A stretch of 64,000 nucleotides of DNA from Mobula hypostoma. Taxonomy: Eukaryota. The position numbers were made by a program, and so were the translations under genes. Positions 1 through 64,000 of the stretch are shown in pieces. Where the stretch lies: contig NC_086097.1 in NCBI RefSeq assembly GCF_963921235.1, positions 61,816,001 through 61,880,000 on the forward strand, in the 5' to 3' direction. Numbering within the stretch: the stretch's first letter is position 1; the number at the start of each line of letters is the position of its first letter. Under the pieces are notes generated by a model that worked only from the letters and a program-made list of their open reading frames with translations, made no database searches and was not told the origin of the DNA.

Positions 1-280
1 AGGACGTCCTTTTAGAATTGAAATGTGAAGAAATTACTTTAGTCAGAGAGTAGTAAATCTGTGGAATTTGTTGCATGACCGGCTGTGGAGGCCAAGTCAT
101 TGGGTGTATTTAAGGCAGAGATAGACAGGTTCTTAATTAGCTAAGGCATCAAAGGTATGGGGTGAAAGCAGGGGAGTGGGGATTACTGGAAGAACTGGAT
201 CAGACCATGATTGAATGGCAGAGCAGACTCAATGAGCCGAATGGCCTAATCTGCTCCTATATCTTATGGTCTTATGGTCT
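1..280 (+). mobile_element. CR1 LINE 3' end fragment
   Basis: Encodes the CR1 ORF2 C-terminus (FSQRVVNLWNLL-like) followed by a 3' UTR and an (ggtcttat)n-type tail at ~262-280; similar to the 3' ends at 30632 and 61772. Confidence 0.9.
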
Positions 281-325
281 GATAGAACACAATTGAATAG
301 TATTTTTCCTCCCTATCCACACAAG

Positions 326-481
326 TTTATGACTGGGTGAGAGACCGTTCCTCTGAATCTTCTTCTGAGCGTAAGAACCTGACTTCAAGAGAAGAGGAAG
401 AACTTTGTGAGCTACAGTCTGATTGCCAGATAAGATTTATTGACGTATCCTGGACAAGTTCTGGATTTTTGTGGGAGAAGG
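326..481 (+). CDS. Candidate internal host exon, unidentified protein (YDWVRDRSSESSSERKNLTSREEEELCELQSDCQIRFIDVSWTSSGFLWEK)
   Basis: Pyrimidine tract plus AAG acceptor (301-325), G|GTATGC donor at 482, 156 bp symmetric phase 1-1, open frame, non-repetitive. The antisense frame is also open, so it is ambiguous. Confidence 0.3.
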
Positions 482-1584
482 GTATGCTGCCATTCATAGG
501 AAAACAATGAACATTTTGCTGCAGTTTTCTACTTCTTATATGTGTGAGCAAGCTTTTTCTTGGTTACCAAGCATCAAGAGCAAGGACAGAAATTGACTAA
601 TTTCAGATGAAGGTGAAATCCGTGTGTGTTTGTTATGTTTGCCTTTTGAGTTTTTAAAATTTATGTAAGGGAAAGAAAGATTAATTTCATGAAAAGTAAG
701 CTAAGCTTAACTACCTGTTTCTTTTCAAGAAAGGTTGGCTAAAAAATTCATTCTTTACTTAAAAAAGCACTGACAATTATTTTTGGATTAATATATCTAC
801 AACTTACTGATCACACTGATGTACTGTGAACTGTAGGCAAAATTAATTGTTACGCAGGGGTTCCCTGAAACCTAGATATTACTTCAGGAGTTACTCCAGG
901 GCAAAAAGGTTGAGAAAGGCTGCTCTAGGGTACAAGTATATAGTATGAGTGTAAAATTATAAAAAGTTGACTTCAGCTGTGGTGATCATGAACTGAACAG
1001 ACTACTTAAAAACCCTTTCCAAGATTATCCTCCGAGGAATGAAATCTGTCATCCATATTTTACAATACCAGCCCCACCAGTGTAGTCAATTTTCAATTGT
1101 TCTTTTAAATGGTCCAACAAGCCACACTGTTTAGGGACAATTAGGGGCATAGCAACATTTTTATTCTTTTACTTACATGAGCCCATCACCTCCACTGGAG
1201 AAAAGGCCATCAAAATCAGCTCACCAATGTCCTCTCTTCTGGATCAGTATTTCACTTCTCTCTCAGGGATGAAGTCTTCGGAGTCCCTGTTGGTGTTTCT
1301 GTAGCCTGGGTTCTTACAGGATGGGGTTGCTAGCCCATGCCAAACCCTCCTGCTTTTGCATCTAGGCTGGGACCATTCATGGTGGAGTTCAACATCTTTA
1401 TCCTATTAACAAATGAAAGAAATAAACAAACTTATAAGGTCTAAAGTCATCCTTTACCTGTGTAGGATTAACTTAATCTCTTGTTAAGTTTAGTTTTGCT
1501 ATAATTAATGTGATAAATGGTGAAGTGTCAACATTTATCTATTTATCACATTAATTATATTATACCATTTTATACCATTTATCA

Positions 1585-4500
1585 GACAAGTGGGTAACAG
1601 TCAGGAGAGGGAAGGGGAAGAGTCAGGTACTAGAGAGTACCCGACTTGTTTGAGTACTGCTTGGGAGGACAGCCTACCTGGGGGAAGCAACAGTGGCCGT
1701 GCCTCTGGCACAGAGTCTGGCCCTGTGGCTCAGAAGGGTAAGGAAAGGAAGAGAAAGGCAGTAGTGATAGGGGACTCTTTAGTTAGGAGGTGATTCTGTG
1801 GACACAGGAAGGAAACTCGGATGGTAGTTTGCCTCCCATTTGCCAGGGTCCGGGATGTTTCAGATCATGTCCACGATATCCTGCTGTGAGAGGGAGAACA
1901 GCCAGAGGTTGGGGTACATGTTGGTACCAATAACATAGGTAGGAAAAAGGAAGAGGTCCTGAAAACAGACTACAGGGTGTTAGGAAGGAAGTTGAGAAGC
2001 AGGACTGCAAAGGTAGTAATCTCGGGATTACTGCCTATGCCACATGACAGTGAATATAGGAATAGAATGAGGTGGAGGATAAATGCGTGGCTGAGGGATT
2101 GAAGCAGGGGGCAGGGATTCAGATTTCTGGATCATTGGATCTCTTTTGGGCCAGGTGTGAGACAGATTGCACTTGAATCCCAGGGGTCCAATATCCTGGC
2201 GGAGAGGTTTGCTAAGGCTACTCGGGAGAGTTTAAACTAGAATTGTAGGGGACTGGGAACCAAAATGAAGAGACTGGGGAAGAAGCAGTTGGCTCACAAA
2301 TAGAGAAAGCTTGGAGACAGTGTGTGAGGGAGGATAGGCAGGTGATAGAGAAGGGATGCACTCAGACTGATGGTTTGAGATGTATCTATTTTAACGCAAG
2401 GAGTATTGTGAACAAAGCGGATGAACTTAGAGCATGGATCAGTACTTAGAGCGATGATCTGGTGGCCATTACAGAAACTTGGATGGCTCAGGGACAGGAA
2501 TAGTTACTTCAAGTGCTGGGTTTTAGATGTTTCAGAAAGGACAGGGAGGAAGGCAAAAGAAGTGGAGGTGTGGCACTGTTGATCAGAGATAGTGTCTCGG
2601 CTGCAGGAAAGGTGGGTGTCATTGTCTACGGAGTCTCTGTGGGTGGAGGTTAGGCACAGGAAGGGGTCATTAACTGTACTGGGTGTTTTTTACAGGCCGC
2701 CCAATAGTAACAGGGAATTGAGGAGCAGATAGGGAAATAGATCCTGGAAAGGTGTAATAATAACAGATTTGTCGTGGTGGGAGATTTAAATTTCCCAAAT
2801 ATCGATTGGCATCTCCCTAGAGCAAGGGGTTTAGGTGGGGTGGAGTTTGTTAGGTGTGTTCAGGAAGGTTTCTTGACACAATATGTAGATAAGCCTATAA
2901 GAGGAGAGACTGTGCTTGATTTGGTACTGGGAAATGAACCTGGTCAGGTATCAGATCTCTCAGTGGGAGAGCATTTTGGAGATAGTGATCATAATTCTAT
3001 CTCCTTTACAATAGCAATGGAGAGAGATAGGAACAAACAAGTTAGAAAAGCATTTAATTAGAGTAAGGGGAATTATGAGGCTATCAGGCAGGAACTTGGA
3101 AGCTTAAACTGGGAACTGATGTTCTCAGGGAAAGGTACAGAAGAAATGTGGCAAATGTTCAGTGGATACTCGTGTGGAGTTCCGCATAAGTATGTTCTAA
3201 TGAGACAGGGAAGTTATGGTAGGATACAGGAACCATGGTGTACAAAGTCTGTAGTAAATCTAGTCAAGAAGAAAAGAGAAACTTACAAAAGGTTCAGAGA
3301 GCTAGGTAATGTTAGAGATCTAGAAGATTATAAGGCTAGCAGGAAAGAGCTTAAGAAGGAAATTAGGAGAGTCAGAAGGGGCCATGAGAAGGCCTTGGTG
3401 GACAGGATTAAGGAAAACTCCAAGGCATTCTACAAGTATGTGAAGAGCTAGAGGATAAGATGTGAAAGAATAGGACCTATCAAGTGTGACAGTGGGAAAG
3501 TGTGTTTGGAACTAGAGGAAATAGAAGGGGTACTTAATGAATACTTTACTACAGTATTCACTATGGAAAAGGATCTTGGTGATTGTAGTGATGACTTGCA
3601 GCAGACTGAAAAACTTGAGCATGTAGATATTAAGAAAGAGGATGTGCTGGAGCTTTTTGAAAGCATCAAGTTGGATAAGTCGCCGGGACTGGATGAGATG
3701 TACCCCAGGCCACTGTGGGAGATGAGGGAGGAGATTGCTGAGCCTCTAGCGACGATCTTTGCATCATCAATGGGGAAGAGAGGGGTTCTGGAGGATTGGA
3801 GGGTTGCAGGTGTTGTTCCCTTATTCAAGAAAGGGAGTAGAGATAGCTCAGGAAATTATACACCGGTGAGTCTTATTTCAGTGGTTGTTAAGTTGATAGA
3901 GATGATCCTGAGAGGCAGGATTTATGAACATTTGGAGAGGTATAATATGATTAGGAATAGTCAGCATGGCTTTGTCAAGGGCAGGTCGTGCCTTACAAGC
4001 CTGATAGAATTTTTTGAGGATGTGACTAAACACACTGATGAAGGAAGAGATTTAGATGTAGTGTATATTGATTTCAGCAAGGCATTTGATAAGGTACCCC
4101 ATGCCGGGTTTTTTGAGAAAGGAAGGAGGCATGGGATCCAAGGGGACATTGCTTTGTGGATCCAGAACTGGCTTGCAGACAGAAGGTGAAGTGTGGTTGT
4201 AGACGGCTCATATTCTGCATGGAGGTCAGTGACCAGTGGTGTGCCTCAGGGATATTTTGTGGGACCCTTATTCTTTGTGATTTTTATAAATGACCTGGAT
4301 GAAAAAGTGGAGGGATGGGTTTGTAAGTTTGCTGATAACACAAAGGTTGGGGGTGTTGTGGGTAGTGTGGAGGGCTGTCAGAGGTTACAGCAGGACATTG
4401 ATAGGATGCAAAACTGGGCTGAGAAGTGGCAGATGGTGTTCAACCCAGATAAGTGTGAGGTGGTTCATTTTGGTTTGTCAAATATGACTGCAGAATGTAG

Positions 4501-5242
4501 TATTAATGGTAAGACTCTTGGCAGTGTGGAGAATTAGAGGGATCTTGGGGTCTGAATCCACAAGACGCCAAAGCAGCTGCGCAGGTTGACTCTGTGGTTA
4601 AGAAATCATATGGTGTATTGCCCTTCATTAATCGTGGAATTGAATTTCGGAGCCAAGAGGTAATGTTGCAGCTATATAGGATCCTGCTCAGACCCCACTT
4701 GGAGTACTGTGCTCAGTTCTGATCACCTCACTACAGGAAGGATGTGGAAACCATAGAAAGGGTGCAGAGGAGATTTACAAGGATGTTGCCTGGATTGGGG
4801 AGCATGCATTATGAAAACAGGTTGAGTGAACTCAGGCATTTCTCCTTGGAGCGATGGAGGATGAGAAGTGACCTGATAGAGGTATATAAAATGGTGAGAG
4901 TCCTTGATTGTGTGGATAGTCAGAGGCTTTTTCCCAGGGCTGAAACGGCTGCCACAAAAGGGCACAGGTATAAAGTGCTTGGAAGTTGGTACAGAGGAGA
5001 TGTCGGGGTAAGTTTTCTACGCAGAGAGTGGTGAGTGTGTGGAATGGGCTGCCGGCGGCGGTGGTGGAGGGGGAAAAGATAAGATCTTTTAAGACACTCC
5101 TGGATGGGTACATGGAGCTTAGAAAAATAGAGGGCTATGGGTAAAGCCTAGGTAGCTCTGAGGTAGGGACATGTTCGGCACAGCTTTGTGGGCTGAAGGG
5201 CCTGTATTGTGCAGAATGTTTTCTATGTTTCTATGTTTCTAT
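1585..5242 (+). mobile_element. Near full-length decayed CR1 LINE (ORF1 SGNH esterase, ORF2 APE-RT)
   Basis: ORF1 motif AVVIGDSLVR; APE motifs GDLNFP and SDHN; RT motifs DFSKAFDKV, GVPQG and KFADNTK; many stops and frameshifts; (atgtttct)n tail ending ~5242. Confidence 0.95.
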
Positions 5243-5599
5243 TCCTGACACAGACCAAAATATAAATTTTCTATATTTTGACAAACATTCAAACAAGAAG
5301 TGAGTTCATTTTTACTCTTCACATTGTTCATATTTTAGGGCAAGCCTTGTAGGCTACAGTGGAACCAAATTCAAATTTGATAAAAAGTTGCATTAAGATA
5401 GTGAGCTAATCCGTGCCTACACTGAGTGATAGTTCCCAAGAGAACCTCTGGCATTCAACTACTCCCAATAAGTCTCAGGCAAAAGTTATCACTCTACAAC
5501 CTGTTGAGCATAGAAGCCAGTGCTTGTTCACTGTTCTCTGTGAAGATATGGTGAAGTTTAATCTTGTTGAAAATCTCCAATATTATTCTGGAGAATCCA

Positions 5600-6215
5600 C
5601 ACCTCTTCAAATCACCTCAAGACTCCATCCTCTCTCTTTGAGAAATTAGGTTGATAGTCTTCAATCTGCTGGCAGTATCTACATCAATTTCCCTAACTTC
5701 TAGAAACCATTCCCCATTCATCTCCAACCATCCCCCCCCCTTGTTTTCGATTACTTCCATTATTTTATTACCCCATCCTTTTTTTTCTCCTCCTCTTCCC
5801 CAGCTGTCACCCCATCTCCAACCCCACCCCATGACCTGCCCATTACCTCCATGTTCCTCCCTCTGCTTCCCCACCCTTTTTCCTTTATTCTTTGGTGCTC
5901 TGTCGTCTCCTATCGGATTCCATCTTGTTCAGCCATTTAGCTCTTCCGCCTATTATCTTACAGCTTTTTGCATCATTCCCACCACCGTCCCCCACCCACT
6001 TATCTTTTTCACACTTACATGGTTTATCTATCTCTTGCTATCTTGTGCTTCTGCCCTTCCCCCAGTCTTTTATTTGGGTGTCTTCCCTCTTTCGTTCTAA
6101 TGCTGATGAAGGACATTGGCCCAAAGCTGTTCACTTTCCTCCATCAGCGATGCCTGACCTCCTGAGTTCCTCTAGCATTTGTGTGTTTCTCCAGATTTTC
6201 AGCATCTGCAATCTT
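5600..6215 (+). mobile_element. Penelope-like element 3' fragment (GIY-YIG end, pyrimidine-rich UTR, terminal repeat)
   Basis: Same architecture as 6495-6955 in the opposite orientation; degenerate hammerhead-like CTGATGA at 6103. Confidence 0.65.
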
Positions 6216-6494
6216 TCTTGTATTTCCATCTCGTTGTTTATTTCACAGTTTATAGTTTCAATATGTTTTTGGCAGTTAACATATTCTACTTTGAGTTCAG
6301 CAATGAAGCGAAATGGAAAATTAGCTTTCCCTCTGCCCCCAGCTGTCATCAACACAAACTTTCAGCATGTGTTTTGAAACCTGTGCCACAGCCATCAGGA
6401 TTCAGCCCAATGTGTTTGCCAAGAGGCTTACAAGTAATAGGCAGTGGCTGATTTGATTGCCTCAGCTGGTCAGAAGTCTATATTTAAATACAAG

Positions 6495-6955
6495 AGCAAT
6501 GCACACAACATGCTGGACGAACTCAGCAGGTCAGGCAGCATCTCTGGAAATGAATAAACAACTGACGTTTCAGGTTGAGAATCTTCATCAGGACTGGAAA
6601 GGAAGGGGGAAGGAGCCAGAATAAGAAGTTGAGGGAAGGGGAAGGAGTACAAGCTGAAAGATAATAGGTGAAGAGGAAAGAGGAGTTGGGGAAGGGGGAG
6701 TTGGTAGGTAAAAAAGACAAAGGGCTGGAGAAGAAGGAATCTGATAGGAGAGGAGATCCGATCGTGGGGAAAAAGGAAGGAGGAGGAGCACCAGTGGCAG
6801 GTGAGGAGAAGAGAAGGGGTAAGAGGGGAGCCATAGTGGGAAATTGAGGAAGAAAGAAGGGGGAATAGTAAAAACTACTGGAAGTTAGAGCAATTGATGT
6901 TTGTGCCATCAATTTGGAGACTACCCAGGAGCTATATAGGTGCTGCTCCTGCAAC
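6495..6955 (-). mobile_element. Penelope-like element 3' fragment
   Basis: Minus strand LQEQHL..GSLQ..NF resembles the PLE GIY-YIG C-terminus; terminal repeat contains CTGATGA...GAAACGTC (6564-6591). Confidence 0.75.
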
Positions 6956-6959
6956 ATGA

Positions 6960-7443
6960 GAACAGATCCGGTCAGTTCCCTTTCACCATCACCCTCCTCT
7001 GTCTGGCAGAACTGGTCCTCACACTAAGCAATTTCTCTTTTGGTTCCTCCCACTTCTTCCATACTCAAGGTGTAGCCATAGTCACCCACGTAGGCCCAAG
7101 CTATGCCTGCCTTTTCGTTGTCTACGTGGAACAGTCCATGTTCCAAACCTCTGTGGTGGTGCTGCTCAACTCTTCCTCCACTACATTGACAACCGCATTG
7201 ATGCTGCTTCATGCACCCTTGCTGAGCTCGTCAATTTCATCAAAATTACCTCTAAACTACCACCCTGTCCTTAAATCAACTTAGTCCACTTTTGACACCT
7301 CTCCCCTTTCTCGATCTCTCTGTCTCCATCTCTAGAAACAAACTGTCTCCTGATATCTTTTATAAACCCATTGACTCCCATGGTTGTTTAGACTATACTT
7401 CTTCCTACCCTGTTACCAATAAAAATGCCATTCCCCTTTCACA
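6960..7443 (+). mobile_element. Penelope-like RT fragment, inverted relative to the adjacent 3' fragment
   Basis: LAELVLTLSNFSF..QGVAIVTHVGPSYACLFV matches the PLE RT B' motif (G.AMG...PSYA.LF); decayed YIDD region follows. Confidence 0.8.
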
Positions 7444-7852
7444 GTGCTTAATTTCTTAATGCCTGCAAAATTGGCTCCACAATACAGTAATATAATCATT
7501 TTGTCCCCAGTTTTAAACCAACAGGTTCTGTTTGTAATGATGGAAGTGCAAGATGATCCACAACATTAATCATTGAGTTCACAAAGAATTACAAGAACAA
7601 TTACCTATAAAAGCCCACATAATCAATACACCAAGGAAAAACAATTCACCATTTGTTTTCTTTGCACTGCAATTTCCTTTGATGTAATCAACTCTGAAGA
7701 GAACAGAGAGTTAGGAAAGTATTTCCACATCTATTCTTTCATGGGTTATTTAACATTCATTACTTCAAAAGCTTCATGCTGGGAGATTAAGGAAAGTTTA
7801 TGTGGCTTGAGGGCACTTCATTTTACATATATATCTATCGTTAGAAAGGATA

Positions 7853-8321
7853 CACTTAGTGGCCACTTTATTGGGTGCACCTGTACACCTGCTCGTTGTT
7901 ATTCAGACCAAATATCAGAATAAGGAAGAAATGAGATCTAAATCAAATCTTTAACCGTGGAATGATTGTTGGTGCCAGAAAGGGTGTTTTGAGTGTTGTC
8001 AAAAACTGCTGGTCTCCTGGAATTTTCAGATACAATAGTCTCTTTACAGAGAATGGCAAGAGAAACAAAAAGTATCCAGTGGGCAGCAGTTCTGTGGGGA
8101 AAACACCTTGTTAATGAAAGGGATCAGAGGAGGATGACCAGCCTGGTTCAAGGTGACAGTTACTCAGATAACGACACCTTACAACAGTGGAGTGCAGGAT
8201 AGCATCTTTGAAAGGATAAATCAAACCTTGAATGGATGGGCGACAGCAGCAGAAGACCACGCACATACACTCTGGCCACTTTATTAGGTGCAGGATATAC
8301 CTAATAAAGTGGCATGGAGTG
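7853..8321 (+). mobile_element. Non-autonomous Tc1-family DNA transposon
   Basis: Imperfect TIRs cacttagtggccactttattgggt / acctaataaagtggcatggagtg, TA on both sides, internal decayed Tc1 N-terminal HTH (GMIVGARR..SKTAGLLEFS). Confidence 0.8.
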
Positions 8322-8514
8322 TATATTAATTAATGTCACATGATATGATTTGCCCAGTGAGGGTGAACAGTTGATATGATTGAAGTTCTGATTGCCCTAA
8401 CTGCTGCATCTCTAGGATATGTGAAAACTTACATAAAAATGTGGGTAATTTTGGATGCACAAAGCTCACAGTAATTGGATAAGTAGTCATTTACAGAAAG
8501 AAGACATCTCAAAC

Positions 8515-8830
8515 TGGCACAACAGTGCTGCTGCCCCTTGGCTTCAGGAACCTGGTTTGATCCTGACCTCGGGTACTGTCTGTGGGAAAATGACTTCTCT
8601 CCAAGGACACTGGTTTTCTTCCACATACCAAATGTTTCTAGTAGTTCAATTGACAACTGAATATTAATTGTTAGAAAAGGTTAGTGGCTAAAAAAATTGA
8701 GACAGTGATAGGGATGTAGAAGTGAGATTAAGTTACAGGGATACAGAGAAATCAGGAGAAAGGAAAATATACTTATGGTATTGTACTGCTGGGAACATCA
8801 GGGAGCCCATGGGCTGTATAGCTTCTTTCT
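8515..8830 (+). mobile_element. Degenerate V-SINE-like tRNA SINE
   Basis: B-box-like ggtttgatcctgacctcggg followed by a V-domain-like tgtctgtg...ttcttccacat. Confidence 0.5.
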
Positions 8831-9927
8831 GTATCATTATAAGCATTAAAAAGTGAAAACCCCAACTACCTGATCCCACCTGGCAGAAATGACTTTATAT
8901 TTCAGGTTTAGATCAGATTGGATTGTGTCATGCTGGACCAGCTTAATATTTCCTCCAGAAAGGTTTGACTTGTTGTGAAGGCTGTTAGACAGTCAACCAG
9001 AGACCAGGCAGGGACTTGACTCTGGAAGGTAGGGTGAATTCTTAGATGGTGGTTTCACATCCAGCTTTGAGCCACCAATAGGGGGAGATACTGAACAGGA
9101 AATGGTTGGAAAGTGTGCTTCCAGGCATTGGCACCTTGTTTAGCTGGGTGTAATGATCAGGCAATGACATCTGCCATGCGGAGTGCAGGAAGGTTTCACT
9201 CAGACTTGGAGTGCTTTCTTCAGGTGTAGCCAGGCAAATTCTAGAGAAGTAGTGAACTTCAAATTTCTGTGGGCTTGCTTTCCTGAGAACAGTTCAATAA
9301 AACACCAATTATAATCATAATTAAAACATCACTTTATCCTTGTTTTAATTATTAAATATCTTTTGACCTCTATGCATTTTTTAATGCTAATTGTAACTCA
9401 ATTATGCAGAGCCTTGACTCTAAATTCTTCACCTCAGATTGGTTTAAGGATTAAGGCAGACGTTTGAATCCAGTCTATAAATAAGTATGGCTCTCAAGTC
9501 TAAAATGGTGTCAGTGCCTGGGAATAATATTCTGCAAATGCTTCAGGTCAGGAAAGAATAAAAATATAGGGGCTTGGTTTGAGTTCAGATATAGAACAGG
9601 TTTTAATCTTATATGCAAACACATCTCTGCCTTGAAGCTTCTTGAGTCTATTACCTATTCTACTGATGTATAATTCTGTTTTGCTTGTAACTAACTAGAA
9701 ATGGCTAAATAAGCATATATTGACAATTGATAAATGTAGTCTCTCAACAAACTTCAGTATTTTGATTTTGTTCTTAATGATCCATGGATTGATTTTGCTT
9801 TAAAATAATTTCTACTTTATAAATTTGTTAAGTCTTTAGTACTGTGAATGTTACAAACATTAAGCCATTTACTTCTTATGTTTTGGATTTCTCTTCATGG
9901 TTTTATGTTTCTGGATTGGAAAATTGT

Positions 9928-10330
9928 CAGTGGCCACTTTATAAGGTTCAGGAGGTCCTCTATTGCTGTAGCCTATTCGCTTCAAGGTTTGACATGTTGT
10001 GCATTCAGAGATGCTCTTCTGCACACCACTGTTGTAATGTATAGTTATTTGAATTACTGTCACTTTCCTGTCTGCATGAACCAGTCTGGCCATTCTCCTC
10101 TGACTTCATTCTGTGAACTGCTGCTCACAGGATGTTTGTTTTTGTTTTTCACACCATTCTCTGTAAACTCTAGAGACTGTTGTGCGTAAAAATCCCAGGA
10201 GGTCAATGTTTCTGAGATGATCAAATCACACTGTTTGACACCAACAATCATTCCATGGTCAAAGTCACTTAGATCACGTTTCTTCCTCAATCTCACGTTT
10301 TGTCTGAACAACAAATGAACCCCTGAACCA
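9928..10330 (-). mobile_element. Second copy of the Tc1-derived element
   Basis: Reverse-complement similarity to 7853-8321; minus ORF DLSDFDHGMIVG; TIR-like cagtggccactttataagg. Confidence 0.8.
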
Positions 10331-10554
10331 CCCTTCCTACAAGTGATTGGTAGCAGCTGCAAGATGCCAGAAGACAAGTTCACTTAAATAAATGTTGTTG
10401 CTCACAGAAAATCAAAAAGGAGTTTAATTTTGAATTAACTATTCTACCTCTTACAAGAAGCGTATTTATATCATAGCTTTCACATTCATTTTGGAATTTC
10501 CTAAAGCCCTCTATAGCCAAGAAGTAATTTTGAAATGTATTCACTATTACAATA

Positions 10555-10845
10555 AACTGGAGTTCAACTTGACTTTGGATGCTGTCTGTGAGGAGTTTGT
10601 ATATCCTTCTTGTGACTGTGAAGGTTTCCTCTGGGTGTTCCAGTTTCCTCCATAGCTCAAAGGTGTACAGATTGATAGGTAAATTGTATTTTATAAATTG
10701 TTCCTAGTGTGTGGAGCAGTGGCAAAATCTGGTGTAATTGATGAGAATGTGGGGAGAATAAAAGAAACTGAGTTAATGTAAGTGGATTGTCGATGGTCAA
10801 CATTGGTTCAGTAGAGTTGAAGTCCAGTTTCCCTGCTGAATCTTA
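10555..10845 (+). mobile_element. Degenerate V-SINE-like tRNA SINE
   Basis: gagttcaacttgac..gctgtctgtgaggagtttgtatat...gtttcctctgggtgttccagtttcctc resembles the V-SINE central domain. Confidence 0.6.
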
Positions 10846-11959
10846 GAAAACTGACAAATGACAATAACAAGTACTGCATAATCTATCTTTGTTCCAGACC
10901 GTTGAGAAACATATTCTCTGCTTTGAAACAAAAACAGACAATAACAACAATATTCCGCCAACAATGCAACTTTGACCTGAAATACTACCTTAGTTTTTAT
11001 AATTTCACTGATGTCACCTGATCCAAAAACTGCTTTCTGCCTTCTCTTCTTTTATATTAGATTACTGATATCAGCAGGGTTTTTTTTATTGGTTTTTGTT
11101 CGCATCTTTGAAGAAGGGCTTGGAGATGTTTTCCATCAGTTGGGAGAGTGGACAGGGCTGCAATCATGTCTGAAGGAAAGCAACTTTGAAAGTATGGCAT
11201 TTCCTCATAGCGCCACAGAAACATCAGTCTATTGTGCTGCTCAAATCTCTGAGGGTGAGTTGATGCCAGAATCTAACTGAAAGACAAGAATATCACTAAG
11301 AGAGTCATAACTAGTAACTAAGAAGAAAAACAAGTTAAAGTGACATGAATTATATTAACAATTTCACTAAAGGTTCTAAATCTGAGCTCTGATTCAGATT
11401 TTTATCCTAAAGGACTGTTAATATTCTTTAAATTATTGAAAGACATCATTTGATTATGTACGTCGAATTAGCTAATACACAAAAGCAAATTTGTTTTTTT
11501 AACCATTAAAGAAGTTGTTAAAATGTAGTCTGTTTTAATAATTGAGGTAGTATTTTTAAACAGAAAATACGGAACTACTACATATTTTAATTGTAATTTT
11601 GAATGTAATTAATTAGTGCGTTAGGCTTTAGGTTATGATAGGAATGAATGAATATTGTATCTAAGACCTTAAAAATTAAGCTCATTCTTTCAATAAATAC
11701 ATTAATATATTGTAGTATCTCTGTTGGAACCATATTATGTTCCCAGTCAAGGAACCTGTGGTCGATTCACAGTTGTGCCTCTCATTGAATATCAATTCCT
11801 CAGATCAGAGAATTTCATTAAGTTTAGTCTGGGCCCTTTAGGTGCAGCGTTTAGTGGCAGTGAAATGATACATCTAAGTAAACAGAAAAAGTCGATATGT
11901 GTCTGTCCAATAAGAGAACAGTATCTATTGTTGTTTTGAAGATGTCCACAATTCAAGTA

Positions 11960-12182
11960 TCCAACCATGAATTGAAGGGCAAATTGTTATGGTGATTGGC
12001 AGCACAGGAAATAATATTTTCACAGAAAGTGGATAATAGCTAGAATGTAGATGCATCTTCATAAGATCAGAGAGTTGAGGGCTATGGGGACCAGGAAATG
12101 AGGCTGGGGCAGATCAATCATAATCATACTGAATGGTGAGACAGGCTTATGGTGACAAGTGATACGTCCTGTTCCTATATTT
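11960..12182 (+). mobile_element. Old CR1 3' end fragment
   Basis: ttttcacagaaagtgg..., gagggctatggg..., cctgttcctatat as in the other CR1 3' ends. Confidence 0.55.
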
Positions 12183-13943
12183 ATTATGTTACTTATGTGT
12201 AACTCTAAATATTCTAACAAGGAATGCATCTGGTTTGATTTGAAGAAAGGAAAGATTTCAAAGGAAGAATGGAACTTCTTAGTAAACAAATGTTGTACTA
12301 ACTTTAATTCAAACTGCTTTTTATATGCTGTCAATACACAGAGCACCAGAACCATTTCTCTCTCATTTAATAAGCCCTTTAGTTTATGAATAGTTTTTCC
12401 TAAATTCTAATGTACTTCTTTATTTTTCTATAAATACCTGCAAGAAAATGAATCTTAATGTAGCATATGGAAACCTATACATGTACTTTGATCATAAATT
12501 TGCTTTGAACTTTAAACGTTAATATTAATACTGATGCCACATGACGAGTTAAATATTTCCAGTGTATTTTGTTTCAGATTTTCAGAAGTCCATTGTTTTC
12601 AGTAAAGCATATAATTTTGGACTGTCAGAGTCACAACTTGAACCCATGGAGGAATAAATAAATATTTTCTTAACATTTGGAAAATGTGAAATGCAGTATA
12701 AATTCAGCCCTACACGTTTAAATAATCTGAAGGAAGCATGCCACTGTGGAGTGATTCAGAACTCTGTGCTCTCTTTTGAACCTATGAAGTATAGGTTGAA
12801 TGGAATATTTATAATTTTTAAATGAACTGCTTAATGAGATCCTTTCGTGCACAGTCTTTTGTTGCAACATTTAAGATACTTAGTGACAAAATTACCTACT
12901 TCATCAATGTCAATGTGATGCATTAATTTTACAGTAGGAAATTATCAGTAGATAAAGGCTTAATGTGTATTGCTACTAATTCACCTAAAACTCCTGGTTA
13001 AAGATAGCACTCATAATTAATGATACTGACTGTGGTGTCAATTAAAATGGAAATTTTCATTTAGCATTCTTTTTACAGGTTTACTTCTATTCCATTCTGT
13101 TAACATTCACATTTATAACCACTAAGTGAACTGCAAAGGATGAAAGGTAATTATTCACACTCTGGTATTAAGGCCATAGATTATAAAGCCGGGACAAAGT
13201 TTGTATTGTTGATGGCAAAAGAAAACATCAAACAAGACATTTAACCAACCTTTGTCATAAATCCAGTCCAGCTGAGCTGATTTGAGAGTGAGGTTGATAC
13301 ATCTCAGAAAAGGGAATAGAAATTCATAAGATTTAGAAAAGCAAAGTAACAGCAGGGAAGCTGCAAACTACACCATCTTGAGCCTTTTCCAGATTTGGTT
13401 AAAACTGGCTTAAGTTATTTTGTCAACAGTTTTGCTAAATTGTGTGACCAAAGACTTTCTTGAGTTCAGGGTACAGGAAGCTGAGATTGAAAACTGGGAA
13501 AAATGCAAATTCGTGTGTGATTCTATTTAACTCTATCCCATTGACCAGCATCTTGAATTCAAGGGCATTAGGCAGCTAGAATGTACCATACAGGGTAGAG
13601 AAAGGTTGTATATACAGGGCTGGAATGAATTCCAATCCGTACACTCCACCATAGCAGCTGGAATTATGTTGGAGGTTGTATGTTGGTCCAATGACCTTCT
13701 CTCCTGTGTCTGGAATTGCCATGCTCCAACAGTCACTCCAGAATGTACTAAACTGAGTGGCTGGAAATACTTTGTGTCTCACCCATCTACATTACTCTGC
13801 CTAAAGTCAACAATTGTGCTTTGCTCCTGAGAAAACCAAACTAACGTTCCATAGAAAGTCAGATGTCTAAAGGCACAGTAATGGTCTTCAGTTATTTTCT
13901 GAGACATTACACAAAATGCTTACAGCATATTTTTGAAACACGT

Positions 13944-14200
13944 TGTTGTGTATTTAATATTACAGTAATATTTGAGTAATATTGTAAATATATTGTTTAT
14001 ATATATAAATACGTTGACGAAGCATTCTTTGTTTGTTTATGTAGTTCATTACAGGTTATATGTAAGAGGATCTTGAATGGCGTAGGTCACTAGCCACCAT
14101 GTCATATGGGAGCACATCACTGAAGAAAAGGAAAGTACTGTAGAACTAGTAGACACTTATCTCCCGGCTACTGCCTTTTTCTTTTGTTTTTAAAAAAAAC
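13944..14200 (+). mobile_element. Isolated Gypsy LTR (family of 19928-24464 and 58175-60586)
   Basis: tgttgtgtatttaatattacagtaatatttgagtaatattg is nearly identical to the LTR start at 19928. Confidence 0.7.
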
Positions 14201-15694
14201 ATACCTTTTCAGTGCCTAAAGTTTATTCCAAGGAACTGATTTGTCTCTCTTGATGTCAAATGTAGAACATCTCTTTCACGCTTCATAAAGGTTAACTCAG
14301 TCCATAGTTTGAGTAGTACTCCCAAAACCTGCCATGTATTGTTGTCAAATTGGGCACAATTTGAGAAGATGTTAATTGAGAGCTAGATAATTCCTCACGT
14401 CTGATCTCTATTGCAACTTTTCTGAGCTCCACCTAGTCAAGTTTAGTGTTAACCTGGATTTACTTCAGGGTCCTTTCAAATAAATAAAATTAATGATCTT
14501 GTTTTTTTTCCCCAAAGACCCAAAATCTCCTTGTTACATTGAAAGGAATTACACATGCTAAATTATGTTTTAATAAGGAAAACAAAACAATAAATTAAAT
14601 ACCATGTTATTTAATCTTGGCGATCTTACAGAACATTTCATATCTGTGACTATCAGTGACTATTCGGCTGATACATGTTAACATTGCTGGAATTGGATTA
14701 TTGAATTAGCAGGAAGTCTAAACAATGTTTCCAACGGACTTGTGCATTATTGATGGGGTTAAGAACAGAATACAATTAGGCTCAAAATTCAATTGCTACT
14801 AAATTTGACTAAGAAGAAATCAATTTTTTTGAGAGGAACTGATCATACTATACAGCATTTGACAGTAAGAAGTGCTTTTAATAATATCTGCAAGCAGAGT
14901 TGTTTTAACTAATGTTTTATGCTGATGTCAAACTATGCTTTGCCAAGTGCTTCTAATGGACCTTTAATGGCCAGTTAATACTATTCTGAAAGATCAGCAT
15001 TCTGCAGTAAATATAAATAAGGTATGAGTGGGGTCGGACAAGTTGGCCATGGAAATGGCACCAAAGTCACCAGCGCTTTCAGAGTTGTATCTTTCTCCAT
15101 CACAGTTTAAATCTGTTAGCTTGCCTATCTGCAATAAGGAGAGCTACAGTATGTGTCTCTAGAAAACAACTTCAAGTCATTAGCTGAATTCCAACAGGAG
15201 AATGGAGATAACCCCCTGCTAATTCAGCCTGTGGAAACCAAACGGAACTTGCACTTCAAGAACAGAACTTTAGGCTCATTTTTATCTCAGGCAGTAGTTG
15301 GCAGTAGTAGTCAAGCAATCAGCAGCTTGATCCATCACAGATTAAAATTCTGGTCTCTATTTTAATATGTCCAGGAATTCGGCAATGCCCCTATATTTTC
15401 TATGTAATCCCTACTGAGCCACTCAAGGTCTATTTAAAGCAGAAGTGTACCCTCAGTTAGACACTGAATCTTTTCAGTTAGAGACTGCCAAACATGTTTC
15501 ATCAGAGGGACTAGTCATAGACCTGACCCCACATGCATGGAGAAAGATGGACAGAGGACCCTTCCCCAGCACCTCCAAAGCCAGTTTGCAGTATCCCTGG
15601 ATGCTGACATGACTCTACACTATCCACGAGCTTCTGTTGCACCAAAAACTGATTTCACTCCTTTTAGTCATCGACAAATTAATGCAAACAATAT

Positions 15695-16024
15695 ATAGAA
15701 ACATAGAAACATAGAAAATAGGTGCAGGAGTAGGCCATTCAGCCCTTCGAGCCTGCACCGCCATTCAGTATGATCATGGCTGATCATCCAACTGAGAACC
15801 CTGCACCAGCCTTCCCTCCATACCCCCTGATCCCTTTAGCCACAAGGGCCATATCTAACTCCCTCTTAAATATAGCCAATGAACTGGCCTCAACTGTTTC
15901 CTGTGGCAGAGAATTCCACAGATTCACCACTCTCTGTGTGAAGAAGTTTTTCCTAATCTCGGTCCTAAAAGGCTTCCCCTTTATCCTCAAACTGTGACCC
16001 CTCGTTCTGGACTTCCCCAACATC
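15695..16024 (-). mobile_element. Young CR1 3' fragment
   Basis: Minus ORF LGKSRTRGHSLRIKGKPF.. is almost identical to the 3' ends at 26600-26927 and 39070-39399; (atagaaac)n tail. Confidence 0.95.
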
Positions 16025-16379
16025 GAAGTGCACGTCCATGTGTACAGTCAAATACTCTGTCTTGTAAAAGGAAACCACATTTAAGAAAGTGAGTTTCTCT
16101 TTTCAGAGTCCTCCAGAATGTCAGGATCTGAATCTTCAAAGCAGCCAAACAGGATGATGGAAAAACAGCTTTTATCTTCTATGTTTATCCATTCAAAAGT
16201 CAGACAAGCTGCTACCCATGTTTTGGGGACCCTAGGACCTTCATAGAGGTTGTGTAGCATCCGAAGATTAAACTCTGTGACAGATGTGTAAGTCTAAGGA
16301 CAATGATAAATAGTGTGGAAAAGCTTATTTTGAATGTGAGCTCATTTTTCTCATTACATGGTAGTAATTCGGTACTTCT

Positions 16380-16880
16380 TGTTATGATCGTGAACAAAGT
16401 CACCAGAGAGACACTAAAGCTGGTGATATAGAAGACTTTATCCATCACAACAAGCAGGCATCTCTGACGAGACACTCGTACATCACAGTTTTATACCGTT
16501 AAGATGAAAGATGACTCAATGCAGTTTCAATAGTTGCAATAACATCATTTACTTCAATATGTTTTGGGTCGAGAATGCTTCCATTGAATTATATACCTAC
16601 ATTGGGAAATTCCTCTGAATGTTCAAATAACTTTGCTGGGACAAACTAATTGCAAGCTTTCTGAATTTATTTATACTTGCAATGGTACAAATTCCTTAAA
16701 CCCATAGTTGATGCAGGGCAATGTACATGTCCCCATTGTTTTAATGTTTGGCTGATACATATGCAATCTATGGGCCAGTTTTACTACAAATTATTGCTTG
16801 CAATTTATAATTCACATTAAGAACTGGAGACTGTTTCTTGTTTGAATTAATATCTGCTATATTCACATAACTTCATAACA
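16380..16880 (-). mobile_element. 3' LTR of an ERV-like element
   Basis: 501 bp bounded by 8-bp inverted termini TGTTATGA...TCATAACA; minus-strand polypurine tract AAGAGGGAA (16881-16889) directly precedes it. Confidence 0.75.
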
Positions 16881-18635
16881 TTCCCTCTTAGCCCCTGGAC
16901 ATACATGTGTCTCAGGAAGGCTAAACTTAAGGGAGGATCTGATTAAGTGGGACAGCAAAAATGCCCTTCATTTCAGATCCCTTCCCCAACTACTAGCCTA
17001 TCATATCCCAATGTGTACCTACATCCACACCATCTGTCATCCTTAATTGGCTAATTGAGTAAGCAAGGGTGCCAAACATTCCAGAAATTCGATCACATCT
17101 TCTCCTTGGATACTCCTGTCCTCTTAATATTAACTGTTTTTTGTCATTCATGTGCCTGTTAGCTTCTTCCTTATTGGCCCTTTGCAGTTTTCATATCCTT
17201 ATCTTCGCCACGTCAGTCTCTAATAACTGAAACTATCTGTGGCCAGGAGGTACCAGCAAGATAACTTTGTTTCAGGTTCATAGGCAACAGTTCACATTCC
17301 ATACCATGACAGGTGATTGTCAGAATAATCCGACAAGCAGCCTCTTAGTCCCTTTGGTCGATGTGCAAGAGGGTTTGGGGCAGTCTTTATTTGAATGGCT
17401 GCAAGAACTTTAGCTTGGTGGCACACCCTCCTGTAGTGTTCTTTCGATCACTAGCCCAACCACTGAAAGAGCCCAGCTCATATGTGTTCCCTCCCATTCA
17501 GGCTGGGGCGGCTATCTTCAGACACATTGTGCAATTCTCTTTCTCATTCTGCCTTGCCATCAAAGTTGTGGAACTTGAAGTCTGCCGTATCTCAGATTCC
17601 TTCCCATCTATTTTTCCAATATCTTTCTATTTTTATATATATAACCAGTCATCTATCTCCCAGAATCAGCTTTCATCACACAGTTACCATTACACTTTAA
17701 TATGCTGTTCATGGTTTGCTGACGTGATCACTCTGTGTCTGAATTCACTTTCACATTCTCTTTTATCTGCAGACCTGCTTCATCGGAAGTGGTCAGATAT
17801 GAAGCAGCAGGCTGATGTTCATCACTTAAATTGCATGTAATGACATGGTTACTGGGTAGAATTGATCCCTTATTCTGTCTGTGAGGGTGACAGGAAGGTG
17901 AGTCATACTGTTTAACCAGGCTTTGCTTTGCTGGGTCTGCACACAAACAAAGGTGTCATTTGTCAGAACCAATATCTGTGGTCCTATCCACCTCCGAGTG
18001 AGCCCTGCCTTTTCAGACAGCTCAGTGACATGACTTGGTTACCCACCTGTGGGAGGATTAGGATTATCTTCTTTCCCTCTGGCAATATGTTGCTGTTGTT
18101 TTGCTCTATGCTACATCATGTTAATCTGGATACAATGGTCCTACAAATTTCAATATATTCTTACTAAGTTGGCTCCTATAGTTTCTTTCTCTACACATTC
18201 AATTCCTGTCGACTCATGCTCCTTTTCTCTCTTTGCCCCATAATCTGAACACCCATTCCCTTTCCTCACCTTTCTCTCCCCTTTCTGGTGTGTCTTTGAT
18301 GTCTGCACGCAGCTGCACTGCTCCTAATGGTTCTTGACTCTGTTTGAACTCCTGACATGATTCACGTACAGTGCCCATCTCCTGTCCCTGCTTAGTCTGC
18401 TGTCGCTCAGTGGGCCATATTGTCTGCTCTGGGGATCACACAAGGTTGCTGCCCTTGTCCTGTCCATGTGATTTCTTCCTTTCCTGCCTTATAATGTGTC
18501 TATCCCAAGGAGTACTCCCTTATTGTTTGGAGACACCTTAAAATCTGCAGGAAGCTGCATTTCCTCAATCTCAAGCATCTGAGGCTCATTTCTCTCTCTG
18601 CACTCATAGTTTCACCCCCTGCACTGGTAATGTTC
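16881..18635 (-). mobile_element. ERV-like internal relic: protease C-half, integrase C-terminal domain, env-like region
   Basis: Minus translations FKVSPNNKGVLLGIDTL (~18500), QVGNQVM...RRWIGPQILVLTNDTFVCVQ..KAWL (~17900-18050; retroviral IN CTD RWxGP motif) and ARQNEKENCTMCLK (~17520-17560; CxxC). Confidence 0.6.
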
Positions 18636-19775
18636 ACAGTTCACAGGAAATTTATTATCAAGCTACATATGTCATGATATACAACCCTGAGATTCATTTT
18701 CTTACAGATCTACTCAGCAAATCCAATAGCCATAATAAAATCAATGGAAGCCCATACCCAATGGAGCAGGAAACCAATGTGCAAAAGATAGCAAACTGTG
18801 CAAATACAAAAGAAAAAAAATCATAATAAGTAAATAAGCAATAAATATTAATTGCATGAGATGAAGAATTCTTGAAAGTGAGTCCATAGCAGATGGAACA
18901 GTAGATGCTCTTAATGGTGGGGAGGGCTTTACCCATGATGGACTGGGATGAATCTGGTACACTTTGTAGGATTTTCCATTCAAGGGCATTGGTATTTCTA
19001 TACCAGTTTGCAATGGGTCCAGTCAATATACACTCTACTACACATCTATAGAGGTTTGACAAAGTTTTAGATGTCATGCTGAATCTTGCAAACTCCTAAG
19101 GAAGTGGAGGCACTGCTGTGGTTTTTTTGTACATACACTTACGTGTGAGGCCCAGCACAGGTCCTCTGAAATGATAACATTGAGGAATTTAAAGTTGCTG
19201 ACTCTCTCCACCTCTGATTCTCCAATGAGGACTGGCTCATGGACTCTGGTTTCCTCGTCCTGAAGTCAATAATCAGCTTCGTGGTTTTGCTGGCATTGTG
19301 TAAAAGTTGTCGTGATAACACAGCCAAGTTTTCAAACTTCATCCTATATGCTGACTTATTACCACCAATGACAATGACAATGACAATGGTGCCATCATCA
19401 AACTGAAGTATGGCATTGTAGCTGTGTTTAACCACATAGTCAAAAGTGTAGAGTGAGTAAAGCAGGGAAATAAGCACCCAGTCTGTGGTGCACCTGTGCT
19501 GATGTAGATTGTGGAGGAGATCTTGTTGCCATTCTGAACTGACCAGGATCTGCAAGTGAAGATATCGAGGATGCAATTGCTCAAGGAAGGATTGAGGCCA
19601 ATGTCTTGAAGCTTATTGATTAGTTTTGAGGGGATGCCAGTATCGAACGTCGAGTTGTAGTTGATAAAGAGCATCCTGATGTATGCATCTTTGCTGTCCA
19701 GAATTTCTAGGGTTAAGTGAAGAGACAATGAAGTGGTATTTTCTGTGGACTTGTTGTGCCGGTAGGCAAATTGGA
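18636..19775 (-). mobile_element. Rex1/Babar LINE, 5'-truncated
   Basis: QFAYR, YIRMLFINYNSTFD, STGAPQ and TTKLIIDFR motifs, then a 3' UTR; inserted inside the ERV-like protease. Confidence 0.85.
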
Positions 19776-19927
19776 CTGTTTAGTCTGGAAATCGCATGTG
19801 AGCTGGCTTTCTTGAGATTATACCTGGACTTCTCCATGGTAATGTAAATTGCTCTCCAGTTTGGCAAGGATAGATCAGTTATCAATACTGAAGACCCTTT
19901 GTCCACTAAAATATCGCTTTGCTGAAG
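19776..19927 (-). pseudogene. ERV-like aspartic protease N-half
   Basis: Minus frame SDILVDKGSSVLITDLSLP matches the LVDTG active-site motif with T>K. Confidence 0.65.
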
Positions 19928-22900
19928 TGTTGTACATTTAATATTTCAGTAATATTTGAGTAATATTGAAAATATATTATTTCTTTAAGCATTCTTTATT
20001 GTTTACATAATGCATTGTGGGTTATAGGCAAAAGTACATAAATGGCATATGTCATTACACTGTCATGTGATACTCACTTCTCTTGAGCTCCCGTCCTTTT
20101 CTTATAACTATCTTTACATTTCAGAGTTACAAAGTATAACAGTGGCGATGAGATATTTTAAACATGAAACCAAGGTGACTATCTACCTGTTAACGTGCAC
20201 TGAGTTGCTTGAGTTAAAAAGAAAGTGCCAAACAGTTGAGCAAAAGAAAAGCAGTACACCACATGTCTCTGCAGAAAAGGAGACAAAGGCGATTGAGTTA
20301 AGAAAAGGAAGAACATGAAATAATTCACAGGCTCTTTAACAGTGAGTACCAGCTTATAGTAATCATAAAATAAGAGCATAAATAACTGACTACATTGGAA
20401 AGATTGATGCATTTGATTACGCAACAGATAACTGGATTGTGGATATAGCAGATTGAGAGATATTTCAACGTAAATGGAACATACAATGACAAGCACATGC
20501 AATTTTGCTGTGTGCGTTGAATTTGAAGGCAGAAAGTTTGCTTAGAAGTCTAGCTGCTCCAATTAAGCTAGCTGAAATGAACTTTGTTGATATCATTGTA
20601 AGGGGGTTTCTTCTTTTATGTTACTGCGCAGGCTAACTAAAATGACTTCTTTGTTATGGTAGAATTGAAATGGCTTCTTTGTTATGTTAACTGCTGAGAA
20701 AGTCCTCCTGCTAGCAGTTTGTCTGGACTATGTTACTGATAAGAGAAAGAACAAACCAATTCGGATTGATGTTATTCTTTCTGTGTATCTGTAAGTTATT
20801 GTGATGCACGGGTTTTTGGACAGAAGGCGGAAGAGAGAGACAGAGGATGGACAAGGTGCTGTGAGTCCACTAATGGGGTTGGACCCTATGCAGGAGTCCG
20901 AGGTCCAAGGTGTTCGGCGAGGAGAGGAGATGGAGACGGACTTATGTGGAGTGTCTGGTCGACCACCGTTGTCGGTCCCAGGCGGCAGGTCGAGGTGGTC
21001 TGAGGGCAGATGCAGGGTGAAGAAGGAGGGTCCTGAGCTCCAACTGTTTGTGCATGTAGAGATTGAACTTTGGTAAGAGTGGCGCCTTTTATTTTCCTTT
21101 TATATTTTATCTCTATTAATTATATAGTTCCAGTAATATCTATAAACTGTAATTCATTTAATCGTATCCGGTGTATCGTCTGTTATTTGGGTGGGGTGGG
21201 GTACATCACACAGCATCCACACAAACTAATTACTCATTTTGGCGGAGCCGAGGGCTGTTTCCCTAGATGACAGCGAGCTGAGCAACCCTGAGGCTTGCCA
21301 GAGGGGCTACATCAAGAAAGTAATGCAGGGACATTTAAAATCAAAAACATTGCTAATTGCAGAACTCTTTAAGTCTCATTAGGAGGATCAAAATCAAGGG
21401 GAGTCCAGTTCAGCGTAGTTGTCTAAGTATTGTCAGTTCTGAAATGGGCTTAAGATGCACTTACAAGAAATATTACAAGAAAGCATTCAAAGCAGCTCCT
21501 GACCGAAGCACAACTTGCATTTAAATATGTTGCATTACATTGAGATGGAGACAGCAGAAAGACACACAATTGCATTGCAGCCAGGAATGAAAGTGAGCAT
21601 GAATAAAACGGCAAAGTCTAAACAGATATGTGCCTGGCCAAAGCAAATTGTATCACTACTGTGGCAGGGGCTTACATTCACAAATTCACAAGGACAATGC
21701 AGATTTAATATTGAAACTTGCAGAAAACTAACCTGCATGTTGTTGATGAAAACTCTGATAATGATGAGAGTGATCATAGAACTACATAGCCTTGAGATCT
21801 ACAATGTGAAAACTAACAACAGGCAAGCATATGGTTTACAACAGAAGCATATTAATTCAAATTAAACTGGACACTTGTTTAGTTGTTTCAGTCATTCCAC
21901 AAAATGAGCTTGAACAGCATTTCAAAGATACTGAAGATATCCAACTAAGAACATGCACTGGAGAAAAGATAACTCCTGTGGGAATGACATTTATAACAGT
22001 GAAATACAGTGGCTAACAAGTTACATTGGGCTTGTATGTGGTAAAAGCAGGAACACAAGCATTGTGAAGTCATGATTGGCTGATACAACTACAATTTGAT
22101 TGAAGATCCATCCATATTTTCATGCCACACTCCCTACAAGAGAGCCAACTGAAAGCCAACTAAGAAAGGTACTGGGTGATGAAAGATGGCATTGGCAAAC
22201 TCAAACATATCGAGGGTAAAATAGTGTGAAATGAAAATGCCACACCCAAGATTTACAAAGCTAGTTCGGTTCCTTATCTCATCCGTGAAAAAGCAGCCAG
22301 TGAGCTAGAATGCATGGAGGGTGAAGGAATTCTTTCCAAGATTGGGTGGAGCCCATAAGCAATGCCAATGGCCCCAGTAGCCAAGAGGCATGGGTGTGTC
22401 GTGATCTGTGTGATTTTAAGGTCATTATCAACCGTGTATTAAAAGTAGATCAATACCTCTGCTCAGGAAGGAGAATATCATTGCAAGCTTTTTTGGAGGA
22501 AGGCACTTAAATAAAATAGACCTAGCTGAAGCCAATCTACAGATGGAGATGGAAGAAGAATCCAAAGTGTTTCTCACCATAATCACTCACAGAGGGCTTC
22601 ATCGTTATAATAGGCTTATTTTTGAACTAGCATCTGCACTTACACTCTGGCAGAAAGCTATGGACTGGATGCTGTGAGGCTGCTCATGTAGTCAATGTTA
22701 CCTGGATGACAAAGAACATCTCCAAAACCTGAAGATAGCATTAAAAAGATTAGAGCAACAAGGGCTCATAGCAAGATGCAACAAGTTTGATTTGTTGAAA
22801 CCAAGCATCACTTATTGTGTTAGACTATTGACGCACAAACATTAGACAAGTCTGCAGAGAAAATTCAAACAGAGGCGGATACCCCAAGGTCAAAGCATTT

Positions 22901-24464
22901 GTCACAGTTGTGGTCCTTTTTAGGATTTGTCAATGACTATAACAGGTTCCTGCCAAACACGGCTATTGTGCTCAGCTCCTTGAACTCATTACTATAGACT
23001 GGGAAGAAATGGCAATGGAAAAAGCAGCGTGTGGTGGCTTACCAAAGGCAAAGGAAATAGTGACATCAGACGCTGTACTCACACATTATGATCCACATCA
23101 TCCAGTGAAGCTTGCCTGTGTCATCTCAACTTATGGTATAGGTGCAGTCATGTCACAGGTTATGAGTGATGGAAGTCCCATAGCCTTTGCATCAATTTCC
23201 CTTACCACTACAAAGAAAAATATGCACTGATTGACAGAGAGGCCTTAAGTCTGGTTTTGGCTATAAGGCATTTCAACCAGTACTTGTATGGGTGATCACA
23301 ACCAATAATGCCCATTTTCAATCTAGAGAAGGGTGTTCCGCTAACAGCAGCCAGTCTACTGCAGAGATTGGCTTTGTTTCCCGGAGGACACAATTACAAG
23401 ATCAAATTCAAGTGACAACTAATCATGGAAACGCTGATGGACTGATTTTGGAAAACAAAATAGCTGAAAAATTTACTGAAAGGGACACTCCTCCTGATGA
23501 ATTCTCTATAACGCAAACCAAGTGTCTTCCTGTTAAGGTAGGGATAATCCAAAGGGAAACCAGAAAAGACTCCACACTGTCTCAGGTCTACCTGGCCACC
23601 AAAATGGCTGAAATTAGCAACAGAAATCCCAGTTCCCTAATTTTTACTGGTGCTGGGATGAACTTACCATTGATGTCTGTTGTTTAACAGCTGAAACAAA
23701 ATGAAGGTTCCTCAAGCATGGAAGTTTGATGTTTTACTCCTGGACACGCAGTCCTGGTGAGGGACTACACAGGTAATCAAACATTGGTGCTCAATAAGAT
23801 TATGGACAGAACTGAACCACTCTCCTGCAAGGTGGAGAATGCATCTGAAGTCTTCTGCCCAAATATCATCTGCAGATGGCACATTGATCAGCTGAGGGGA
23901 GCAGAATCAATTCTTAGAGAAGAAAGGTGTCCAGGGCCGTCAGTACCACTTCCTGCAGTCCCAGAGTCAACCACCACAGAAGGAGCCCTAGAACCTGAGA
24001 TTGTTTCACAGACACAAGTCTCACCTGTCAAGTAGGTGACCTCTCTTGTTAGGAAAGACATATTATCTCATAGGAATAAGAAAGCCTCCATAGAGACTAA
24101 ATATTCAGGCCTGAATGGTACAATTTAAAATTTACTATGCTGTGGATGTCAGTATATTAGTATATTAGTTGTATGATATAATATACTGTGTATGTAGTTG
24201 AGATGCATTCTATATTGAGTTGGAGTATAAAGCTAAGCAAGGAAAAGTATCAGCAATATTCTCAGTAATATTGTCTGATTAAGCACTCTTTGTTGTTTGG
24301 ATAATGCATTGTGGGTCATATGTAAAAGTACACAAATGGCATACGTCATTATACCACTGCATTATACATATACACCTCACTTAAAGTAAAAATGAACTTA
24401 GACTTCTGAGCACCCATCTATTTCTTGCAATTAGCTTTATGTTTTGGAATTACAAAACATAACA
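19928..24464 (+). mobile_element. Decayed Gypsy LTR retrotransposon with both LTRs
   Basis: 5' LTR 19928-20141 (TG..CA); PBS TGGCGATGAG 20143-20152 (tRNA-Ser(GCT)-like); decayed gag, PR (IKLDT), RT (YLDD), RNase H (VLTHYDP..LAC; NHGNADGL); 3' LTR ~24248-24464 after a purine tract. Confidence 0.9.
20597..21311 (+). mobile_element. Solo LTR nested in Gypsy gag
   Basis: TGTAAG..GCTACA; reverse-complement match to the LTR at 37110-37780; near-TSD tcat/tcaa; flanks rejoin as gag sequence like 58780. Confidence 0.9.
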
Positions 24465-25010
24465 CCAACTCCCTGATAAACTATTTATTTGCATTCATGT
24501 TTGACCAGTACTGGCAATGGAGGCTACCAGTTGAAATTTCTATGATCTGGATTCTGACCTCACTAGCTCTATAATCTGATCAGCAGTCAAATCACCCATT
24601 GTTTTCACACCTTCCTCCCTTTTTAGGACACTACCTCTAACTGTGGCCCGATAGGGCACAGCTGTAGCGTAACATCTCCTCTACCAAGTTATGCCCAGTC
24701 CAACAGTTCCTTGCTAGGTGCCCTGGTTATTGGCAGACAAAACAAATCTTCTCTGTCTTCACAGCAGCTACATCCACTACAACCACTTTATGACTTCCCT
24801 TCCCCCTCCCCTGGTCTATCTCTCAGGCCCTTGATACCATCACGGAGTAGGTTGACCCCACTGCTATCTTCAAATCTAACACTTCCTGATAGGCTCTGCT
24901 TAGGCCTTCATTCAGCATTTTCAGGAAAAATGGATCATTCCTCCTCGGATTATCCAACCCTGATTGCCCCTCAGATGCTTATTAGCTCTCTGAACTACTG
25001 ACATTAATTA
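24465..25010 (-). pseudogene. ERV-like gag C-terminus with two CCHC zinc knuckles and terminal TAG
   Basis: One minus frame reads DNPRRNDPFFLKMLNEGLSRAYQEVL...CFVCQ*PGHLARNC (24703-24744) and RYSCALSGHS*R*C (24628-24669); after a frameshift, LTADQIIELVRSESRS-TAG (24540-24542). Confidence 0.7.
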
Positions 25011-26927
25011 GGGCTTAATTAGGAAGGGGAAAAAAGATTATGGGAGAAAACTGGCAGGGAACATAAAAACGGACTGTAAAAGCTTTTATAGATATGTAAA
25101 AAGGAAAAGACTGGTAAAGACAAATGTAGGTCCCCTGCAGACAGAAACAGGTGAATTGATTATGGGGAGCAAGGACATGGCAGACCAATTGAATAGTTAC
25201 TTTGGTTCTGTCTTCACTAAGGAGGACATAAATAATCTTCCAGAAATAGTAAGGGACAGAGGGTCCAGTGGGATGGAGGAACTGAGCGAAATACATGTTA
25301 GTAGGGAAGTGGTGTTAGGTAAATTGAAGGGATTGAAGGCAGATAAATCCCCAGGGCCAGATGGTCTGCATCCTAGAGTGCTTAAAGAAGTAGCCCAAGA
25401 AATAGTGGATGCATTAGTGATAATTTTTCAAAACTCGTTAGATTCTGGACTAGTTCCTGAGGATTGGAGGGTGGCTAATGTAACCCCACTTTTTAAAAAA
25501 GGAGGGAGAGAGAAACCGGGGAATTATAGACCGGTTAGCCTAACGTCGGTGGTGGGGAAACTGCTGGAGTCAGTTAGCAAGGATGTGATAACAGCACATT
25601 TGGAAAGCGGTGAAATGATCGGACAAAGTCAGCATGGATTTGTGAAAGGAAAATCATGTCTGACGAATCTCATAGAATTTTTTGAGGATGTAACTAGTAG
25701 AGTGAATAGGGGAGAACCAGTGAATGTGGTATATTTGGATTTTCAAAAGGCTTTTGACAAGGTCCCACACAGGAGATTAGTGTGGAAACTTAAAGCACAC
25801 GGTATTGGGGGTAAGGTATTGGTGTGGGTGGAGAATTGGTTAGCAGACAGGAAGCAAAGAGTGGGAATAAACGAGACCTTTTCAGAATGGCAGGCGGTGA
25901 CTAGTGGGGTACCGCAAGGCTCAGTGCTGGGACCCCAGTTTTTTACAATATATATTAATGACTTGGATGAGGGAATTAAATGCAGCATCTCCAAGTTTGC
26001 GGATGACACGAAGCTGGGTGGCAGTGTTAGCAGTGAGGAGGATGCTAAGAGGATGCAGGGTTACTTGGATAGGTTGGGTGAGTGGGCAAATTCATGGCAG
26101 ATGCAATTTAATGTGGATAAATGTGAAGTTATCCACTTTGGTGGCAAAAATAGGAAAACAGATTATTATCTGAATGGTGGCCGATTAGGAAAAGGGGAGG
26201 TGAAACGAGACCTGGGTGTCATTATACACCAGTCATTGAAAGTGGGTGTGCAGGTACAGCAGGCGGTGAAAAAGGCGAATGGTATGCTGGCATTTATAGC
26301 GAGAGGATTCGAGTACAGGAGCAGGGAGGTACTACTGCAGTTGTACAAGGCCTTGGTGAGACCACACCTGGAGTATTGTGTGCAGTTTTGGTCCCCTAAT
26401 CTGAGGAAAGACATCTTTGCCATAGAGGGAGTACAAAGAAGGTTCACCAGATTGATTCCTGGGATGGCGGGACTTTCATATGAAGAAAGACTGGATGAAT
26501 TGGGCTTGTTGGAATTTAGAAGATTGAGGGGGGATCTGATTGAAACGTATAAAATCCTAAAGGGATTGGACAGGCTAGATGCAGGAAGATTGTTCCCGAT
26601 GGTGGGGAAGTCCAGAACGAGGGGTCACAGTTTGAGGATAGAGGGGAAGCCTTTTAGGACCGAGATTAGGAAAAACTTCTTCACACAGAGAGTGGTGAAT
26701 CTGTGGAATTCTCTGCCACAGGAAACTGTTGAGGCCAGTTCATTGGCTATATTTAAGAGGGAGTTAGATATGGCCCTTGTGGCTACGGGGGTCAGGGGGT
26801 ATGGAGGGAAGGCTGGGGAGGGGTTCTGAGTTGGATGATCAGCCATGATCATAATAAATGGCGGTGCAGGCTCGAAGGGCCGAATGGCCTACTCCTGCAC
26901 CTATTTTCTATGTTTCTATGTTTCTAT
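25011..26927 (+). mobile_element. Young 5'-truncated CR1 LINE
   Basis: Contains the uninterrupted 557-aa ORF and an (atgtttct)n tail; lacks ORF1 and APE. Confidence 0.95.
25156..26829 (+). CDS. CR1 ORF2 reverse-transcriptase portion (open, no endonuclease domain)
   Basis: [34 protein letters not shown] and KFADDTKL in one open frame. Confidence 0.85.
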   Translation: MIMGSKDMADQLNSYFGSVFTKEDINNLPEIVRDRGSSGMEELSEIHVSREVVLGKLKGLKADKSPGPDGLHPRVLKEVAQEIVDALVIIFQNSLDSGLVPEDWRVANVTPLFKKGGREKPGNYRPVSLTSVVGKLLESVSKDVITAHLESGEMIGQSQHGFVKGKSCLTNLIEFFEDVTSRVNRGEPVNVVYLDFQKAFDKVPHRRLVWKLKAHGIGGKVLVWVENWLADRKQRVGINETFSEWQAVTSGVPQGSVLGPQFFTIYINDLDEGIKCSISKFADDTKLGGSVSSEEDAKRMQGYLDRLGEWANSWQMQFNVDKCEVIHFGGKNRKTDYYLNGGRLGKGEVKRDLGVIIHQSLKVGVQVQQAVKKANGMLAFIARGFEYRSREVLLQLYKALVRPHLEYCVQFWSPNLRKDIFAIEGVQRRFTRLIPGMAGLSYEERLDELGLLEFRRLRGDLIETYKILKGLDRLDAGRLFPMVGKSRTRGHSLRIEGKPFRTEIRKNFFTQRVVNLWNSLPQETVEASSLAIFKRELDMALVATGVRGYGGKAGEGF

Positions 26928-27244
26928 TATCATTCCTCAATCACTGTCACCTCCCTCCCAGTCGCTGCCCACCTCCTCCTTAAATAAGCTATATCCCTCC
27001 TCATTACTGACAGTCCTGGTAGTTATCCGGGTACCATGCCACACTCCCTGGGCTATACACTCTCGCACATTCCACTGTCATTATGCTTTTACCCACACAG
27101 GTACAGTATATCTTTTGGGTGCATCCTTCTGGTTCTTGACTTTGTGATTATACATTAAATGACCCTGCCCATGGCTGCTGCAGAGACCAGTTTCCTTCTC
27201 AATGTTCTTAATTTTGACTGCCTATAAAGAGCAATGTTTCCTAT

Positions 27245-27792
27245 TGTCACCGTCCCGACCGTTAATTCCCCATTTTCTCCCAGTTCCCTTTGATGGTGGC
27301 ACACCTGGTTCGCACCAAGACCTGCAGCATAAAAACCCCAGCTTTACATCCACTCATTTCCAGATCATTGTTTAGCCAGTGTGGTAATTAACGTTCCCGG
27401 CCACTTAGGATTGGATAAGTATTTTAAGTTTATTTCAGTACTGAGGTTTACCTGTGAAGCTCTGTCACTCCATGTCAAGATAAGTATTCTAAGTTTTACT
27501 TCAGTACCGAGGTTTACCTGTGTAACTCCATCTCTCCGTGTCAAGAAAAGTATTGTCTACCGCTTGCCTTTCTATGCTCCGTGTCAAGATAAGTTTTGCC
27601 TGCCCCCTGTCTCCTGTTTGCTGTTCAGCGCCAGAAATGCCCTGTGTGAAGATAAATTCTGCCTGCCTCCTGCTTTCCTGTTCACCCTCCTGTTTGCTGT
27701 TCAACTCCAGCCACTCTCTCACCCTCGTCTGCATCCTAACTCAATCTCCGTGCCAGTGTCTTGCGTTTGGGTTCGCCCCGTTCATTGCAACA
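27245..27792. mobile_element. Solo LTR with 5-bp TSD
   Basis: TGTCAC...GCAACA termini, perfect CCTAT duplication (27240-27244 and 27793-27797), internal imperfect repeats of gtgtcaagataag. Confidence 0.85.
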
Positions 27793-28849
27793 CCTATTAA
27801 GTAAGATTAGCTTTCTGCTCTCCAGTCCTCCCTCAGTATCACTCAGTTAGCATTACCATTGGCCTCAGTTCTATTTTAACCTTTTAGATAAATCTGTTGA
27901 TTCCACTATTGAAATTCCCTTAAGCTGGTTTTAAGCTTTACTTTCATACAAAGTATTGAGTTTCTGTCCAAGGTGCCAAAGTTGGCCGTGAAGTTGCCAC
28001 ATGCTACAGGAACATATCTCCCCTTCCCCCAGCAACAAGCTACTAAGCATTCACTGAAAACCTTTGCAATATTTCACAAACTCTCTGAATATATTAGGAA
28101 ATGCCAGTGATCATGCGACAGTTCCCTTCTCAAGACTCAAGAGATCAGAAATTTGTCTAATGCTTCCCGTTCAAACATCCATTTGCTCTACTTTATGTGA
28201 TATGCTTCAGCCAACAGTGTCTCCACAAGCTCATACTCTAAGTGCCAAAGAATATTTACACCTGCTTTGGGATGTCTCCCAGGTAGTATTTATTGGGAAC
28301 TCCAAAGGAAATGTACACCAGTGTTTGGAAAAGAAGCCTAGCAGATGTAAGGTATTAATGTATTGGATTCCAGGCAGTGGAAAGCAGCCACTAAGCTATA
28401 CCACTGAGTTACTAAATGATCATGTGAATGAGACAAGGAACTCCAGGGTTAATAAATGAATGCTTGCTGTGTATTTTCACCATGGCATAAAATCGTATTG
28501 CCCTGTTCTTTTGATTTAGGAGGGCAATCTCTTCAGTAATAGGGATGATCAGATACCTCTTTCCAGTAACGTCCTGAGATATGAGTTGACAGAATGAACT
28601 AAACATCCAGATTGAACACTAAGAAGCTTAAGACTCTTAAATACTGGAAATCTGAAATAGAAGCAGGTAACAGCAGAAACACACAGCAAACTATTTGGTT
28701 CTGCAGCACTCTTAATTCAATGCTTAGGGCACAATAGCATAACGGTTAAGTTACTGAATTAATGTCCTTGAGTTCCAATCCCATCACAGTTGCTGAAATA
28801 CACAAACAAGTGAAAAAGACTGTGTGGACAAGGTAGGGAGCTTGTTAAT

Positions 28850-29895
28850 TTCAGACTGACGCATCTTGAGAGACTGGAGAACAGGCAGAGAGCCTGCTTG
28901 GAAACAGCCATTTTAAGAGCAGCTGATTATTTGGAGGGATCAAAGTGCTGAGCCTGAGGTCTAAGTGCAGAGGCTTGGACAAGCAAGACCGACCAGTAAT
29001 CAGGGATGGTAACAAGTCATTTCCTCCTTTTTTTAGCCCAACATTTAGTTAGGAAGCCGAGATAACTGTGGGAGAGGGGTGTAATCCTCCTGTGAAATGT
29101 GGGAGATCGGGGGAAGTCAGGTGCTCCTGCTATCTACACTTGCATGAAATATGTCCAGTGGCAGCTCGGCTCAGAAGGTTTGTATCGATAGAAGCAGCAG
29201 CTGACTCACTGAGGTGTTTACAGGAGGCAGTAAATGTTAAGTGAGGAGTTTTGGGAGGTGTTACATTGTGGGTTAAACCAGACAGATCAGTGACTGCTAG
29301 TTGGAGCTGGCAGGTAGTGGAGGAGTCCCCGTGGTTACCTTCTTCTCTGACAAGTATATTGCTTTAGATCCTGTTAGACGGAAAGCCTCTCAGGAGAAAG
29401 CAACAACAGCAGTCAGTTCCAGTGACACGACAAGTGGCTCTGTTATACAGAAGGGAATGTTAAAGTCTTGGCAAGCAGCAATGATAGGAGACTCAGTGTA
29501 GAAGGGAGCTGGCAACTATTTCTGTAGCCATGAGCGTGACTCCTGACTGATGTATGGCTTCCCTGGTGCAAGATTCAATGATACTGGTGAGTGGGTGCAC
29601 CATATTCTTGAAAAGGCAGGACTGCGGCAGCTAGAAGTCATGGTCCATGTTGGTACTAGCAATAGTACCACAAGGTAGTGAGCTTAAAAAAGGTAGAACA
29701 GCTGAGTGTGGTACTTAGGAGCTGGTGCAGGGGGCAGAACCTCAGATATTTCAATACCTGGAGTTATTTCTGAGTCAGCAATAACCTGTACAAGAGACAT
29801 AGGTTTCACCCAAACTGGAAGGGGCTAGAGATGTTTGCCAGTACTGCTCAGGGTGGTTTAGCTAGTGAAGCAGAGGGTGAGAACCAAAGTGGTAG
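28850..29895 (+). mobile_element. Old CR1 5' region/ORF1 relic
   Basis: Decayed zinc-finger region, AAMIGDSV and VHVGT esterase motifs. Confidence 0.7.
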
Positions 29896-29898
29896 TAC

Positions 29899-30631
29899 AG
29901 AATCAGAATCCTTAATTATCGCCAAGTATGTGGACACATACAGGGAATTTGATGTCGGTTTCCCTGAGCTCTCGCTGTACAGAATCAGAAAGCAAAAAAA
30001 CAATAGTGCAAATAATCGTGAACTATATACAATGAAGTATACCTGTGTAAGTACAGGTGGACTTGGTTTATAATAGACTAAAATTCAAGTGTTCATAAGA
30101 CTGATGGCATACGGAAAGAAACTGTACTTGTACCTATTTTTCCTGGCATACAGTGATCTAAAGCACCTACCAGAAGGACGGAGTTGGAACAGGTGATGTT
30201 CAGGGTGTGATGGGTCTACAATGGTGCTGCTTGCTCACTTCCTGACTCTAGATGCATATAAGTCCTGGATCGAGGGCAGCTTCACACCAATAATCCTTTC
30301 CGCAGCCCTGACTGTTCTTTGGAGTCTATTCTTGTCTTGTTTGGTAGCTGATCCAAACCAGACAGTGATGGATGAACAGAGAACAGACTGGATAATTCCT
30401 GAACAGAATTGAATCATCAGCTCCTGAGGCAGGTTGTACTTCCTGAGTTGACGTAGGAAATGCAAACTCTGCTGCGCCTTTTTGGTAAGAGTGTCCGCGT
30501 TGGGTGTCCACTTCAGGTCCTAGGAGATTGTGACACCCAGAAACCTAAAGTTCTCCACAGCAGACACAATACTGTTGAGTATTATAGTGAGTCGGGGGAG
30601 TATTGGGGGGCTCCTCCTGAAGTCCACTGTC
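29899..30631 (-). mobile_element. Rex1/Babar LINE 3' part (continues at 34624-34675)
   Basis: HFLRQLRKYNLPQELMIQF..IIQSVLCSSITVWFGS; (ttctga)n tail; sequence resumes after the CR1 insertion. Confidence 0.85.
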
Positions 30632-33600
30632 CATAAGACCATAAGACCATAAGACAAAGGAGCAGAAGTAGGCCATTTGGCCCATCAAGTCTGCTCCGCC
30701 ATTTTATCATGAGCTGATCCATTTTATCCTATTTAGTCCCACTGCCCCGCCTTCTCACCATAACCTTTGATGCCCTGGCTACTCAGATACCTATCAATCT
30801 CTGCCTTAAAGACACCCAATGACTTGGCCTCCACTGCTGCCCGTGGCAACAAATTCCATAGATTCACCACCCTCTGACTAAAAAAATTTTTTCGCATTTC
30901 TGTTCTGAAAGGGCGCCCTTCAATCCTGAAGTCATGCCCTCTCATACTAGACTCCCCCATCATGGGAAACAACTTTGCCACATCCACTCTGTCCATGCCT
31001 TTTAAATTTCGAAATGTTTCAATGAGGTCTCCCCTCATTCTTCTAAACTCCAAGGAATACAGTCCAAGAGCGGACAAACGTTCCTCATATGTTAACCCTC
31101 TCATTCCCAGAATCATTCTAGTGAATCTTCTCTGTACCCTCTCCAACGTCAGCACATGCTCTCTTAAATAAGGAGACCAAAACTGCCCACAGTACTCCAA
31201 GTGAGGTCTCACCAGCGCCTTATAGAGCCTCAACATCACATCCCTGCTCCTATACTCTATTCCTCTAGAAATGAATGCCAACATTGCATTCGCCTTCTTC
31301 ACTACCGACTCAACCTGGAGGTTAACTTTAAGGGTATCCTGTACGAGGATTCCCAAGTCCCATTGCATCTCAGAACTTTGAATTCTCTCCCCATTTAAAT
31401 AATAGTCTGCCCGTTTTTTTTTCTGCCTAAGTGCATAACCATACACTTTCCAACATTGTACTTCATTTGCCACCTCTCTGCCCATTCTTCCAATCTATCC
31501 AAGTCTCTCTGCAGACTCTCCGTTTCCTCAGCACTGCCGGCCCCTCCACTTATCTTCGTATCGTCAGCAAACTTATCCACAAAGCCCTCTATTCCATAAT
31601 CCAAATCGTTGATGTACAATGTAAGAAGAAGCGGCCCCAACACTGATCCCTGTGGAACAACACTGGTAACCAGCAGCCAACCAGAATAGGATCCCTTTAT
31701 TCCCACTCTCTGTTTCCTGCCAATCAGCCAACGCTCTATCCACGTATGTAACTTTCCTGTAATTCCATGGGCTCTTATCTTGTTAAGCAGCCTCATGTGT
31801 GGCACCTTGTCAAAGGCCTTCTGAAAATCCAAATATACAACATCCACTGCATCTCCCTTGTCTAGCCTACTGGTAATTTCCTCAAAAAATTGTAATAGGT
31901 TTGTCAGGCAGGATTTTCCTTTAAGGAATCCATGCTGAGTTCTGCCTATCTTGTCATATGCCTCCAGGTACTCTGTAACCTCATCCTTGACAATCGACTC
32001 CAACAACTTCCCAACCACCGACGTCAAGTTAACAGGTCTATAATTTCCTTTTTGCTTCCTTGCCCCCTTCTTAAATAGTGGAGTGACATTTGCAATCTTC
32101 CAGTCCTCCGGAACCATGCCAGAATCTATCGACTTTTGAAAGATCATCGCTAATGCCTCCACAATCTCCACAGCTACTTCCTTCAGAACACGAGGGTGCA
32201 TTCCATCTGGTCCAGGAGATTTATCGCCCTTTAGCCTATTCAGCTTCCTGAGTACTTTCTCTGTCGTAATTGTGACTGCGCACGCTTCTCTTCCCTGCCA
32301 CCCTTGAGTGTCCGGTATCCTGCTGTCTTCCTCAGTGAAGACTGATGCAAAATAGTTGTTCAGTTCCTCTGCCATCTCCTCATCTCCCATTACAATTTCT
32401 CCAGTATCATTTTCTATCGGTCCTATATCTACTCTCACCTGTCTTTTACTCTTTATATACTTGAAAAAGCTTTTAGTATCCTCTTCAATATTATTTGCTA
32501 GTTTCCTTTCATAGTTAGTCTTTTCTCTCTTAATGATCTTCTTGGTTTCCTTTTGTAAGGTTTTAAAGACTTCCCAATCCTCTGTCTTCCCACTAATTTT
32601 TGCTTCCTTGTATGCCCTCTCCTTTGCTTTAACTTTGGCTTTGACTTCTCTTGTCAACCACTGTTGCATCCTTTTTCCACTCGAAAATTTCTTCTTTTTT
32701 GGAATATACCTGTCTTGCACATTCCTCATTTCTCGCATAAACTCCAGCCACTGCTGCTCTGCCGTCTTTCCCGCCAGTGTCTCTTTCCAGTCAACTTTGG
32801 CCAGTTCCTCTCTCATGCCACTTTAGTTTCCTTTACTCCACTGAAACACCGACACATCAGATTTCGGCTTCTTTTTTTCTAATTTCACAGTGAACTCAGT
32901 CATGTTATGATCACTGCCTCCTAAGGGTTCCTTCACCTCAATCTCTCCAATAACCTCCGGTTCATTACACAATACCCAATTCAGTACAGCCGATCCTCTA
33001 GTGGGCTCAACAACAAGCTGTTCTAAAAAGCCATCTCGCAGACATTCTACAAATTCCCTCTCTTGAGATCCAGTGCCGACCTGATTTTTCCAATCTACTC
33101 GCATGTTAAAATCCCCCACAATTATCATAACACTGCCCTTCTGACAAGCCTTTTCTATTTCCAGTTGTAATTTGTAGTCCACATCCCTGCAGCTGTTTGG
33201 AGGCCTATAAATAACTGCCATCAGGATCCTTTTACCCCTGCTATTCATTAGCTCAACCCATAAAGATTCTGGACCTTCCGATCCTATATCACCTCTTTCT
33301 AATGATTTAATATCATTTCTTACCAATAAAGCCACGCCTCCCCCTCTGCCTACCTTCCTATCCTTCCGATACACCGTGTATCCTTGGACATTCAGCTCCC
33401 AGAGACATGCATCCTTTAGCCAGGTCTCAGTGATGGCCACAATATCATACCTGCCAATCTGTAGCTGTACAACAAGATCATCCACCTTATTTCTTATGCT
33501 GCGTGCATTTAAGTACAACACCTTAAGACCAGTATTTGATACTTTTTGCTTTGATTTCACTGCAACTTTATTGCACTGCAGCTCATCCCAATGGCCACAC

Positions 33601-34623
33601 ATTTGCCCCATCACCTGCCTGTCTTTCCTGCCATCTTTACTGCTCACTATCTTAGATTTATTTCTGTTTTCCCCTTCCTCCGCTCTATCATTCCGGTTCC
33701 CATCCCCCTGCCAAATTAGTTTAAACCCTCCCTAACAGCTCTATTAAACTTTCCCGCCAGGATATTGGTCCCCTTCGGGTTCAGGTGTAACCTGTCCTTT
33801 TTGAACAGGTCATACTTCCCCCAGAAGAGATCCCAATTATCCAAGAATCTGAAGCCCTGCCCCCTACACCAGTCTCTCAGCCACGCATTCAGCTGCCTGA
33901 TCCGACTACTCTTGCCCTCACTAGCACGTGGCACAGGTAGCAATCACGAGATTACTACCCTGGAGGTCCTGCTTCTCAGCTTCCTTCCTAACTCCTGGAA
34001 ATCTCTCTTCGGGACCTCCTCCTTTGTCCTATCTATGTCATTGGTACCAACATGTACCAAGACAACTGGCTGCTCACCCTCCCCCTTTAGAATATTTAGT
34101 ACCCGATCCGAGACATCCCGTACCCTGGCACCTGGGAGGCAACACACCATGCGGGTATCTCTGTCAGGCTCACAGAATCTCCTGTCTGTTCCCCTGACTA
34201 TGGAATCCCCCACGACTACCGCATTTCTCTTCACCCTCCTTCTCTCCTGCACAACAGCGCCAAACTCAGTGCCAGAGACCCGGTCACCGTGGGCATCCCC
34301 CGTCAGGTCATCCCCCTCAACAGCATCCAGAACAAGATATTTGTTGCTGAGGGGGACAGCCACAGGGGTGCTCTCCACTATCCGAGCATTTCCCTTCCCT
34401 CTCTTGACAGTGACCCAGTGTTCTGACTCCTGTAGCCTAGGGATGACTACTGACTCCTGTAGCCTAGGGATGACTACCTCCCTGTAGCTCCTGTCTATCA
34501 CCTCTTCACTTTCTCTGATAAGCACTAGGTCATCAAGCTGCAGCTGCAGATCCCTAACACGGTCCCTGAGGAGCTACAACTCGGTGCACCTGGCGCAGAT
34601 GTGGCCATCAGGGAGGCTGGAAG
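30632..34623 (-). mobile_element. Near full-length CR1 LINE inserted in Rex1
   Basis: ORF1 esterase (VVVGDSIVRG, VHVGTND, LHLN), APE (LYLNARS, ITETW, GDFN, SDHN), RT (FADDTK); few disruptions; (ggtcttat)n tail; TSD ACTGTC at 30626-30631 and 34624-34629. Confidence 0.97.
34424..34477. repeat. Perfect 27-bp tandem duplication within CR1 ORF1
   Basis: tgactcctgtagcctagggatgactac x2, giving in-frame VVIPRLQES x2. Confidence 0.95.
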
Positions 34624-34769
34624 ACTGTCATCTCCACAGTCTTGAGCGTATTTAGCTCCAGATTGTTCTGATTGTTCAGATAGAGTTGGAGAAGCATCAT
34701 GGAACAGGCGAGCTACAAAAGGGTGAGGGAGCATTGGAGGGTGAGAAGGTCTTAACAGCATTTATTTGA

Positions 34770-35200
34770 ATGTATGAAACCTTGAGAAAGTTTGAGGAGA
34801 TTTGTTATGTCTCCACAGACTCTTGCAAATACCCACAGATGTACAGTAGAGAGGGTTCTGACTAGTTGCATCACAACCTAGTATGGAGACTCCAATACAC
34901 AGGATCAGAAGAGTCTGCAGAGGGTTGTGTACTCAACTAGTTCCAACAAGGGCACAACCCTCCATGCCATCGAGGATATTCTCAATAGGCAATGCCTCAA
35001 GAAGGCAGCATCCATCATCAAAGACCATCACCATCCACGACATGCCCTCTTTGCATTACTACTATCGGGGAGGAGGTATATGAGTCTGAAGACCCACACA
35101 CAATAGGTTAAGAAGAACTTCTTCCCCTCTGCCATCAGATTTCTGAATCTCATAACAGGGTGGTAACCATGAACACTAACTCATTATTCATCTTTTGCAT
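34770..35200 (+). mobile_element. Rex1/Babar 3' fragment
   Basis: KAASIIKDHHHPRHALF..SGRRY..NFFP C-terminal motif. Confidence 0.8.
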
Positions 35201-35219
35201 GAGAGCATGCATCAGCACA

Positions 35220-35737
35220 CAGATTAATGAGGGAAACATGGCTAAGGGTAGGAGGGAATGATCAATTTTCCATGGTATAGTGTTTTCAGGCATGGTGGGG
35301 AAGGGGAGGAGATATTGTGTGGCTGATCAGGGAGAGCACTAGATCAGTAGTCAGGAGCTCCTTCCTCCTTGAAGGATTGCCAAATTAAGATATATGGGTA
35401 GAACTCAGAAGAAAGAAGTGATAACTTTGATAGGATTATACGTTAGGTCTTCAAATAGTCAGTGGAATTGGAATAAAGAAATAAATAGACAAATAGCAAG
35501 AGGATGTAAAAAAAAATGGGGTTGCAGTAGTGAGTGATTTTAACTATGCCAATATTGGCTGGGATTGCTTTAGTGTAATTGGCCTAGATGGTGTGGATTT
35601 GAAAAATGAACCCAGGGAGAGTTTTTAAAGCAGCATGTAGAGAGTCTTCTTATGGAGGGAGCTGTATTCAGCATTGCTTTAAGGAAAGTGAATGAGCAAG
35701 TTGTGGAATGTCTGTACAGAAACCCTCCGCAAACTAC
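35220..35737 (+). mobile_element. Old CR1 endonuclease-region relic
   Basis: Decayed WVELR, DFN..NIGWD, FLKQHV motifs. Confidence 0.6.
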
Positions 35738-36195
35738 TGTGACGGGGTCCTGAATTACTCCTATGAACTGTACTTTTAAAAGAGAGAGAAAGAGAGTTAT
35801 GGAACACAGACACATTGTTAAGAAGAGAGAGAGAGAGGCAAAGACTGCTCACAGTTTGTTTACACTTTTGCAAGGACACTAGCAGCTTCCGAGTTCTTAC
35901 AGAGAGAGAAGGGAGGGGCAGCTTGATGGACAGCTGGTATTCAGTACAGTGAGATAAATAGAAAGTCAGCTGTTAGTCCTACAGACACATGGTTTTGGAC
36001 ACTGGATTAGCTTCGTTGTGCCCACAGAAAAAGTGGGTTTTGGAGGATCGATCAGTAGCTCTCGCAGTGTGAAAAAGGGCGTGATCGGTGGAGAGTTATT
36101 TGTGTGTCCAACCCTCGCATGGGTTGATAATTCCATCACAGAAGAACAGTCCCCTTTGTTATGGTCACAGTCAGTGACTTCTAAAGGATTTTGGG
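35738..36195. mobile_element. Partial LTR-like sequence unrelated to the 37110 LTR
   Basis: Starts with TGTGAC, contains (GA)n runs, non-coding, abuts the truncated protease. Confidence 0.5.
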
Positions 36196-37088
36196 ACTCC
36201 AGGGTCATCAACCAATCATTGTCTTCTGGATAACTACTGGCACTGGTACCCAAAATCTCCAGTGCCTTCGCGGTTGTCAAGGGTAAGTGCTTCAGACACC
36301 AGTTGTAAAACGAACTGTACAACAACTCGACGCGTCCCGGGGTTGAGGATGGCTTTAGCATCGCTTCCCTCTATCCGTAATGACACCGTGGGGCGTGATC
36401 CTTCTAAGCCTTCAGGAAAAGGGTCTTTTCCTTTTGGAAGTTCATTGGTACATTGCTGGGAACGTGCTTCCCCAGAGACCCCAAGCCGTTCCCCCACTGG
36501 GCCTCCACTAAGTTTCCCGACACCTCTCTGATCAGCTGAACAACTGAAGGAGGGGCTGATCCCCTGAAATAATACCCCTGGCACTGCAAGCAATTTAGCC
36601 GCCCTCCTAGCCAGACAAGACACACTGAAAACTTCCCCCTTCTTTCAAATAACTGACAGCTGTCACTACGGTGTAAATGAACCTGACAGCTCTAACACTG
36701 TCACCAGCCAGCCTACTTAAACTTTCAACCAATCCCTGTCGCTCTCCCTCAACCGAGCACTGCCACTCATCAAACAACTGAGAGATCCGCTCCACCCACC
36801 TTTTACCTGCCTCCGCCCCTCTTGGGGTGGGCACTATCCCAAGCGCCAGGCGGAGCCTGCCAAAGCTAGAACATTTATTCACAGACACTACCTCCAAATC
36901 AGACCACTCTTTCCTCTATCTCCCAACAGCATGGACAGCCCCGAGTGCCATGTCCAACTTGTCAATGCGAGCCTGAACTCGAACAAAGACCACACCCACC
37001 ACGCATGCAGAAATAACCAGCAAATAACCCACAGAGACACACATTACAGATTTAAACAGGGAACCCACACAGCATACCAGAAGACACA
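36196..37088 (-). mobile_element. Gypsy internal region: PNMA-like gag and protease, 3'-truncated
   Basis: RLRLALGIVPTPRG..WVERISQLFDEWQCS..LVESL (PNMA/Ma-type capsid); [25 protein letters not shown] (decayed LDTG). Confidence 0.8.
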
Positions 37089-37106
37089 ATCCCGGACGAG
37101 CCCCCA
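37089..37106 (-). other. tRNA-Pro primer binding site
   Basis: Exact 18-mer TGGGGGCTCGTCCGGGAT 3 nt inside the LTR. Confidence 0.95.
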
Positions 37107-37109
37107 CAA

Positions 37110-37780
37110 TGTAGCCCCTCTGGCCACCCTCAGGGTCGCTCGGCTCGCTGTCGTCTAGGGAAACAGCCCTCGACCCCGCCATACTGGGTAATTAGTTTGT
37201 GTGGATGCTGTGTAATGTACCCCACCCTGCCCAAATAACAGACAATACACTGGATACGATTAAATGATTTACAGTTTATAGATATTACTGGAACTATATA
37301 ATTAATAGAGAATAAAATATGAAGGGAAAATAAAAGGTGCCACACTTATCAAAGTTCAGTCTCTTCGTACACAAAACAGTTGGAGCTCAAGACCCTTCTT
37401 CTTCACCCTGCGACCCTTCGGACCGCCTCAACTGGCCGCCTGGGACCAACAACAGTGGTCGAGCAGACGCTCCACACGAGTCTGTCTCCGTCTCCTCTCC
37501 TCGCCGAATGCCCTCCTCAGGGTCTGACCCCGTTAGCGGACTCACAGCACCTGGTCCATCCTCTGTCTTTCTCCCCCACCTTCTGCCTCAAAATCCTACG
37601 CATACCAATCTTCCAGATACACTAAAGTCATAACAACTATCCCAATTGGTTCGTAACAATCTCTTATTACCCCCTAACCCACAACAAGCTGCTAATGCAA
37701 AACTTTCTTAGCATTTAACATAACAAAGAAGCCATTTTAATTAGCCTACACAGCAACATAAAAGATGAAACCCCCTTACA
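37110..37780 (-). mobile_element. 5' LTR of the PNMA-gag Gypsy
   Basis: TG..CA termini, homologous to solo LTR 20597-21311, followed by the PBS. Confidence 0.9.
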
Positions 37781-37908
37781 TTATAAAGTAATTTTGAAGA
37801 ACTGTAAAGTCTTTCTCCTACAGAGTGCTTATACGTGGCCTATCACCTTGGGCTGGAGGTTGATCCTTGGCAGGATTATCATTGTTCTCCAGCACAATAC
37901 GGTAAAAT

Positions 37909-39399
37909 TCTGGATTAGTTCCTGAGGATTGGAGGGTGGCTAATGTAACCCCGCTTTTTTACAAAAGGAGCGAGAGAGAAACCGGGGAATTATAGACCAG
38001 TTAGCCTGACATTGGTGGTGGGAAAAATGCTAGAGTCAATTATCAAAGACGTGATAACAGCACATTTGGAAAGCGGTGAAATCATCGGACAAAGTCAGCA
38101 TGGATTTGTGAAAGGAAAATCATATCTGACGAATCTTACAGAATTTTTGAGGATGTAACTAGTAGAGTGGATAGGGGAGAACCAGTGGATGTGGTATATT
38201 TGGATTTTCAAAAGGCTTTTGACAAGGTCCCACACAGAGATTAGTGTGCAAACTTAAAGCATACGGTATTGGGGGTATGGTATTGATGTGGATAGAGAAT
38301 TGGTTGGCAGACAGGAAGCAAAAAGTGGGAATAAACGGGACCTTTTAAGAATGGCAGGCAGTGACTAGTGGGGTACCGCAAGGCTCAGTGCTGGGACCCC
38401 AGTTGTTTACAATATATACTTATGACTTAGACGAGGGAATTAAATACAGCATCTCCAAGTTTGCGGATGACACGAAGCTGGGCGGCAGTGTTAGCTGTGA
38501 GGAGGATGCTAAGAGGATGCAGGGTGACTTGGATAGGTTAGGTGAGTGGGCAAATTCATGGCAGATGCAATTTAATGTGGATAAATGTGAAGTTATCCAC
38601 TTTGGTGGCAAAAATAGGAAAACAGATTATTATCTGAATGGTGGCCGATTAGGAAAAGGGGAGGTGCAACGAGACCTGGGTGTCATTATACACCAGTCAT
38701 TGAAAGTGGGCATGCAGGTACAGCAGGCGGTGAAAAAGGCGAACGGTATGCTGGCATTTATAGCGAGAGGATTCGAGTACAGGAGCAGGGAGGTACTACT
38801 GCAGTTGTACAAGGCCTTGGTGAGACCACACCTGGAGTATTGTGTGCAGTTCTGGTCCCCTAATCTGAGGAGGAAACACATCCTTGCCATAGATGGAGTA
38901 CAAAGAAGGTTCACCAGATTGATTTCTGGAATGGCAGGACTTTCATATGATGAAAGACTGGATCGACTAGGCTTATACTTGTTGGAATTCAGAAGATTGA
39001 GGGGGATCTTATTGAAACGTATAAAATTCTAAAGGGAATGGACAGGCTAGATGCAGAAAGATTGTTCCCGACATTGGGGAAGTCCAGAACGAGGGGTCAC
39101 AGTTTGAGGATAAAGGGGAAGCCTTTTAGGACCGAAATGAGGAAAAACTTCTTCACACAGAGAGTGGTGAATCTGTGGAATTCTCTGCCACAGGAAACAG
39201 TTGAGGCCAGTTCACTGGCTATATTTAAGAGGAAGTTAGATATGGCCCTTGTGGCTAAAGGGATCAGTGGGTATGGAGAGAAGACAGGTACAGGTTTCTG
39301 AGTTGGATGATCAGCCATGATCATACTGAATGACGGTGCAGGCTCGAGGGGCCAAAAGGCCTACTCTTGCACCTATTTTCTATGTTTCTATGTTTCTAT
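37909..39399 (+). mobile_element. Young 5'-truncated CR1 (same subfamily as 25011-26927)
   Basis: RT motifs, (atgtttct)n tail, TSD GTAAAAT at 37902-37908 and 39400-39406. Confidence 0.95.
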
Positions 39400-39740
39400 G
39401 TAAAATCCAGTAGTACCACATTTTATTTCTGCCAGAGGACCTATTCTACATAAATTCTTGATCTTCATTGTCATGGTAAGATTTTTATTGGAGTTTTCTT
39501 TCTGGTTCCCTGCCTTTCAAACAACTCACTTGTCGCACATATTTCGAAACGGAGGTGACTGTTAATAGGTGATTTCTGCTATTCTTTCCCAAAGGACCAA
39601 TTTTATTTCACCCCCTCCCCAATACTACACGACCATTACACTGGATCTCATCAAACAACTCTCCTCTAATTCCTGCCTACTTTAGGCTGGGCACACTCTC
39701 ACAGTTGTTCAACAACCATCTTCCATTTTCATTGAAACTT

Positions 39741-41692
39741 TAGAAATTACCTAGGGTTACCCATAGCCCTCTATTTTTCTGAGCTCCATGTGCCTATTTA
39801 GGAGTCTCTTAAAAGACCCTATCATATCCGCCTCCACCACCTTTGCCAGCAGTCCATTCCAGGCACTCACCACTCTCTGCATAAAAAACTTACCCCTGAC
39901 ATCTCCTCTGTACCTACTTTCAAGCACCTTAAAAATGGGCTCTCTCATGTAAACCATTTCAGCCCTGGGAAAAAGCCTCTGACTATCCACACTATCAATG
40001 CCTTTCATCATCTTATACATTTCTATCAGGTCACCTCTCATCCTCCGTCACTCAACCTATTCTCATAAAAAATGCTCCCCAATCTAGGCAACATCCCTGT
40101 AAGTCCCCTCTGCACACTTTCTATAGTTTCTACATCCTTCCTGTAGTGAGGTGATGAGAACTGAGCACAGTACTCCAAGTGGGGTCTGACCAGGGTCCTA
40201 TAAAGCTGCAACATTACCTCTCAGCTCTTAAACGCAGTCCCATGGTTGATGAAGGCCAATGCACCTTATGCCTTTTTAACTACAGAGTTAAGCTCTGCAG
40301 CAGCTTTGAGTGGACTCGGACTCCTTCTGACCCTTCACACTGCCAAGAGTCTTACCATTAATACAATATTCTGCCATCATATTTGACCTTCCAAAATGAA
40401 CCACCTCACACTTATCTGGGTTGAACTCCATCTGCCACTTCTCAGCCCAGTTTTGCATCCTATCGATGTCCCGCTGTAACCTCTGACAGCCCTCCACACT
40501 ATCCACAACACCTCCAACCTTTGTGTCATCAGCAAATTTACTAACCCATCCCTCCTCTTCCTCGTCCAGGCCATTTATAAAAATCACGGTCCCAGAACAG
40601 ATCCCTGAGAGACACCACTGGTCACCAACCTCCATGCAGAATATGACCCATCTACATCCCCTCTTTGCCTTCTGTGAGCAAGCCAATTCTGGATCCACAA
40701 AGCAAGATCTGCTTGGATCCCATGCCTCCTTACTTTCTCAATCAGCTTTGCATGGGGTACCTTATCAAATGCCTTGCTGAAATCCACATACACTACATTT
40801 ACTGCTCTACCTTCATCAATGTGTTTAGTCACATCCTGAAAAAATTCAAACAGGCTTGTAAGGCACGACTTGCCTTTGACAAAGCCATGCTGACTATTCC
40901 TAATCATATTATGACTCTCCAAATGTTCATAAATCCTGCCTCTCAGGATCTTTTCCATCAACTTACCAACCACTGAAGTAAGACTCACTGGTCTATAATT
41001 TCCTCAGCTATACCTCCTCCCTTGAACAACATCTGCAACCCTCCAATCCTCTGGAATCTCTTCTGTCCTCATTGATGATGCAAAGATCATTTCTAGAGGT
41101 TCAACAATCTCCTCCCTCGCCTCGCACAGTAGCCTGGGGTACATCTCATCCAGTCACAGAGACTTATCCAACTTGATGCCTTCCACAAGCTTCAACAAAT
41201 CCTCTTTCTTAATGTCTATATGCTCAAGCTTTTCAATCTGCTGTAAGTCATCCCTACAATTGCCAAGATCCTTTTCTGTGGTGAATACTGAAGGAAAGTA
41301 TTCATTAAATATCTCTGCTATCTCCCCTGGTTCAATATACACTCCTCCACTGTCATACTTGTTTGGTCCTATTCTCTCATATCTTATCCTCATGCTCTTC
41401 ACATACTTGTAGAATGCCTTGAGGTTTTCCTTAATGCTGTCTGTCAAGGCCTTCTCATGGTCCTTTCTGGCTCTCCTAATTTCATTCTTAAGTCCTTCCT
41501 GCTAGCTTTATAATCTTATGGGTCTCTATCTTTACCTAATTTTTCCAACCTTTCTTAAGTTTTCTTTTCTTCTTGACTAGATTTTCAACTGCCTTTGTAC
41601 ACCATGGTTCCTGTACCCTACCATCCTTTCCCTGTCGCATTAGAATGTGCCTATGCAGAATGCCACTCAAATATCTCCTGAACATTTGCCAA
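39741..41692 (-). mobile_element. Decayed CR1 ORF2 (subfamily of 1585-5242)
   Basis: Minus ORFs with DFSKAFDKV and FADDTKVGG; similar to 3150-5160. Confidence 0.92.
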
Positions 41693-44264
41693 TGAACACG
41701 TCCCTGCTGTCCATTCATATCCTAGCTGCTGCTCAAGCCCATCACTTCATTTTTCTCTTTTATCTATACTTTCTCAATTTGCTTTCATTCCTCCTGACAA
41801 CCTACGGCCAGTAGTCAATCTATTTTCCATTTTTCTCCTTAGGTCCACATTCCTCCCAAATCGATTACAACCCATCGAATCCAATTGACATTTATACTCC
41901 TACTATTCTTTATGAACTCAATTACTCTTGGATAAATCTAACAGCATCCCTTTGTATGGTATTTACCAATGGATTCAGTGAGCAACACACTGTTGTTGCT
42001 TTCAAAACAGCGATTATTTATTGTTTCATCCTGTGCTTCCATTAAATACTGCTCACATGGGAATTCATTGAATTTGCTTAAGGAAAGGGCCTATATCTGT
42101 CTTTCCCTCTATCATCTGCCGGTGTAGGCAGTCGTATAAAAGATACGACTCGTCTCACTATATCACAGTCTGTGTTATTGCTGTTTCTGTGCAGCCCTCT
42201 CCTCCCTTGGTAATCTCACTTTGTGACACTCTCACAATTACGGGCTTTGTTTTCTATCATTCATCCAAAAACCACAAAGAATTCTTGATGGAACATCTTC
42301 TTTGCATTCTTCTCCAGTTATACCTCAAGTAACTTCCTACTCGCAGCAGTTTCAACCTTCAGTTCAGGTTATTATATTCTTAGCTGCCTTTCTATTGTCC
42401 CTTCATTTAAATTACTCACTACGTACTTGCCATCCTCTTTAACTTTTCCACGAAATGTTGCCTTGCTGCAGCCATTGTGTCAGTCGCAGAGAAGGCCACC
42501 ACTAATCAGTTATGTGCATTTGACATCCACCACAGCCCTCTTCACCCGTATCGTTCCATCACCACCTGTGTCTGTTCCTGAAAAAAAAGCTTCTCCCAAA
42601 TCCTCAATACTTCACAAAACCCAGCTGTCATATTTTCCGCTCTTCATTCATATATCACGGAAAGTATTCTGCCTGGAGGTTGATGACTAATGGTATTCCA
42701 TAGGGATCTGTTCTGGGGACCCTGCAATTTGTGACTTTTAAAAATGATTCGGATGAGGAACTGGAAGGGTGTGTTAGTACGTTTGCAAATGGCATGTAGA
42801 AGGTTGTCACAAGGGAACAGAGAGGGCAGTGGTCTGCGCTATCTACAATATGTTCTGCAGGTAACTATCCAGATACCTTTCATGGTATCTCACAAACCAG
42901 TAATCATATTTTGATAATGGAAATATTTTTAATGTGTTTTATGCAAGACAGAGATTCAGCATTTATGAGCCTATACAAGGCTGGTACTACAGAGAGGGAA
43001 GGAAAAATGTAAGAGTGTATCCACATCTGCCATCTTATCTGGAAACATTTAAACTTTAGATCAATACAGGTGTCCTGTAAAATGATCAACATTCATATCT
43101 CTGCCTCATCTTGTACCCCTGTGACCTGACGTGTGCAACCTCACTGTGTGTGAAAGTGGATGTACTTCATTGACAGTGAAGTGCTTTGGAATAGCCTGAA
43201 AAACCGGCAAAGTGCTTTGGAAAGGTCTTGTATAAATGCAACTTATTTCTTTATAATAAACTGTGGCAGCAAGGAAGAAAGGCTTCAAAAATTATGAATT
43301 GCAAATGATGGGGAACCAAACCTTGACTGAATAACTGAATAAGTTATAGAAGCATCTGAGCAACAAATATTGCTTGGAGTGTCTTTTCCATATCACAGTC
43401 ACCGAAGGGAGTGAGATTTGAACTGAAACTTGCAAGGTCTGTTTACAACACAGCTGATCTCAAACCTACAGAGAATAGTCCGGGAAAAGCATGCCCACAT
43501 AGTGCTAAATAATTCTCCACTGAGGAGCACATTTATTGAAAATATATATAGAGAGAAAACACTTTGATTGAACAAGCAATTTCAGCAAATACCATTAATC
43601 AGGAATAAAAGGTGAAGTGAAGGAAATGTCTTTTAAAATCACTCAAATAAGTGAGAAGAATATTTTCTCAAAAGGTAAGTACAAGAAATAAATAAGTGAG
43701 TGTTTATGCTTCTTAACAGATAATGCAAATCTATGAAAGACAAGCTAAAATAAATTTCTACAATACAAAAATAAATGACTGTGAAATGCTGATGGAGCAA
43801 AGTTCAACCAGTGTCAAAGGACATAGGTAAATGGTAGATGACCATTCCAATTCTTCATTCAAAATTTTAAGACAAGACTAAAGGATGGGCAATATTATGT
43901 GAAGAGCTGAACTGTTTTTTTTTCCAATTCTGTCCTATTGCATGTATGAGGCCTTGTCCTTCACTATAAATGATATCCATTATTTTATTCTCATTGTTGT
44001 GTCTGTACAACTACCTAAATAAAGGCATGCACATGGAGGAGAAATTAACTTGTATAGTCATTTTGCAGAGAAAGCTACAAATCAATGTGCATAGGTAAGC
44101 TATCAGTCAAGAATTAGTGCTAAGGGGAGTCATTGCACTAAAAGAAGTAGATCCATACATTACACTTCCTCCCCTTTTGATTAGTGTAACATAAAACTGT
44201 ATATTTAAGAAAGCATTAAATTTCCTTTTAACAGACCATGTTCAAGTAAACATGCTTTCACAGT

Positions 44265-44358
44265 AACACACACAAACTGCTGGAGGAACTTAGCAGGCCA
44301 GACAGCATATATCGAAAAAAGTACAGTCGACTCTATTTTTTTCCATAGATGCTGTCCA
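44265..44358. repeat. Fold-back remnant of a Penelope terminal repeat
   Basis: acacacaaactgctggaggaacttagcaggccagacagcat... followed by the inverted ..atagatgctgtc around gtcgac. Confidence 0.65.
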
Positions 44359-44459
44359 TAGCTTTAATAGACTTCTTGAAGGATTGGACAAAACCTTTCA
44401 GGTAACCTATTTATTGCTGTATGATGAAGAGCTGATTGTGAACTTGAGGAAGGGTAAGA

Positions 44460-45105
44460 CCAAGGGACACATACACCAATCCTCATAGGGAGATCAGAAG
44501 TGGAGCGAGAATTTCAAGTTCCTGGGTGTCAAGATCTTTGAGGATCTAACTTGGTCCCAACATATTGATACAGTTATAAAGAAGGTAAGACAGCGGCTAT
44601 ACTTCATTAGGAATCTGAAGAGATTTGGTATGTCAACAAGTACACTCAAAAACTTCTCTAGAAGTATTGTGGAGAGCATTCTAACAGGCTGCATCACTGT
44701 CTAGTACAGGTGGAGGGGGGAGCTACTGCACAGGACTGGAAGAAGCTGCAGAGGGTTATAAATTTAGTTGGCTCCATCTTGGGTATTAGCCTACAAAGTA
44801 CCCCGGACATCTTCAAGGAGCGGTGTCTCAGGAAAAGCAGCATCCATTATTAAAGACATCCAGCACCCAGGGCATGCCCTTTTCTCACTGTTACCATCAG
44901 GTAGGAGGTACAGGAGCCTGAAGGCACACACTCAGCAAATCAGGAACAGCTTTTTTCCCTCTGCTATCAGATTCTTAAATGGACATTGAATCCTCGGACA
45001 CTACCTCATTTTCTTAATATGTATTATTTCTGTTTTTTGCATGATTTTTAATCTATTCAATATACATATACTGCAATTTATTTATTTATTATTATTATTT
45101 TATTT
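44460..45105 (+). mobile_element. Rex1/Babar 3' fragment
   Basis: FKFLGV..KKVRQRLYF..; KAASIIKDIQHPGHALFSLLPSGRRYRSL. Confidence 0.85.
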
Positions 45106-45854
45106 TGGATTTTTCTGCTTCTGATTCGTAAATAGTTCCAACTCTACCGACATATATTGTGGTCTGTTGTTACTCACAATTTGTTTGGATAAGCCATTTC
45201 TGGAGAAGAGAGTCCTCAGAGTAGGAACAGTCTTTTCTGATGTGGTTGACTTCATTGGTATGATGTCAGACCACTTTGAATGAATATCCACAGCACTCGG
45301 ACACATGGAGTTCATGAATGGCCCAGCAAAGTCTATACGCACTCTTTGTCATGGTGAAGGGAGCTACTCCCACAGGTGCAAAGGTGCTCATTGGGGTGCA
45401 TTTTGAACAATCTGACATCCTGAACAGTTTTTCGTCATGTCTTCAATCTGTCTGTCTATTCGTGGCCAACACACATAGCTCAGGGTGAGATTCTTCATCT
45501 TGACTGTACTGAGGTGTCCTTCCTGCAGACTCTCTAACACTCTGGTGTACAGTTTAGAGGGAACCACAACACGAGATCCACACATCAGCGTTCTTTAACA
45601 TACAGACAATTGGTCTCATCTCACTGAGAACTCTGGAGACATTGGATTACCATGAGCTGGGCATCCTTGCATGGTGATGTCTCTACTTTTGACAATGTTG
45701 GGTTATTCCTTGTTTTTCTTTGTATTTCATTATTTGTTACAGACAGCTAGTGCACCAGTGCTGTGTGGAACACTTCTGCTGGGTCACAGAATGAAGACTG
45801 TATTTCTTCAGATGTCAATACTGAAAGCTATGACAAGCCATCAGTTTTAGAAAT

Positions 45855-46124
45855 TAAAAGTCTGTCACGAGTCTTGTGGCCCATCAGGCCGGTGCTTATG
45901 CCAGTTTCAGTGGCGTGAAGCGACTGAGAGTAAAAGACTACCCCCGGATAGGATGTCGGTTTATCGTGAGGTTAACATTCTCCACACATTCTCAGCTGGG
46001 TAGACTGGAGCATTGCGTGATTAAGTGCCTTGCTCAAGGACACACATGCTGCCTCGGCCGAGGCTCGAACCCACGACCTTCAGATCGTTAGTCCAATGCC
46101 CTAACCACTTGGCTACGTGCCACA
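45855..46124 (-). mobile_element. tRNA-derived SINE with CORE-like body
   Basis: Pol III A box TAGCCAAGTGG and B box GGTTCGAGCC, then gtgtccttgagcaaggcacttaa; interrupts Gypsy pol. Confidence 0.85.
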
Positions 46125-47175
46125 CAGCTGTGCTGTTTGATACCTGTGAATTCATGACATAAGAGTGGGATCCTAGGAAAAGTGCCCACACTTGTAACGG
46201 AGTAGCAGATATCACTGGAATTCACTTGCTGAGACTGAAGATGGACACAAGGGGCTGATGAACTGTCACTAGAGTAAAATTTTGTCCCTGGAGATAGTGG
46301 TGGAACTTCTTTACTCCCCATACTCAACTAAGGGCCTCTCAGTCGATCTATGTGTAGTTGTGTTCTGTGCTAGTCAGTGATCTTGAAGCAAACACAATCG
46401 GGTGTTCAGATCCATCTTTTGTAGTGTGTGCCAAAATGTCTCCAATGCCATAAGAGGATCCATCTTGCGCCACTCTAATGGGTTTAGATGGTCATATTGG
46501 GTGAGCAGTTCATCTGACATTATTAGTCTCTTTGTTTCCTTGATTGCTCTTTCACATCTTTCTGACCACTCCCAATTTGCTCCTGTCTGCAACAGTGCAT
46601 TCAATGGGGGCAGCACTGTAGTACTGTTTGGGAGAAACCAACAATAAAAGCTTACAAGGCCCAAGTATGACCTGAGTTGTGTCACATTTTCTGTTTTGGG
46701 TGCCTGCAGCACTGCTTCAGTTTTCTCCTGTGGCTTATGTAAGACATGCTTGCCAATGACACATCCACAATATGAAATCTCATTCTTGAAAAACTCACAT
46801 TTCTTTCTCTTTGCATGCAAACCATACTCACTCAGCCTGGCAAGCACTTTACCAAGATTCGGGAGGTACTCCTCATCATTATTGCCAGTCACTATGGTGT
46901 CATCAAGGTGACATTGTGTTCCTGGGGCATCGGAGCACTTGGTCCATTGGTCTTTATCAAATTTCTGGTGCAGAGGCAATGCCAAAGACACAAAAATGTC
47001 TTCTATTTTCAGCAGATGATACTGCACAGTACACAGCACAGGATTGATGCTCACTTTGAAGTCCCCCACATTTCCAAACAGCTCCAGCCTTCCCTTTTTT
47101 TGACCATCAGGACAATGGGCATGGCCCAATTGTTCCACTCATCCTTGGAGAGAATGCCAGATGCCTCCATGTTCT

Positions 47176-49178
47176 TCTTCTTCTTTTTCGTTTTATGGCA
47201 GATGGCAACCAGTTTTCAGTGCGTTACTGCCACCTGCTAGACTTGTAGTGTTCCAACCAAATATATCCTGGAGTTCTCTACTTTAGACAATCTAGTTCAG
47301 CCTGCAGTTCTCTATTAGCATCACTCTGTAGTTGCAAATCCTCGTGAATGCTTAATACACTCATTAGATAATGCCGCAAACTGCTATTCTTTCCTAATTA
47401 TGTCACATGTTTTTGCATAGTTGCATTACCTCAATTACATTGATTTCATCTACATCACTTGCAAGACTAAAATCGTCTTGTTAAAGAATAGTAATTATCG
47501 CGCGTTATACTTTTAAAATTGCCGTTTTTCCAAGTCTATCTGCTTTTTCATGCTTTCCTTTTCTTGGATCATAGCCTGCAGTTGTTTACTGAGACCTCAG
47601 AGTTCTTCTTCATTTGCTTCCATGTTTTCATTTTATAATCTGAATGTAGATAATTTACTTTGCAACAAATTCCTTTTCCTTTTGTAACCTTGTAATAATT
47701 TCCTCCATTTTCCAATCTCTTTCCAATTCACCGTTGTTCTTGTCAGGTACTTCTTTGTTGTTGGAGTTCTGCACATTTACCCTGAGCTTCAACCATAAAA
47801 TCTGAGGATTTTCCTTAAGTTCTGAAACACTTCTTAAATTCTTGACCATTTGCGATAAATATACTGCCATTAAGATTCCACCTCCCCTGCCTGTGAACTG
47901 TTGGATCCTCCATTCAACGTTTCTTTTATTTCTTCCCACCTAATTCCTTTAATACCAAGATACTTTTCTGCAGACTTGATGATAATTTTGATTTTCTCAG
48001 TTCTTTTGCTTGCTGCGCTGAACAATTAATTGCATCCATCATAAAAAGCATGAACTCCTTTCTACTCATTAATAGTGTATCCTTATTTTTCATATTACAA
48101 CTCTCACAATTCACCAGTTTATTATTCTCTGTATTTGTTTGCTTGACAGCCTTTTTTTCATCAAATTCTTTCACTGCCTCTGCATAACTGGTTCCTTGAG
48201 TTACTTTTACATATTGTATCTCAGCCGTCTTCTTGCTAGAAATGCACCCTCGATAAGCTGCGCTGTGTTCCTTGCCATAATTGCAGCATTTCAGCCTAGC
48301 TCCCGCTTCACATTTCCCATATTCATGTTCTCCAGCGCATCTACCACATCTTTGTTTTCCTCTGCAGACTGCCGCAATGTGCCTGAATTTCTGACATTTA
48401 TAGCATCTTAAAGGCGGTGGTATATATATTCTAATTGCATAACACATATTCCCTCAGTAAAGGTTAGTCAGCAATCTCTCCTCACCAAAGTTAATCATTA
48501 CCAATAAACTATTATACTTCTTCCCGTTTCTTGTAACTTTCAAATGTTTGGCCTCAATAAGTTTTGCTCCTTTTATGTTCTGTTTAATCTCATCCATAGT
48601 AAATTTTGTTGGTATCCCCGAAATAACTCCTCTAGTCCACTTTCTATTGTTGGGTATTGAGCATTGTACTTCTTTGCTGTTTATTTTACATAATCTTATC
48701 ACTTTACCTTGCTGAGAACTATCCCGACAAATCACTAATAGCGATCCATTTCGTAAAATCTTTGCTCCTTTAATTTCGCCTATAATTTTGTTGAGCATCT
48801 TTGTCAAATGAATGGGGTTCCAATCACCAAATGACGCTCCGTCTGCACTTAGTTTTATAATTGCTTCAATTTCATCTTCTTTCCATTGCTTTGCTGACCT
48901 GCTTTGATCATCCGCTGACTCCTCAGAGGTTGATATCCCATAGCTCTGCTTTCTTTTCTTCCTCTTTCCATTCTGTTCCTCTTTCCCGCCGACCTCCATC
49001 TCTAGTTCACTTCCACTCTCACCAAAAACTTCCTTCAACGGCTTGGCTCTTTCCTTGATGTTCTCTCTCTCCTCCATTTTCCAGTCATAACTCGACTCTC
49101 TCTTTCCACAACCACTCCAACCACAGCAACTCCTCCACAACTCGTCTCACCACTCTCCTTTCTCACAACTCAGCACTC
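47176..49178 (-). mobile_element. Non-autonomous Nimb/I-group LINE (ORF1 with CCHC knuckles; ORF2 almost absent)
   Basis: ORF1 RGVISG..YIPPPLRCYKCQKFRHIAAVC..CGRCAGEH..; TAATG stop/start overlap at 47868-47872; APE start NGQEFKK; 3' end ggtggcagtaacgcac..(gaa)n; 13-bp TSD GCCTCCATGTTCT at 47163-47175 and 49179-49191. Confidence 0.85.
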
Positions 49179-50271
49179 GCCTCCATGTTCTGAAGTTCAG
49201 AATCCACTTTAGGACATAGCGAATAAGGCTCTTGACACCTTTCATGGAATCTTGGAGTTACTGCCTCATCTGGTTCAATTCTGGTCTTCATGACTTTGAG
49301 TTTACCAATCCCCTTCTTAAACACCTTCTCATTAGCATTAATCAGCTATGATAATCTCTGGCTAGTGCTACCATTTGGGCTGCAGTTGCCTGTTAATGAC
49401 GCATTGGGAGCTTTGATTGAGTGTCAGTCTAGTTTTTCTCAACCATTCACATCCAGAAAGTGCTGCCCCTCCACTTTTCATCACATAAAGCTCTAACTGC
49501 TGTTCTTTGCCTCTGTACATTACATTCACTTTCAGTTTGCCTTTGGGAGAAACTTCTTCTCCTGTGTAGTTCTTTAGCACCACCGAGGTCTTTTCTAATG
49601 GTAGCTTGGAAAACATTCTGTCGTAGTCAGCCTCTGAAATTATAGACAAAGCGGACCCTGTAACCAGCTCCATTTTCAGTTTTATACCAGACACATCTAT
49701 TGTGATCCAGATGATTTTGCAATCTGCTTCAGTAATGCTATGCATTTCTAGGGATGACAGCTCATCTTTGTCAGATTCTGTTTTGTCTGATTCAGTTTCA
49801 CTTTCAGTCACTTTATGCACATGTTTACTTTTGTGTTTGAAACTTTCCACTGGGTGTGTTTTTTCTCTTTGGTTGTCTGACTTGCAGACTCTCTCTATGT
49901 GACCTTATCTGTGACACTTTCTGTAAACTTTTATTTTGGACCAACAGTCATTTGCATTATGGGAGGATTTTCCACATCAACAACATTTTTGGCTTTTTTG
50001 GACCATTCGGGGACAGTTTTTGTGTTTCACATTCTAAACTCTCTTTCTGTAATTCTGATGCATCCTTTGCTGCTATCTCTATTGATATTGCAATGGTAAA
50101 TGCCCATTCTAAGGTTAGGTCTCATTCTGACAGTAGCCTCTTTTGAGTGTTTGACCATGCATGCCACTTACAAGCCTGTCCCTTAATGCATCAGAAAGCC
50201 CATCTCCAAAGTCACAGTTTTGGGAAAGTTTGTGCAGTTCTGCAATTTATTTTTAAATGCTTTCATCCTTT

Positions 50272-50740
50272 GAAACATAGGAACACAGAACATAGAAACA
50301 TAGAAAGCCTACAGCACAATACAGGCCCTTTGGCCCACAGAACTGTGCTGAACATGTCCTTATCTGAGAAATTACCTAGGGTTACACATAGCCCTCTATT
50401 TTTCTGAGCTCCATATATCTGTCCAGGAGTCTCTTAAAATACCCTATTGTATCTGCCTCTACTGCCGTCGCCGGCAGCCCATTCCACGCACTCACCACTT
50501 TCTGTGTAAAAAACTTACCCCTGATATTTCCTCTGTACCTGCTTCCAAGCACCTTAAAACTGTGCTCTCTCATGCTCGCCATTTCAGCCCTGGGAAAAAG
50601 CCTTTGACTATCCACACAATTAATGCCTCTCACCATCTTGTACACCACTATCAGGTCAGGTCACCTCTCCTCCTCTGTCACTCTAAGGGAAAAAGGCTGA
50701 GTTCACTCAACCTATTCTCATAAGGCATGATCCCCAGTTC
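50272..50740 (-). mobile_element. CR1 3' fragment inside Gypsy gag
   Basis: DSQRLFPRAE..FFTQKVV; (atagaaac)n tail. Confidence 0.9.
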
Positions 50741-51399
50741 AGCCTCCATTAAACTAAGAAGTGTGGAGACTTTCTTTTCCTCATCTGCATCATTAGCATT
50801 ACAATACAGTTCAGCCCTCTTGATATATGAATCCCAGTCCTCATTAGCACTATCAAATTTGTCAACTTTCCTGGTTAAGGCCAATGTCGCGTTTTCACTT
50901 TAGCTTTGCTAGTTGTGCATCTCTCACTTTTTACTGTGAACTGTCACTCTTGCATCCCTGTGCTACCATCCGTGACTGCCTTCTCCATACTGATTCACTC
51001 TTTTCTCTCACTGTCTCCTTCCCTTCTTCCGAGTTCTGCCCTCGCATAACTGTCGGTGTTGATGATATTCACTGACATTCAGGTTCGTAATCATCGCCAG
51101 TTTGCTGTGCCTGTACAACTACTTATCAAATAAATAAAGGCACACACTCAGAAGTGAAGTAAACTTGTATATTCACTTTGCAGAGAGAGCAACAGATCAA
51201 TGTGCATGGATAAGTTATCAGTCAATAACTAAGTGCTAAGTGGAGTCATTGCACTAAAAGAAATAGATCTGTACACTACACTCATTTCAATGAATATAAC
51301 TTGATTCAAAACATACTTCTGTAATTAGGAACCTACTGTTGTATTTCAGTTGCCATGGGTCTCCTGTAATCCACAGAACTATACACCATCTTCTGATTG

Positions 51400-51750
51400 A
51401 CCATCACCCAGGGCATGCCCTTTTCTCACTGTTACCATCAGGTAGGAGGTATAGAAGCCTGAAGGCACACACTCAGCAATTCAGGAACAGCTTCTTTCTC
51501 TCTACCATCCGATTCCTAAATGGACATTGAAGCTTTGGACACAACCTCGCTTTTTTTAATATACAGTATTTCTGTTTATGCACATTTAAAAAAATCTATT
51601 CAATATATGTAATTGATTTACTTGTTTATTTATTATCATGTTTTATTTTATTTATTTTTTTTCTCTCTCTGTGCTAGATTATGTATTGCATTGAACTGCT
51701 GCTACTAAGTTAACAAATTTCACATCACGTGCCACTGATTCTGATTCTGA
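51400..51750 (+). mobile_element. Rex1/Babar 3' end
   Basis: HPGHALFSLLPSGRRYRSL; (ttctga)n tail; close to 44860-45100. Confidence 0.85.
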
Positions 51751-51837
51751 ACAAAGACATAGAGGGTTTGCCAGATATGAATATAGCATGAACATAAGAC
51801 AGCACAATAGCTTTTCATGAATAAGTATCATAAATTC

Positions 51838-51990
51838 TAGAAACATTCTAGATCAGCCAGAGTTTGTGGAGAACAAAAAACATTTCAGGCCAGTGATTTT
51901 TTTTTTCAAAAGTAGTCACTGTCCTGAAACATTATTTCTGTTCCTCTCCAAAAATTCCTGGCTGGCATGTTGAATATTTCTGATATTTAC
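51838..51990. repeat. Old imperfect palindrome, probably Penelope terminal-repeat derived
   Basis: tttgtggagaac..tttcaggccagtga is inverted relative to tcactgtcctgaaa..gttcctctccaaaaa. Confidence 0.5.
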
Positions 51991-52769
51991 AAATCTCTAT
52001 TTGGCCTTTGAACTAAGTACCTTGAAAATGGCCATGCCAAATGCAAGGTTGAGTGGGAATATTGTACTCTTCATCCAAATATTGAAGAATCATAGAATAT
52101 CTACAACACAGACAAATGCTATTTCACCCATTGTGGTGATGACTGTCTATAAAGAATTTCCCTGCCTAACCCTGACTTTCCAGCACCAGATCTCCTGCCT
52201 TGCAGGTCACAGTTCTTCAACTACATATTGTGATGGATTTAACATATTTCTTTGAACTGATTGGAATGAATTTCAGAGACAGTATACATCAAAGTGATAT
52301 TGCCATACAGCATGATTAATACTTTCAACCATAGATGAATTTCAAAGCAATGCTTTTCCCTACAGCACAAAATATGTAGGTTGTTCCTTTAATTAAAAGC
52401 AATACAAGCAGCTAATTCCATTACACGTTTTTGAAATTACCATCAATGGGAATGTAGAATATATATAGATTCCTTTCACTGACTTTTATTTTTCAGAAAA
52501 ACTGACTTAAATAAATTGGAAACTGGGCAACATGATCAAGATCTTTCATTGTTACAATGGGAACACAAACGCTTCACAGATTTAATTATTTCTGTTTTAC
52601 TTGCTCTGCTAGGAGTAGTCCTCCATTTATGTAGCAATTTAATTATTTTTCAATATCTTCTTGTGATGATAATGTATCTTAGCTACTAAAAGAGGAAAAA
52701 TCTTTGAAAGGAATGAACTTAGTATTGAATTCACTTTCACTCTACTCTGAGGGCCTCAGGACCTACCTG

Positions 52770-53200
52770 TACTCTGGGCCTGTACTAGCTGGAGTTTAGA
52801 AGAATGAGGCTGAATCTCATGGAAACTATCAAATATTGAAATACCTAAATAGAGTGGATGTGGAGAGGATGTTTCCTACAGCAAGGGAGCCTAGGACCAG
52901 AGGCCACAGCTTCAGAATAGAAGGATGTCCTTTTACCACAGAGATGAGAAGGAATTTGTTCAGCCAGAAAGTAGTGAATCTGTGAAATTCATTGCCACGG
53001 ATGGCTGTGGAAGCCAAGCCATTGGGCATATTTAAAGTGGAATTTGATAGGTTATTGATTAGTTATGGAGTCAAACATTAAGGGAGAAGGCAGGAGAATA
53101 GGGTTGGGAGGGATAATAAATCAGTCATAATAGAATGGCAAAGCAGACTCAATGGACCAGAAGGCCTAGATCTGCTCCAATGTCATATGGTCTTATGGTC
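52770..53200 (+). mobile_element. CR1 3' fragment
   Basis: LEFRRMR..SRTRGHS-like C-terminus and an atggtctt tail. Confidence 0.9.
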
Positions 53201-54197
53201 TATCTGTGTGCTTTTCCTGTTAATTTCCTGAGCCAGAGGCACAGGGGACGTGAGTATTAAATGCTTAAATCTTAGATGGTGTTGAGGTTGTAACTCCTCC
53301 CCCCGCACCCCCATCCAGAGATCAAAATTGATTTGCACTCTTACATAAGAATAAAACCAAACTTACTTCAAACTTAATGAAAAAATCTATTTTCAGACCT
53401 TATTAACTGAATTGCCTGACCCCTGCCCATTCCTGCAAAGCAGAGATAACCATTATTTTCTCTGAACATATAAAGTGAAAACCTTGTTATTGAGCTATAG
53501 AAAATAGATTCCATCTGTCAGAGTCTAACAGCTGATAACATATCTCAGTTGGTATGTTTAAATCAAGTTGTACAGCACCATCTTAAACAGTTCCTGTGTA
53601 AGTGCTAATGTGATTTTCCCATTAACTGGACTGGATGCTTCAAAGAGGAGGTACTATTCAACTAGACTGCAGCAAATTATTATTGAATAAACAGAGCAAG
53701 ATTAGTCGACTGCGAGAGGCCAAAGGGAAAAGATTTGTGAGGTACTGGCAATTGAACATGTAAGACTATTTCAAAGTTGTTTGGAGGTCAAAAGAAGTCG
53801 ATACACCTTTGGGACAACCAATACAGGGTAAGGAATGTATCGAGGCATAGGGTTGGGAGGAGAGTGATGGAAGATCATCCAGAAGCCGGTTGAAATGACA
53901 ACTGGCAAAGTCCTGGGATGGGAACAGAGGAGATAGGTGTAGAGTGAGAGTAGATAAGTACAATAGATGGTAAGGACATGGAGGGCCACAGTGTTTGTTT
54001 CTATACTGTACAACCCTGACTACAAAAAAAGTGGAAAGGTGCAGAACAGCATAGGTGAATATAAAGTATCAACCATTTGAGAATGGACGAATCAACATGA
54101 ATAATAAATAAGATGACATCTCATCCAGGAAAGCATAAAATAAATAAATGAAACTTGACATTAGCAATGAAATATTACTTAAATTGGATGCATCCAA

Positions 54198-54545
54198 TCT
54201 TCACTGGGGAAGTTAATTAAAAAAAATTAAGCTTCACTGGGGAAAATTAATTAAAAGGCAAATCTTCACTGTAAGAAATAAAGATATGCACTTCGCTGGG
54301 GAAAATAAATTAAGGATAGAATTTTCCTTTTGGAAAATTAATTAATTATTTGGTCTTCACTGGGAGGGGGGATTAATTAAATATCAAAATGCCAAGGGAA
54401 AGATAATTAAGGATTTGAATATTTCTGCAGAAATTAATTAATTAGTAGGCCTTCACTGGAGATAATTATAGATTTAAGGATCACTGGGGAAAATTAGCTA
54501 GTTCTTCACAAGGGGAAATAAATAAAAGATCTTCACTGGGAAATG
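54198..54545. repeat. Degenerate AT-rich minisatellite (cttcactggg..aaattaatta)
   Basis: About ten imperfect ~30-35 bp units sharing CTTCACTGGG and TTAATTA. Confidence 0.7.
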
Positions 54546-55017
54546 AAGTCAAGACCTTCTAAGATGTAGTGTATATGGATCCAAAACTAAATTACTTTTT
54601 AGGAACAATGGATAAGTAGAAGATCAGAGGACATAGCAAATTAGTGACCTTATAAAGGTGTACAGAATGATAAATTAATTTGGTGGAATAAATGAAGAGG
54701 AAAAGAAATCTCCCAAATTCATGCCCATGTTTTCAAAATCCTAAATAGAACCCTTTTCTCAGACTTATGCCCCTGGTCCAGCAATGAAAATCACTTACAA
54801 AATGATTACTGACATTCTGTGTGATAGTGAAGATAAAATAGCACTTTCCATCTTTCTCAACCTCCCTGCACAGTGTCCTCTTCAAAAACTTCTTTGCTGT
54901 TAGGCACCACTCAAAACTATTTCTATTCCTTAGTTCTCACATCTGCATTGAGAACACATACTCAAAAAAATTAAATGATCTCTAGAATCTGTGGCCATAT
55001 GGGCTTTCCTTGGATGT

Positions 55018-55189
55018 AAACAACAGGAATTCTGCAGATGCTGGAAATTCAAGCAACACACATCAAAGTTGCTGGTGAACGCAGCAGGCCAAGCAGTCCT
55101 GACGAAGGGTCTCGGCCTGAAACGTCGACCACGCCTCTTCCTATAGATGCTGCTTGGCCTGCTGCGTTCACCAGCAACTTTGATGTGTG
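55018..55189. mobile_element. Palindromic Penelope-derived mini-element
   Basis: Perfect 42-bp inverted arms (55055-55096 and 55150-55191), 13-bp TSD TTTCCTTGGATGT (55005-55017 and 55190-55202), inserted in a V-SINE-like relic. Confidence 0.88.
55095..55130 (+). ncRNA. Minimal type I hammerhead ribozyme motif
   Basis: GTC-CTGACGA-AGG(GTCTCGG)CCT-GAAAC-GTC^GAC: CUGANGA and GAAA cores, stem II, GUC cleavage triplet, 3-bp stem I. Confidence 0.75.
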
Positions 55190-55744
55190 TTTCCTTGGAT
55201 GTGCCTGTTTCCACCCACATTACAAAGAACTGCTGCTTGACAAGTTAGTCATTGACTGTAAGTATCACCGAGAGTAAGCAGTTGACTAAAGAATTAGGTA
55301 ATAAATAGGAAGTTACAGGAAATGAATGGAAACGTGGGATTGATGGGATTTGTGATACAATTGCCTCTAACTGCTCAGGTTTAAACAACAAAATAAATCT
55401 TACTAAATGATTCAGCACAATGAAATACATTAAAAAGTAGTTTACAACAAGCGGGTTCATAGTAGAAAATAGCACAACTTAATGATCTGAATAGTCTTCT
55501 TCAATGTCACAAGAAAGAAAAAGAAGCAAATCTTGGATCCTCCAGCAATTTATTCCTGGCAACTTGTTTTCCCAAAGAGCATTTGGCCCATGTTCTTTGA
55601 TCCTGTGCAGATCAGCTGGCAAGAGTATTAACAGGCATTTTTTTTTCATTCCCTGCTTCTGTCTGTGGCTTCCACCTGCGTTCATTCATCATCCTGGTAC
55701 CTAAGAAAAGAAACATAACATGCTTTAACAGCTAATGCCCAATG

Positions 55745-57345
55745 GTTCTGATATCTACAATCATGAATTGCTTCAAGAGGCTCATTACAGCCCACTTTAA
55801 CTCCAGCCTTTCAGACAACATTGACCCTCTGCTGAGAAAGCTCTATGGTGGATGCACTCATTTATGGAGCACATGAACAGTAACCTTCAATACTATAAAT
55901 CCAAACAAACTCATTACCAAGCTCATAACCTTAGGAGTTAATACTTCCCTCTGCAAATGGATCTTTGACTTCTTGCCCAACAGACCGCAATTAGTAAAGA
56001 CAGGCAACAATGCCTGTGCCACAATTATTCTAAACACTGGTGCTCCACAAGATTGCATTCTCAGCTGCTCCCACTCTGCTCCCTCTAATCTCATGACTAT
56101 ACGGCTGGATGCTGCTCAAACTCTATCTACAAGTTTGCAGATCGTACCACTACAGTGGGCCATATCTCAAGCAATGATGAGTTGGAGTGCAGAAAGGAGA
56201 TAGAGAGCTTAGTAAGACGGTGTTATGACAACAGCCTTCCCTCAGCAAATCAAGGGAGCTGGTTATTGAGTTCAGTAAGGGGATAGTGAACATCTCCTGT
56301 CTACATGAACGGTACTTAGGTTGAGAAGATTGAGAGCTTCAAGCTTCTATGAGTGAACATCACCAATACCCTGTCCTGACCCTACCATGTAGATGCCATT
56401 GCCAAGTAAGCTCATCAAAGCCTCTACTTCCTCAGAAGCTAAAGGAATTTGGCATGTTTCTGTGAAACCTTACTAATTTTTATCAATGGACCAGAGAAAG
56501 CACCCTTATCTGTATGCATGATGGGTTGGTATGACAACTGCTCTGCATGTGACTGTAATAAACTATGGAGAGTCGTGAACACAGCTCAAGCACATCACAG
56601 AAACATGGAGTCACCTATGAACTCTTCTCCAGCCTCAGTAAAGTATCCAACAGAATCAAAGACCCTATCCACCCCAAACATTCTCTCGTCTCCTCTTTTC
56701 CATTCAGCAGAAGATGCAAAACCATGAAAGCATGCACCATCAGGCTCAAGGAGGGCTTCTAATGTGCTGTTATAAGACTATTAAGTGTTTTTTTGCTACA
56801 AGAAGATGAAATATTGGCCTCACAATCTTGCACGTCATTGCATTGCACTTTTCTGTAGCTATTACACTTCTATTCTGCAATGTTATTGTTTTACATTGTT
56901 CTAGCTCAATGCACTCTGTAATGACTTGATATGTAATGAAAAGTGTGCAAGACAAGTTTTTCACTGCACCTTGGTATCTGCGACAGCAAGATTACTCCAC
57001 AAGATGTGCTCCATGAAATTGTGTCCTCAACCCCCTGCTCTACTCCCTGTACGTTCATGACTGTGTGGCCAGATTCTTCTCTAATTCCTTCTACAAGTTT
57101 GCAGATGATACCTCTGTAGTTGCCGTACCTTAAATAATGATGAGCCGAAGTATTGGAAGGAGAATAAAAACTTAGTAGCATGGTCTCATGACAACCTTTC
57201 CCTTACTGTCAGAGAAACCAAAGAACAAGTCATTAACTTCAGGAAGGGAACAATGCAAATGCTCCTGCCTGCATCAACGGTGTCGAGGTAGAGATCTACA
57301 AGTTATTGGGAGTGCCCTTGTTCACACATGTGACATGTGACAATA
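55745..57345 (+). mobile_element. Decayed Rex1/Babar LINE plus a second RT fragment
   Basis: ILNTGAPQDCIL and KFAD motifs (56030-56150, again at 57000-57120); 3' UTR ~56800-56990. Confidence 0.8.
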
Positions 57346-58174
57346 ATAGCCTCATTCCATTTCTATTACCAGTTCCAATTTCAATTCCTTGTCTGTATTA
57401 AACTCTTTGAGGAAAATCATCACTTAGCTACTGATTATAACAGGTCCATTGCACCACCATTTTGTTGGTCTCTTTTCTGTTTCTAATTTGTTAAATTGTT
57501 GAATCAACAGGGAGCATTGGATGAGTAGAAATTTCCTCCAATAAATTTTGGGAAAACTGTAACATCTGTACTTGTGGTAAATTTTGTTTCCTACCAATTT
57601 ACTCCATTCTTCTCCTTGGTTTCTGCCTGAAACTGAATCAAACAGTTTGCAGACTTGTTTTTATTTTGATCCCCATTTCCACCTTGGTAAGGTTACCCAA
57701 GCCTACCCTGCTTCTGTTCAAGTACAATTAAAGCCCTTATTTACTACTAGTTACTTAATAATAATGTTGACTATTACAAACATTCTGCATGATCACCATT
57801 ATCTTACCGAAGGAAGAATCTTTTTAATCATTGCTAACAAAAAGAATAATTTCAATCCAAAGTGAAATACTGTGAATTGTAGAATCATGTAAATTATGTG
57901 AGAAGAACTTTAATAATAATTGAACCACATCAGGCTGATTGTTACCATCATCAGTTGAGCTAAGAAATAGAGACACTAAATTATCTGTCAACTGATAACA
58001 AAGGATAAATCATAAGTTGCTCAGGAGTGAACCATTCAAATTAGAGCAAACTTGAGACAAGCCATTTGTTAAACTTTGGCAATTGACATATAAAATGAAG
58101 AGGACAAACTGTTTTTTGACTAAGTCTCAACAACCTAGAATCTTCCTTCACAGAACTGAGAACATGGTCACAAT

Positions 58175-60586
58175 TGCTGTGTATTTAATATGTCTGTAAT
58201 ATTTTCAATATATTGTTTGATTAAGAATTCTTTTCTGTTTACATAATCCATTATGAATTATATGTAAAAGTAAGTGAATGTTCTGTGTCATTACGCCACT
58301 AAGCCATAAGTGCATGCCTCACTAAAAGTAAAAATCAGGTGCACGTTATTCCCAGCTCTTTGTTTTTTTTCAATTAGATTTTTGCTTTGGAGTTGCAAAA
58401 CTTAACTGTCACAATGAGTAAGAACTTAAACAAAACAGAGATGACTGCATACATATTTAACCACAGCATGTGTTATTCTTTGCAGGAGGAGAGAAATGGT
58501 TAAGTTTAAAAAAATGCACAAAACAGGTGAAATTCATGGGTTCATAAACAGTGAGTACAGGATAATAATAATAATGATAAATTTTCAAAAATCAGAATTG
58601 GCTAGTTATCAGAAAGATAGACACATTTGATTACACAAGAGATAACTGGATATTGTAAGCAAATGAAATAGGCAATGCAAAGCAATTGCCCGTTTTGCTG
58701 AGCATGTTGCATGGAAAAGCATTCAGTTTGCTTAGAAGTGTGACTGTTCCAACCAAACCAGCCGCAATGAGCTTTGCTGATATCGTGAAAGTAATGCAGG
58801 AATGTTTAGAACCAATAATATTGCTGATTGCAAAGTGCACTAATCAAAACAATTTCACTGCATGTGGTTGAACTGAAGTAAGTGTCTGAGCATTGTCTGA
58901 GAGATTGTTTAGTTTGTGGAATTTACAATAAAACATTCAAAAACAGCTCCTAATTGAGGAACAACTCACATATAAAAGAGAAGTGAAAATTGAGGAGACA
59001 CAATTATGTTGCAATCAGGAATGAAAGTTAGCATCAAAAATGTTTCAGCATCTAATAAGAAACCGACCTGGCTGAACAATTTCTTATACCATTGTGCCCG
59101 GGAGTAACATACCCCAAACCAATGCAGGTTTAAAGGAAAAAATTGCAGAAAATGCAACAAAGTCAAACACATACAAAGAGCATGTTGGGCAGATAGAAAC
59201 AAAGGGAATGCACAGGGAAGACAAAAAGCTAAAATGTAAAGTAGCAGGTTTAAAAAGCCAATTGAAAGTGAGTTAAGTAAGGTACTGGTTGATGCCACAG
59301 CAGTTTTCAAAAGGGCATTGGAAAACTCAAACATATCAAGGATAAAACAGCATTAAATGAAAATGCCACACCCAAGATTTACAAAGCCCGTCCAGTTCCT
59401 TATACCATCCATGATAAAGTAGCTGGTAACCTAGATTGCATGGAGGCTGAAGGAGTTTTTTTCCCAAAGTTGAGTGGAGCCCAGTATTCCCAGTAGCCAA
59501 GAAAAATGGATCTGTCAGGATCTTTGTTGATTTTAAGGTCACTATTAACCCAGTGGTGAAAGTGAAAATCTCTTCCCAGCATAGAGAATATCTTTGCAAG
59601 CCTTTCTGGAGGAAAACCCTTCAACAAAGTGGATTTATCTGAGGCGCACCTACAGATAGAAATCAAAGAGGAATTTGAAGTGTTTGCCACCATAAAAAAT
59701 TATAAAGTGATTTATCACTATAATAGGCTTATACTTGGAATAGCATCTGCACCTGCCGTCTGGCAGAAAACTATAGACTAGGTGCTGCAAGGTAGTACAG
59801 GCACTTAGTGTTACCGAGGTGATATCATTGTTACTGACAAGGATGACACGGAAAATCTCTAAAACCACAAAACGGTGTTAAAAAGATTAGACAAAAATGG
59901 GCTCGAAGCATAACCAACAAGTATGAATTCTTTAAACCAAGCATCATTTACTGTGGTCACACCATTGATGCACAAGGATTACACAAGTGCACGAAGTAAA
60001 TTCAAGCAGTGCTGAATGCTTTCATGTCAAAGGACATGTTACAGTTGTGACTCTTTTATTAAGTTGTCAGTTACTATAACAAGTTCCTGTCAAACCTGGC
60101 TAATGTCCCTCCACCCCTTGAACTCATTTCAATAGATTGAGAAGAATGGCAATGGACAAAGCAGTGTGAGGTGGAAATGGCGATGTCACACACTGTTCTC
60201 ACATTTAATGATCCGCATCATCCAGTAAAACTTACCTGTGATGCTTTGCCTAATGGTATAGGTGCAGTTATATCACATGTTATGAGTGATAGAAGTGAAC
60301 ACTCCATAGTTTTGCATCGCAGTCCCTTACAGGTGCAGAAAAAAATACGCACAGATTGACAGAGGACTTGAATCTGGTTTGCGTTGGAAAACATTTCAGC
60401 AGTATTTCTATGGGAGAGAGTTCACCCCCATTACTTATCATCAGAAGGATGTTCCACTAATAGTAGCAGCACAAATGCAGAGATGGACACTGTTTCTTGG
60501 AGGACGCAAATACAAGATCAAATTCAAGAGGACATATAATGATAGAAATGCTGATGGATTGCCTCATTTAACCTTATAAAAGGAAG
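58175..60586 (+). mobile_element. Decayed Gypsy (family of 19928-24464), truncated by Tigger
   Basis: LTR ~58175-58408, gag PVLLS..AFSLLRS..PTKP, RT, RNase H (PVKLTCDALPNGIGAV; NADGL). Confidence 0.88.
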
Positions 60587-60588
60587 TA

Positions 60589-63500
60589 CAGTGAAACCCC
60601 GTTATAATGTGATTGTTTGGGTCCATAAAATGTGAACACAAAAAAAGCAGGTCGTGCTAAATCAGGGTTGTTGTTACTGTAGAAATTAAAACACAAATTA
60701 ATTTTTTGTGAAGCTTTTTAATACACAAAACAAATAAAAACATTCAAGAATATTAGCAATCATCATTTACAGTTTATTTCTTTAAAAAGTGATCTAGTGT
60801 TCCTTGCTTAAATGTAGCATGTCACTGGCTGCGAGCGAAATCTAGAATGCTTCTGAGTTGGAGGTTTTTTTATGTGGTCGACCTCCTGGGTCTCCAGCCA
60901 ACGGAGGCTAGCCTCGAGGTGTTCAATGGCTTCAGACACTTTTGGGGGTGGGGGTGGAAACTCTTCATTATCATTTTCCTGTGGCTCGAGAACCGGTACA
61001 CTTGCGTCCAGCAGGTGCACAGATGTTGGGCATTCGTCGTTGGCAGCACTGGAGTAGCTCTTCTTTGTTCCATTGAGACAGCTTCTCTGTCTCATGCACA
61101 TCTTCCTCTATGAAGCCACACAAATCTGGCTCGTCATCATCATCTACCGTGGTGGATTGGCGTGATGAAACGGCTGGCCCCAGACTCTTCTCCCAGCATT
61201 TCTCTACACATGACAAGCTGACTGATGCCCAGGCCTTCCCACCTAAGTGGCAAACTTCCTTCACATTCAGGCTTTCCAGATAGGCTTCAAGTGTTGTTGA
61301 GTAGTCTACAATTCCATGAATTAATTCCCACCTGTAATTCTGCTTGAACACGGAGATGATCCCCTGATCTAGGGGCTGGATCTTGGATGTAGTGTTCTTG
61401 GGGAGGTAAGAAGCTCGGATATTTCCATCACGGCTTACTAGGTTGGCAGTTGGTGGATGAGTGGGACAGTTGTCAAGCAAAAGAAGAGCTTTGGGTTCTA
61501 GCTTTTGCTTATGCAAATAAGCGCAGAGGGCTGGGAAAAAAGTTTTGTGAAACTAATCCTCAAAGATGATACTTGTCATCCAAGCGCTGCTGCTGTGCGT
61601 GTACACAAACGGTAACAACTTCATGTTGACATGGTGGAAACAGCGGAGCGAGCAAGATTTGCCAATCATGAATGGTTTTAACTTAAGTGTTCCAACTTGT
61701 TTACACAAATCAACAATATCACGCGATATTTGCGTTGTTTGAACCCCTCACATCTGTGGGCATCATCTTTGACCACAAGACCACAAGACAAAGAAGCTGA
61801 AGTCGGCCATTCGGCCCATCGAGTCTGCTCCGCCATTTTATCAGGAGCTGATCCATTCTCTCATTTAGTCCCACTCCCCCGCCTTCTCACCATAACCTTC
61901 GATGCCCTGGCTACTCAGATACCTATCAATCTCAACCTTAAATACACCCAATGACTTGGCCTCCACTGCTGCCCGTGGCAACAAATTCCATAGATTCACC
62001 ACCTTCTGACTAAAAAAATTTCTTCGCATTTCTGTTCTGAAAGGGCGCCCTTCAATCCTTAAGTCATGCCCCCTCGTACTAGACTCCCCCATCATGGGAA
62101 ACAACTTTGCCACATCCACTCTGTCCATGCCTTTCAACATTCAAAATGTTTCTATGAGGTCTCCCCTCATTCTTCTAAACTCCAAGGAGTACAGTCCAAG
62201 AGTGGACAAATGTTCCTCATATGTTAACCCTCTCTTTCCTGGAATCATTCTAGTGAATCTTCTCTGTACCCTCTCCAATGTCAGCACATCCTTTCTTAAA
62301 TAGGGAGACCAAAGCTGCCCACAGTACTCCAAGTGAGGTCTCACCAGCACCTTATAGAGCCTCAACATCACTTCCCTGCTCCTATACTCTATTCCTCTAG
62401 AAATGAATGGCAACATTGCATTCGCCTTCTTCACTACCGACTCAACCTGGAGGTTAACTTTAAGGGAATCCTGTACGAGGACTCCCAAGTCCCGTTACAT
62501 CTCAGAACTTTGAATTCTTTCCCCATTTAAATAATAGTCTGCCCGTTTATTTTTTCTGCCAAAGTGCATAACCATACACTTTCCAACATTATACATCATT
62601 TGCCACTTCTCTGCCCATTCTTCCAATCTATCCAAGTCTTTCTTGCAGACTCTCCATTTCCTCAGCACTACCGGCCCCTCCACCTATCTTTGTATCGTCA
62701 GCAAACTTAGCCACAAAGCTGTCTATTCCATCATCTAAATCGTTGATGTACAATGTAAAAAGAAGCGGCCCCAACACAGACCCCTGTGGAACACCACTGG
62801 TAACCGGCAGCCAACCAGAATAGGATCCCTTTATTCCCACTCTGTTTCCTGCCAATCAGCCAACGCTCTATCCACGTATGTAACTTTCCCGTAATTCCAT
62901 GGGCTCTTATCTTGTTAAGTAGCCTCATGTGTGGCACCTTGTCAAAGGCCATCTGAAAATCAAAATACACAAAATCTACTGCATTTCCCTTGTCTAGCCT
63001 ACTGGTAATTTCCTCAAAAAATTGTAATAGGTTTGTCAGGCAGGATTTTCCTTTAAGGAATCCATGCTGAGTTCTGCCTATCTTGTCATATGCCTCCAGG
63101 TACTCTGTAACCTCATCCTTGACAATCGACTCCAACAACTTCCCAACCACCGATGTCAAGCTAACAGGTCCATAATTTCCTTTTTGCTTCCTTGACCCCT
63201 TCTTAAATAGCGGAGTGACATTTGCAATCTTCCAGTCCTCCGGAACCATGCCAGGATCTATCGACTTTTGAAAGATCATCGCTAATGCCTCCGCAATCTC
63301 CACAGCTACTTCCTCCAGAACACGAGGGTGCATTCCATCTGGTCCAGGAGATTTATCTACCTTTAGACTATTCAGCTTACAGAGTACTTTCTCTGTCGTA
63401 ATTGTGACTGCGCACACTTCTCTTCCCTGCCACCCTTGAGTGTCCGATATACTGCTGATGTCTTCCTCAGTGAAGACTGATGCAAAGTACTCTTTCAGTT

Positions 63501-64000
63501 CCTCTGTCATCTTCTTATCTCCAATTACAATTTCTCCAGCATCATTTTCTATCAGTCCTATATCTACTCTCACCTGTCTTTATATACTTGAAAAAGCTTT
63601 TAGTATCCTCTTTGATATTATTTGCTAGCTTCCTTTCATAGTTAAGCTTTTCCCTCTTAATGACCTTCTTGGTTTCCTTTTGTAAGGTTTTAAAAACTTC
63701 CCAATCCTCTGTCTTCCCAGTAATTTTTGCTTCCTTGTATGCCCAATCCTTTCCTTTAACTTTGGCTTTGACTTCTCTTGTCAACCACGGTTGCATCCTT
63801 TTTCCACTCGAAAATTTCTTCTTTTGTGGAATATACCTGTCTTGCACCTTCCTCATTTCTCGCATAAACTCCAGCTACTGCTGCTCTGCCGTCTTTCCCA
63901 CCAGCGTCCCTTTCCAGTCAACTTTGGCCAGTTCCTCTCTCACTTTGCTAGCCAGTTTACGGTCTGGGATCATCTTGTAGCAGAGGCCTGTTTGTCATAG
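60589..64000 (-). mobile_element. pogo/Tigger-family DNA transposon (runs off the window; interrupted by CR1)
   Basis: TA plus a TIR-like cagtgaaaccccgttataa at 60587; DDE_1 motifs LLLLDNCPTHP and LPKNTTSKIQPLDQGII; TGLCYKMIPDR at 63948-64000 continues into 61700-61771. Confidence 0.9.
61772..63942 (-). mobile_element. 5'-truncated CR1 (subfamily of 30632-34623)
   Basis: RT motifs, (ggtcttgt)n tail, TSD CTTTG at 61767-61771 and 63943-63947. Confidence 0.95.

Follow-up and report, generated by a model that had tools for sequence, protein, structure and literature searches.

A probable class I endogenous retrovirus, internally deleted and interrupted by four nested elements, in a cartilaginous fish

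HERV-H deletion forms are non-autonomous endogenous retroviruses (ERVs) copied in trans. Clades Jin and Mu are described as class I ERVs, gamma- and epsilon-like, the former being reported from amniotes only (Xu et al. 2018, PMC6001957). ERVs with a gamma-type Env are reported from six cartilaginous fishes, with more than 500 copies in three of them (bioRxiv 10.1101/2021.11.23.469661), and the Env of lokiretroviruses is reported to resemble the paramyxo/pneumovirus F protein, PF00523 (PMC7947760). The conserved His of retroviral RNase H is described as absent from Gypsy RNase H (PMC4408406), while two zinc knuckles are reported in 304 of 2341 human class I chains (PMC4724089).

We analysed a window of 64 kb, the whole stretch of DNA considered here, which very probably holds the remains of one old, dead class I (gamma/epsilon-like) provirus, internally deleted and interrupted by four nested elements. 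The initial annotation had proposed an internally deleted ERV with nested elements, which our analysis supports, and an RNase H His-loop stub, an integrase (IN) C-terminus and an SU CxxC stretch point to class I. The parts follow the order gag-pro-pol-env on the minus strand and end in a polypurine tract (PPT) and an LTR. Every piece is rich in purines on the minus strand (A 0.31–0.35, G 0.25–0.30), unlike the inserts and the flanking sequence past 28200.

The 3′ LTR (16380–16880, minus strand) is a 501-bp, high-copy sequence with TG..CA ends, an 8-bp terminal inverted repeat and AATAAA at 16671. It is abutted directly upstream by the PPT (16881–16890, minus strand), in agreement with the LTR and PPT first proposed. 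Summed contig depth, which is not copy number, is 1279–2803 in the LTR bin 16516–17001 and 14–59 in bins 28180–29637. The LTR end folds marginally better than shuffles do (z −2.0), and a PPT/LTR pattern search of metagenome contigs returned no stretches. A 5′ LTR, noted from the outset as missing, is taken to be absent because neither blastn nor nhmmer finds a second copy of the 501-bp LTR in the window. No primer-binding site (PBS) was found either, the purine bias ends near 28190, and the window contains no tRNA genes.

Between the LTR and the first nested element, the minus strand carries a series of pol remnants. In particular, the RNase H C-terminal His-loop (18296–18228) and the class I-type IN C-terminal domain (18085–17907) are each the best match of the whole window, with none of 300 shuffles and none of 164 other segments scoring as well; the top Pfam match of the latter is IN_DBD_C (E=0.05). 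The IN C-terminus had been recognized before, whereas the RNase H remnant had been missed, and the earlier statement that no RNase H is visible is wrong. A weak match to the integrase zinc finger (18072–18134, minus strand; 10/300 shuffles as good) is a tentative remnant. As previously noted for RT and the integrase core, profile search of the element detects neither of them, nor the tether or the N-terminal half of RNase H.

The protease, described initially as split by a Rex1 insertion, is indeed found in two halves on either side of a LINE, each significant only locally. The N-terminal part (19837–19927, minus strand), which includes the region of the active-site motif, gives a match at 19924–19859 that 2 of 300 zone shuffles equal. 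The C-terminal part (18446–18633, minus strand) carries frameshifts and stops, and its match at 18587–18446 is equalled by none of 300 shuffles and 1 of 164 other window segments, but it ranks only second window-wide and stays under the null for the window as a whole. The protease stretch also gave a Pfam match to H-NS (E=0.0012, short of the cut-off), which was treated as chance.

The env remnant (16891–17852, minus strand) begins with a hydrophobic leader near 17852–17796 and contains the CxxC-bearing stretch on which its first identification had been based. This SU CxxC stretch (17611–17504) gives the window's best match to a gamma-type profile, equalled in 0 of 500 zone shuffles and 0 of 20 shuffled windows, for a slice chosen after screening about 78 slices. 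Its fit to this gamma-type Env profile, built from mammals and birds, is better than to those from anamniotes or sharks: 8 of 300 shuffles do as well against the anamniote Env profile, and the env stretch has no match to a profile of seven shark Env proteins (17/60 shuffles as good). The Env TM motifs ISD, CX6CC and membrane anchor were undetected (223/300 shuffles as good), and ISD/CX6CC-like and fusion-peptide-like motifs picked by eye near 16950–17100 were not significant and were rejected. Deletion is the likely reason for the missing TM motifs, since there are 650 nt from CxxC to LTR as against 987–1272 nt of coding sequence in six references.

The RNase H, IN and SU matches, each the best on both strands of the window, lie within 0.8 kb of the minus strand in the order expected of a retrovirus, flanked by the protease halves and the PPT–LTR. 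Individual matches are short (22–57 residues). Against a reference panel with no identified WDSV-, SnRV- or loki-type sequence, all stubs score highest with class I (gamma/epsilon-like) references, none of the 34 exceeding 32% identity over 149 residues. Specifically, z scores for the RNase H stub are 8.1 for amniote class I, 5.1 for amphibian, 4.3 for gamma and 3.6 for fish profiles, and 1.8, 1.7, 0.0 and −0.5 for alpha, beta, lenti and spuma; the RNase H C-terminal motif expected of an alpha-, lenti- or spuma-like member is not found. For the IN C-terminus they are 8.6 for amniote class I, 6.5 for gamma, 5.7 for fish and −0.1 for Gypsy, the type not being exclusive to class I since the beta profile also reaches 5.8. 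The SU CxxC match argues against a lokiretrovirus as far as the sequence can tell, and Pfam gives no PF00523 match in the element, which a decayed copy may miss.

Database searches with the pieces matched none of 219 candidates, a protein search with one frame of 16853–18640 found nothing at E≤0.001 among 1.84 billion, and the PDB yielded no more than the knuckles and a weak match of the IN C-terminus to that of MMTV. Our literature search, which could not exclude one, found no description of the lineage.

The 3′ part of gag (24465–25010, minus strand) contains a zinc knuckle at 24744–24703 that matches Pfam zf-CCHC above cut-off (E=1.2e-4), and a second at about 24669–24628. The first of the CCHC knuckles originally proposed is thus well founded, while the second is degenerate; two knuckles also occur in class I reference L006. 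The knuckle-to-protease distance is about 62 codons, within the 43–70 spanned by eight references. The segment had also been called capsid-like, yet neither capsid nor matrix similarity is detected by profile tests in the gag pieces, and an Atlas search with a stop-free gag stretch gave no usable match. Profile tests did not bear out a matrix-like motif seen by eye around 28000, nor a capsid C-terminal helix around 24900, and both were rejected. The TAG at 24483, listed at first between the knuckles and the protease, is unlikely to be the gag terminator: it lies 48 codons past the last knuckle and about 13 ahead of the catalytic Asp, outside the 16–29 and 26–40 codons of all eight class I references, and two more in-frame stops precede it, none of the three fitting both distances. 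Extension past 25010 is tentative, base composition and position being its sole basis. It would add a probable gag middle (26928–27244, minus strand), purine-rich like the other pieces and without a profile match, and a probable gag 5′ part or leader (27793–28190, minus strand), in which the purine bias reaches up to near 28190.

Four younger elements separate these pieces. The insert in the protease (18634–19836, minus strand), which we take to be a Rex1-like LINE fragment from its motifs, has no Pfam match; its position inside the protease stands as first described, but its end, placed at 19775, reaches 19836, as an exact 9-bp duplication at 18625–18633 and 19837–19845 indicates. The Gypsy element (19928–24464, plus strand), confirmed by a Pfam RNase H match, retains RT and RNase H, lacks the integrase zinc finger and core, and holds an additional 650-bp repeat at 20663–21312. 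Its LTR pair differs by K2P 0.19 over 178 columns, with dissimilar 5′ parts. No target duplication was found around it, so gag-to-protease continuity depends on spacing and composition. The remaining two insertions also proved correct: a young CR1 LINE (25011–26927, plus strand) with a 605-codon RT frame (RVT_1 E=7e-32), apparently missing at this site in organism B, and a solo LTR of another family (27245–27792, no strand assigned) with TG..CA ends and a 5-bp target duplication, apparently missing at this site in organism E. Elsewhere in the window, the region at 45–51 kb was considered as a fuller class I ERV and rejected as an ordinary Gypsy.

Reads of four related organisms give a multi-copy signal for the ERV family. 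At six variant sites in env and protease another letter occurs in 5–23 contigs per run in all four runs (protease 5–12, env 5–23), as against 1–4 at site 18340 in the RNase H stub region, with noisy point depths. Shared nested-insertion junctions indicate that the insertion predates the split of organisms A, B and C. A contig of organism C (18082–18694) crosses the ERV/Rex1 junction with 28 differences and no gaps. At 18082 the match to the window ends in contigs of both organism C and organism E, with 18 and 5 letters over, respectively, and an organism E contig over 24496–24809 is preceded by 191 letters unlike the window. No joints skipping a nested insertion occur among the matches listed.

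These data are consistent with the following history. An env-bearing retrovirus would have entered the germ line, leaving many LTRs and fewer internal sequences, and this copy was already in place when organisms A, B and C diverged. It presumably lost its 5′ LTR and, judging from landmark spacing, underwent at least four internal deletions. Their sizes would be about 1.8 kb across RT, tether and the N-half of RNase H, about 0.2 kb in the integrase N-terminus, about 0.6 kb in the integrase core and 0.3 kb or more in env. Gypsy may then have inserted between nucleocapsid and protease, followed by the Rex1-like LINE in the protease, the solo LTR and, last, CR1, an order suggested by the relatives' contigs. 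The provirus encodes nothing functional.

Whether the deletions arose before or after insertion bears on the reading of the copy. The same element could belong to a non-autonomous subfamily, with pol deletions inherited from a master copy and multiplied in trans by a helper provirus, a reading we regard as tentative but plausible. In pol, each of three distinct deletions has taken out a catalytic core, with short stubs left behind, the RT deletion is common to organism C, whose contig is gap-free, and defective ERVs are reported to multiply by trans complementation (PMC3769647; 10.1101/2022.10.18.512801). However, no other copy sharing these breakpoints was observed, few contigs differ at 18340, and the nested Gypsy also lacks its integrase core. 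That contigs of organisms C and E break off at 18082, the putative integrase-core join, is a weak hint that this break is younger than the insertion. For at least some of the deletions, decay after insertion is slightly favoured over an origin before it with copying in trans by a helper.

It is quite unlikely that the element is a composite, in which the protease-to-LTR part is an ERV and the gag-like pieces came from another element through rearrangement at Gypsy. The missing Gypsy target duplication, the differing LTR 5′ parts, the generic nature of zinc knuckles without a capsid or matrix match, and the non-fitting letters of the organism E contig would suit it, but the pieces share strand, order, spacing and base composition. 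That the element is a Gypsy-type retrotransposon lacking env, its env-like stretch being due to chance, is highly improbable: W.GP motifs and knuckles are found in Gypsy too and Env TM motifs are undetected, but it fails because the RNase H domain, with its His-loop, is retroviral, the class I profile gives the IN C-terminus a score of 52.4 and the Gypsy profile 35.0, and the SU CxxC match is the window's best. We favour class I over Gypsy because of these three domains; the Ty3/Gypsy traits (one RNase H that lacks the His-loop, an IN C-terminus of Gypsy type, absence of a retroviral env) are not those found here.

A class I provirus at this locus would add another class I ERV lineage to a group of vertebrates that has been little surveyed, and RT- or TM-based screens would overlook this copy. 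The nested stack of four elements offers a relative time scale across related species. In a ranking of 34 class I Pols, based on short pieces and related references, some without protease, the five gammaretroviruses fall in the top seven and the named bony-fish references in the lower third. Together with the better fit of the SU stretch to the gamma-type profile, this hints at an undescribed gamma-leaning (clade Jin-like) lineage in cartilaginous fish, partly spread as a pol-eroded non-autonomous subfamily, a reading that nevertheless seems doubtful. If the RT of fuller copies lay near gammaretroviruses, the clade would extend to cartilaginous fishes, and if the pol deletions were common to a subfamily, the finding would gain weight.

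Several known systems resemble the locus in part. ETn/MusD and deer-mouse ERVK-like elements, copied in trans, have likewise lost pol cores and kept the LTR and 3′ region; their definition draws on several full copies that have a single structure in common, whereas one copy was read here, and five full copies with common deletions are described as the requirement for a non-autonomous subfamily (10.1101/2022.10.18.512801). The elephant-shark lineages CmiERV II/III (epsilon-like) and I (snakehead-like) are also old cartilaginous-fish ERVs, described as near complete, unlike the present copy, from which they are set apart by description (Han 2015, PMC4422223). Anamniote ERVs with a gamma-type Env were found through ISD and CX6CC, both lacking in the present copy, and the lineage lists of that source may include its family (10.1101/2021.11.23.469661). 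From class I ERVs at large it differs in lacking RT and the integrase core, so that no standard placement applies, and in its identity of at most 32%. It shares with them the gag-pro-pol-env order, His-loop RNase H, type of IN C-terminus, SU CxxC and PPT–LTR, and is, judged from these remnants, a further class I ERV lineage without a close match among the references tested.

The element on the minus strand, running from a long terminal repeat (LTR) at 16380 putatively to about 28190, is a real, decayed class I (gamma/epsilon-like) endogenous retrovirus (ERV). Direct searches with its decayed pieces gave little: none of 219 candidates passed in the databases, one frame of 16853–18640 matched none of 1.84 billion proteins at E ≤ 0.001, and Pfam returned a knuckle (E = 1.2e-4) and, weakly, a retroviral integrase C-terminus (E = 0.05). 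We therefore took reference retroviruses, grouped by reverse transcriptase (RT) tree, together with 83 Pol-like proteins and an anamniote-led set of 120 Env proteins, and built from them profiles allowing for frameshifts and stops, against which the window was scored with no change to its sequence. Of the 83 Pol-like proteins, 29 went into the class I Pol profile together with 5 gamma references, and 13 into the Gypsy profile; of the 120 Env proteins, 53 made up the anamniote Env profile.

All detected domains lie on the minus strand in retroviral order. Among the gag pieces, the knuckle alone gives a profile score. The protease is split into an N-part (19924–19859; 2/300 shuffled controls as good) and a C-part (18587–18446; 0/300 shuffles, 1/164 other segments), the latter ranking second in the window and below the whole-window null. 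The initial annotation had reported RNase H as absent, but its C-terminal His-loop is present at 18296–18228, where it is the window's best match (0/300 shuffles, 0/164 segments) and scores above 12/12 shuffled windows. A tentative integrase zinc-finger remnant (18134–18072; 10/300 shuffles as good) is followed by the integrase C-terminus (18085–17907), also the window's best (0/300 shuffles, 0/164 segments). The Env SU CxxC motif (17611–17504) is the window's best match to a gamma-type profile slice picked after prior screening of slices (0/500 shuffles, 0/20 shuffled windows); with the anamniote Env profile, 8/300 shuffles are as good. RT, tether, RNase H N-half, and integrase HH and core were not significant in four segments each (best, 5/100 shuffles as good), and no Env ISD, CX6CC or membrane anchor was detected.

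The RNase H stub is the most telling piece for the identity of the ERV, because a His conserved in retroviral RNase H is missing from that of Gypsy (PMC4408406). The stub scores highest with class I groups, while spuma and lenti profiles do not score; for the integrase C-terminus, class I (and also beta) profiles score and Gypsy does not.

Shortened landmark spacings show apparent sequence losses. Protease to RNase H end spans about 245 nt, compared with 2028–2529 in references (3/5 measurable); between RNase H end and integrase CxxC the distance is 111 versus 321–366; integrase CxxC to C-terminal motif, 141 versus 747–771; and Env CxxC to LTR, 650 nt versus 987–1272 nt (6/8 measurable). The gag-to-protease gap across the nested Gypsy, ~62 codons, is within the reference range, and the TAG noted initially matches neither of the two reference distances. 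The LTR (16380–16880, minus strand; 501 bp) is bounded by TG..CA, carries AATAAA and a terminal inverted repeat of 8 bp, and is adjoined upstream by a purine tract. As initially reported, no 5′ LTR was found: blastn and nhmmer revealed no second copy in the window. A purine-rich minus strand is common to all ERV pieces, including 26928–27244 and 27793–28190, and stops near 28190; this base composition is the sole support for the putative upstream extension.

The proposed nested elements are each confirmed: a Gypsy (19928–24464, plus strand) with RT and RNase H, a CR1 (25011–26927) with a 605-codon RT frame, a solo LTR (27245–27792) with a 5-bp target duplication, and a high-copy, Rex1-like LINE fragment (18634–19836). 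The LINE is ~60 bp longer than first annotated, since an exact 9-mer at 18625 and 19837 bounds it (chance expectation in the range searched about 0.02–0.03, by our estimate); the protease N-part ends at one 9-mer copy and the C-part starts at the other. No target duplication was found around the nested Gypsy. Its LTRs differ in their 5′ parts, with K2P 0.19 elsewhere, and contigs of other Gypsy copies skip 801 nt at 23116–23918 in all four sequencing runs compared. It contains a 650-bp repeat (20663–21312), 82% identical to 37109–37742 in reverse orientation, which is very deep in related organisms A–C and far shallower in E.

Elsewhere in the window, a third Gypsy fragment (58175–60561, plus strand) has 71% identity to the nested Gypsy over 1355 nt. 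A second decayed Gypsy (45100–51000, minus strand) has gag knuckle, protease, RT, RNase H and integrase, and contains a CR1 piece, a LINE-ORF1-like stretch with cysteine/histidine knuckles (about 47900–49150) and, between RNase H and integrase, a short insertion labelled SINE-like by eye (46130–45860, minus strand). Translation of a LINE 3′ fragment (29920–30640, minus strand) matches Pfam ALKBH8_N (PF09004, E = 1.5e-13), probably a LINE C-terminal domain caught by that model.

Words of 16380–18635 are partly present in eight organisms besides the source, one holding over half. Contigs of four runs, one of which (X1) may be the source, were placed on the window. Summed depth, which does not equal copy number, is 1279–2803 in the LTR bin, 227–561 in env, 117–176 at 17974–18459 and 14–59 in the flank, and 6 env and protease sites show a different letter in 5–23 contigs per run; the ERV is thus a multi-copy family in all four runs. 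A contig of organism C runs across the boundary between ERV and LINE, with 28 differences over 613 letters, indicating that the locus is older than the A/C split; an organism E flank contig has 132 differences over about 1430 letters. Contigs of B and E stop fitting at the CR1 and solo-LTR edges, respectively, with 105 and 212 letters left over, suggesting that these two insertions are younger; among the contig joints listed, none passes over an insertion.

Retroviral anatomy, deletions, nested insertions and a multi-copy family are thereby all four established, and the element is a non-functional fossil. A class I retrovirus with env would have entered the germ line, and the present copy would then have shed the enzyme cores together with the 5′ end and gathered four insertions. 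Alternatively, the deletions may have preceded insertion, a defective element being copied in trans: three of the deletions each remove a catalytic core, the one in RT being found in organism C as well, but no second copy with the same breakpoints was seen and contigs of C and E both cease to fit at 18082. A further point against trans-copying is that the nested Gypsy, too, lacks the integrase zinc finger and core (89/100 and 37/100 shuffles as good), so such loss is frequent among old elements here.

Cartilaginous fishes are already known to carry ERVs. Published accounts include epsilon- and snakehead-like ERVs in elephant shark and one in lemon shark that is related to a human ERV (PMC4422223), and ERVs with gamma-type Env from 6 cartilaginous fish species (10.1101/2021.11.23.469661). 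Against 34 references, identity to our ERV is at most 32% over 149 residues. All 5 gamma references are in the top 7 of the 34, suggesting a gamma lean, from stubs too short to place the ERV; the lean is worth testing because PMC6001957 describes the gamma-like clade Jin as amniote-only.

What the first reader, a model, noticed from the sequence alone, without database searches (positions are those of the whole stretch)
47163..49191. ORF1-only Nimb/I-group LINE bounded by a 13-bp TSD
Seen: a 2.0-kb insertion splits Gypsy pol (PKVDSELQNME|ASGILSK) with a perfect TSD. It has a 5' UTR, a nearly intact gag-like ORF1 (one TGA at 48454, a frameshift near the end), a TAATG stop-start overlap, only ~30 codons of ORF2 endonuclease, and a Nimb-like 3' end with a (GAA)n tail. 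Inference: a non-autonomous LINE that keeps ORF1 and the cis-acting ends and borrows RT in trans, analogous to HAL1 for L1.
Basis: partly seen in the sequence, partly recalled or inferred. Interest (0 to 1): 0.7.

Follow-up and report, generated by a model that had tools for sequence, protein, structure and literature searches.

The report
ORF1-only Nimb-type LINE family copy
This is one worn copy of a many-copy, 2-kb jumping element that kept its RNA-packaging gene but lost its copying enzyme, so it must borrow that enzyme; such elements are known from other LINE groups, but I found no report of one from this group.

Summary
The insertion is real: 2,003 bp on the minus strand between perfect 13-bp duplications, inside a decayed Gypsy pol. 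Gypsy copies without it exist. ORF1 is a fish I-group/Nimb-type ORF1 (up to 54% identical to full-length homologs; two RRMs, three zinc knuckles). The 3' end matches a full-length relative at 79%.

The shortened structure is a family trait, not local damage. In contigs from four organisms the whole 2 kb is covered evenly, at depths suggesting hundreds of copies, and contigs cross the internal junctions. The ORF1 frameshift and several lost conserved residues are private to this copy.

Not shown: independent target sites of other copies, dN/dS, the helper element, Nimb membership by RT tree. One multi-copy derivative lacks 498 nt of ORF1.

Verdict: an ORF1-present non-autonomous LINE, working like HAL1, HeT-A and Ag-Sponge but of separate, I-group origin; none was found in my paper searches (Repbase and Dfam not searchable). 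The scan noted ORF1-only retroposons before in other genomes (fungi among them), not this family.

The parts
49179..49191 (.). Target-site duplication, copy at the element's 5' side (13 bp)
   Evidence: borders confirmed by depth drop and empty-site joints
47163..47175 (.). Target-site duplication, copy at the element's 3' side (13 bp)
47176..49178 (-). Element body, 2,003 bp: ORF1-present non-autonomous LINE
49078..49178 (-). 5' UTR, 101 nt, G-rich (G 0.45 over 49060-49178)
   Evidence: ORF1 start inferred from the first in-frame ATG and a gap-free contig over 48868-49071
47870..49077 (-). ORF1, about 402 codons; two RRMs, three CCHC knuckles, helical C-terminus; broken here by TGA at 48456-48454 and a frameshift near 48013
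   Evidence: fold from homolog P0002
48244..48405 (-). Three zinc knuckles of ORF1; third knuckle has lost a cysteine in this copy only
   Evidence: row 48278
47868..47872 (-). TAATG: ORF1 stop overlapping an ATG at the ORF2 start
   Evidence: native or deletion-made is open
47787..47870 (-). ORF2 endonuclease stub (profile positions 9-34 recognisable), with internal deletions; end approximate
47255..47786 (-). Middle stretch, about 530 nt, shared by the family; non-coding; A-rich like LINE coding strand; probably eroded ORF2, not shown
47176..47254 (-). Conserved 3' terminus, 79% identical to full-length relative L001
47198..47237 (-). 3' hairpin, shared with three full-length relatives; likely RT recognition signal (inferred)
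   Evidence: fold z-score alone not significant (-0.38)
47172..47183 (-). (GAA)4 tail, last 4 nt overlapping the TSD
   Evidence: six full-length loci end the same way
49192..50899 (-). Host Gypsy-type element, upstream part (gag-like and protease-like pieces, decayed; outer limit approximate)
   Evidence: domain names from recall, no Pfam hit for 49368-49904
45100..47162 (-). Host Gypsy-type element, downstream part (RT and integrase pieces, decayed)
   Evidence: RVT_1 E 2.5e-06, rve E 1.7e-04

Best explanation
One decayed copy of a multi-copy non-autonomous LINE family derived from an I-group (Nimb-like) element. SHOWN: the ancestor lost nearly all of ORF2, and the short form, not the full-length one, is what was amplified, in at least four organisms. 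SHOWN: this copy entered a Gypsy pol with a 13-bp duplication and then decayed. INFERRED: a master copy is transcribed from its 5' end and translates ORF1p, an RRM/zinc-knuckle protein that coats the RNA. INFERRED: an ORF2 protein (endonuclease, RT, RNase H) from an autonomous Nimb-like LINE binds the conserved 3' hairpin and (GAA)n tail, nicks the target, primes with help of the 4-nt AGAA match, and copies the 2-kb RNA, usually to its 5' end. INFERRED: ORF1 was kept working in master copies because making its own ORF1p helps the RNA compete for the helper's ORF2p.
For: Even cover of 47205-49123 in 4 of 4 runs laid, with drops at both ends (table 2); middle/ORF1 depth ratios 0.78, 0.93, 0.50, 1.21. 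At the 12 listed positions in the middle stretch, summed depth is 11,445-50,135 in X4 and 1,625-12,281 in X1, against 35-57 and 7.5-27 for the 8 single contigs listed per run (tables 3, 8). Bridging contigs: X9 record 28 (47475-47829, depth 37, 11 differences), X10 record 11 (47762-47979, depth 32, 8 differences, 0 gaps), X4 record 17 (47215-47474). Only 1-2% of what was laid in X1 and X4 runs on unlike the stretch. Three empty-site joints (table 5c). The ORF1 frameshift is absent from all depth in X9 and X10 and from most at 48013 in X1 and X4 (table 4). Of 11 listed single-base differences in ORF1, 9 change the residue; in 6 of 9 the other copies carry the commonest homolog residue, in 0 of 9 this copy does. 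ORF1 has 63 homologs, best full-length 54%; relatives L001, L002, L005 carry EN, RT and RNase H. The 3' hairpin is kept in 4 of 4 aligned ends, with a pair changed on both sides. Zebrafish Nimb-2_DR makes 12-13-bp TSDs (PMC4245944, passages).
Against: No contig spans the whole element and no other copy's own TSD was seen (24 loose ends shown, 1519 not; the tail region was skipped as repeat). Summed contig depth is not a copy number. It is unknown whether organisms A-D include the window's species (best word share 0.41). The status of the TGA in other copies is not shown (40 rows shown, 437 not). A contig of depth 458 in X4 skips 498 nt of ORF1 (48353-48852), so a derivative without most of ORF1 also multiplied. 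No dN/dS could be computed. No helper with a full ORF2 was seen; the 1519 hidden loose ends could hold it. The middle stretch gave no robust ORF2 signal. In X9 and X10 depth falls over the 5' 200-300 nt.
Confidence: 0.65

Rival explanations
1. Same non-autonomous family, but ORF1 is a passenger: the element moves like an internally deleted, SINE-like LINE that needs only its two ends, and ORF1 has simply not yet eroded.
For: A multi-copy derivative lacks 498 nt of ORF1 (table 5, depth 458 against about 50 for single contigs). The copy's ORF1 has a long branch, 1.04 against a median of 0.46, though that includes private damage and a frameshifted tail. No dN/dS.
Against: ORF2 is cut by 3 kb and the rest is beyond recognition, with deletions shared by the family inside an 84-nt stub (X10 record 11 has 0 gaps there), while ORF1 aligns end to end with fish homologs and other copies keep conserved residues.
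Confidence: 0.27
2. The 2-kb unit spread at the DNA level (segmental duplication, or as cargo of the Gypsy element), not by retrotransposition.
For: The surrounding Gypsy is itself many-copy (table 2); independent TSDs were not seen.
Against: Depth drops about 5- to 10-fold at both borders in X1 (at the 5' border also in X4 and X9), Gypsy contigs cross the site without the insert, and the unit has a LINE tail and a TSD of the length Nimb makes.
Confidence: 0.04
3. A single full-length LINE inserted here and lost ORF2 afterwards.
For: This copy has decayed neutrally since insertion (9 of 11 changes non-synonymous).
Against: The same junctions and middle stretch occur in high-depth contigs of four organisms, and in single contigs 10-13% diverged from this copy.
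Confidence: 0.02

Closest known systems
HAL1 (half-L1) of mammals (PMC5753468 passages; PMC5786205 section 23)
   Same: Non-autonomous LINE derivative that encodes only ORF1p and keeps LINE ends.
   Different: HAL1 derives from the L1 clade with a coiled-coil/RRM/CTD ORF1. This element has a two-RRM, three-CCHC ORF1, a hairpin and (GAA)n tail, and its full-length relatives carry RNase H. Separate origin.
HeT-A (Jockey clade) and Ag-Sponge (CR1 clade) (PMC5786205 section 23; PMC3414825 passages)
   Same: ORF1-present bipartite non-autonomous LINEs; Jockey-lineage ORF1s are the same structural type I (PMC4120745 passages).
   Different: Other clades and insect hosts. HeT-A is telomeric (recalled); this family appears dispersed.
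Nimb-2_DR, zebrafish, Nimb clade of the I group (PMC4245944 passages)
   Same: ORF1/ORF2 layout in the parent type; TSD peak 12-13 bp; many full-length inserts.
   Different: Autonomous. No Nimb-2_DR sequence was available for direct comparison.
Full-length relatives L001, L002, L005 (unnamed LINEs in metagenome assemblies)
   Same: ORF1 (L001: 54% protein, 64% DNA), start of ORF2, 3' hairpin and GAA tail (L001: 79% over 89 nt).
   Different: They carry a 1,240-1,260-residue ORF2 (frameshifted in L001) and a short T-rich 3' UTR (T 0.51-0.72) that this element lacks.
ORF-absent bipartite LINEs and SIDEs (RTE, Ingi, Vingi, R2)
   Same: Made by internal deletion, moved in trans through the 3' end.
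   Different: They encode no protein; this family retains ORF1.

Membership tests
ORF1-present non-autonomous LINE (class of HAL1, HeT-A, Ag-Sponge) | Keeps ORF1, lacks RT | tested here: met
   63 ORF1 homologs; no ORF2-profile hit inside the element and no Pfam family for ORF1 or the stub frame
ORF1-present non-autonomous LINE | Short form amplified as a multi-copy family | tested here: met
   tables 2, 3, 8; four organisms; contigs only
ORF1-present non-autonomous LINE | Marks of target-primed insertion (TSD, 3' simple-repeat tail) | tested here: met
   this copy only:
ORF1-present non-autonomous LINE | Independent TSDs at other copies | not testable with these tools
   no genome held; loose-end table cut
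ORF1-present non-autonomous LINE | ORF1 under purifying selection in master lineages | tested here: inconclusive
   6 of 9 against 0 of 9 and a private frameshift favour it; a multi-copy 498-nt ORF1 deletion weighs against; no dN/dS
ORF1-present non-autonomous LINE | Autonomous partner sharing the 3' end in the same genome | not testable with these tools
   3' end shared with elements of other hosts; no genome to search
HAL1 proper | ORF1 of L1 type (coiled coil, one RRM, CTD; PF02994), L1 descent | tested here: not met
   no Pfam match; homolog folds as tandem RRMs plus CCHC knuckles
I group (type I ORF1; EN-RT-RNase H ORF2) | RRM(s) directly before CCHC knuckles in ORF1 | tested here: met
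   (model of homolog P0002); definition from PMC4120745 passages. Shared with Jockey, R1, Tad1 and some L2, so not diagnostic alone
I group | Parent ORF2 has APE endonuclease, RT and RNase H | tested here: met
   in 3 of 3 full-length relatives scanned; that RNase H marks the I group is recalled
Nimb clade | RT groups with named Nimb elements | not testable with these tools
   element has no RT; no named Nimb sequence available
Nimb clade | TSD of 10-15 bp, peak 12-13 | tested here: met
   13 bp against PMC4245944; one copy, not diagnostic
Nimb clade | 3' hairpin with (GAA)n tail | tested here: inconclusive
   shared with 6 of 82 loci, the six full-length ones closest in ORF1; that it typifies Nimb is recalled, not read

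The most novel reading that the evidence does not exclude
A fourth independent origin of ORF1-only LINEs, the first from the I group, that has outlived or outgrown its parent in a group of cartilaginous fishes: ORF1 is held under selection over several species while ORF2 was worn down stepwise during amplification, and the family is moved by a more distant Nimb-like LINE that recognises the same 3' hairpin, perhaps supplying ORF1p in return.
Probability: 0.25. Interest if true: 0.72.

Novelty: new variant of a known kind. Interest (0 to 1): 0.5.

Why it matters
ORF1-present non-autonomous LINEs are listed for only three clades (L1, Jockey, CR1; PMC5786205 section 23). An I-group family shows the strategy arising again with a 3'-hairpin type of LINE. 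A family with hundreds of copies of two ages in several species, plus an ORF1-deleted derivative, lets one test directly whether ORF1p made in cis pays for a parasite of a LINE. A working Nimb-2_DR cell assay exists (PMC4245944), so trans-mobilisation can be tested.

Tried and rejected
Whole-genome copy count: no genome is held; contigs of public runs were used instead. Second copy in the window: none. Middle stretch as collinear ORF2 shards: profile of 66 ORF2s scored 24.0 against shuffles 22.2 +/- 2.5; DNA chains against four loci were at shuffle level; a profile of 6 close ORF2s was reached by 1 of 60 shuffles at one penalty and 11 of 60 at another; not accepted. One frame of it found 0 proteins among 1.84 billion (the other two frames were not searched). 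Rfam: 0 matches. Closer ORF1 proteins: none above 68% in short pieces or 56% in longer ones, so the family is not in that collection as far as searched. TSDs of relatives L001-L006: none convincing. ORF1-only elements among 82 loci: none with the hairpin-tail pattern near ORF1. The 3' fold alone is not better than shuffles. ORF1 tree: placement unresolved (32 rows of 380-450 aa). Repeats at 43994-45106 and 51102-51649 as Gypsy LTRs: not resolved. Host from the Atlas: uninformative. Of 19 runs that hold part of the stretch, 4 were laid; the skin-metagenome rows were not and are not used. Paper searches for an I-group or Nimb ORF1-only family found none. Bao and Jurka 2010 is not held. No supplements were read; Repbase and Dfam could hold such a family unseen.

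Full report
OBSERVATION. The 13-bp repeat GCCTCCATGTTCT stands at 47163-47175 and 49179-49191 and encloses 2,003 bp that read on the minus strand. One other exact 14-mer recurs in the 6 kb around it, so the repeat alone proves little. The borders are fixed independently by public contigs: depth falls in the two bins that hold them (X1: 2,013 against 14,149 at the 3' end, 1,302 against 9,934 at the 5' end), and three contigs join 47130 or 47151 to 49179-49183 with no insert.

ANATOMY. A 101-nt G-rich leader precedes an ATG at 49077. ORF1 runs to a TAA at 47872-47870, with a TGA at 48456-48454 and a frameshift near 48013. It has 63 homologs among 4,494 candidates, the named close ones from bony fishes, best full-length hit 54%. 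A model of homolog P0002 (mean pLDDT 76.9) matches tandem-RRM proteins, and the profile's cysteine-rich part weakly matches retroviral nucleocapsid knuckles (E 0.01). This is the type I ORF1 of PMC4120745 (passages). Behind the TAATG lie about 84 nt of endonuclease start, broken by a deletion of about 25 nt and smaller indels. The alignment allows the ATG to be either native or formed by that deletion. The six loci, of 82 fetched, that carry this end are full-length elements; the three scanned encode endonuclease, RT and RNase H.

THE MIDDLE STRETCH. It has 11-13 stops in each frame and the base make-up of LINE coding strand (A 0.41, C 0.13; ORF1 0.39, 0.13). Only 8 of 1,216 tiles elsewhere in the window look so, and the relatives' 3' UTRs are T-rich instead. 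That suggests eroded ORF2, but three alignment tests stayed at or near shuffle level, and protein and RNA searches found nothing. Its origin is probable, not shown.

IS THE SHORT FORM A FAMILY? No genome is held, so I laid contigs of 4 of the 19 runs that hold part of the stretch, one from each of organisms A-D. All 30 bins are covered in all four. Depth over the middle stretch is 0.78, 0.93, 0.50 and 1.21 of that over ORF1; if most copies had a full ORF2, the middle stretch would be nearly bare. At 12 listed middle positions summed depth is 11,445-50,135 in X4 and 1,625-12,281 in X1, against 35-57 and 7.5-27 for single listed contigs. The tool warns that this is no copy number; I read it only as 'hundreds'. 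In the two shallow runs, contigs of depth 24-41 lie 3.0-4.9% from this copy, while single contigs in X1 and X4 lie 10-13% away, so copies of at least two ages exist. X9 record 28 crosses the stub/middle junction with 43 nt on the short side, X10 record 11 crosses the ORF1/ORF2 boundary without a gap, and X4 record 17 crosses the middle/terminus junction with 37 nt on the short side. Limits: no contig spans the element, the tables are cut (40 of 477 substitutions, 15 of 96 joints, 24 of 1,543 loose ends shown), no second TSD was seen, and the window's species may not be among A-D (best word share 0.41).

IS ORF1 KEPT ON PURPOSE? The frameshift is private to this copy (table 4). Of 11 listed single-base differences in ORF1, 9 are non-synonymous, as neutral decay predicts; in 6 of the 9 the other copies carry the commonest homolog residue and in none does this copy (one of the 11 is polymorphic among copies, and position 47990 behind the frameshift was left out). 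The ORF2 stub, in contrast, carries deletions shared by the family. Against this, a contig of depth 458 in X4 skips 498 nt of ORF1, so a derivative without most of ORF1 multiplied too, and the TGA's status in other copies is not visible. I put selection on ORF1 at about 0.7 given the family.

MECHANISM. Shown: loss of ORF2 before amplification, insertion with a 13-bp duplication, later decay. Inferred from general LINE biology: target-primed reverse transcription by a helper ORF2p that binds the 3' hairpin and GAA tail. The hairpin is kept in 4 of 4 aligned ends with one stem pair changed on both sides in two of them, though its energy alone is ordinary. The last four tail bases equal the first four of the TSD, which fits annealing at priming. 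Nimb-2_DR makes 12-13-bp TSDs and 11 of 30 inserts were full-length (PMC4245944, abstract and passages). Even depth up to the 5' end in X1 and X4 fits mostly full-length copies of a short RNA. The helper was not found.

COMPARISON. Kojima 2018 (PMC5786205, passages and whole section 23) lists HeT-A, HAL1 and Ag-Sponge as ORF1-present non-autonomous LINEs, from Jockey, L1 and CR1. HAL1s arose several times (PMC5753468, passages). This element works like them but is not HAL1: its ORF1 is not of L1 type. Its parent is an I-group LINE; Nimb is the best label (fish hosts, PMC3787270 and PMC4758252 passages; TSD length) but the RT test cannot be run. Nimb LINEs are known to move SINEs in trans in bivalves, by 3'-end homology (PMC11481361, passages). 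Nine paper searches showed no ORF1-only I-group family. Repbase and Dfam were not searchable and no supplements were read, so it may be catalogued there.

EARLIER NOTES. No look-alike stretch is on record. Three notes describe ORF1-only retroposons in other genomes. Two notes on this genome call the host a cartilaginous fish or ray; I did not test that.

VERDICT. A real, decayed member of a multi-copy ORF1-only LINE family of I-group origin: a new variant of a known kind. Interest 0.5.

Noticed in passing
window 47701-47717 and 49070-49086: The sequence around the ORF1 start codon recurs in the middle stretch (17 nt at 94%, 14 exact). Chance or a template-switch trace.
   Followed up: no
window 47655-47870 (-): The ATG of the TAATG opens a 71-codon frame. 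It depends on a 2-nt gap at 47830 that most depth in X1, X4 and X10 shares. Function, if any, unknown.
   Followed up: partly
window 48353-48852: A contig of depth 458 in run X4 skips 498 nt of ORF1: a likely multi-copy, still shorter derivative. Another in X1 joins 47326 to 48077.
   Followed up: no
window 50279-50742: A second insertion, a LINE 3' fragment 81% like 4790-5246, interrupts the upstream part of the same Gypsy element.
   Followed up: no
window 43994-45106 and 51102-51649: Two direct-repeat pieces, 81% and 84% identical, flank the Gypsy region; LTRs or a dispersed repeat, unresolved.
   Followed up: partly
window 30637-32815 / 61771-63942 and 25442-26927 / 37907-39399: Two pairs of RT-bearing LINE copies, 94% and 93% identical, each pair in opposite orientation.
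   Followed up: no
window 1500-1559 and 55055-55191: Imperfect palindromes (83% over 60 nt, 80% over 140 nt).
   Followed up: no
L001-L006, L081, P0016: Animal LINEs sit in metagenome assemblies, in a bacterial symbiont assembly (L081) and in a protein labelled Cetobacterium (P0016): probably host DNA contamination.
   Followed up: no
L001 2418-2437: ORF2 of the closest full-length relative is split by a frameshift between endonuclease and RT.
   Followed up: no

Follow-up and report, generated by a model that had tools for sequence, protein, structure and literature searches.

A highly probable Penelope insertion scar with a minimal hammerhead motif in a ray genome

Introduction

Insertions of Penelope-like elements (PLEs) are often described as an inverted, 5'-truncated copy combined with a tail of 30–40 bp at one end (PMC8557442, PMC8969392), and cases with target-site duplications (TSDs) of 8–10 bp and a 31-bp tail are given in PMC3846280. 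For PAc, a PLE of the Poseidon clade from the lizard Anolis carolinensis, the element's protein is reported to nick and extend both strands, starting at two neighbouring internal positions which delimit the tail (Frangieh 2024, PMC11167929). According to the same report, no target homology is needed and insertion is equal with a dead hammerhead; the lizard ribozyme is described there as cutting only when the protein is present. As regards minimal metazoan hammerheads in general, PMC4209133 reports no cleavage by single motifs and little by dimers, and dimer cleavage is attributed to Lunse et al. as cited in PMC6765202. A CX2-5CxxC linker between RT and EN is given as the mark of the Neptune and Nematis clades (PMC8557442).

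The insert described here lies within a 64-kb window, i.e. the whole stretch of DNA that was analysed. The structural features of a PLE insertion unit are present at this locus, and they are those of the Pen2a_Av-type insertions as depicted in PMC3846280 and PMC8557442 (Fig. 2): a head-to-head inverted 5'-truncated copy, a TSD around the whole unit, a one-sided tail of 30–40 bp and a hammerhead in the pLTR. In contrast to the Pen2a_Av-type cases, both halves are shorter than 100 nt and contain no ORF; the TSD measures 13 bp, compared with 8–10 bp in the rotifer cases described, and the overlap at the turn is 2 nt, compared with 15 bp in Pen2a. The likeness to PAc, as described in PMC11167929, would consist of two RT start sites a tail apart, of nicking and extension of both strands, and of a weakly active hammerhead that is dispensable for insertion. 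PAc, however, belongs to the Poseidon clade and is described as having its hammerhead at the ORF start, whereas the relatives of the present element carry the CX2-5CxxC linker (Neptune/Nematis type) and the hammerhead of an old copy in the window follows a GIY-YIG-like end at a distance of ~290 nt.

The motif itself resembles the metazoan PLE hammerheads described by Cervera and De la Pena (2014, PMC4209133) in that it consists of the core only, with palindromic positions 15.2–16.2 and an extra base after position 9; those hammerheads, too, are reported mainly as single motifs on truncated copies, with some close pairs on opposite strands. It differs from them by a helix I of 3 bp, as opposed to 4–5 bp in the Schistosoma families, and by a G-U pair in place of G10.1–C11.1. 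Metazoan non-LTR retrozymes (PMC7229834; bioRxiv 10.64898/2026.07.22.740005) are likewise presented as non-coding, pLTR-derived and equipped with a type I hammerhead; they are, however, described as head-to-tail tandems with at least two hammerheads that yield circles, whereas the insert is a head-to-head unit with one hammerhead. The insert is an ordinary new instance of the known Penelope footprint of inverted copy plus tail, and it changes no view of PLE biology.

Structure and age of the insert

The insert proper extends from 55018 to 55189 and measures 172 bp, because the last 2 nt of the right arm also belong to the TSD. The duplication has its left copy at 55005–55017 and its right copy at 55190–55202 (both on the plus strand), and the repeat finder aligns the two at 13 of 13 positions; a 13-mer direct repeat by itself is not rare (39 such pairs in the window versus 0.36 per shuffle). 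Inside it, a left half on the minus strand (55018–55096) stands head to head with a right half on the plus strand (55095–55189). The outermost part of the left half is an inverted, one-sided PLE tail of 37 nt (55018–55054, minus), the family's native extension past the arm, which has no partner on the right side. It is followed by the left arm (55055–55096, minus), an inverted 5'-truncated pLTR end. The left arm is complementary at 42 of 42 positions to the right arm (55150–55191, plus), a forward, tail-less pLTR end, the final 2 nt of which are also TSD. As the left arm begins 37 nt inside the insert, the inverted repeat is non-terminal on this side.

The 53 nt between the arms hold most of a minimal type I hammerhead motif (55096–55129, plus), composed of a 3-bp helix I, the core, a helix II of 3–4 bp and a loopless palindromic helix III, and a native pLTR spacer that leads from the hammerhead to the arm (55130–55149, plus). 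The spacer appears in loose contig ends behind 55129 in 4 of 4 runs and in an older copy (44265–44331); its first two bases are unlike the family's commonest reading, and helix I stops there. The position of the inversion junction (55095–55096) can be read from the loose ends of contigs: family contigs match in the forward direction only from 55095 and have different native letters before it, and the inverted arm matches up to 55096; therefore, the halves overlap by 2 nt, a microhomology common to both. Exact inverted 20-mers within 500 nt occurred with a mean of 0 in 50 shuffles, and the fold of the 198-nt unit has a z-score of -13.1, with 0 of 200 shuffles as good.

The status of the site was addressed with contigs from 4 of 24 sequencing runs, which were aligned to 54900–55320 at 90% likeness; runs X1 and X18 represent organism A, run X6 organism B and run X9 organism C. 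In X6, which derives from a related species, one contig of 2,322 nt covers 54900–55004 and 55190–55320 at adjoining record positions (433–537 and 302–432). At this empty site (record 17) the 13-mer is present once, and the flanks differ at 2 of 236 bases. A contig of X9 also begins at 55190 (4 differences in 131), and contigs of X1 cross both outer junctions (54900–55040 and 55167–55320) with 0 differences; an empty allele in X1 was not seen among the contigs listed. The TSD is therefore real, as follows from the X6 empty site together with the X1 outer-junction contigs, and the absence of the 172-bp insert from the related species proves the insert itself. From the same empty site it follows that the insertion either postdates the split of two species which are ~1% apart at the locus or was still segregating when they separated. 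The locus can serve as a presence/absence marker for close ray species.

The first-pass annotation, made from the letters of the window, had described a 172-bp insertion with a 13-bp TSD and perfect 42-bp arms around a 53-nt spacer. This description holds throughout: the duplicated 13-mer is identical in both copies and single at the empty site of X6, where the insert is absent, and the arms pair without a mismatch. That the insertion is recent, as had also been proposed, agrees with the perfect arms and with the empty site in a close relative; the empty-site allele suggested as a check was found in one X6 contig with one TSD copy. The expectation of double-stranded RNA upon transcription is likewise borne out by the model, in which RNA from either strand would fold into a duplex of 42 bp.

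Several other classes of element were considered for the insert and rejected. A non-LTR retrozyme does not fit a single descriptor match in the window and no tandem array at the locus. A MITE would have its inverted repeats at both termini, which is not the case, the left arm lying 37 nt in. Against a tRNA-derived SINE, the window contains 0 tRNA genes and all 172 nt are pLTR sequence. For a microRNA precursor, Rfam returned 0 matches at gathering score, the best being a generic hairpin match with 34.6 versus 88 bits.

The source family

Each flank of the insert is represented by one main contig, versus thousands on the insert itself. The contigs aligned to 54900–55320, nearly all of them on the insert, number 63,815 in X1, 42,689 in X6, 9,310 in X9 and 3,936 in X18; summed contig depths were not taken as copy numbers. 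Family members end at two places. At the outer end, 55018, contigs depart into unlike flanks in 239 cases in X1 and 183 in X6; at the inner end, 55051/55052, they do so in 113 cases in X1 and 102 in X6. The flanks are unlike each other (agreement 0.37–0.57), and the two ends are 33–34 nt apart, which identifies 55018–55054 as the family's tail, a stretch for which the first-pass annotation had offered no explanation. The insert uses the outer end on its left and the mirrored inner end on its right, there 3–4 nt short of the mode. Judged by their letters, both halves of the insert represent one and the same 3' end (pLTR), that of an extremely abundant Penelope-like element.

This element is likely of Neptune type, a placement that runs via diverged copies: the homologues P0004 and P0005 carry the CX2-5CxxC linker, and the copies in the window are without that part. 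Matches to RVT_1 and/or GIY-YIG were obtained for the homologues P0003–P0005, 3 of 4 of these matches being below the Pfam cut-off. The insert's 3' end is linked to an ORF with RT and GIY-YIG only through an old copy that is 74% alike. A literature search returned no paper on this PLE family in rays, and the family may be catalogued in a repeat database such as Repbase or Dfam. The junction pattern had 0 matches in metagenome contigs, a collection not expected to include a vertebrate repeat, and the family's hammerhead pattern had 0 each in metagenome, viral and prokaryote contigs, where vertebrate repeats are not expected either. A comparison of the translated element with a protein collection, which sampled junctions in mis-predicted proteins, gave 2 candidates, of which 0 were scored.

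Three older PLE relatives reside in the 64-kb window. In the first (5550–6222, plus), a 3' end, a hammerhead relic (6103), the arm and the tail point in one direction, arm and tail being colinear at 6180–6210; it follows that the insert's left 79 nt represent an inverted 3' end. The second (6495–7471) is itself a head-to-head unit, in which a minus-strand 3' end meets an RT fragment of the plus strand near 6958. The minus-strand part comprises a weak GIY-YIG C-terminal match, a 3' UTR, a hammerhead relic and the arm; 6596–6511 is 74% identical to the forward half of the insert over 88 nt (E 3.9e-7), and the weak match upstream of it to the GIY-YIG C-terminus spans 15 aa (E 0.035). The RT fragment (6958–7471), which is without its 3' part, is 63–73% identical to PLE proteins of Mobula hypostoma and Hypanus sabinus; Pfam did not recognise it, but the comparison with homologues did. 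The species of these proteins make a fish of the stingray group the likely host. The hammerhead relics occupy the same place of the pLTR in the older copies as in the 172-bp insert. The third relative (44265–44353) is a small inverted copy of a related PLE end that turns at the centre of a 6-bp palindrome (44326–44331). This palindrome is the hammerhead cut site as well, with pairing across it at 24 of 30 bases; the turn is compatible both with joining at a palindrome and with a template that had been cleaved. TSDs of at least 7 nt were not found for two of the older copies and none of 8 nt for the other, 44265–44353 being among those without a TSD.

Joints in which an inverted piece is followed by a forward one, with the turn elsewhere than in the insert, were collected from the contigs. 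The best 15 of 201 use 12 left breakpoints (55037–55069) and 12 right breakpoints (55094–55155), and joints with letters between the pieces were found as well (best 12 of 174); all rest on 20–29 letters on their short side and derive from other repeat copies. The head-to-head build is common in the family, and its turn point is variable. Against the reading of a one-off truncation stands that 10 of the 15 joints listed occur in both X1 and X6, several with a summed depth above that of the flank contig; they represent either old insertions shared by the two or recurrence, and some junction forms may recur or be amplified. Equally, 10 of the 15 joints listed restart at 55094–55101, the outer edge of the ribozyme. 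Such clustering is unexpected for purely random truncation, and it is partly an artefact, because the query is without native sequence before 55095. No contig among those listed spans 55096/55097.

The proposal of the first-pass annotation that the insert is a tiny retroelement of its own is not supported, since every base belongs to the common 3' end of the Penelope-like family and the junctions elsewhere are heterogeneous; the alternative that it had named, a one-off inverted truncation of a PLE, fits better, given the many different junctions and the one-sided tail. Thousands of such junctions are available across the family and could serve to separate two-primer from self-priming models.

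Two further kinds of joint deserve mention. Contigs of X1 and X6 return from 55129 to 55093–55096 with 1–7 letters between, and these joints may reflect hammerheads arranged in tandem within the family (retrozyme-like units). A joint from 55040 to 55099, i.e. from tail to hammerhead, has a depth of 1125 and occurs in run X18 only; that this run is RNA is a guess, and the joint could be a transcribed locus of the same build.

The hammerhead motif

The core letters of the hammerhead are CUGACGA at 55099–55105 and GAAA at 55119–55122, with a palindromic ACGU at 55122–55125 and C17 at 55126. The conserved core with an NUH site, the palindromic positions 15.2–16.2 and the extra base after position 9 (A55106) are all present. 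A minimal-hammerhead descriptor has its sole match in the window at 55099 and gave one match in 200 dinucleotide shuffles of the window. The first-pass reading of a complete core with a GUC site, predicted to be cut after 55126, is thus matched letter by letter, as is that of a stem III reduced to the palindrome ACGT, and its assignment to the Penelope-type minimal type I hammerheads agrees with the position of the motif in a PLE pLTR end. Rfam, by comparison, had 0 matches at gathering score for the window, and 6 weak matches for 54900–55320 at E up to 10, none of them to a hammerhead model.

The motif is weak in its helices. Helix I is limited to 3 bp, and helix II opens with G-U in place of G10.1–C11.1; loose ends of family contigs read a longer helix I and a C that gives G-C at this place. 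The letters of this copy may be its own or those of a subfamily. Helix II is better by 1.3 kcal/mol when A55106 is left unpaired and G-U forms the first pair. In the folding model, which omits tertiary contacts and protein help, the hammerhead fold lies above the ensemble by 5.8–7.1 kcal/mol for the loop alone and by 8.4–9.7 kcal/mol with the arms. The notion of a hairpin that presents the ribozyme in its loop is accordingly not supported by the model: the arms are predicted to lower the likelihood of the fold, the penalty rising from 5.8 without them to 8.4 kcal/mol with them. The fold of the loop is no better than that of shuffles (z -0.28, 74 of 200).

A dimer with swapped arms is calculated at -198.2 versus -195.4 kcal/mol for two hairpins, and a double hammerhead nests in it without crossing, 27.7–28.3 kcal/mol above two hairpins with the linkers left unpaired. 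Self-cleavage, including cleavage as a dimer, is thus predicted to be unfavourable, and the hammerhead of this copy would be a pLTR passenger that is predicted to be misfolded. Each strand carries just one of the two features, ribozyme or tail, and what natively follows the tail is missing from both; for these reasons the copy is likely dead. The same separation of ribozyme and tail argues against re-mobilisation with ribozyme processing.

Models of origin

That the insert is a Penelope insertion scar, by whichever route it came about, can be considered highly probable. As to the route, a single recent insertion of two truncated head-to-head copies of the PLE 3' end, likely from priming on both strands, is the probable course of events, which could have proceeded in the following manner: The GIY-YIG endonuclease would nick both strands with a 13-nt stagger. 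On the bottom strand, priming would take place at the inner (tail-less) start site over a 2-nt match, and ~95 nt would be copied, the hammerhead included; on the top strand, the outer (tail) start site would be used and 79 nt copied. The two cDNAs would then join at the 2-nt microhomology, followed by repair, and the perfect arms would represent the stretch copied by both. A simple fold-back of the right-hand cDNA is excluded as the source of the tail, because this cDNA is without tail sequence. The two-primer route is known in vitro from a Poseidon-clade protein, up to but not including the joining of two cDNAs, and the tie of the young subfamily to an ORF rests on relatives that are 74% alike. 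If correct, the locus contributes one data point on PLE integration: a nick stagger of 13 nt, a primer match of 2 nt and a separate start site for each strand.

The arms and their turn could also result from self-priming, in which one tail-started cDNA passed the hammerhead, folded back at a microhomology and copied itself, before the endonuclease trimmed one tail. Palindromic inverted junctions are read in this way by Arkhipova (2013, PMC3846280), the tail is ascribed to endonuclease resolution of an intermediate by Craig (2021, PMC8557442), the arms are identical, the loop can pair imperfectly with itself beside the turn, and the older copy at 44265–44353 turns on a 6-bp palindrome. Yet just 2 nt match at the turn of the insert, where the loop folds no better than its shuffles (74/200; z -0.28), and the tail-less end lies 3–4 nt from the modal family end (>100 contigs per run), as an RT start site would; moreover, two start sites are reported as mapped in vitro for the lizard PLE (PMC11167929). 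Self-priming is therefore regarded as unlikely, if worth keeping in mind. Further proposals are two separate events at one site, arms that were created or made perfect by a later rearrangement or gene conversion, and a DNA element of MITE type; the family would be dense enough for nested insertions (three older relatives in 64 kb). All of this is hardly credible: both halves sit within a single TSD, and neither is present at the empty site, which largely refutes such readings; the left inverted repeat lies 37 nt inside, and the same build occurs at many loci. An assembly artefact, finally, might be suspected where none of the contigs listed spans the inner junction; 42-bp arms, however, break 31-mer contigs, X1 contigs cross both outer junctions with 0 differences, and the clean TSD is confirmed by the empty site, which leaves next to no room for this explanation.

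A different kind of alternative grants the insert a life of its own, as a non-coding hairpin mini-element that is transcribed, re-copied in trans by the Penelope enzyme and processed by an active dimeric hammerhead. Core and cut site are intact and the insertion is recent; some joints recur in two species at a depth above the single-copy level, pLTR sequences alone are described as mobilisable in trans (PMC3846280), and animal retrozymes are reported as pLTR-derived (bioRxiv 10.64898/2026.07.22.740005). The model would also allow an arm-swapped dimer into which the double hammerhead nests without crossing. This dimeric form is, however, predicted to lie 27.7–28.3 kcal/mol above two hairpins (linkers unpaired), and the junctions are heterogeneous, the hammerhead is single, without a tandem, and its helix I has 3 bp. 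In addition, PMC4209133 describes minimal hammerheads as uncleaved when single and little cleaved as dimers, ribozyme and tail are on opposite strands, and a tRNA-like head is absent; the mini-element is thus very unlikely. Were the junction multi-copy and its RNA self-cutting, it would be a new minimal ribozyme retroelement. The most speculative version, a long shot of lower probability still, is a protein-free mini-element that arose from a Penelope scar and amplifies itself; its arms, swapped between two transcripts, would clamp the loops antiparallel into a double hammerhead. This arm-clamped form has a nested geometry, and the arm-swapped dimer equals two hairpins in stability, but the model predicts other pairings for the loops; if true, arm clamping would let an RNA with a single ribozyme cut as a dimer without a tandem array.

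Surroundings of the locus

Run X18, the RNA nature of which is a guess, has no cover on either flank and is uninformative on transcription. To place the locus relative to host genes, 116 stop-to-stop frames were compared with Pfam, out of 123 with at least 33 aa in 51700–59300 (the other 7 lie in 52759–53228), and 1 weak match was obtained. It concerns a 37-aa frame on the minus strand (52539–52649) that resembles the Med26/TFIIS bundle (E 0.0044, below cut-off) and is a possible host exon. Protein-like acidic stretches in different frames of the minus strand (55420–55760) lie behind a possible splice acceptor; they have no Pfam match and are possibly a decayed exon or due to chance. A degenerate A/T-rich array with 7 copies of ~31 nt in irregular spacing occupies 54196–54546. 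Three other short exact inverted repeats of at least 13 nt, at 1490–1570, 8250–8330 and 56430–56610, are outside the family by BLAST. Long ORFs of the window are located at 2741–5034, 25012–26829, 30733–33731, 37907–41501 and 61771–63942, at 46374–47138 and 49368–49904, and at 60971–61552; presumably, they represent CR1-type LINE RT/endonuclease (605 aa in the frame at 25012), Gypsy-type fragments and a piece of a pogo/Tigger-type transposase.
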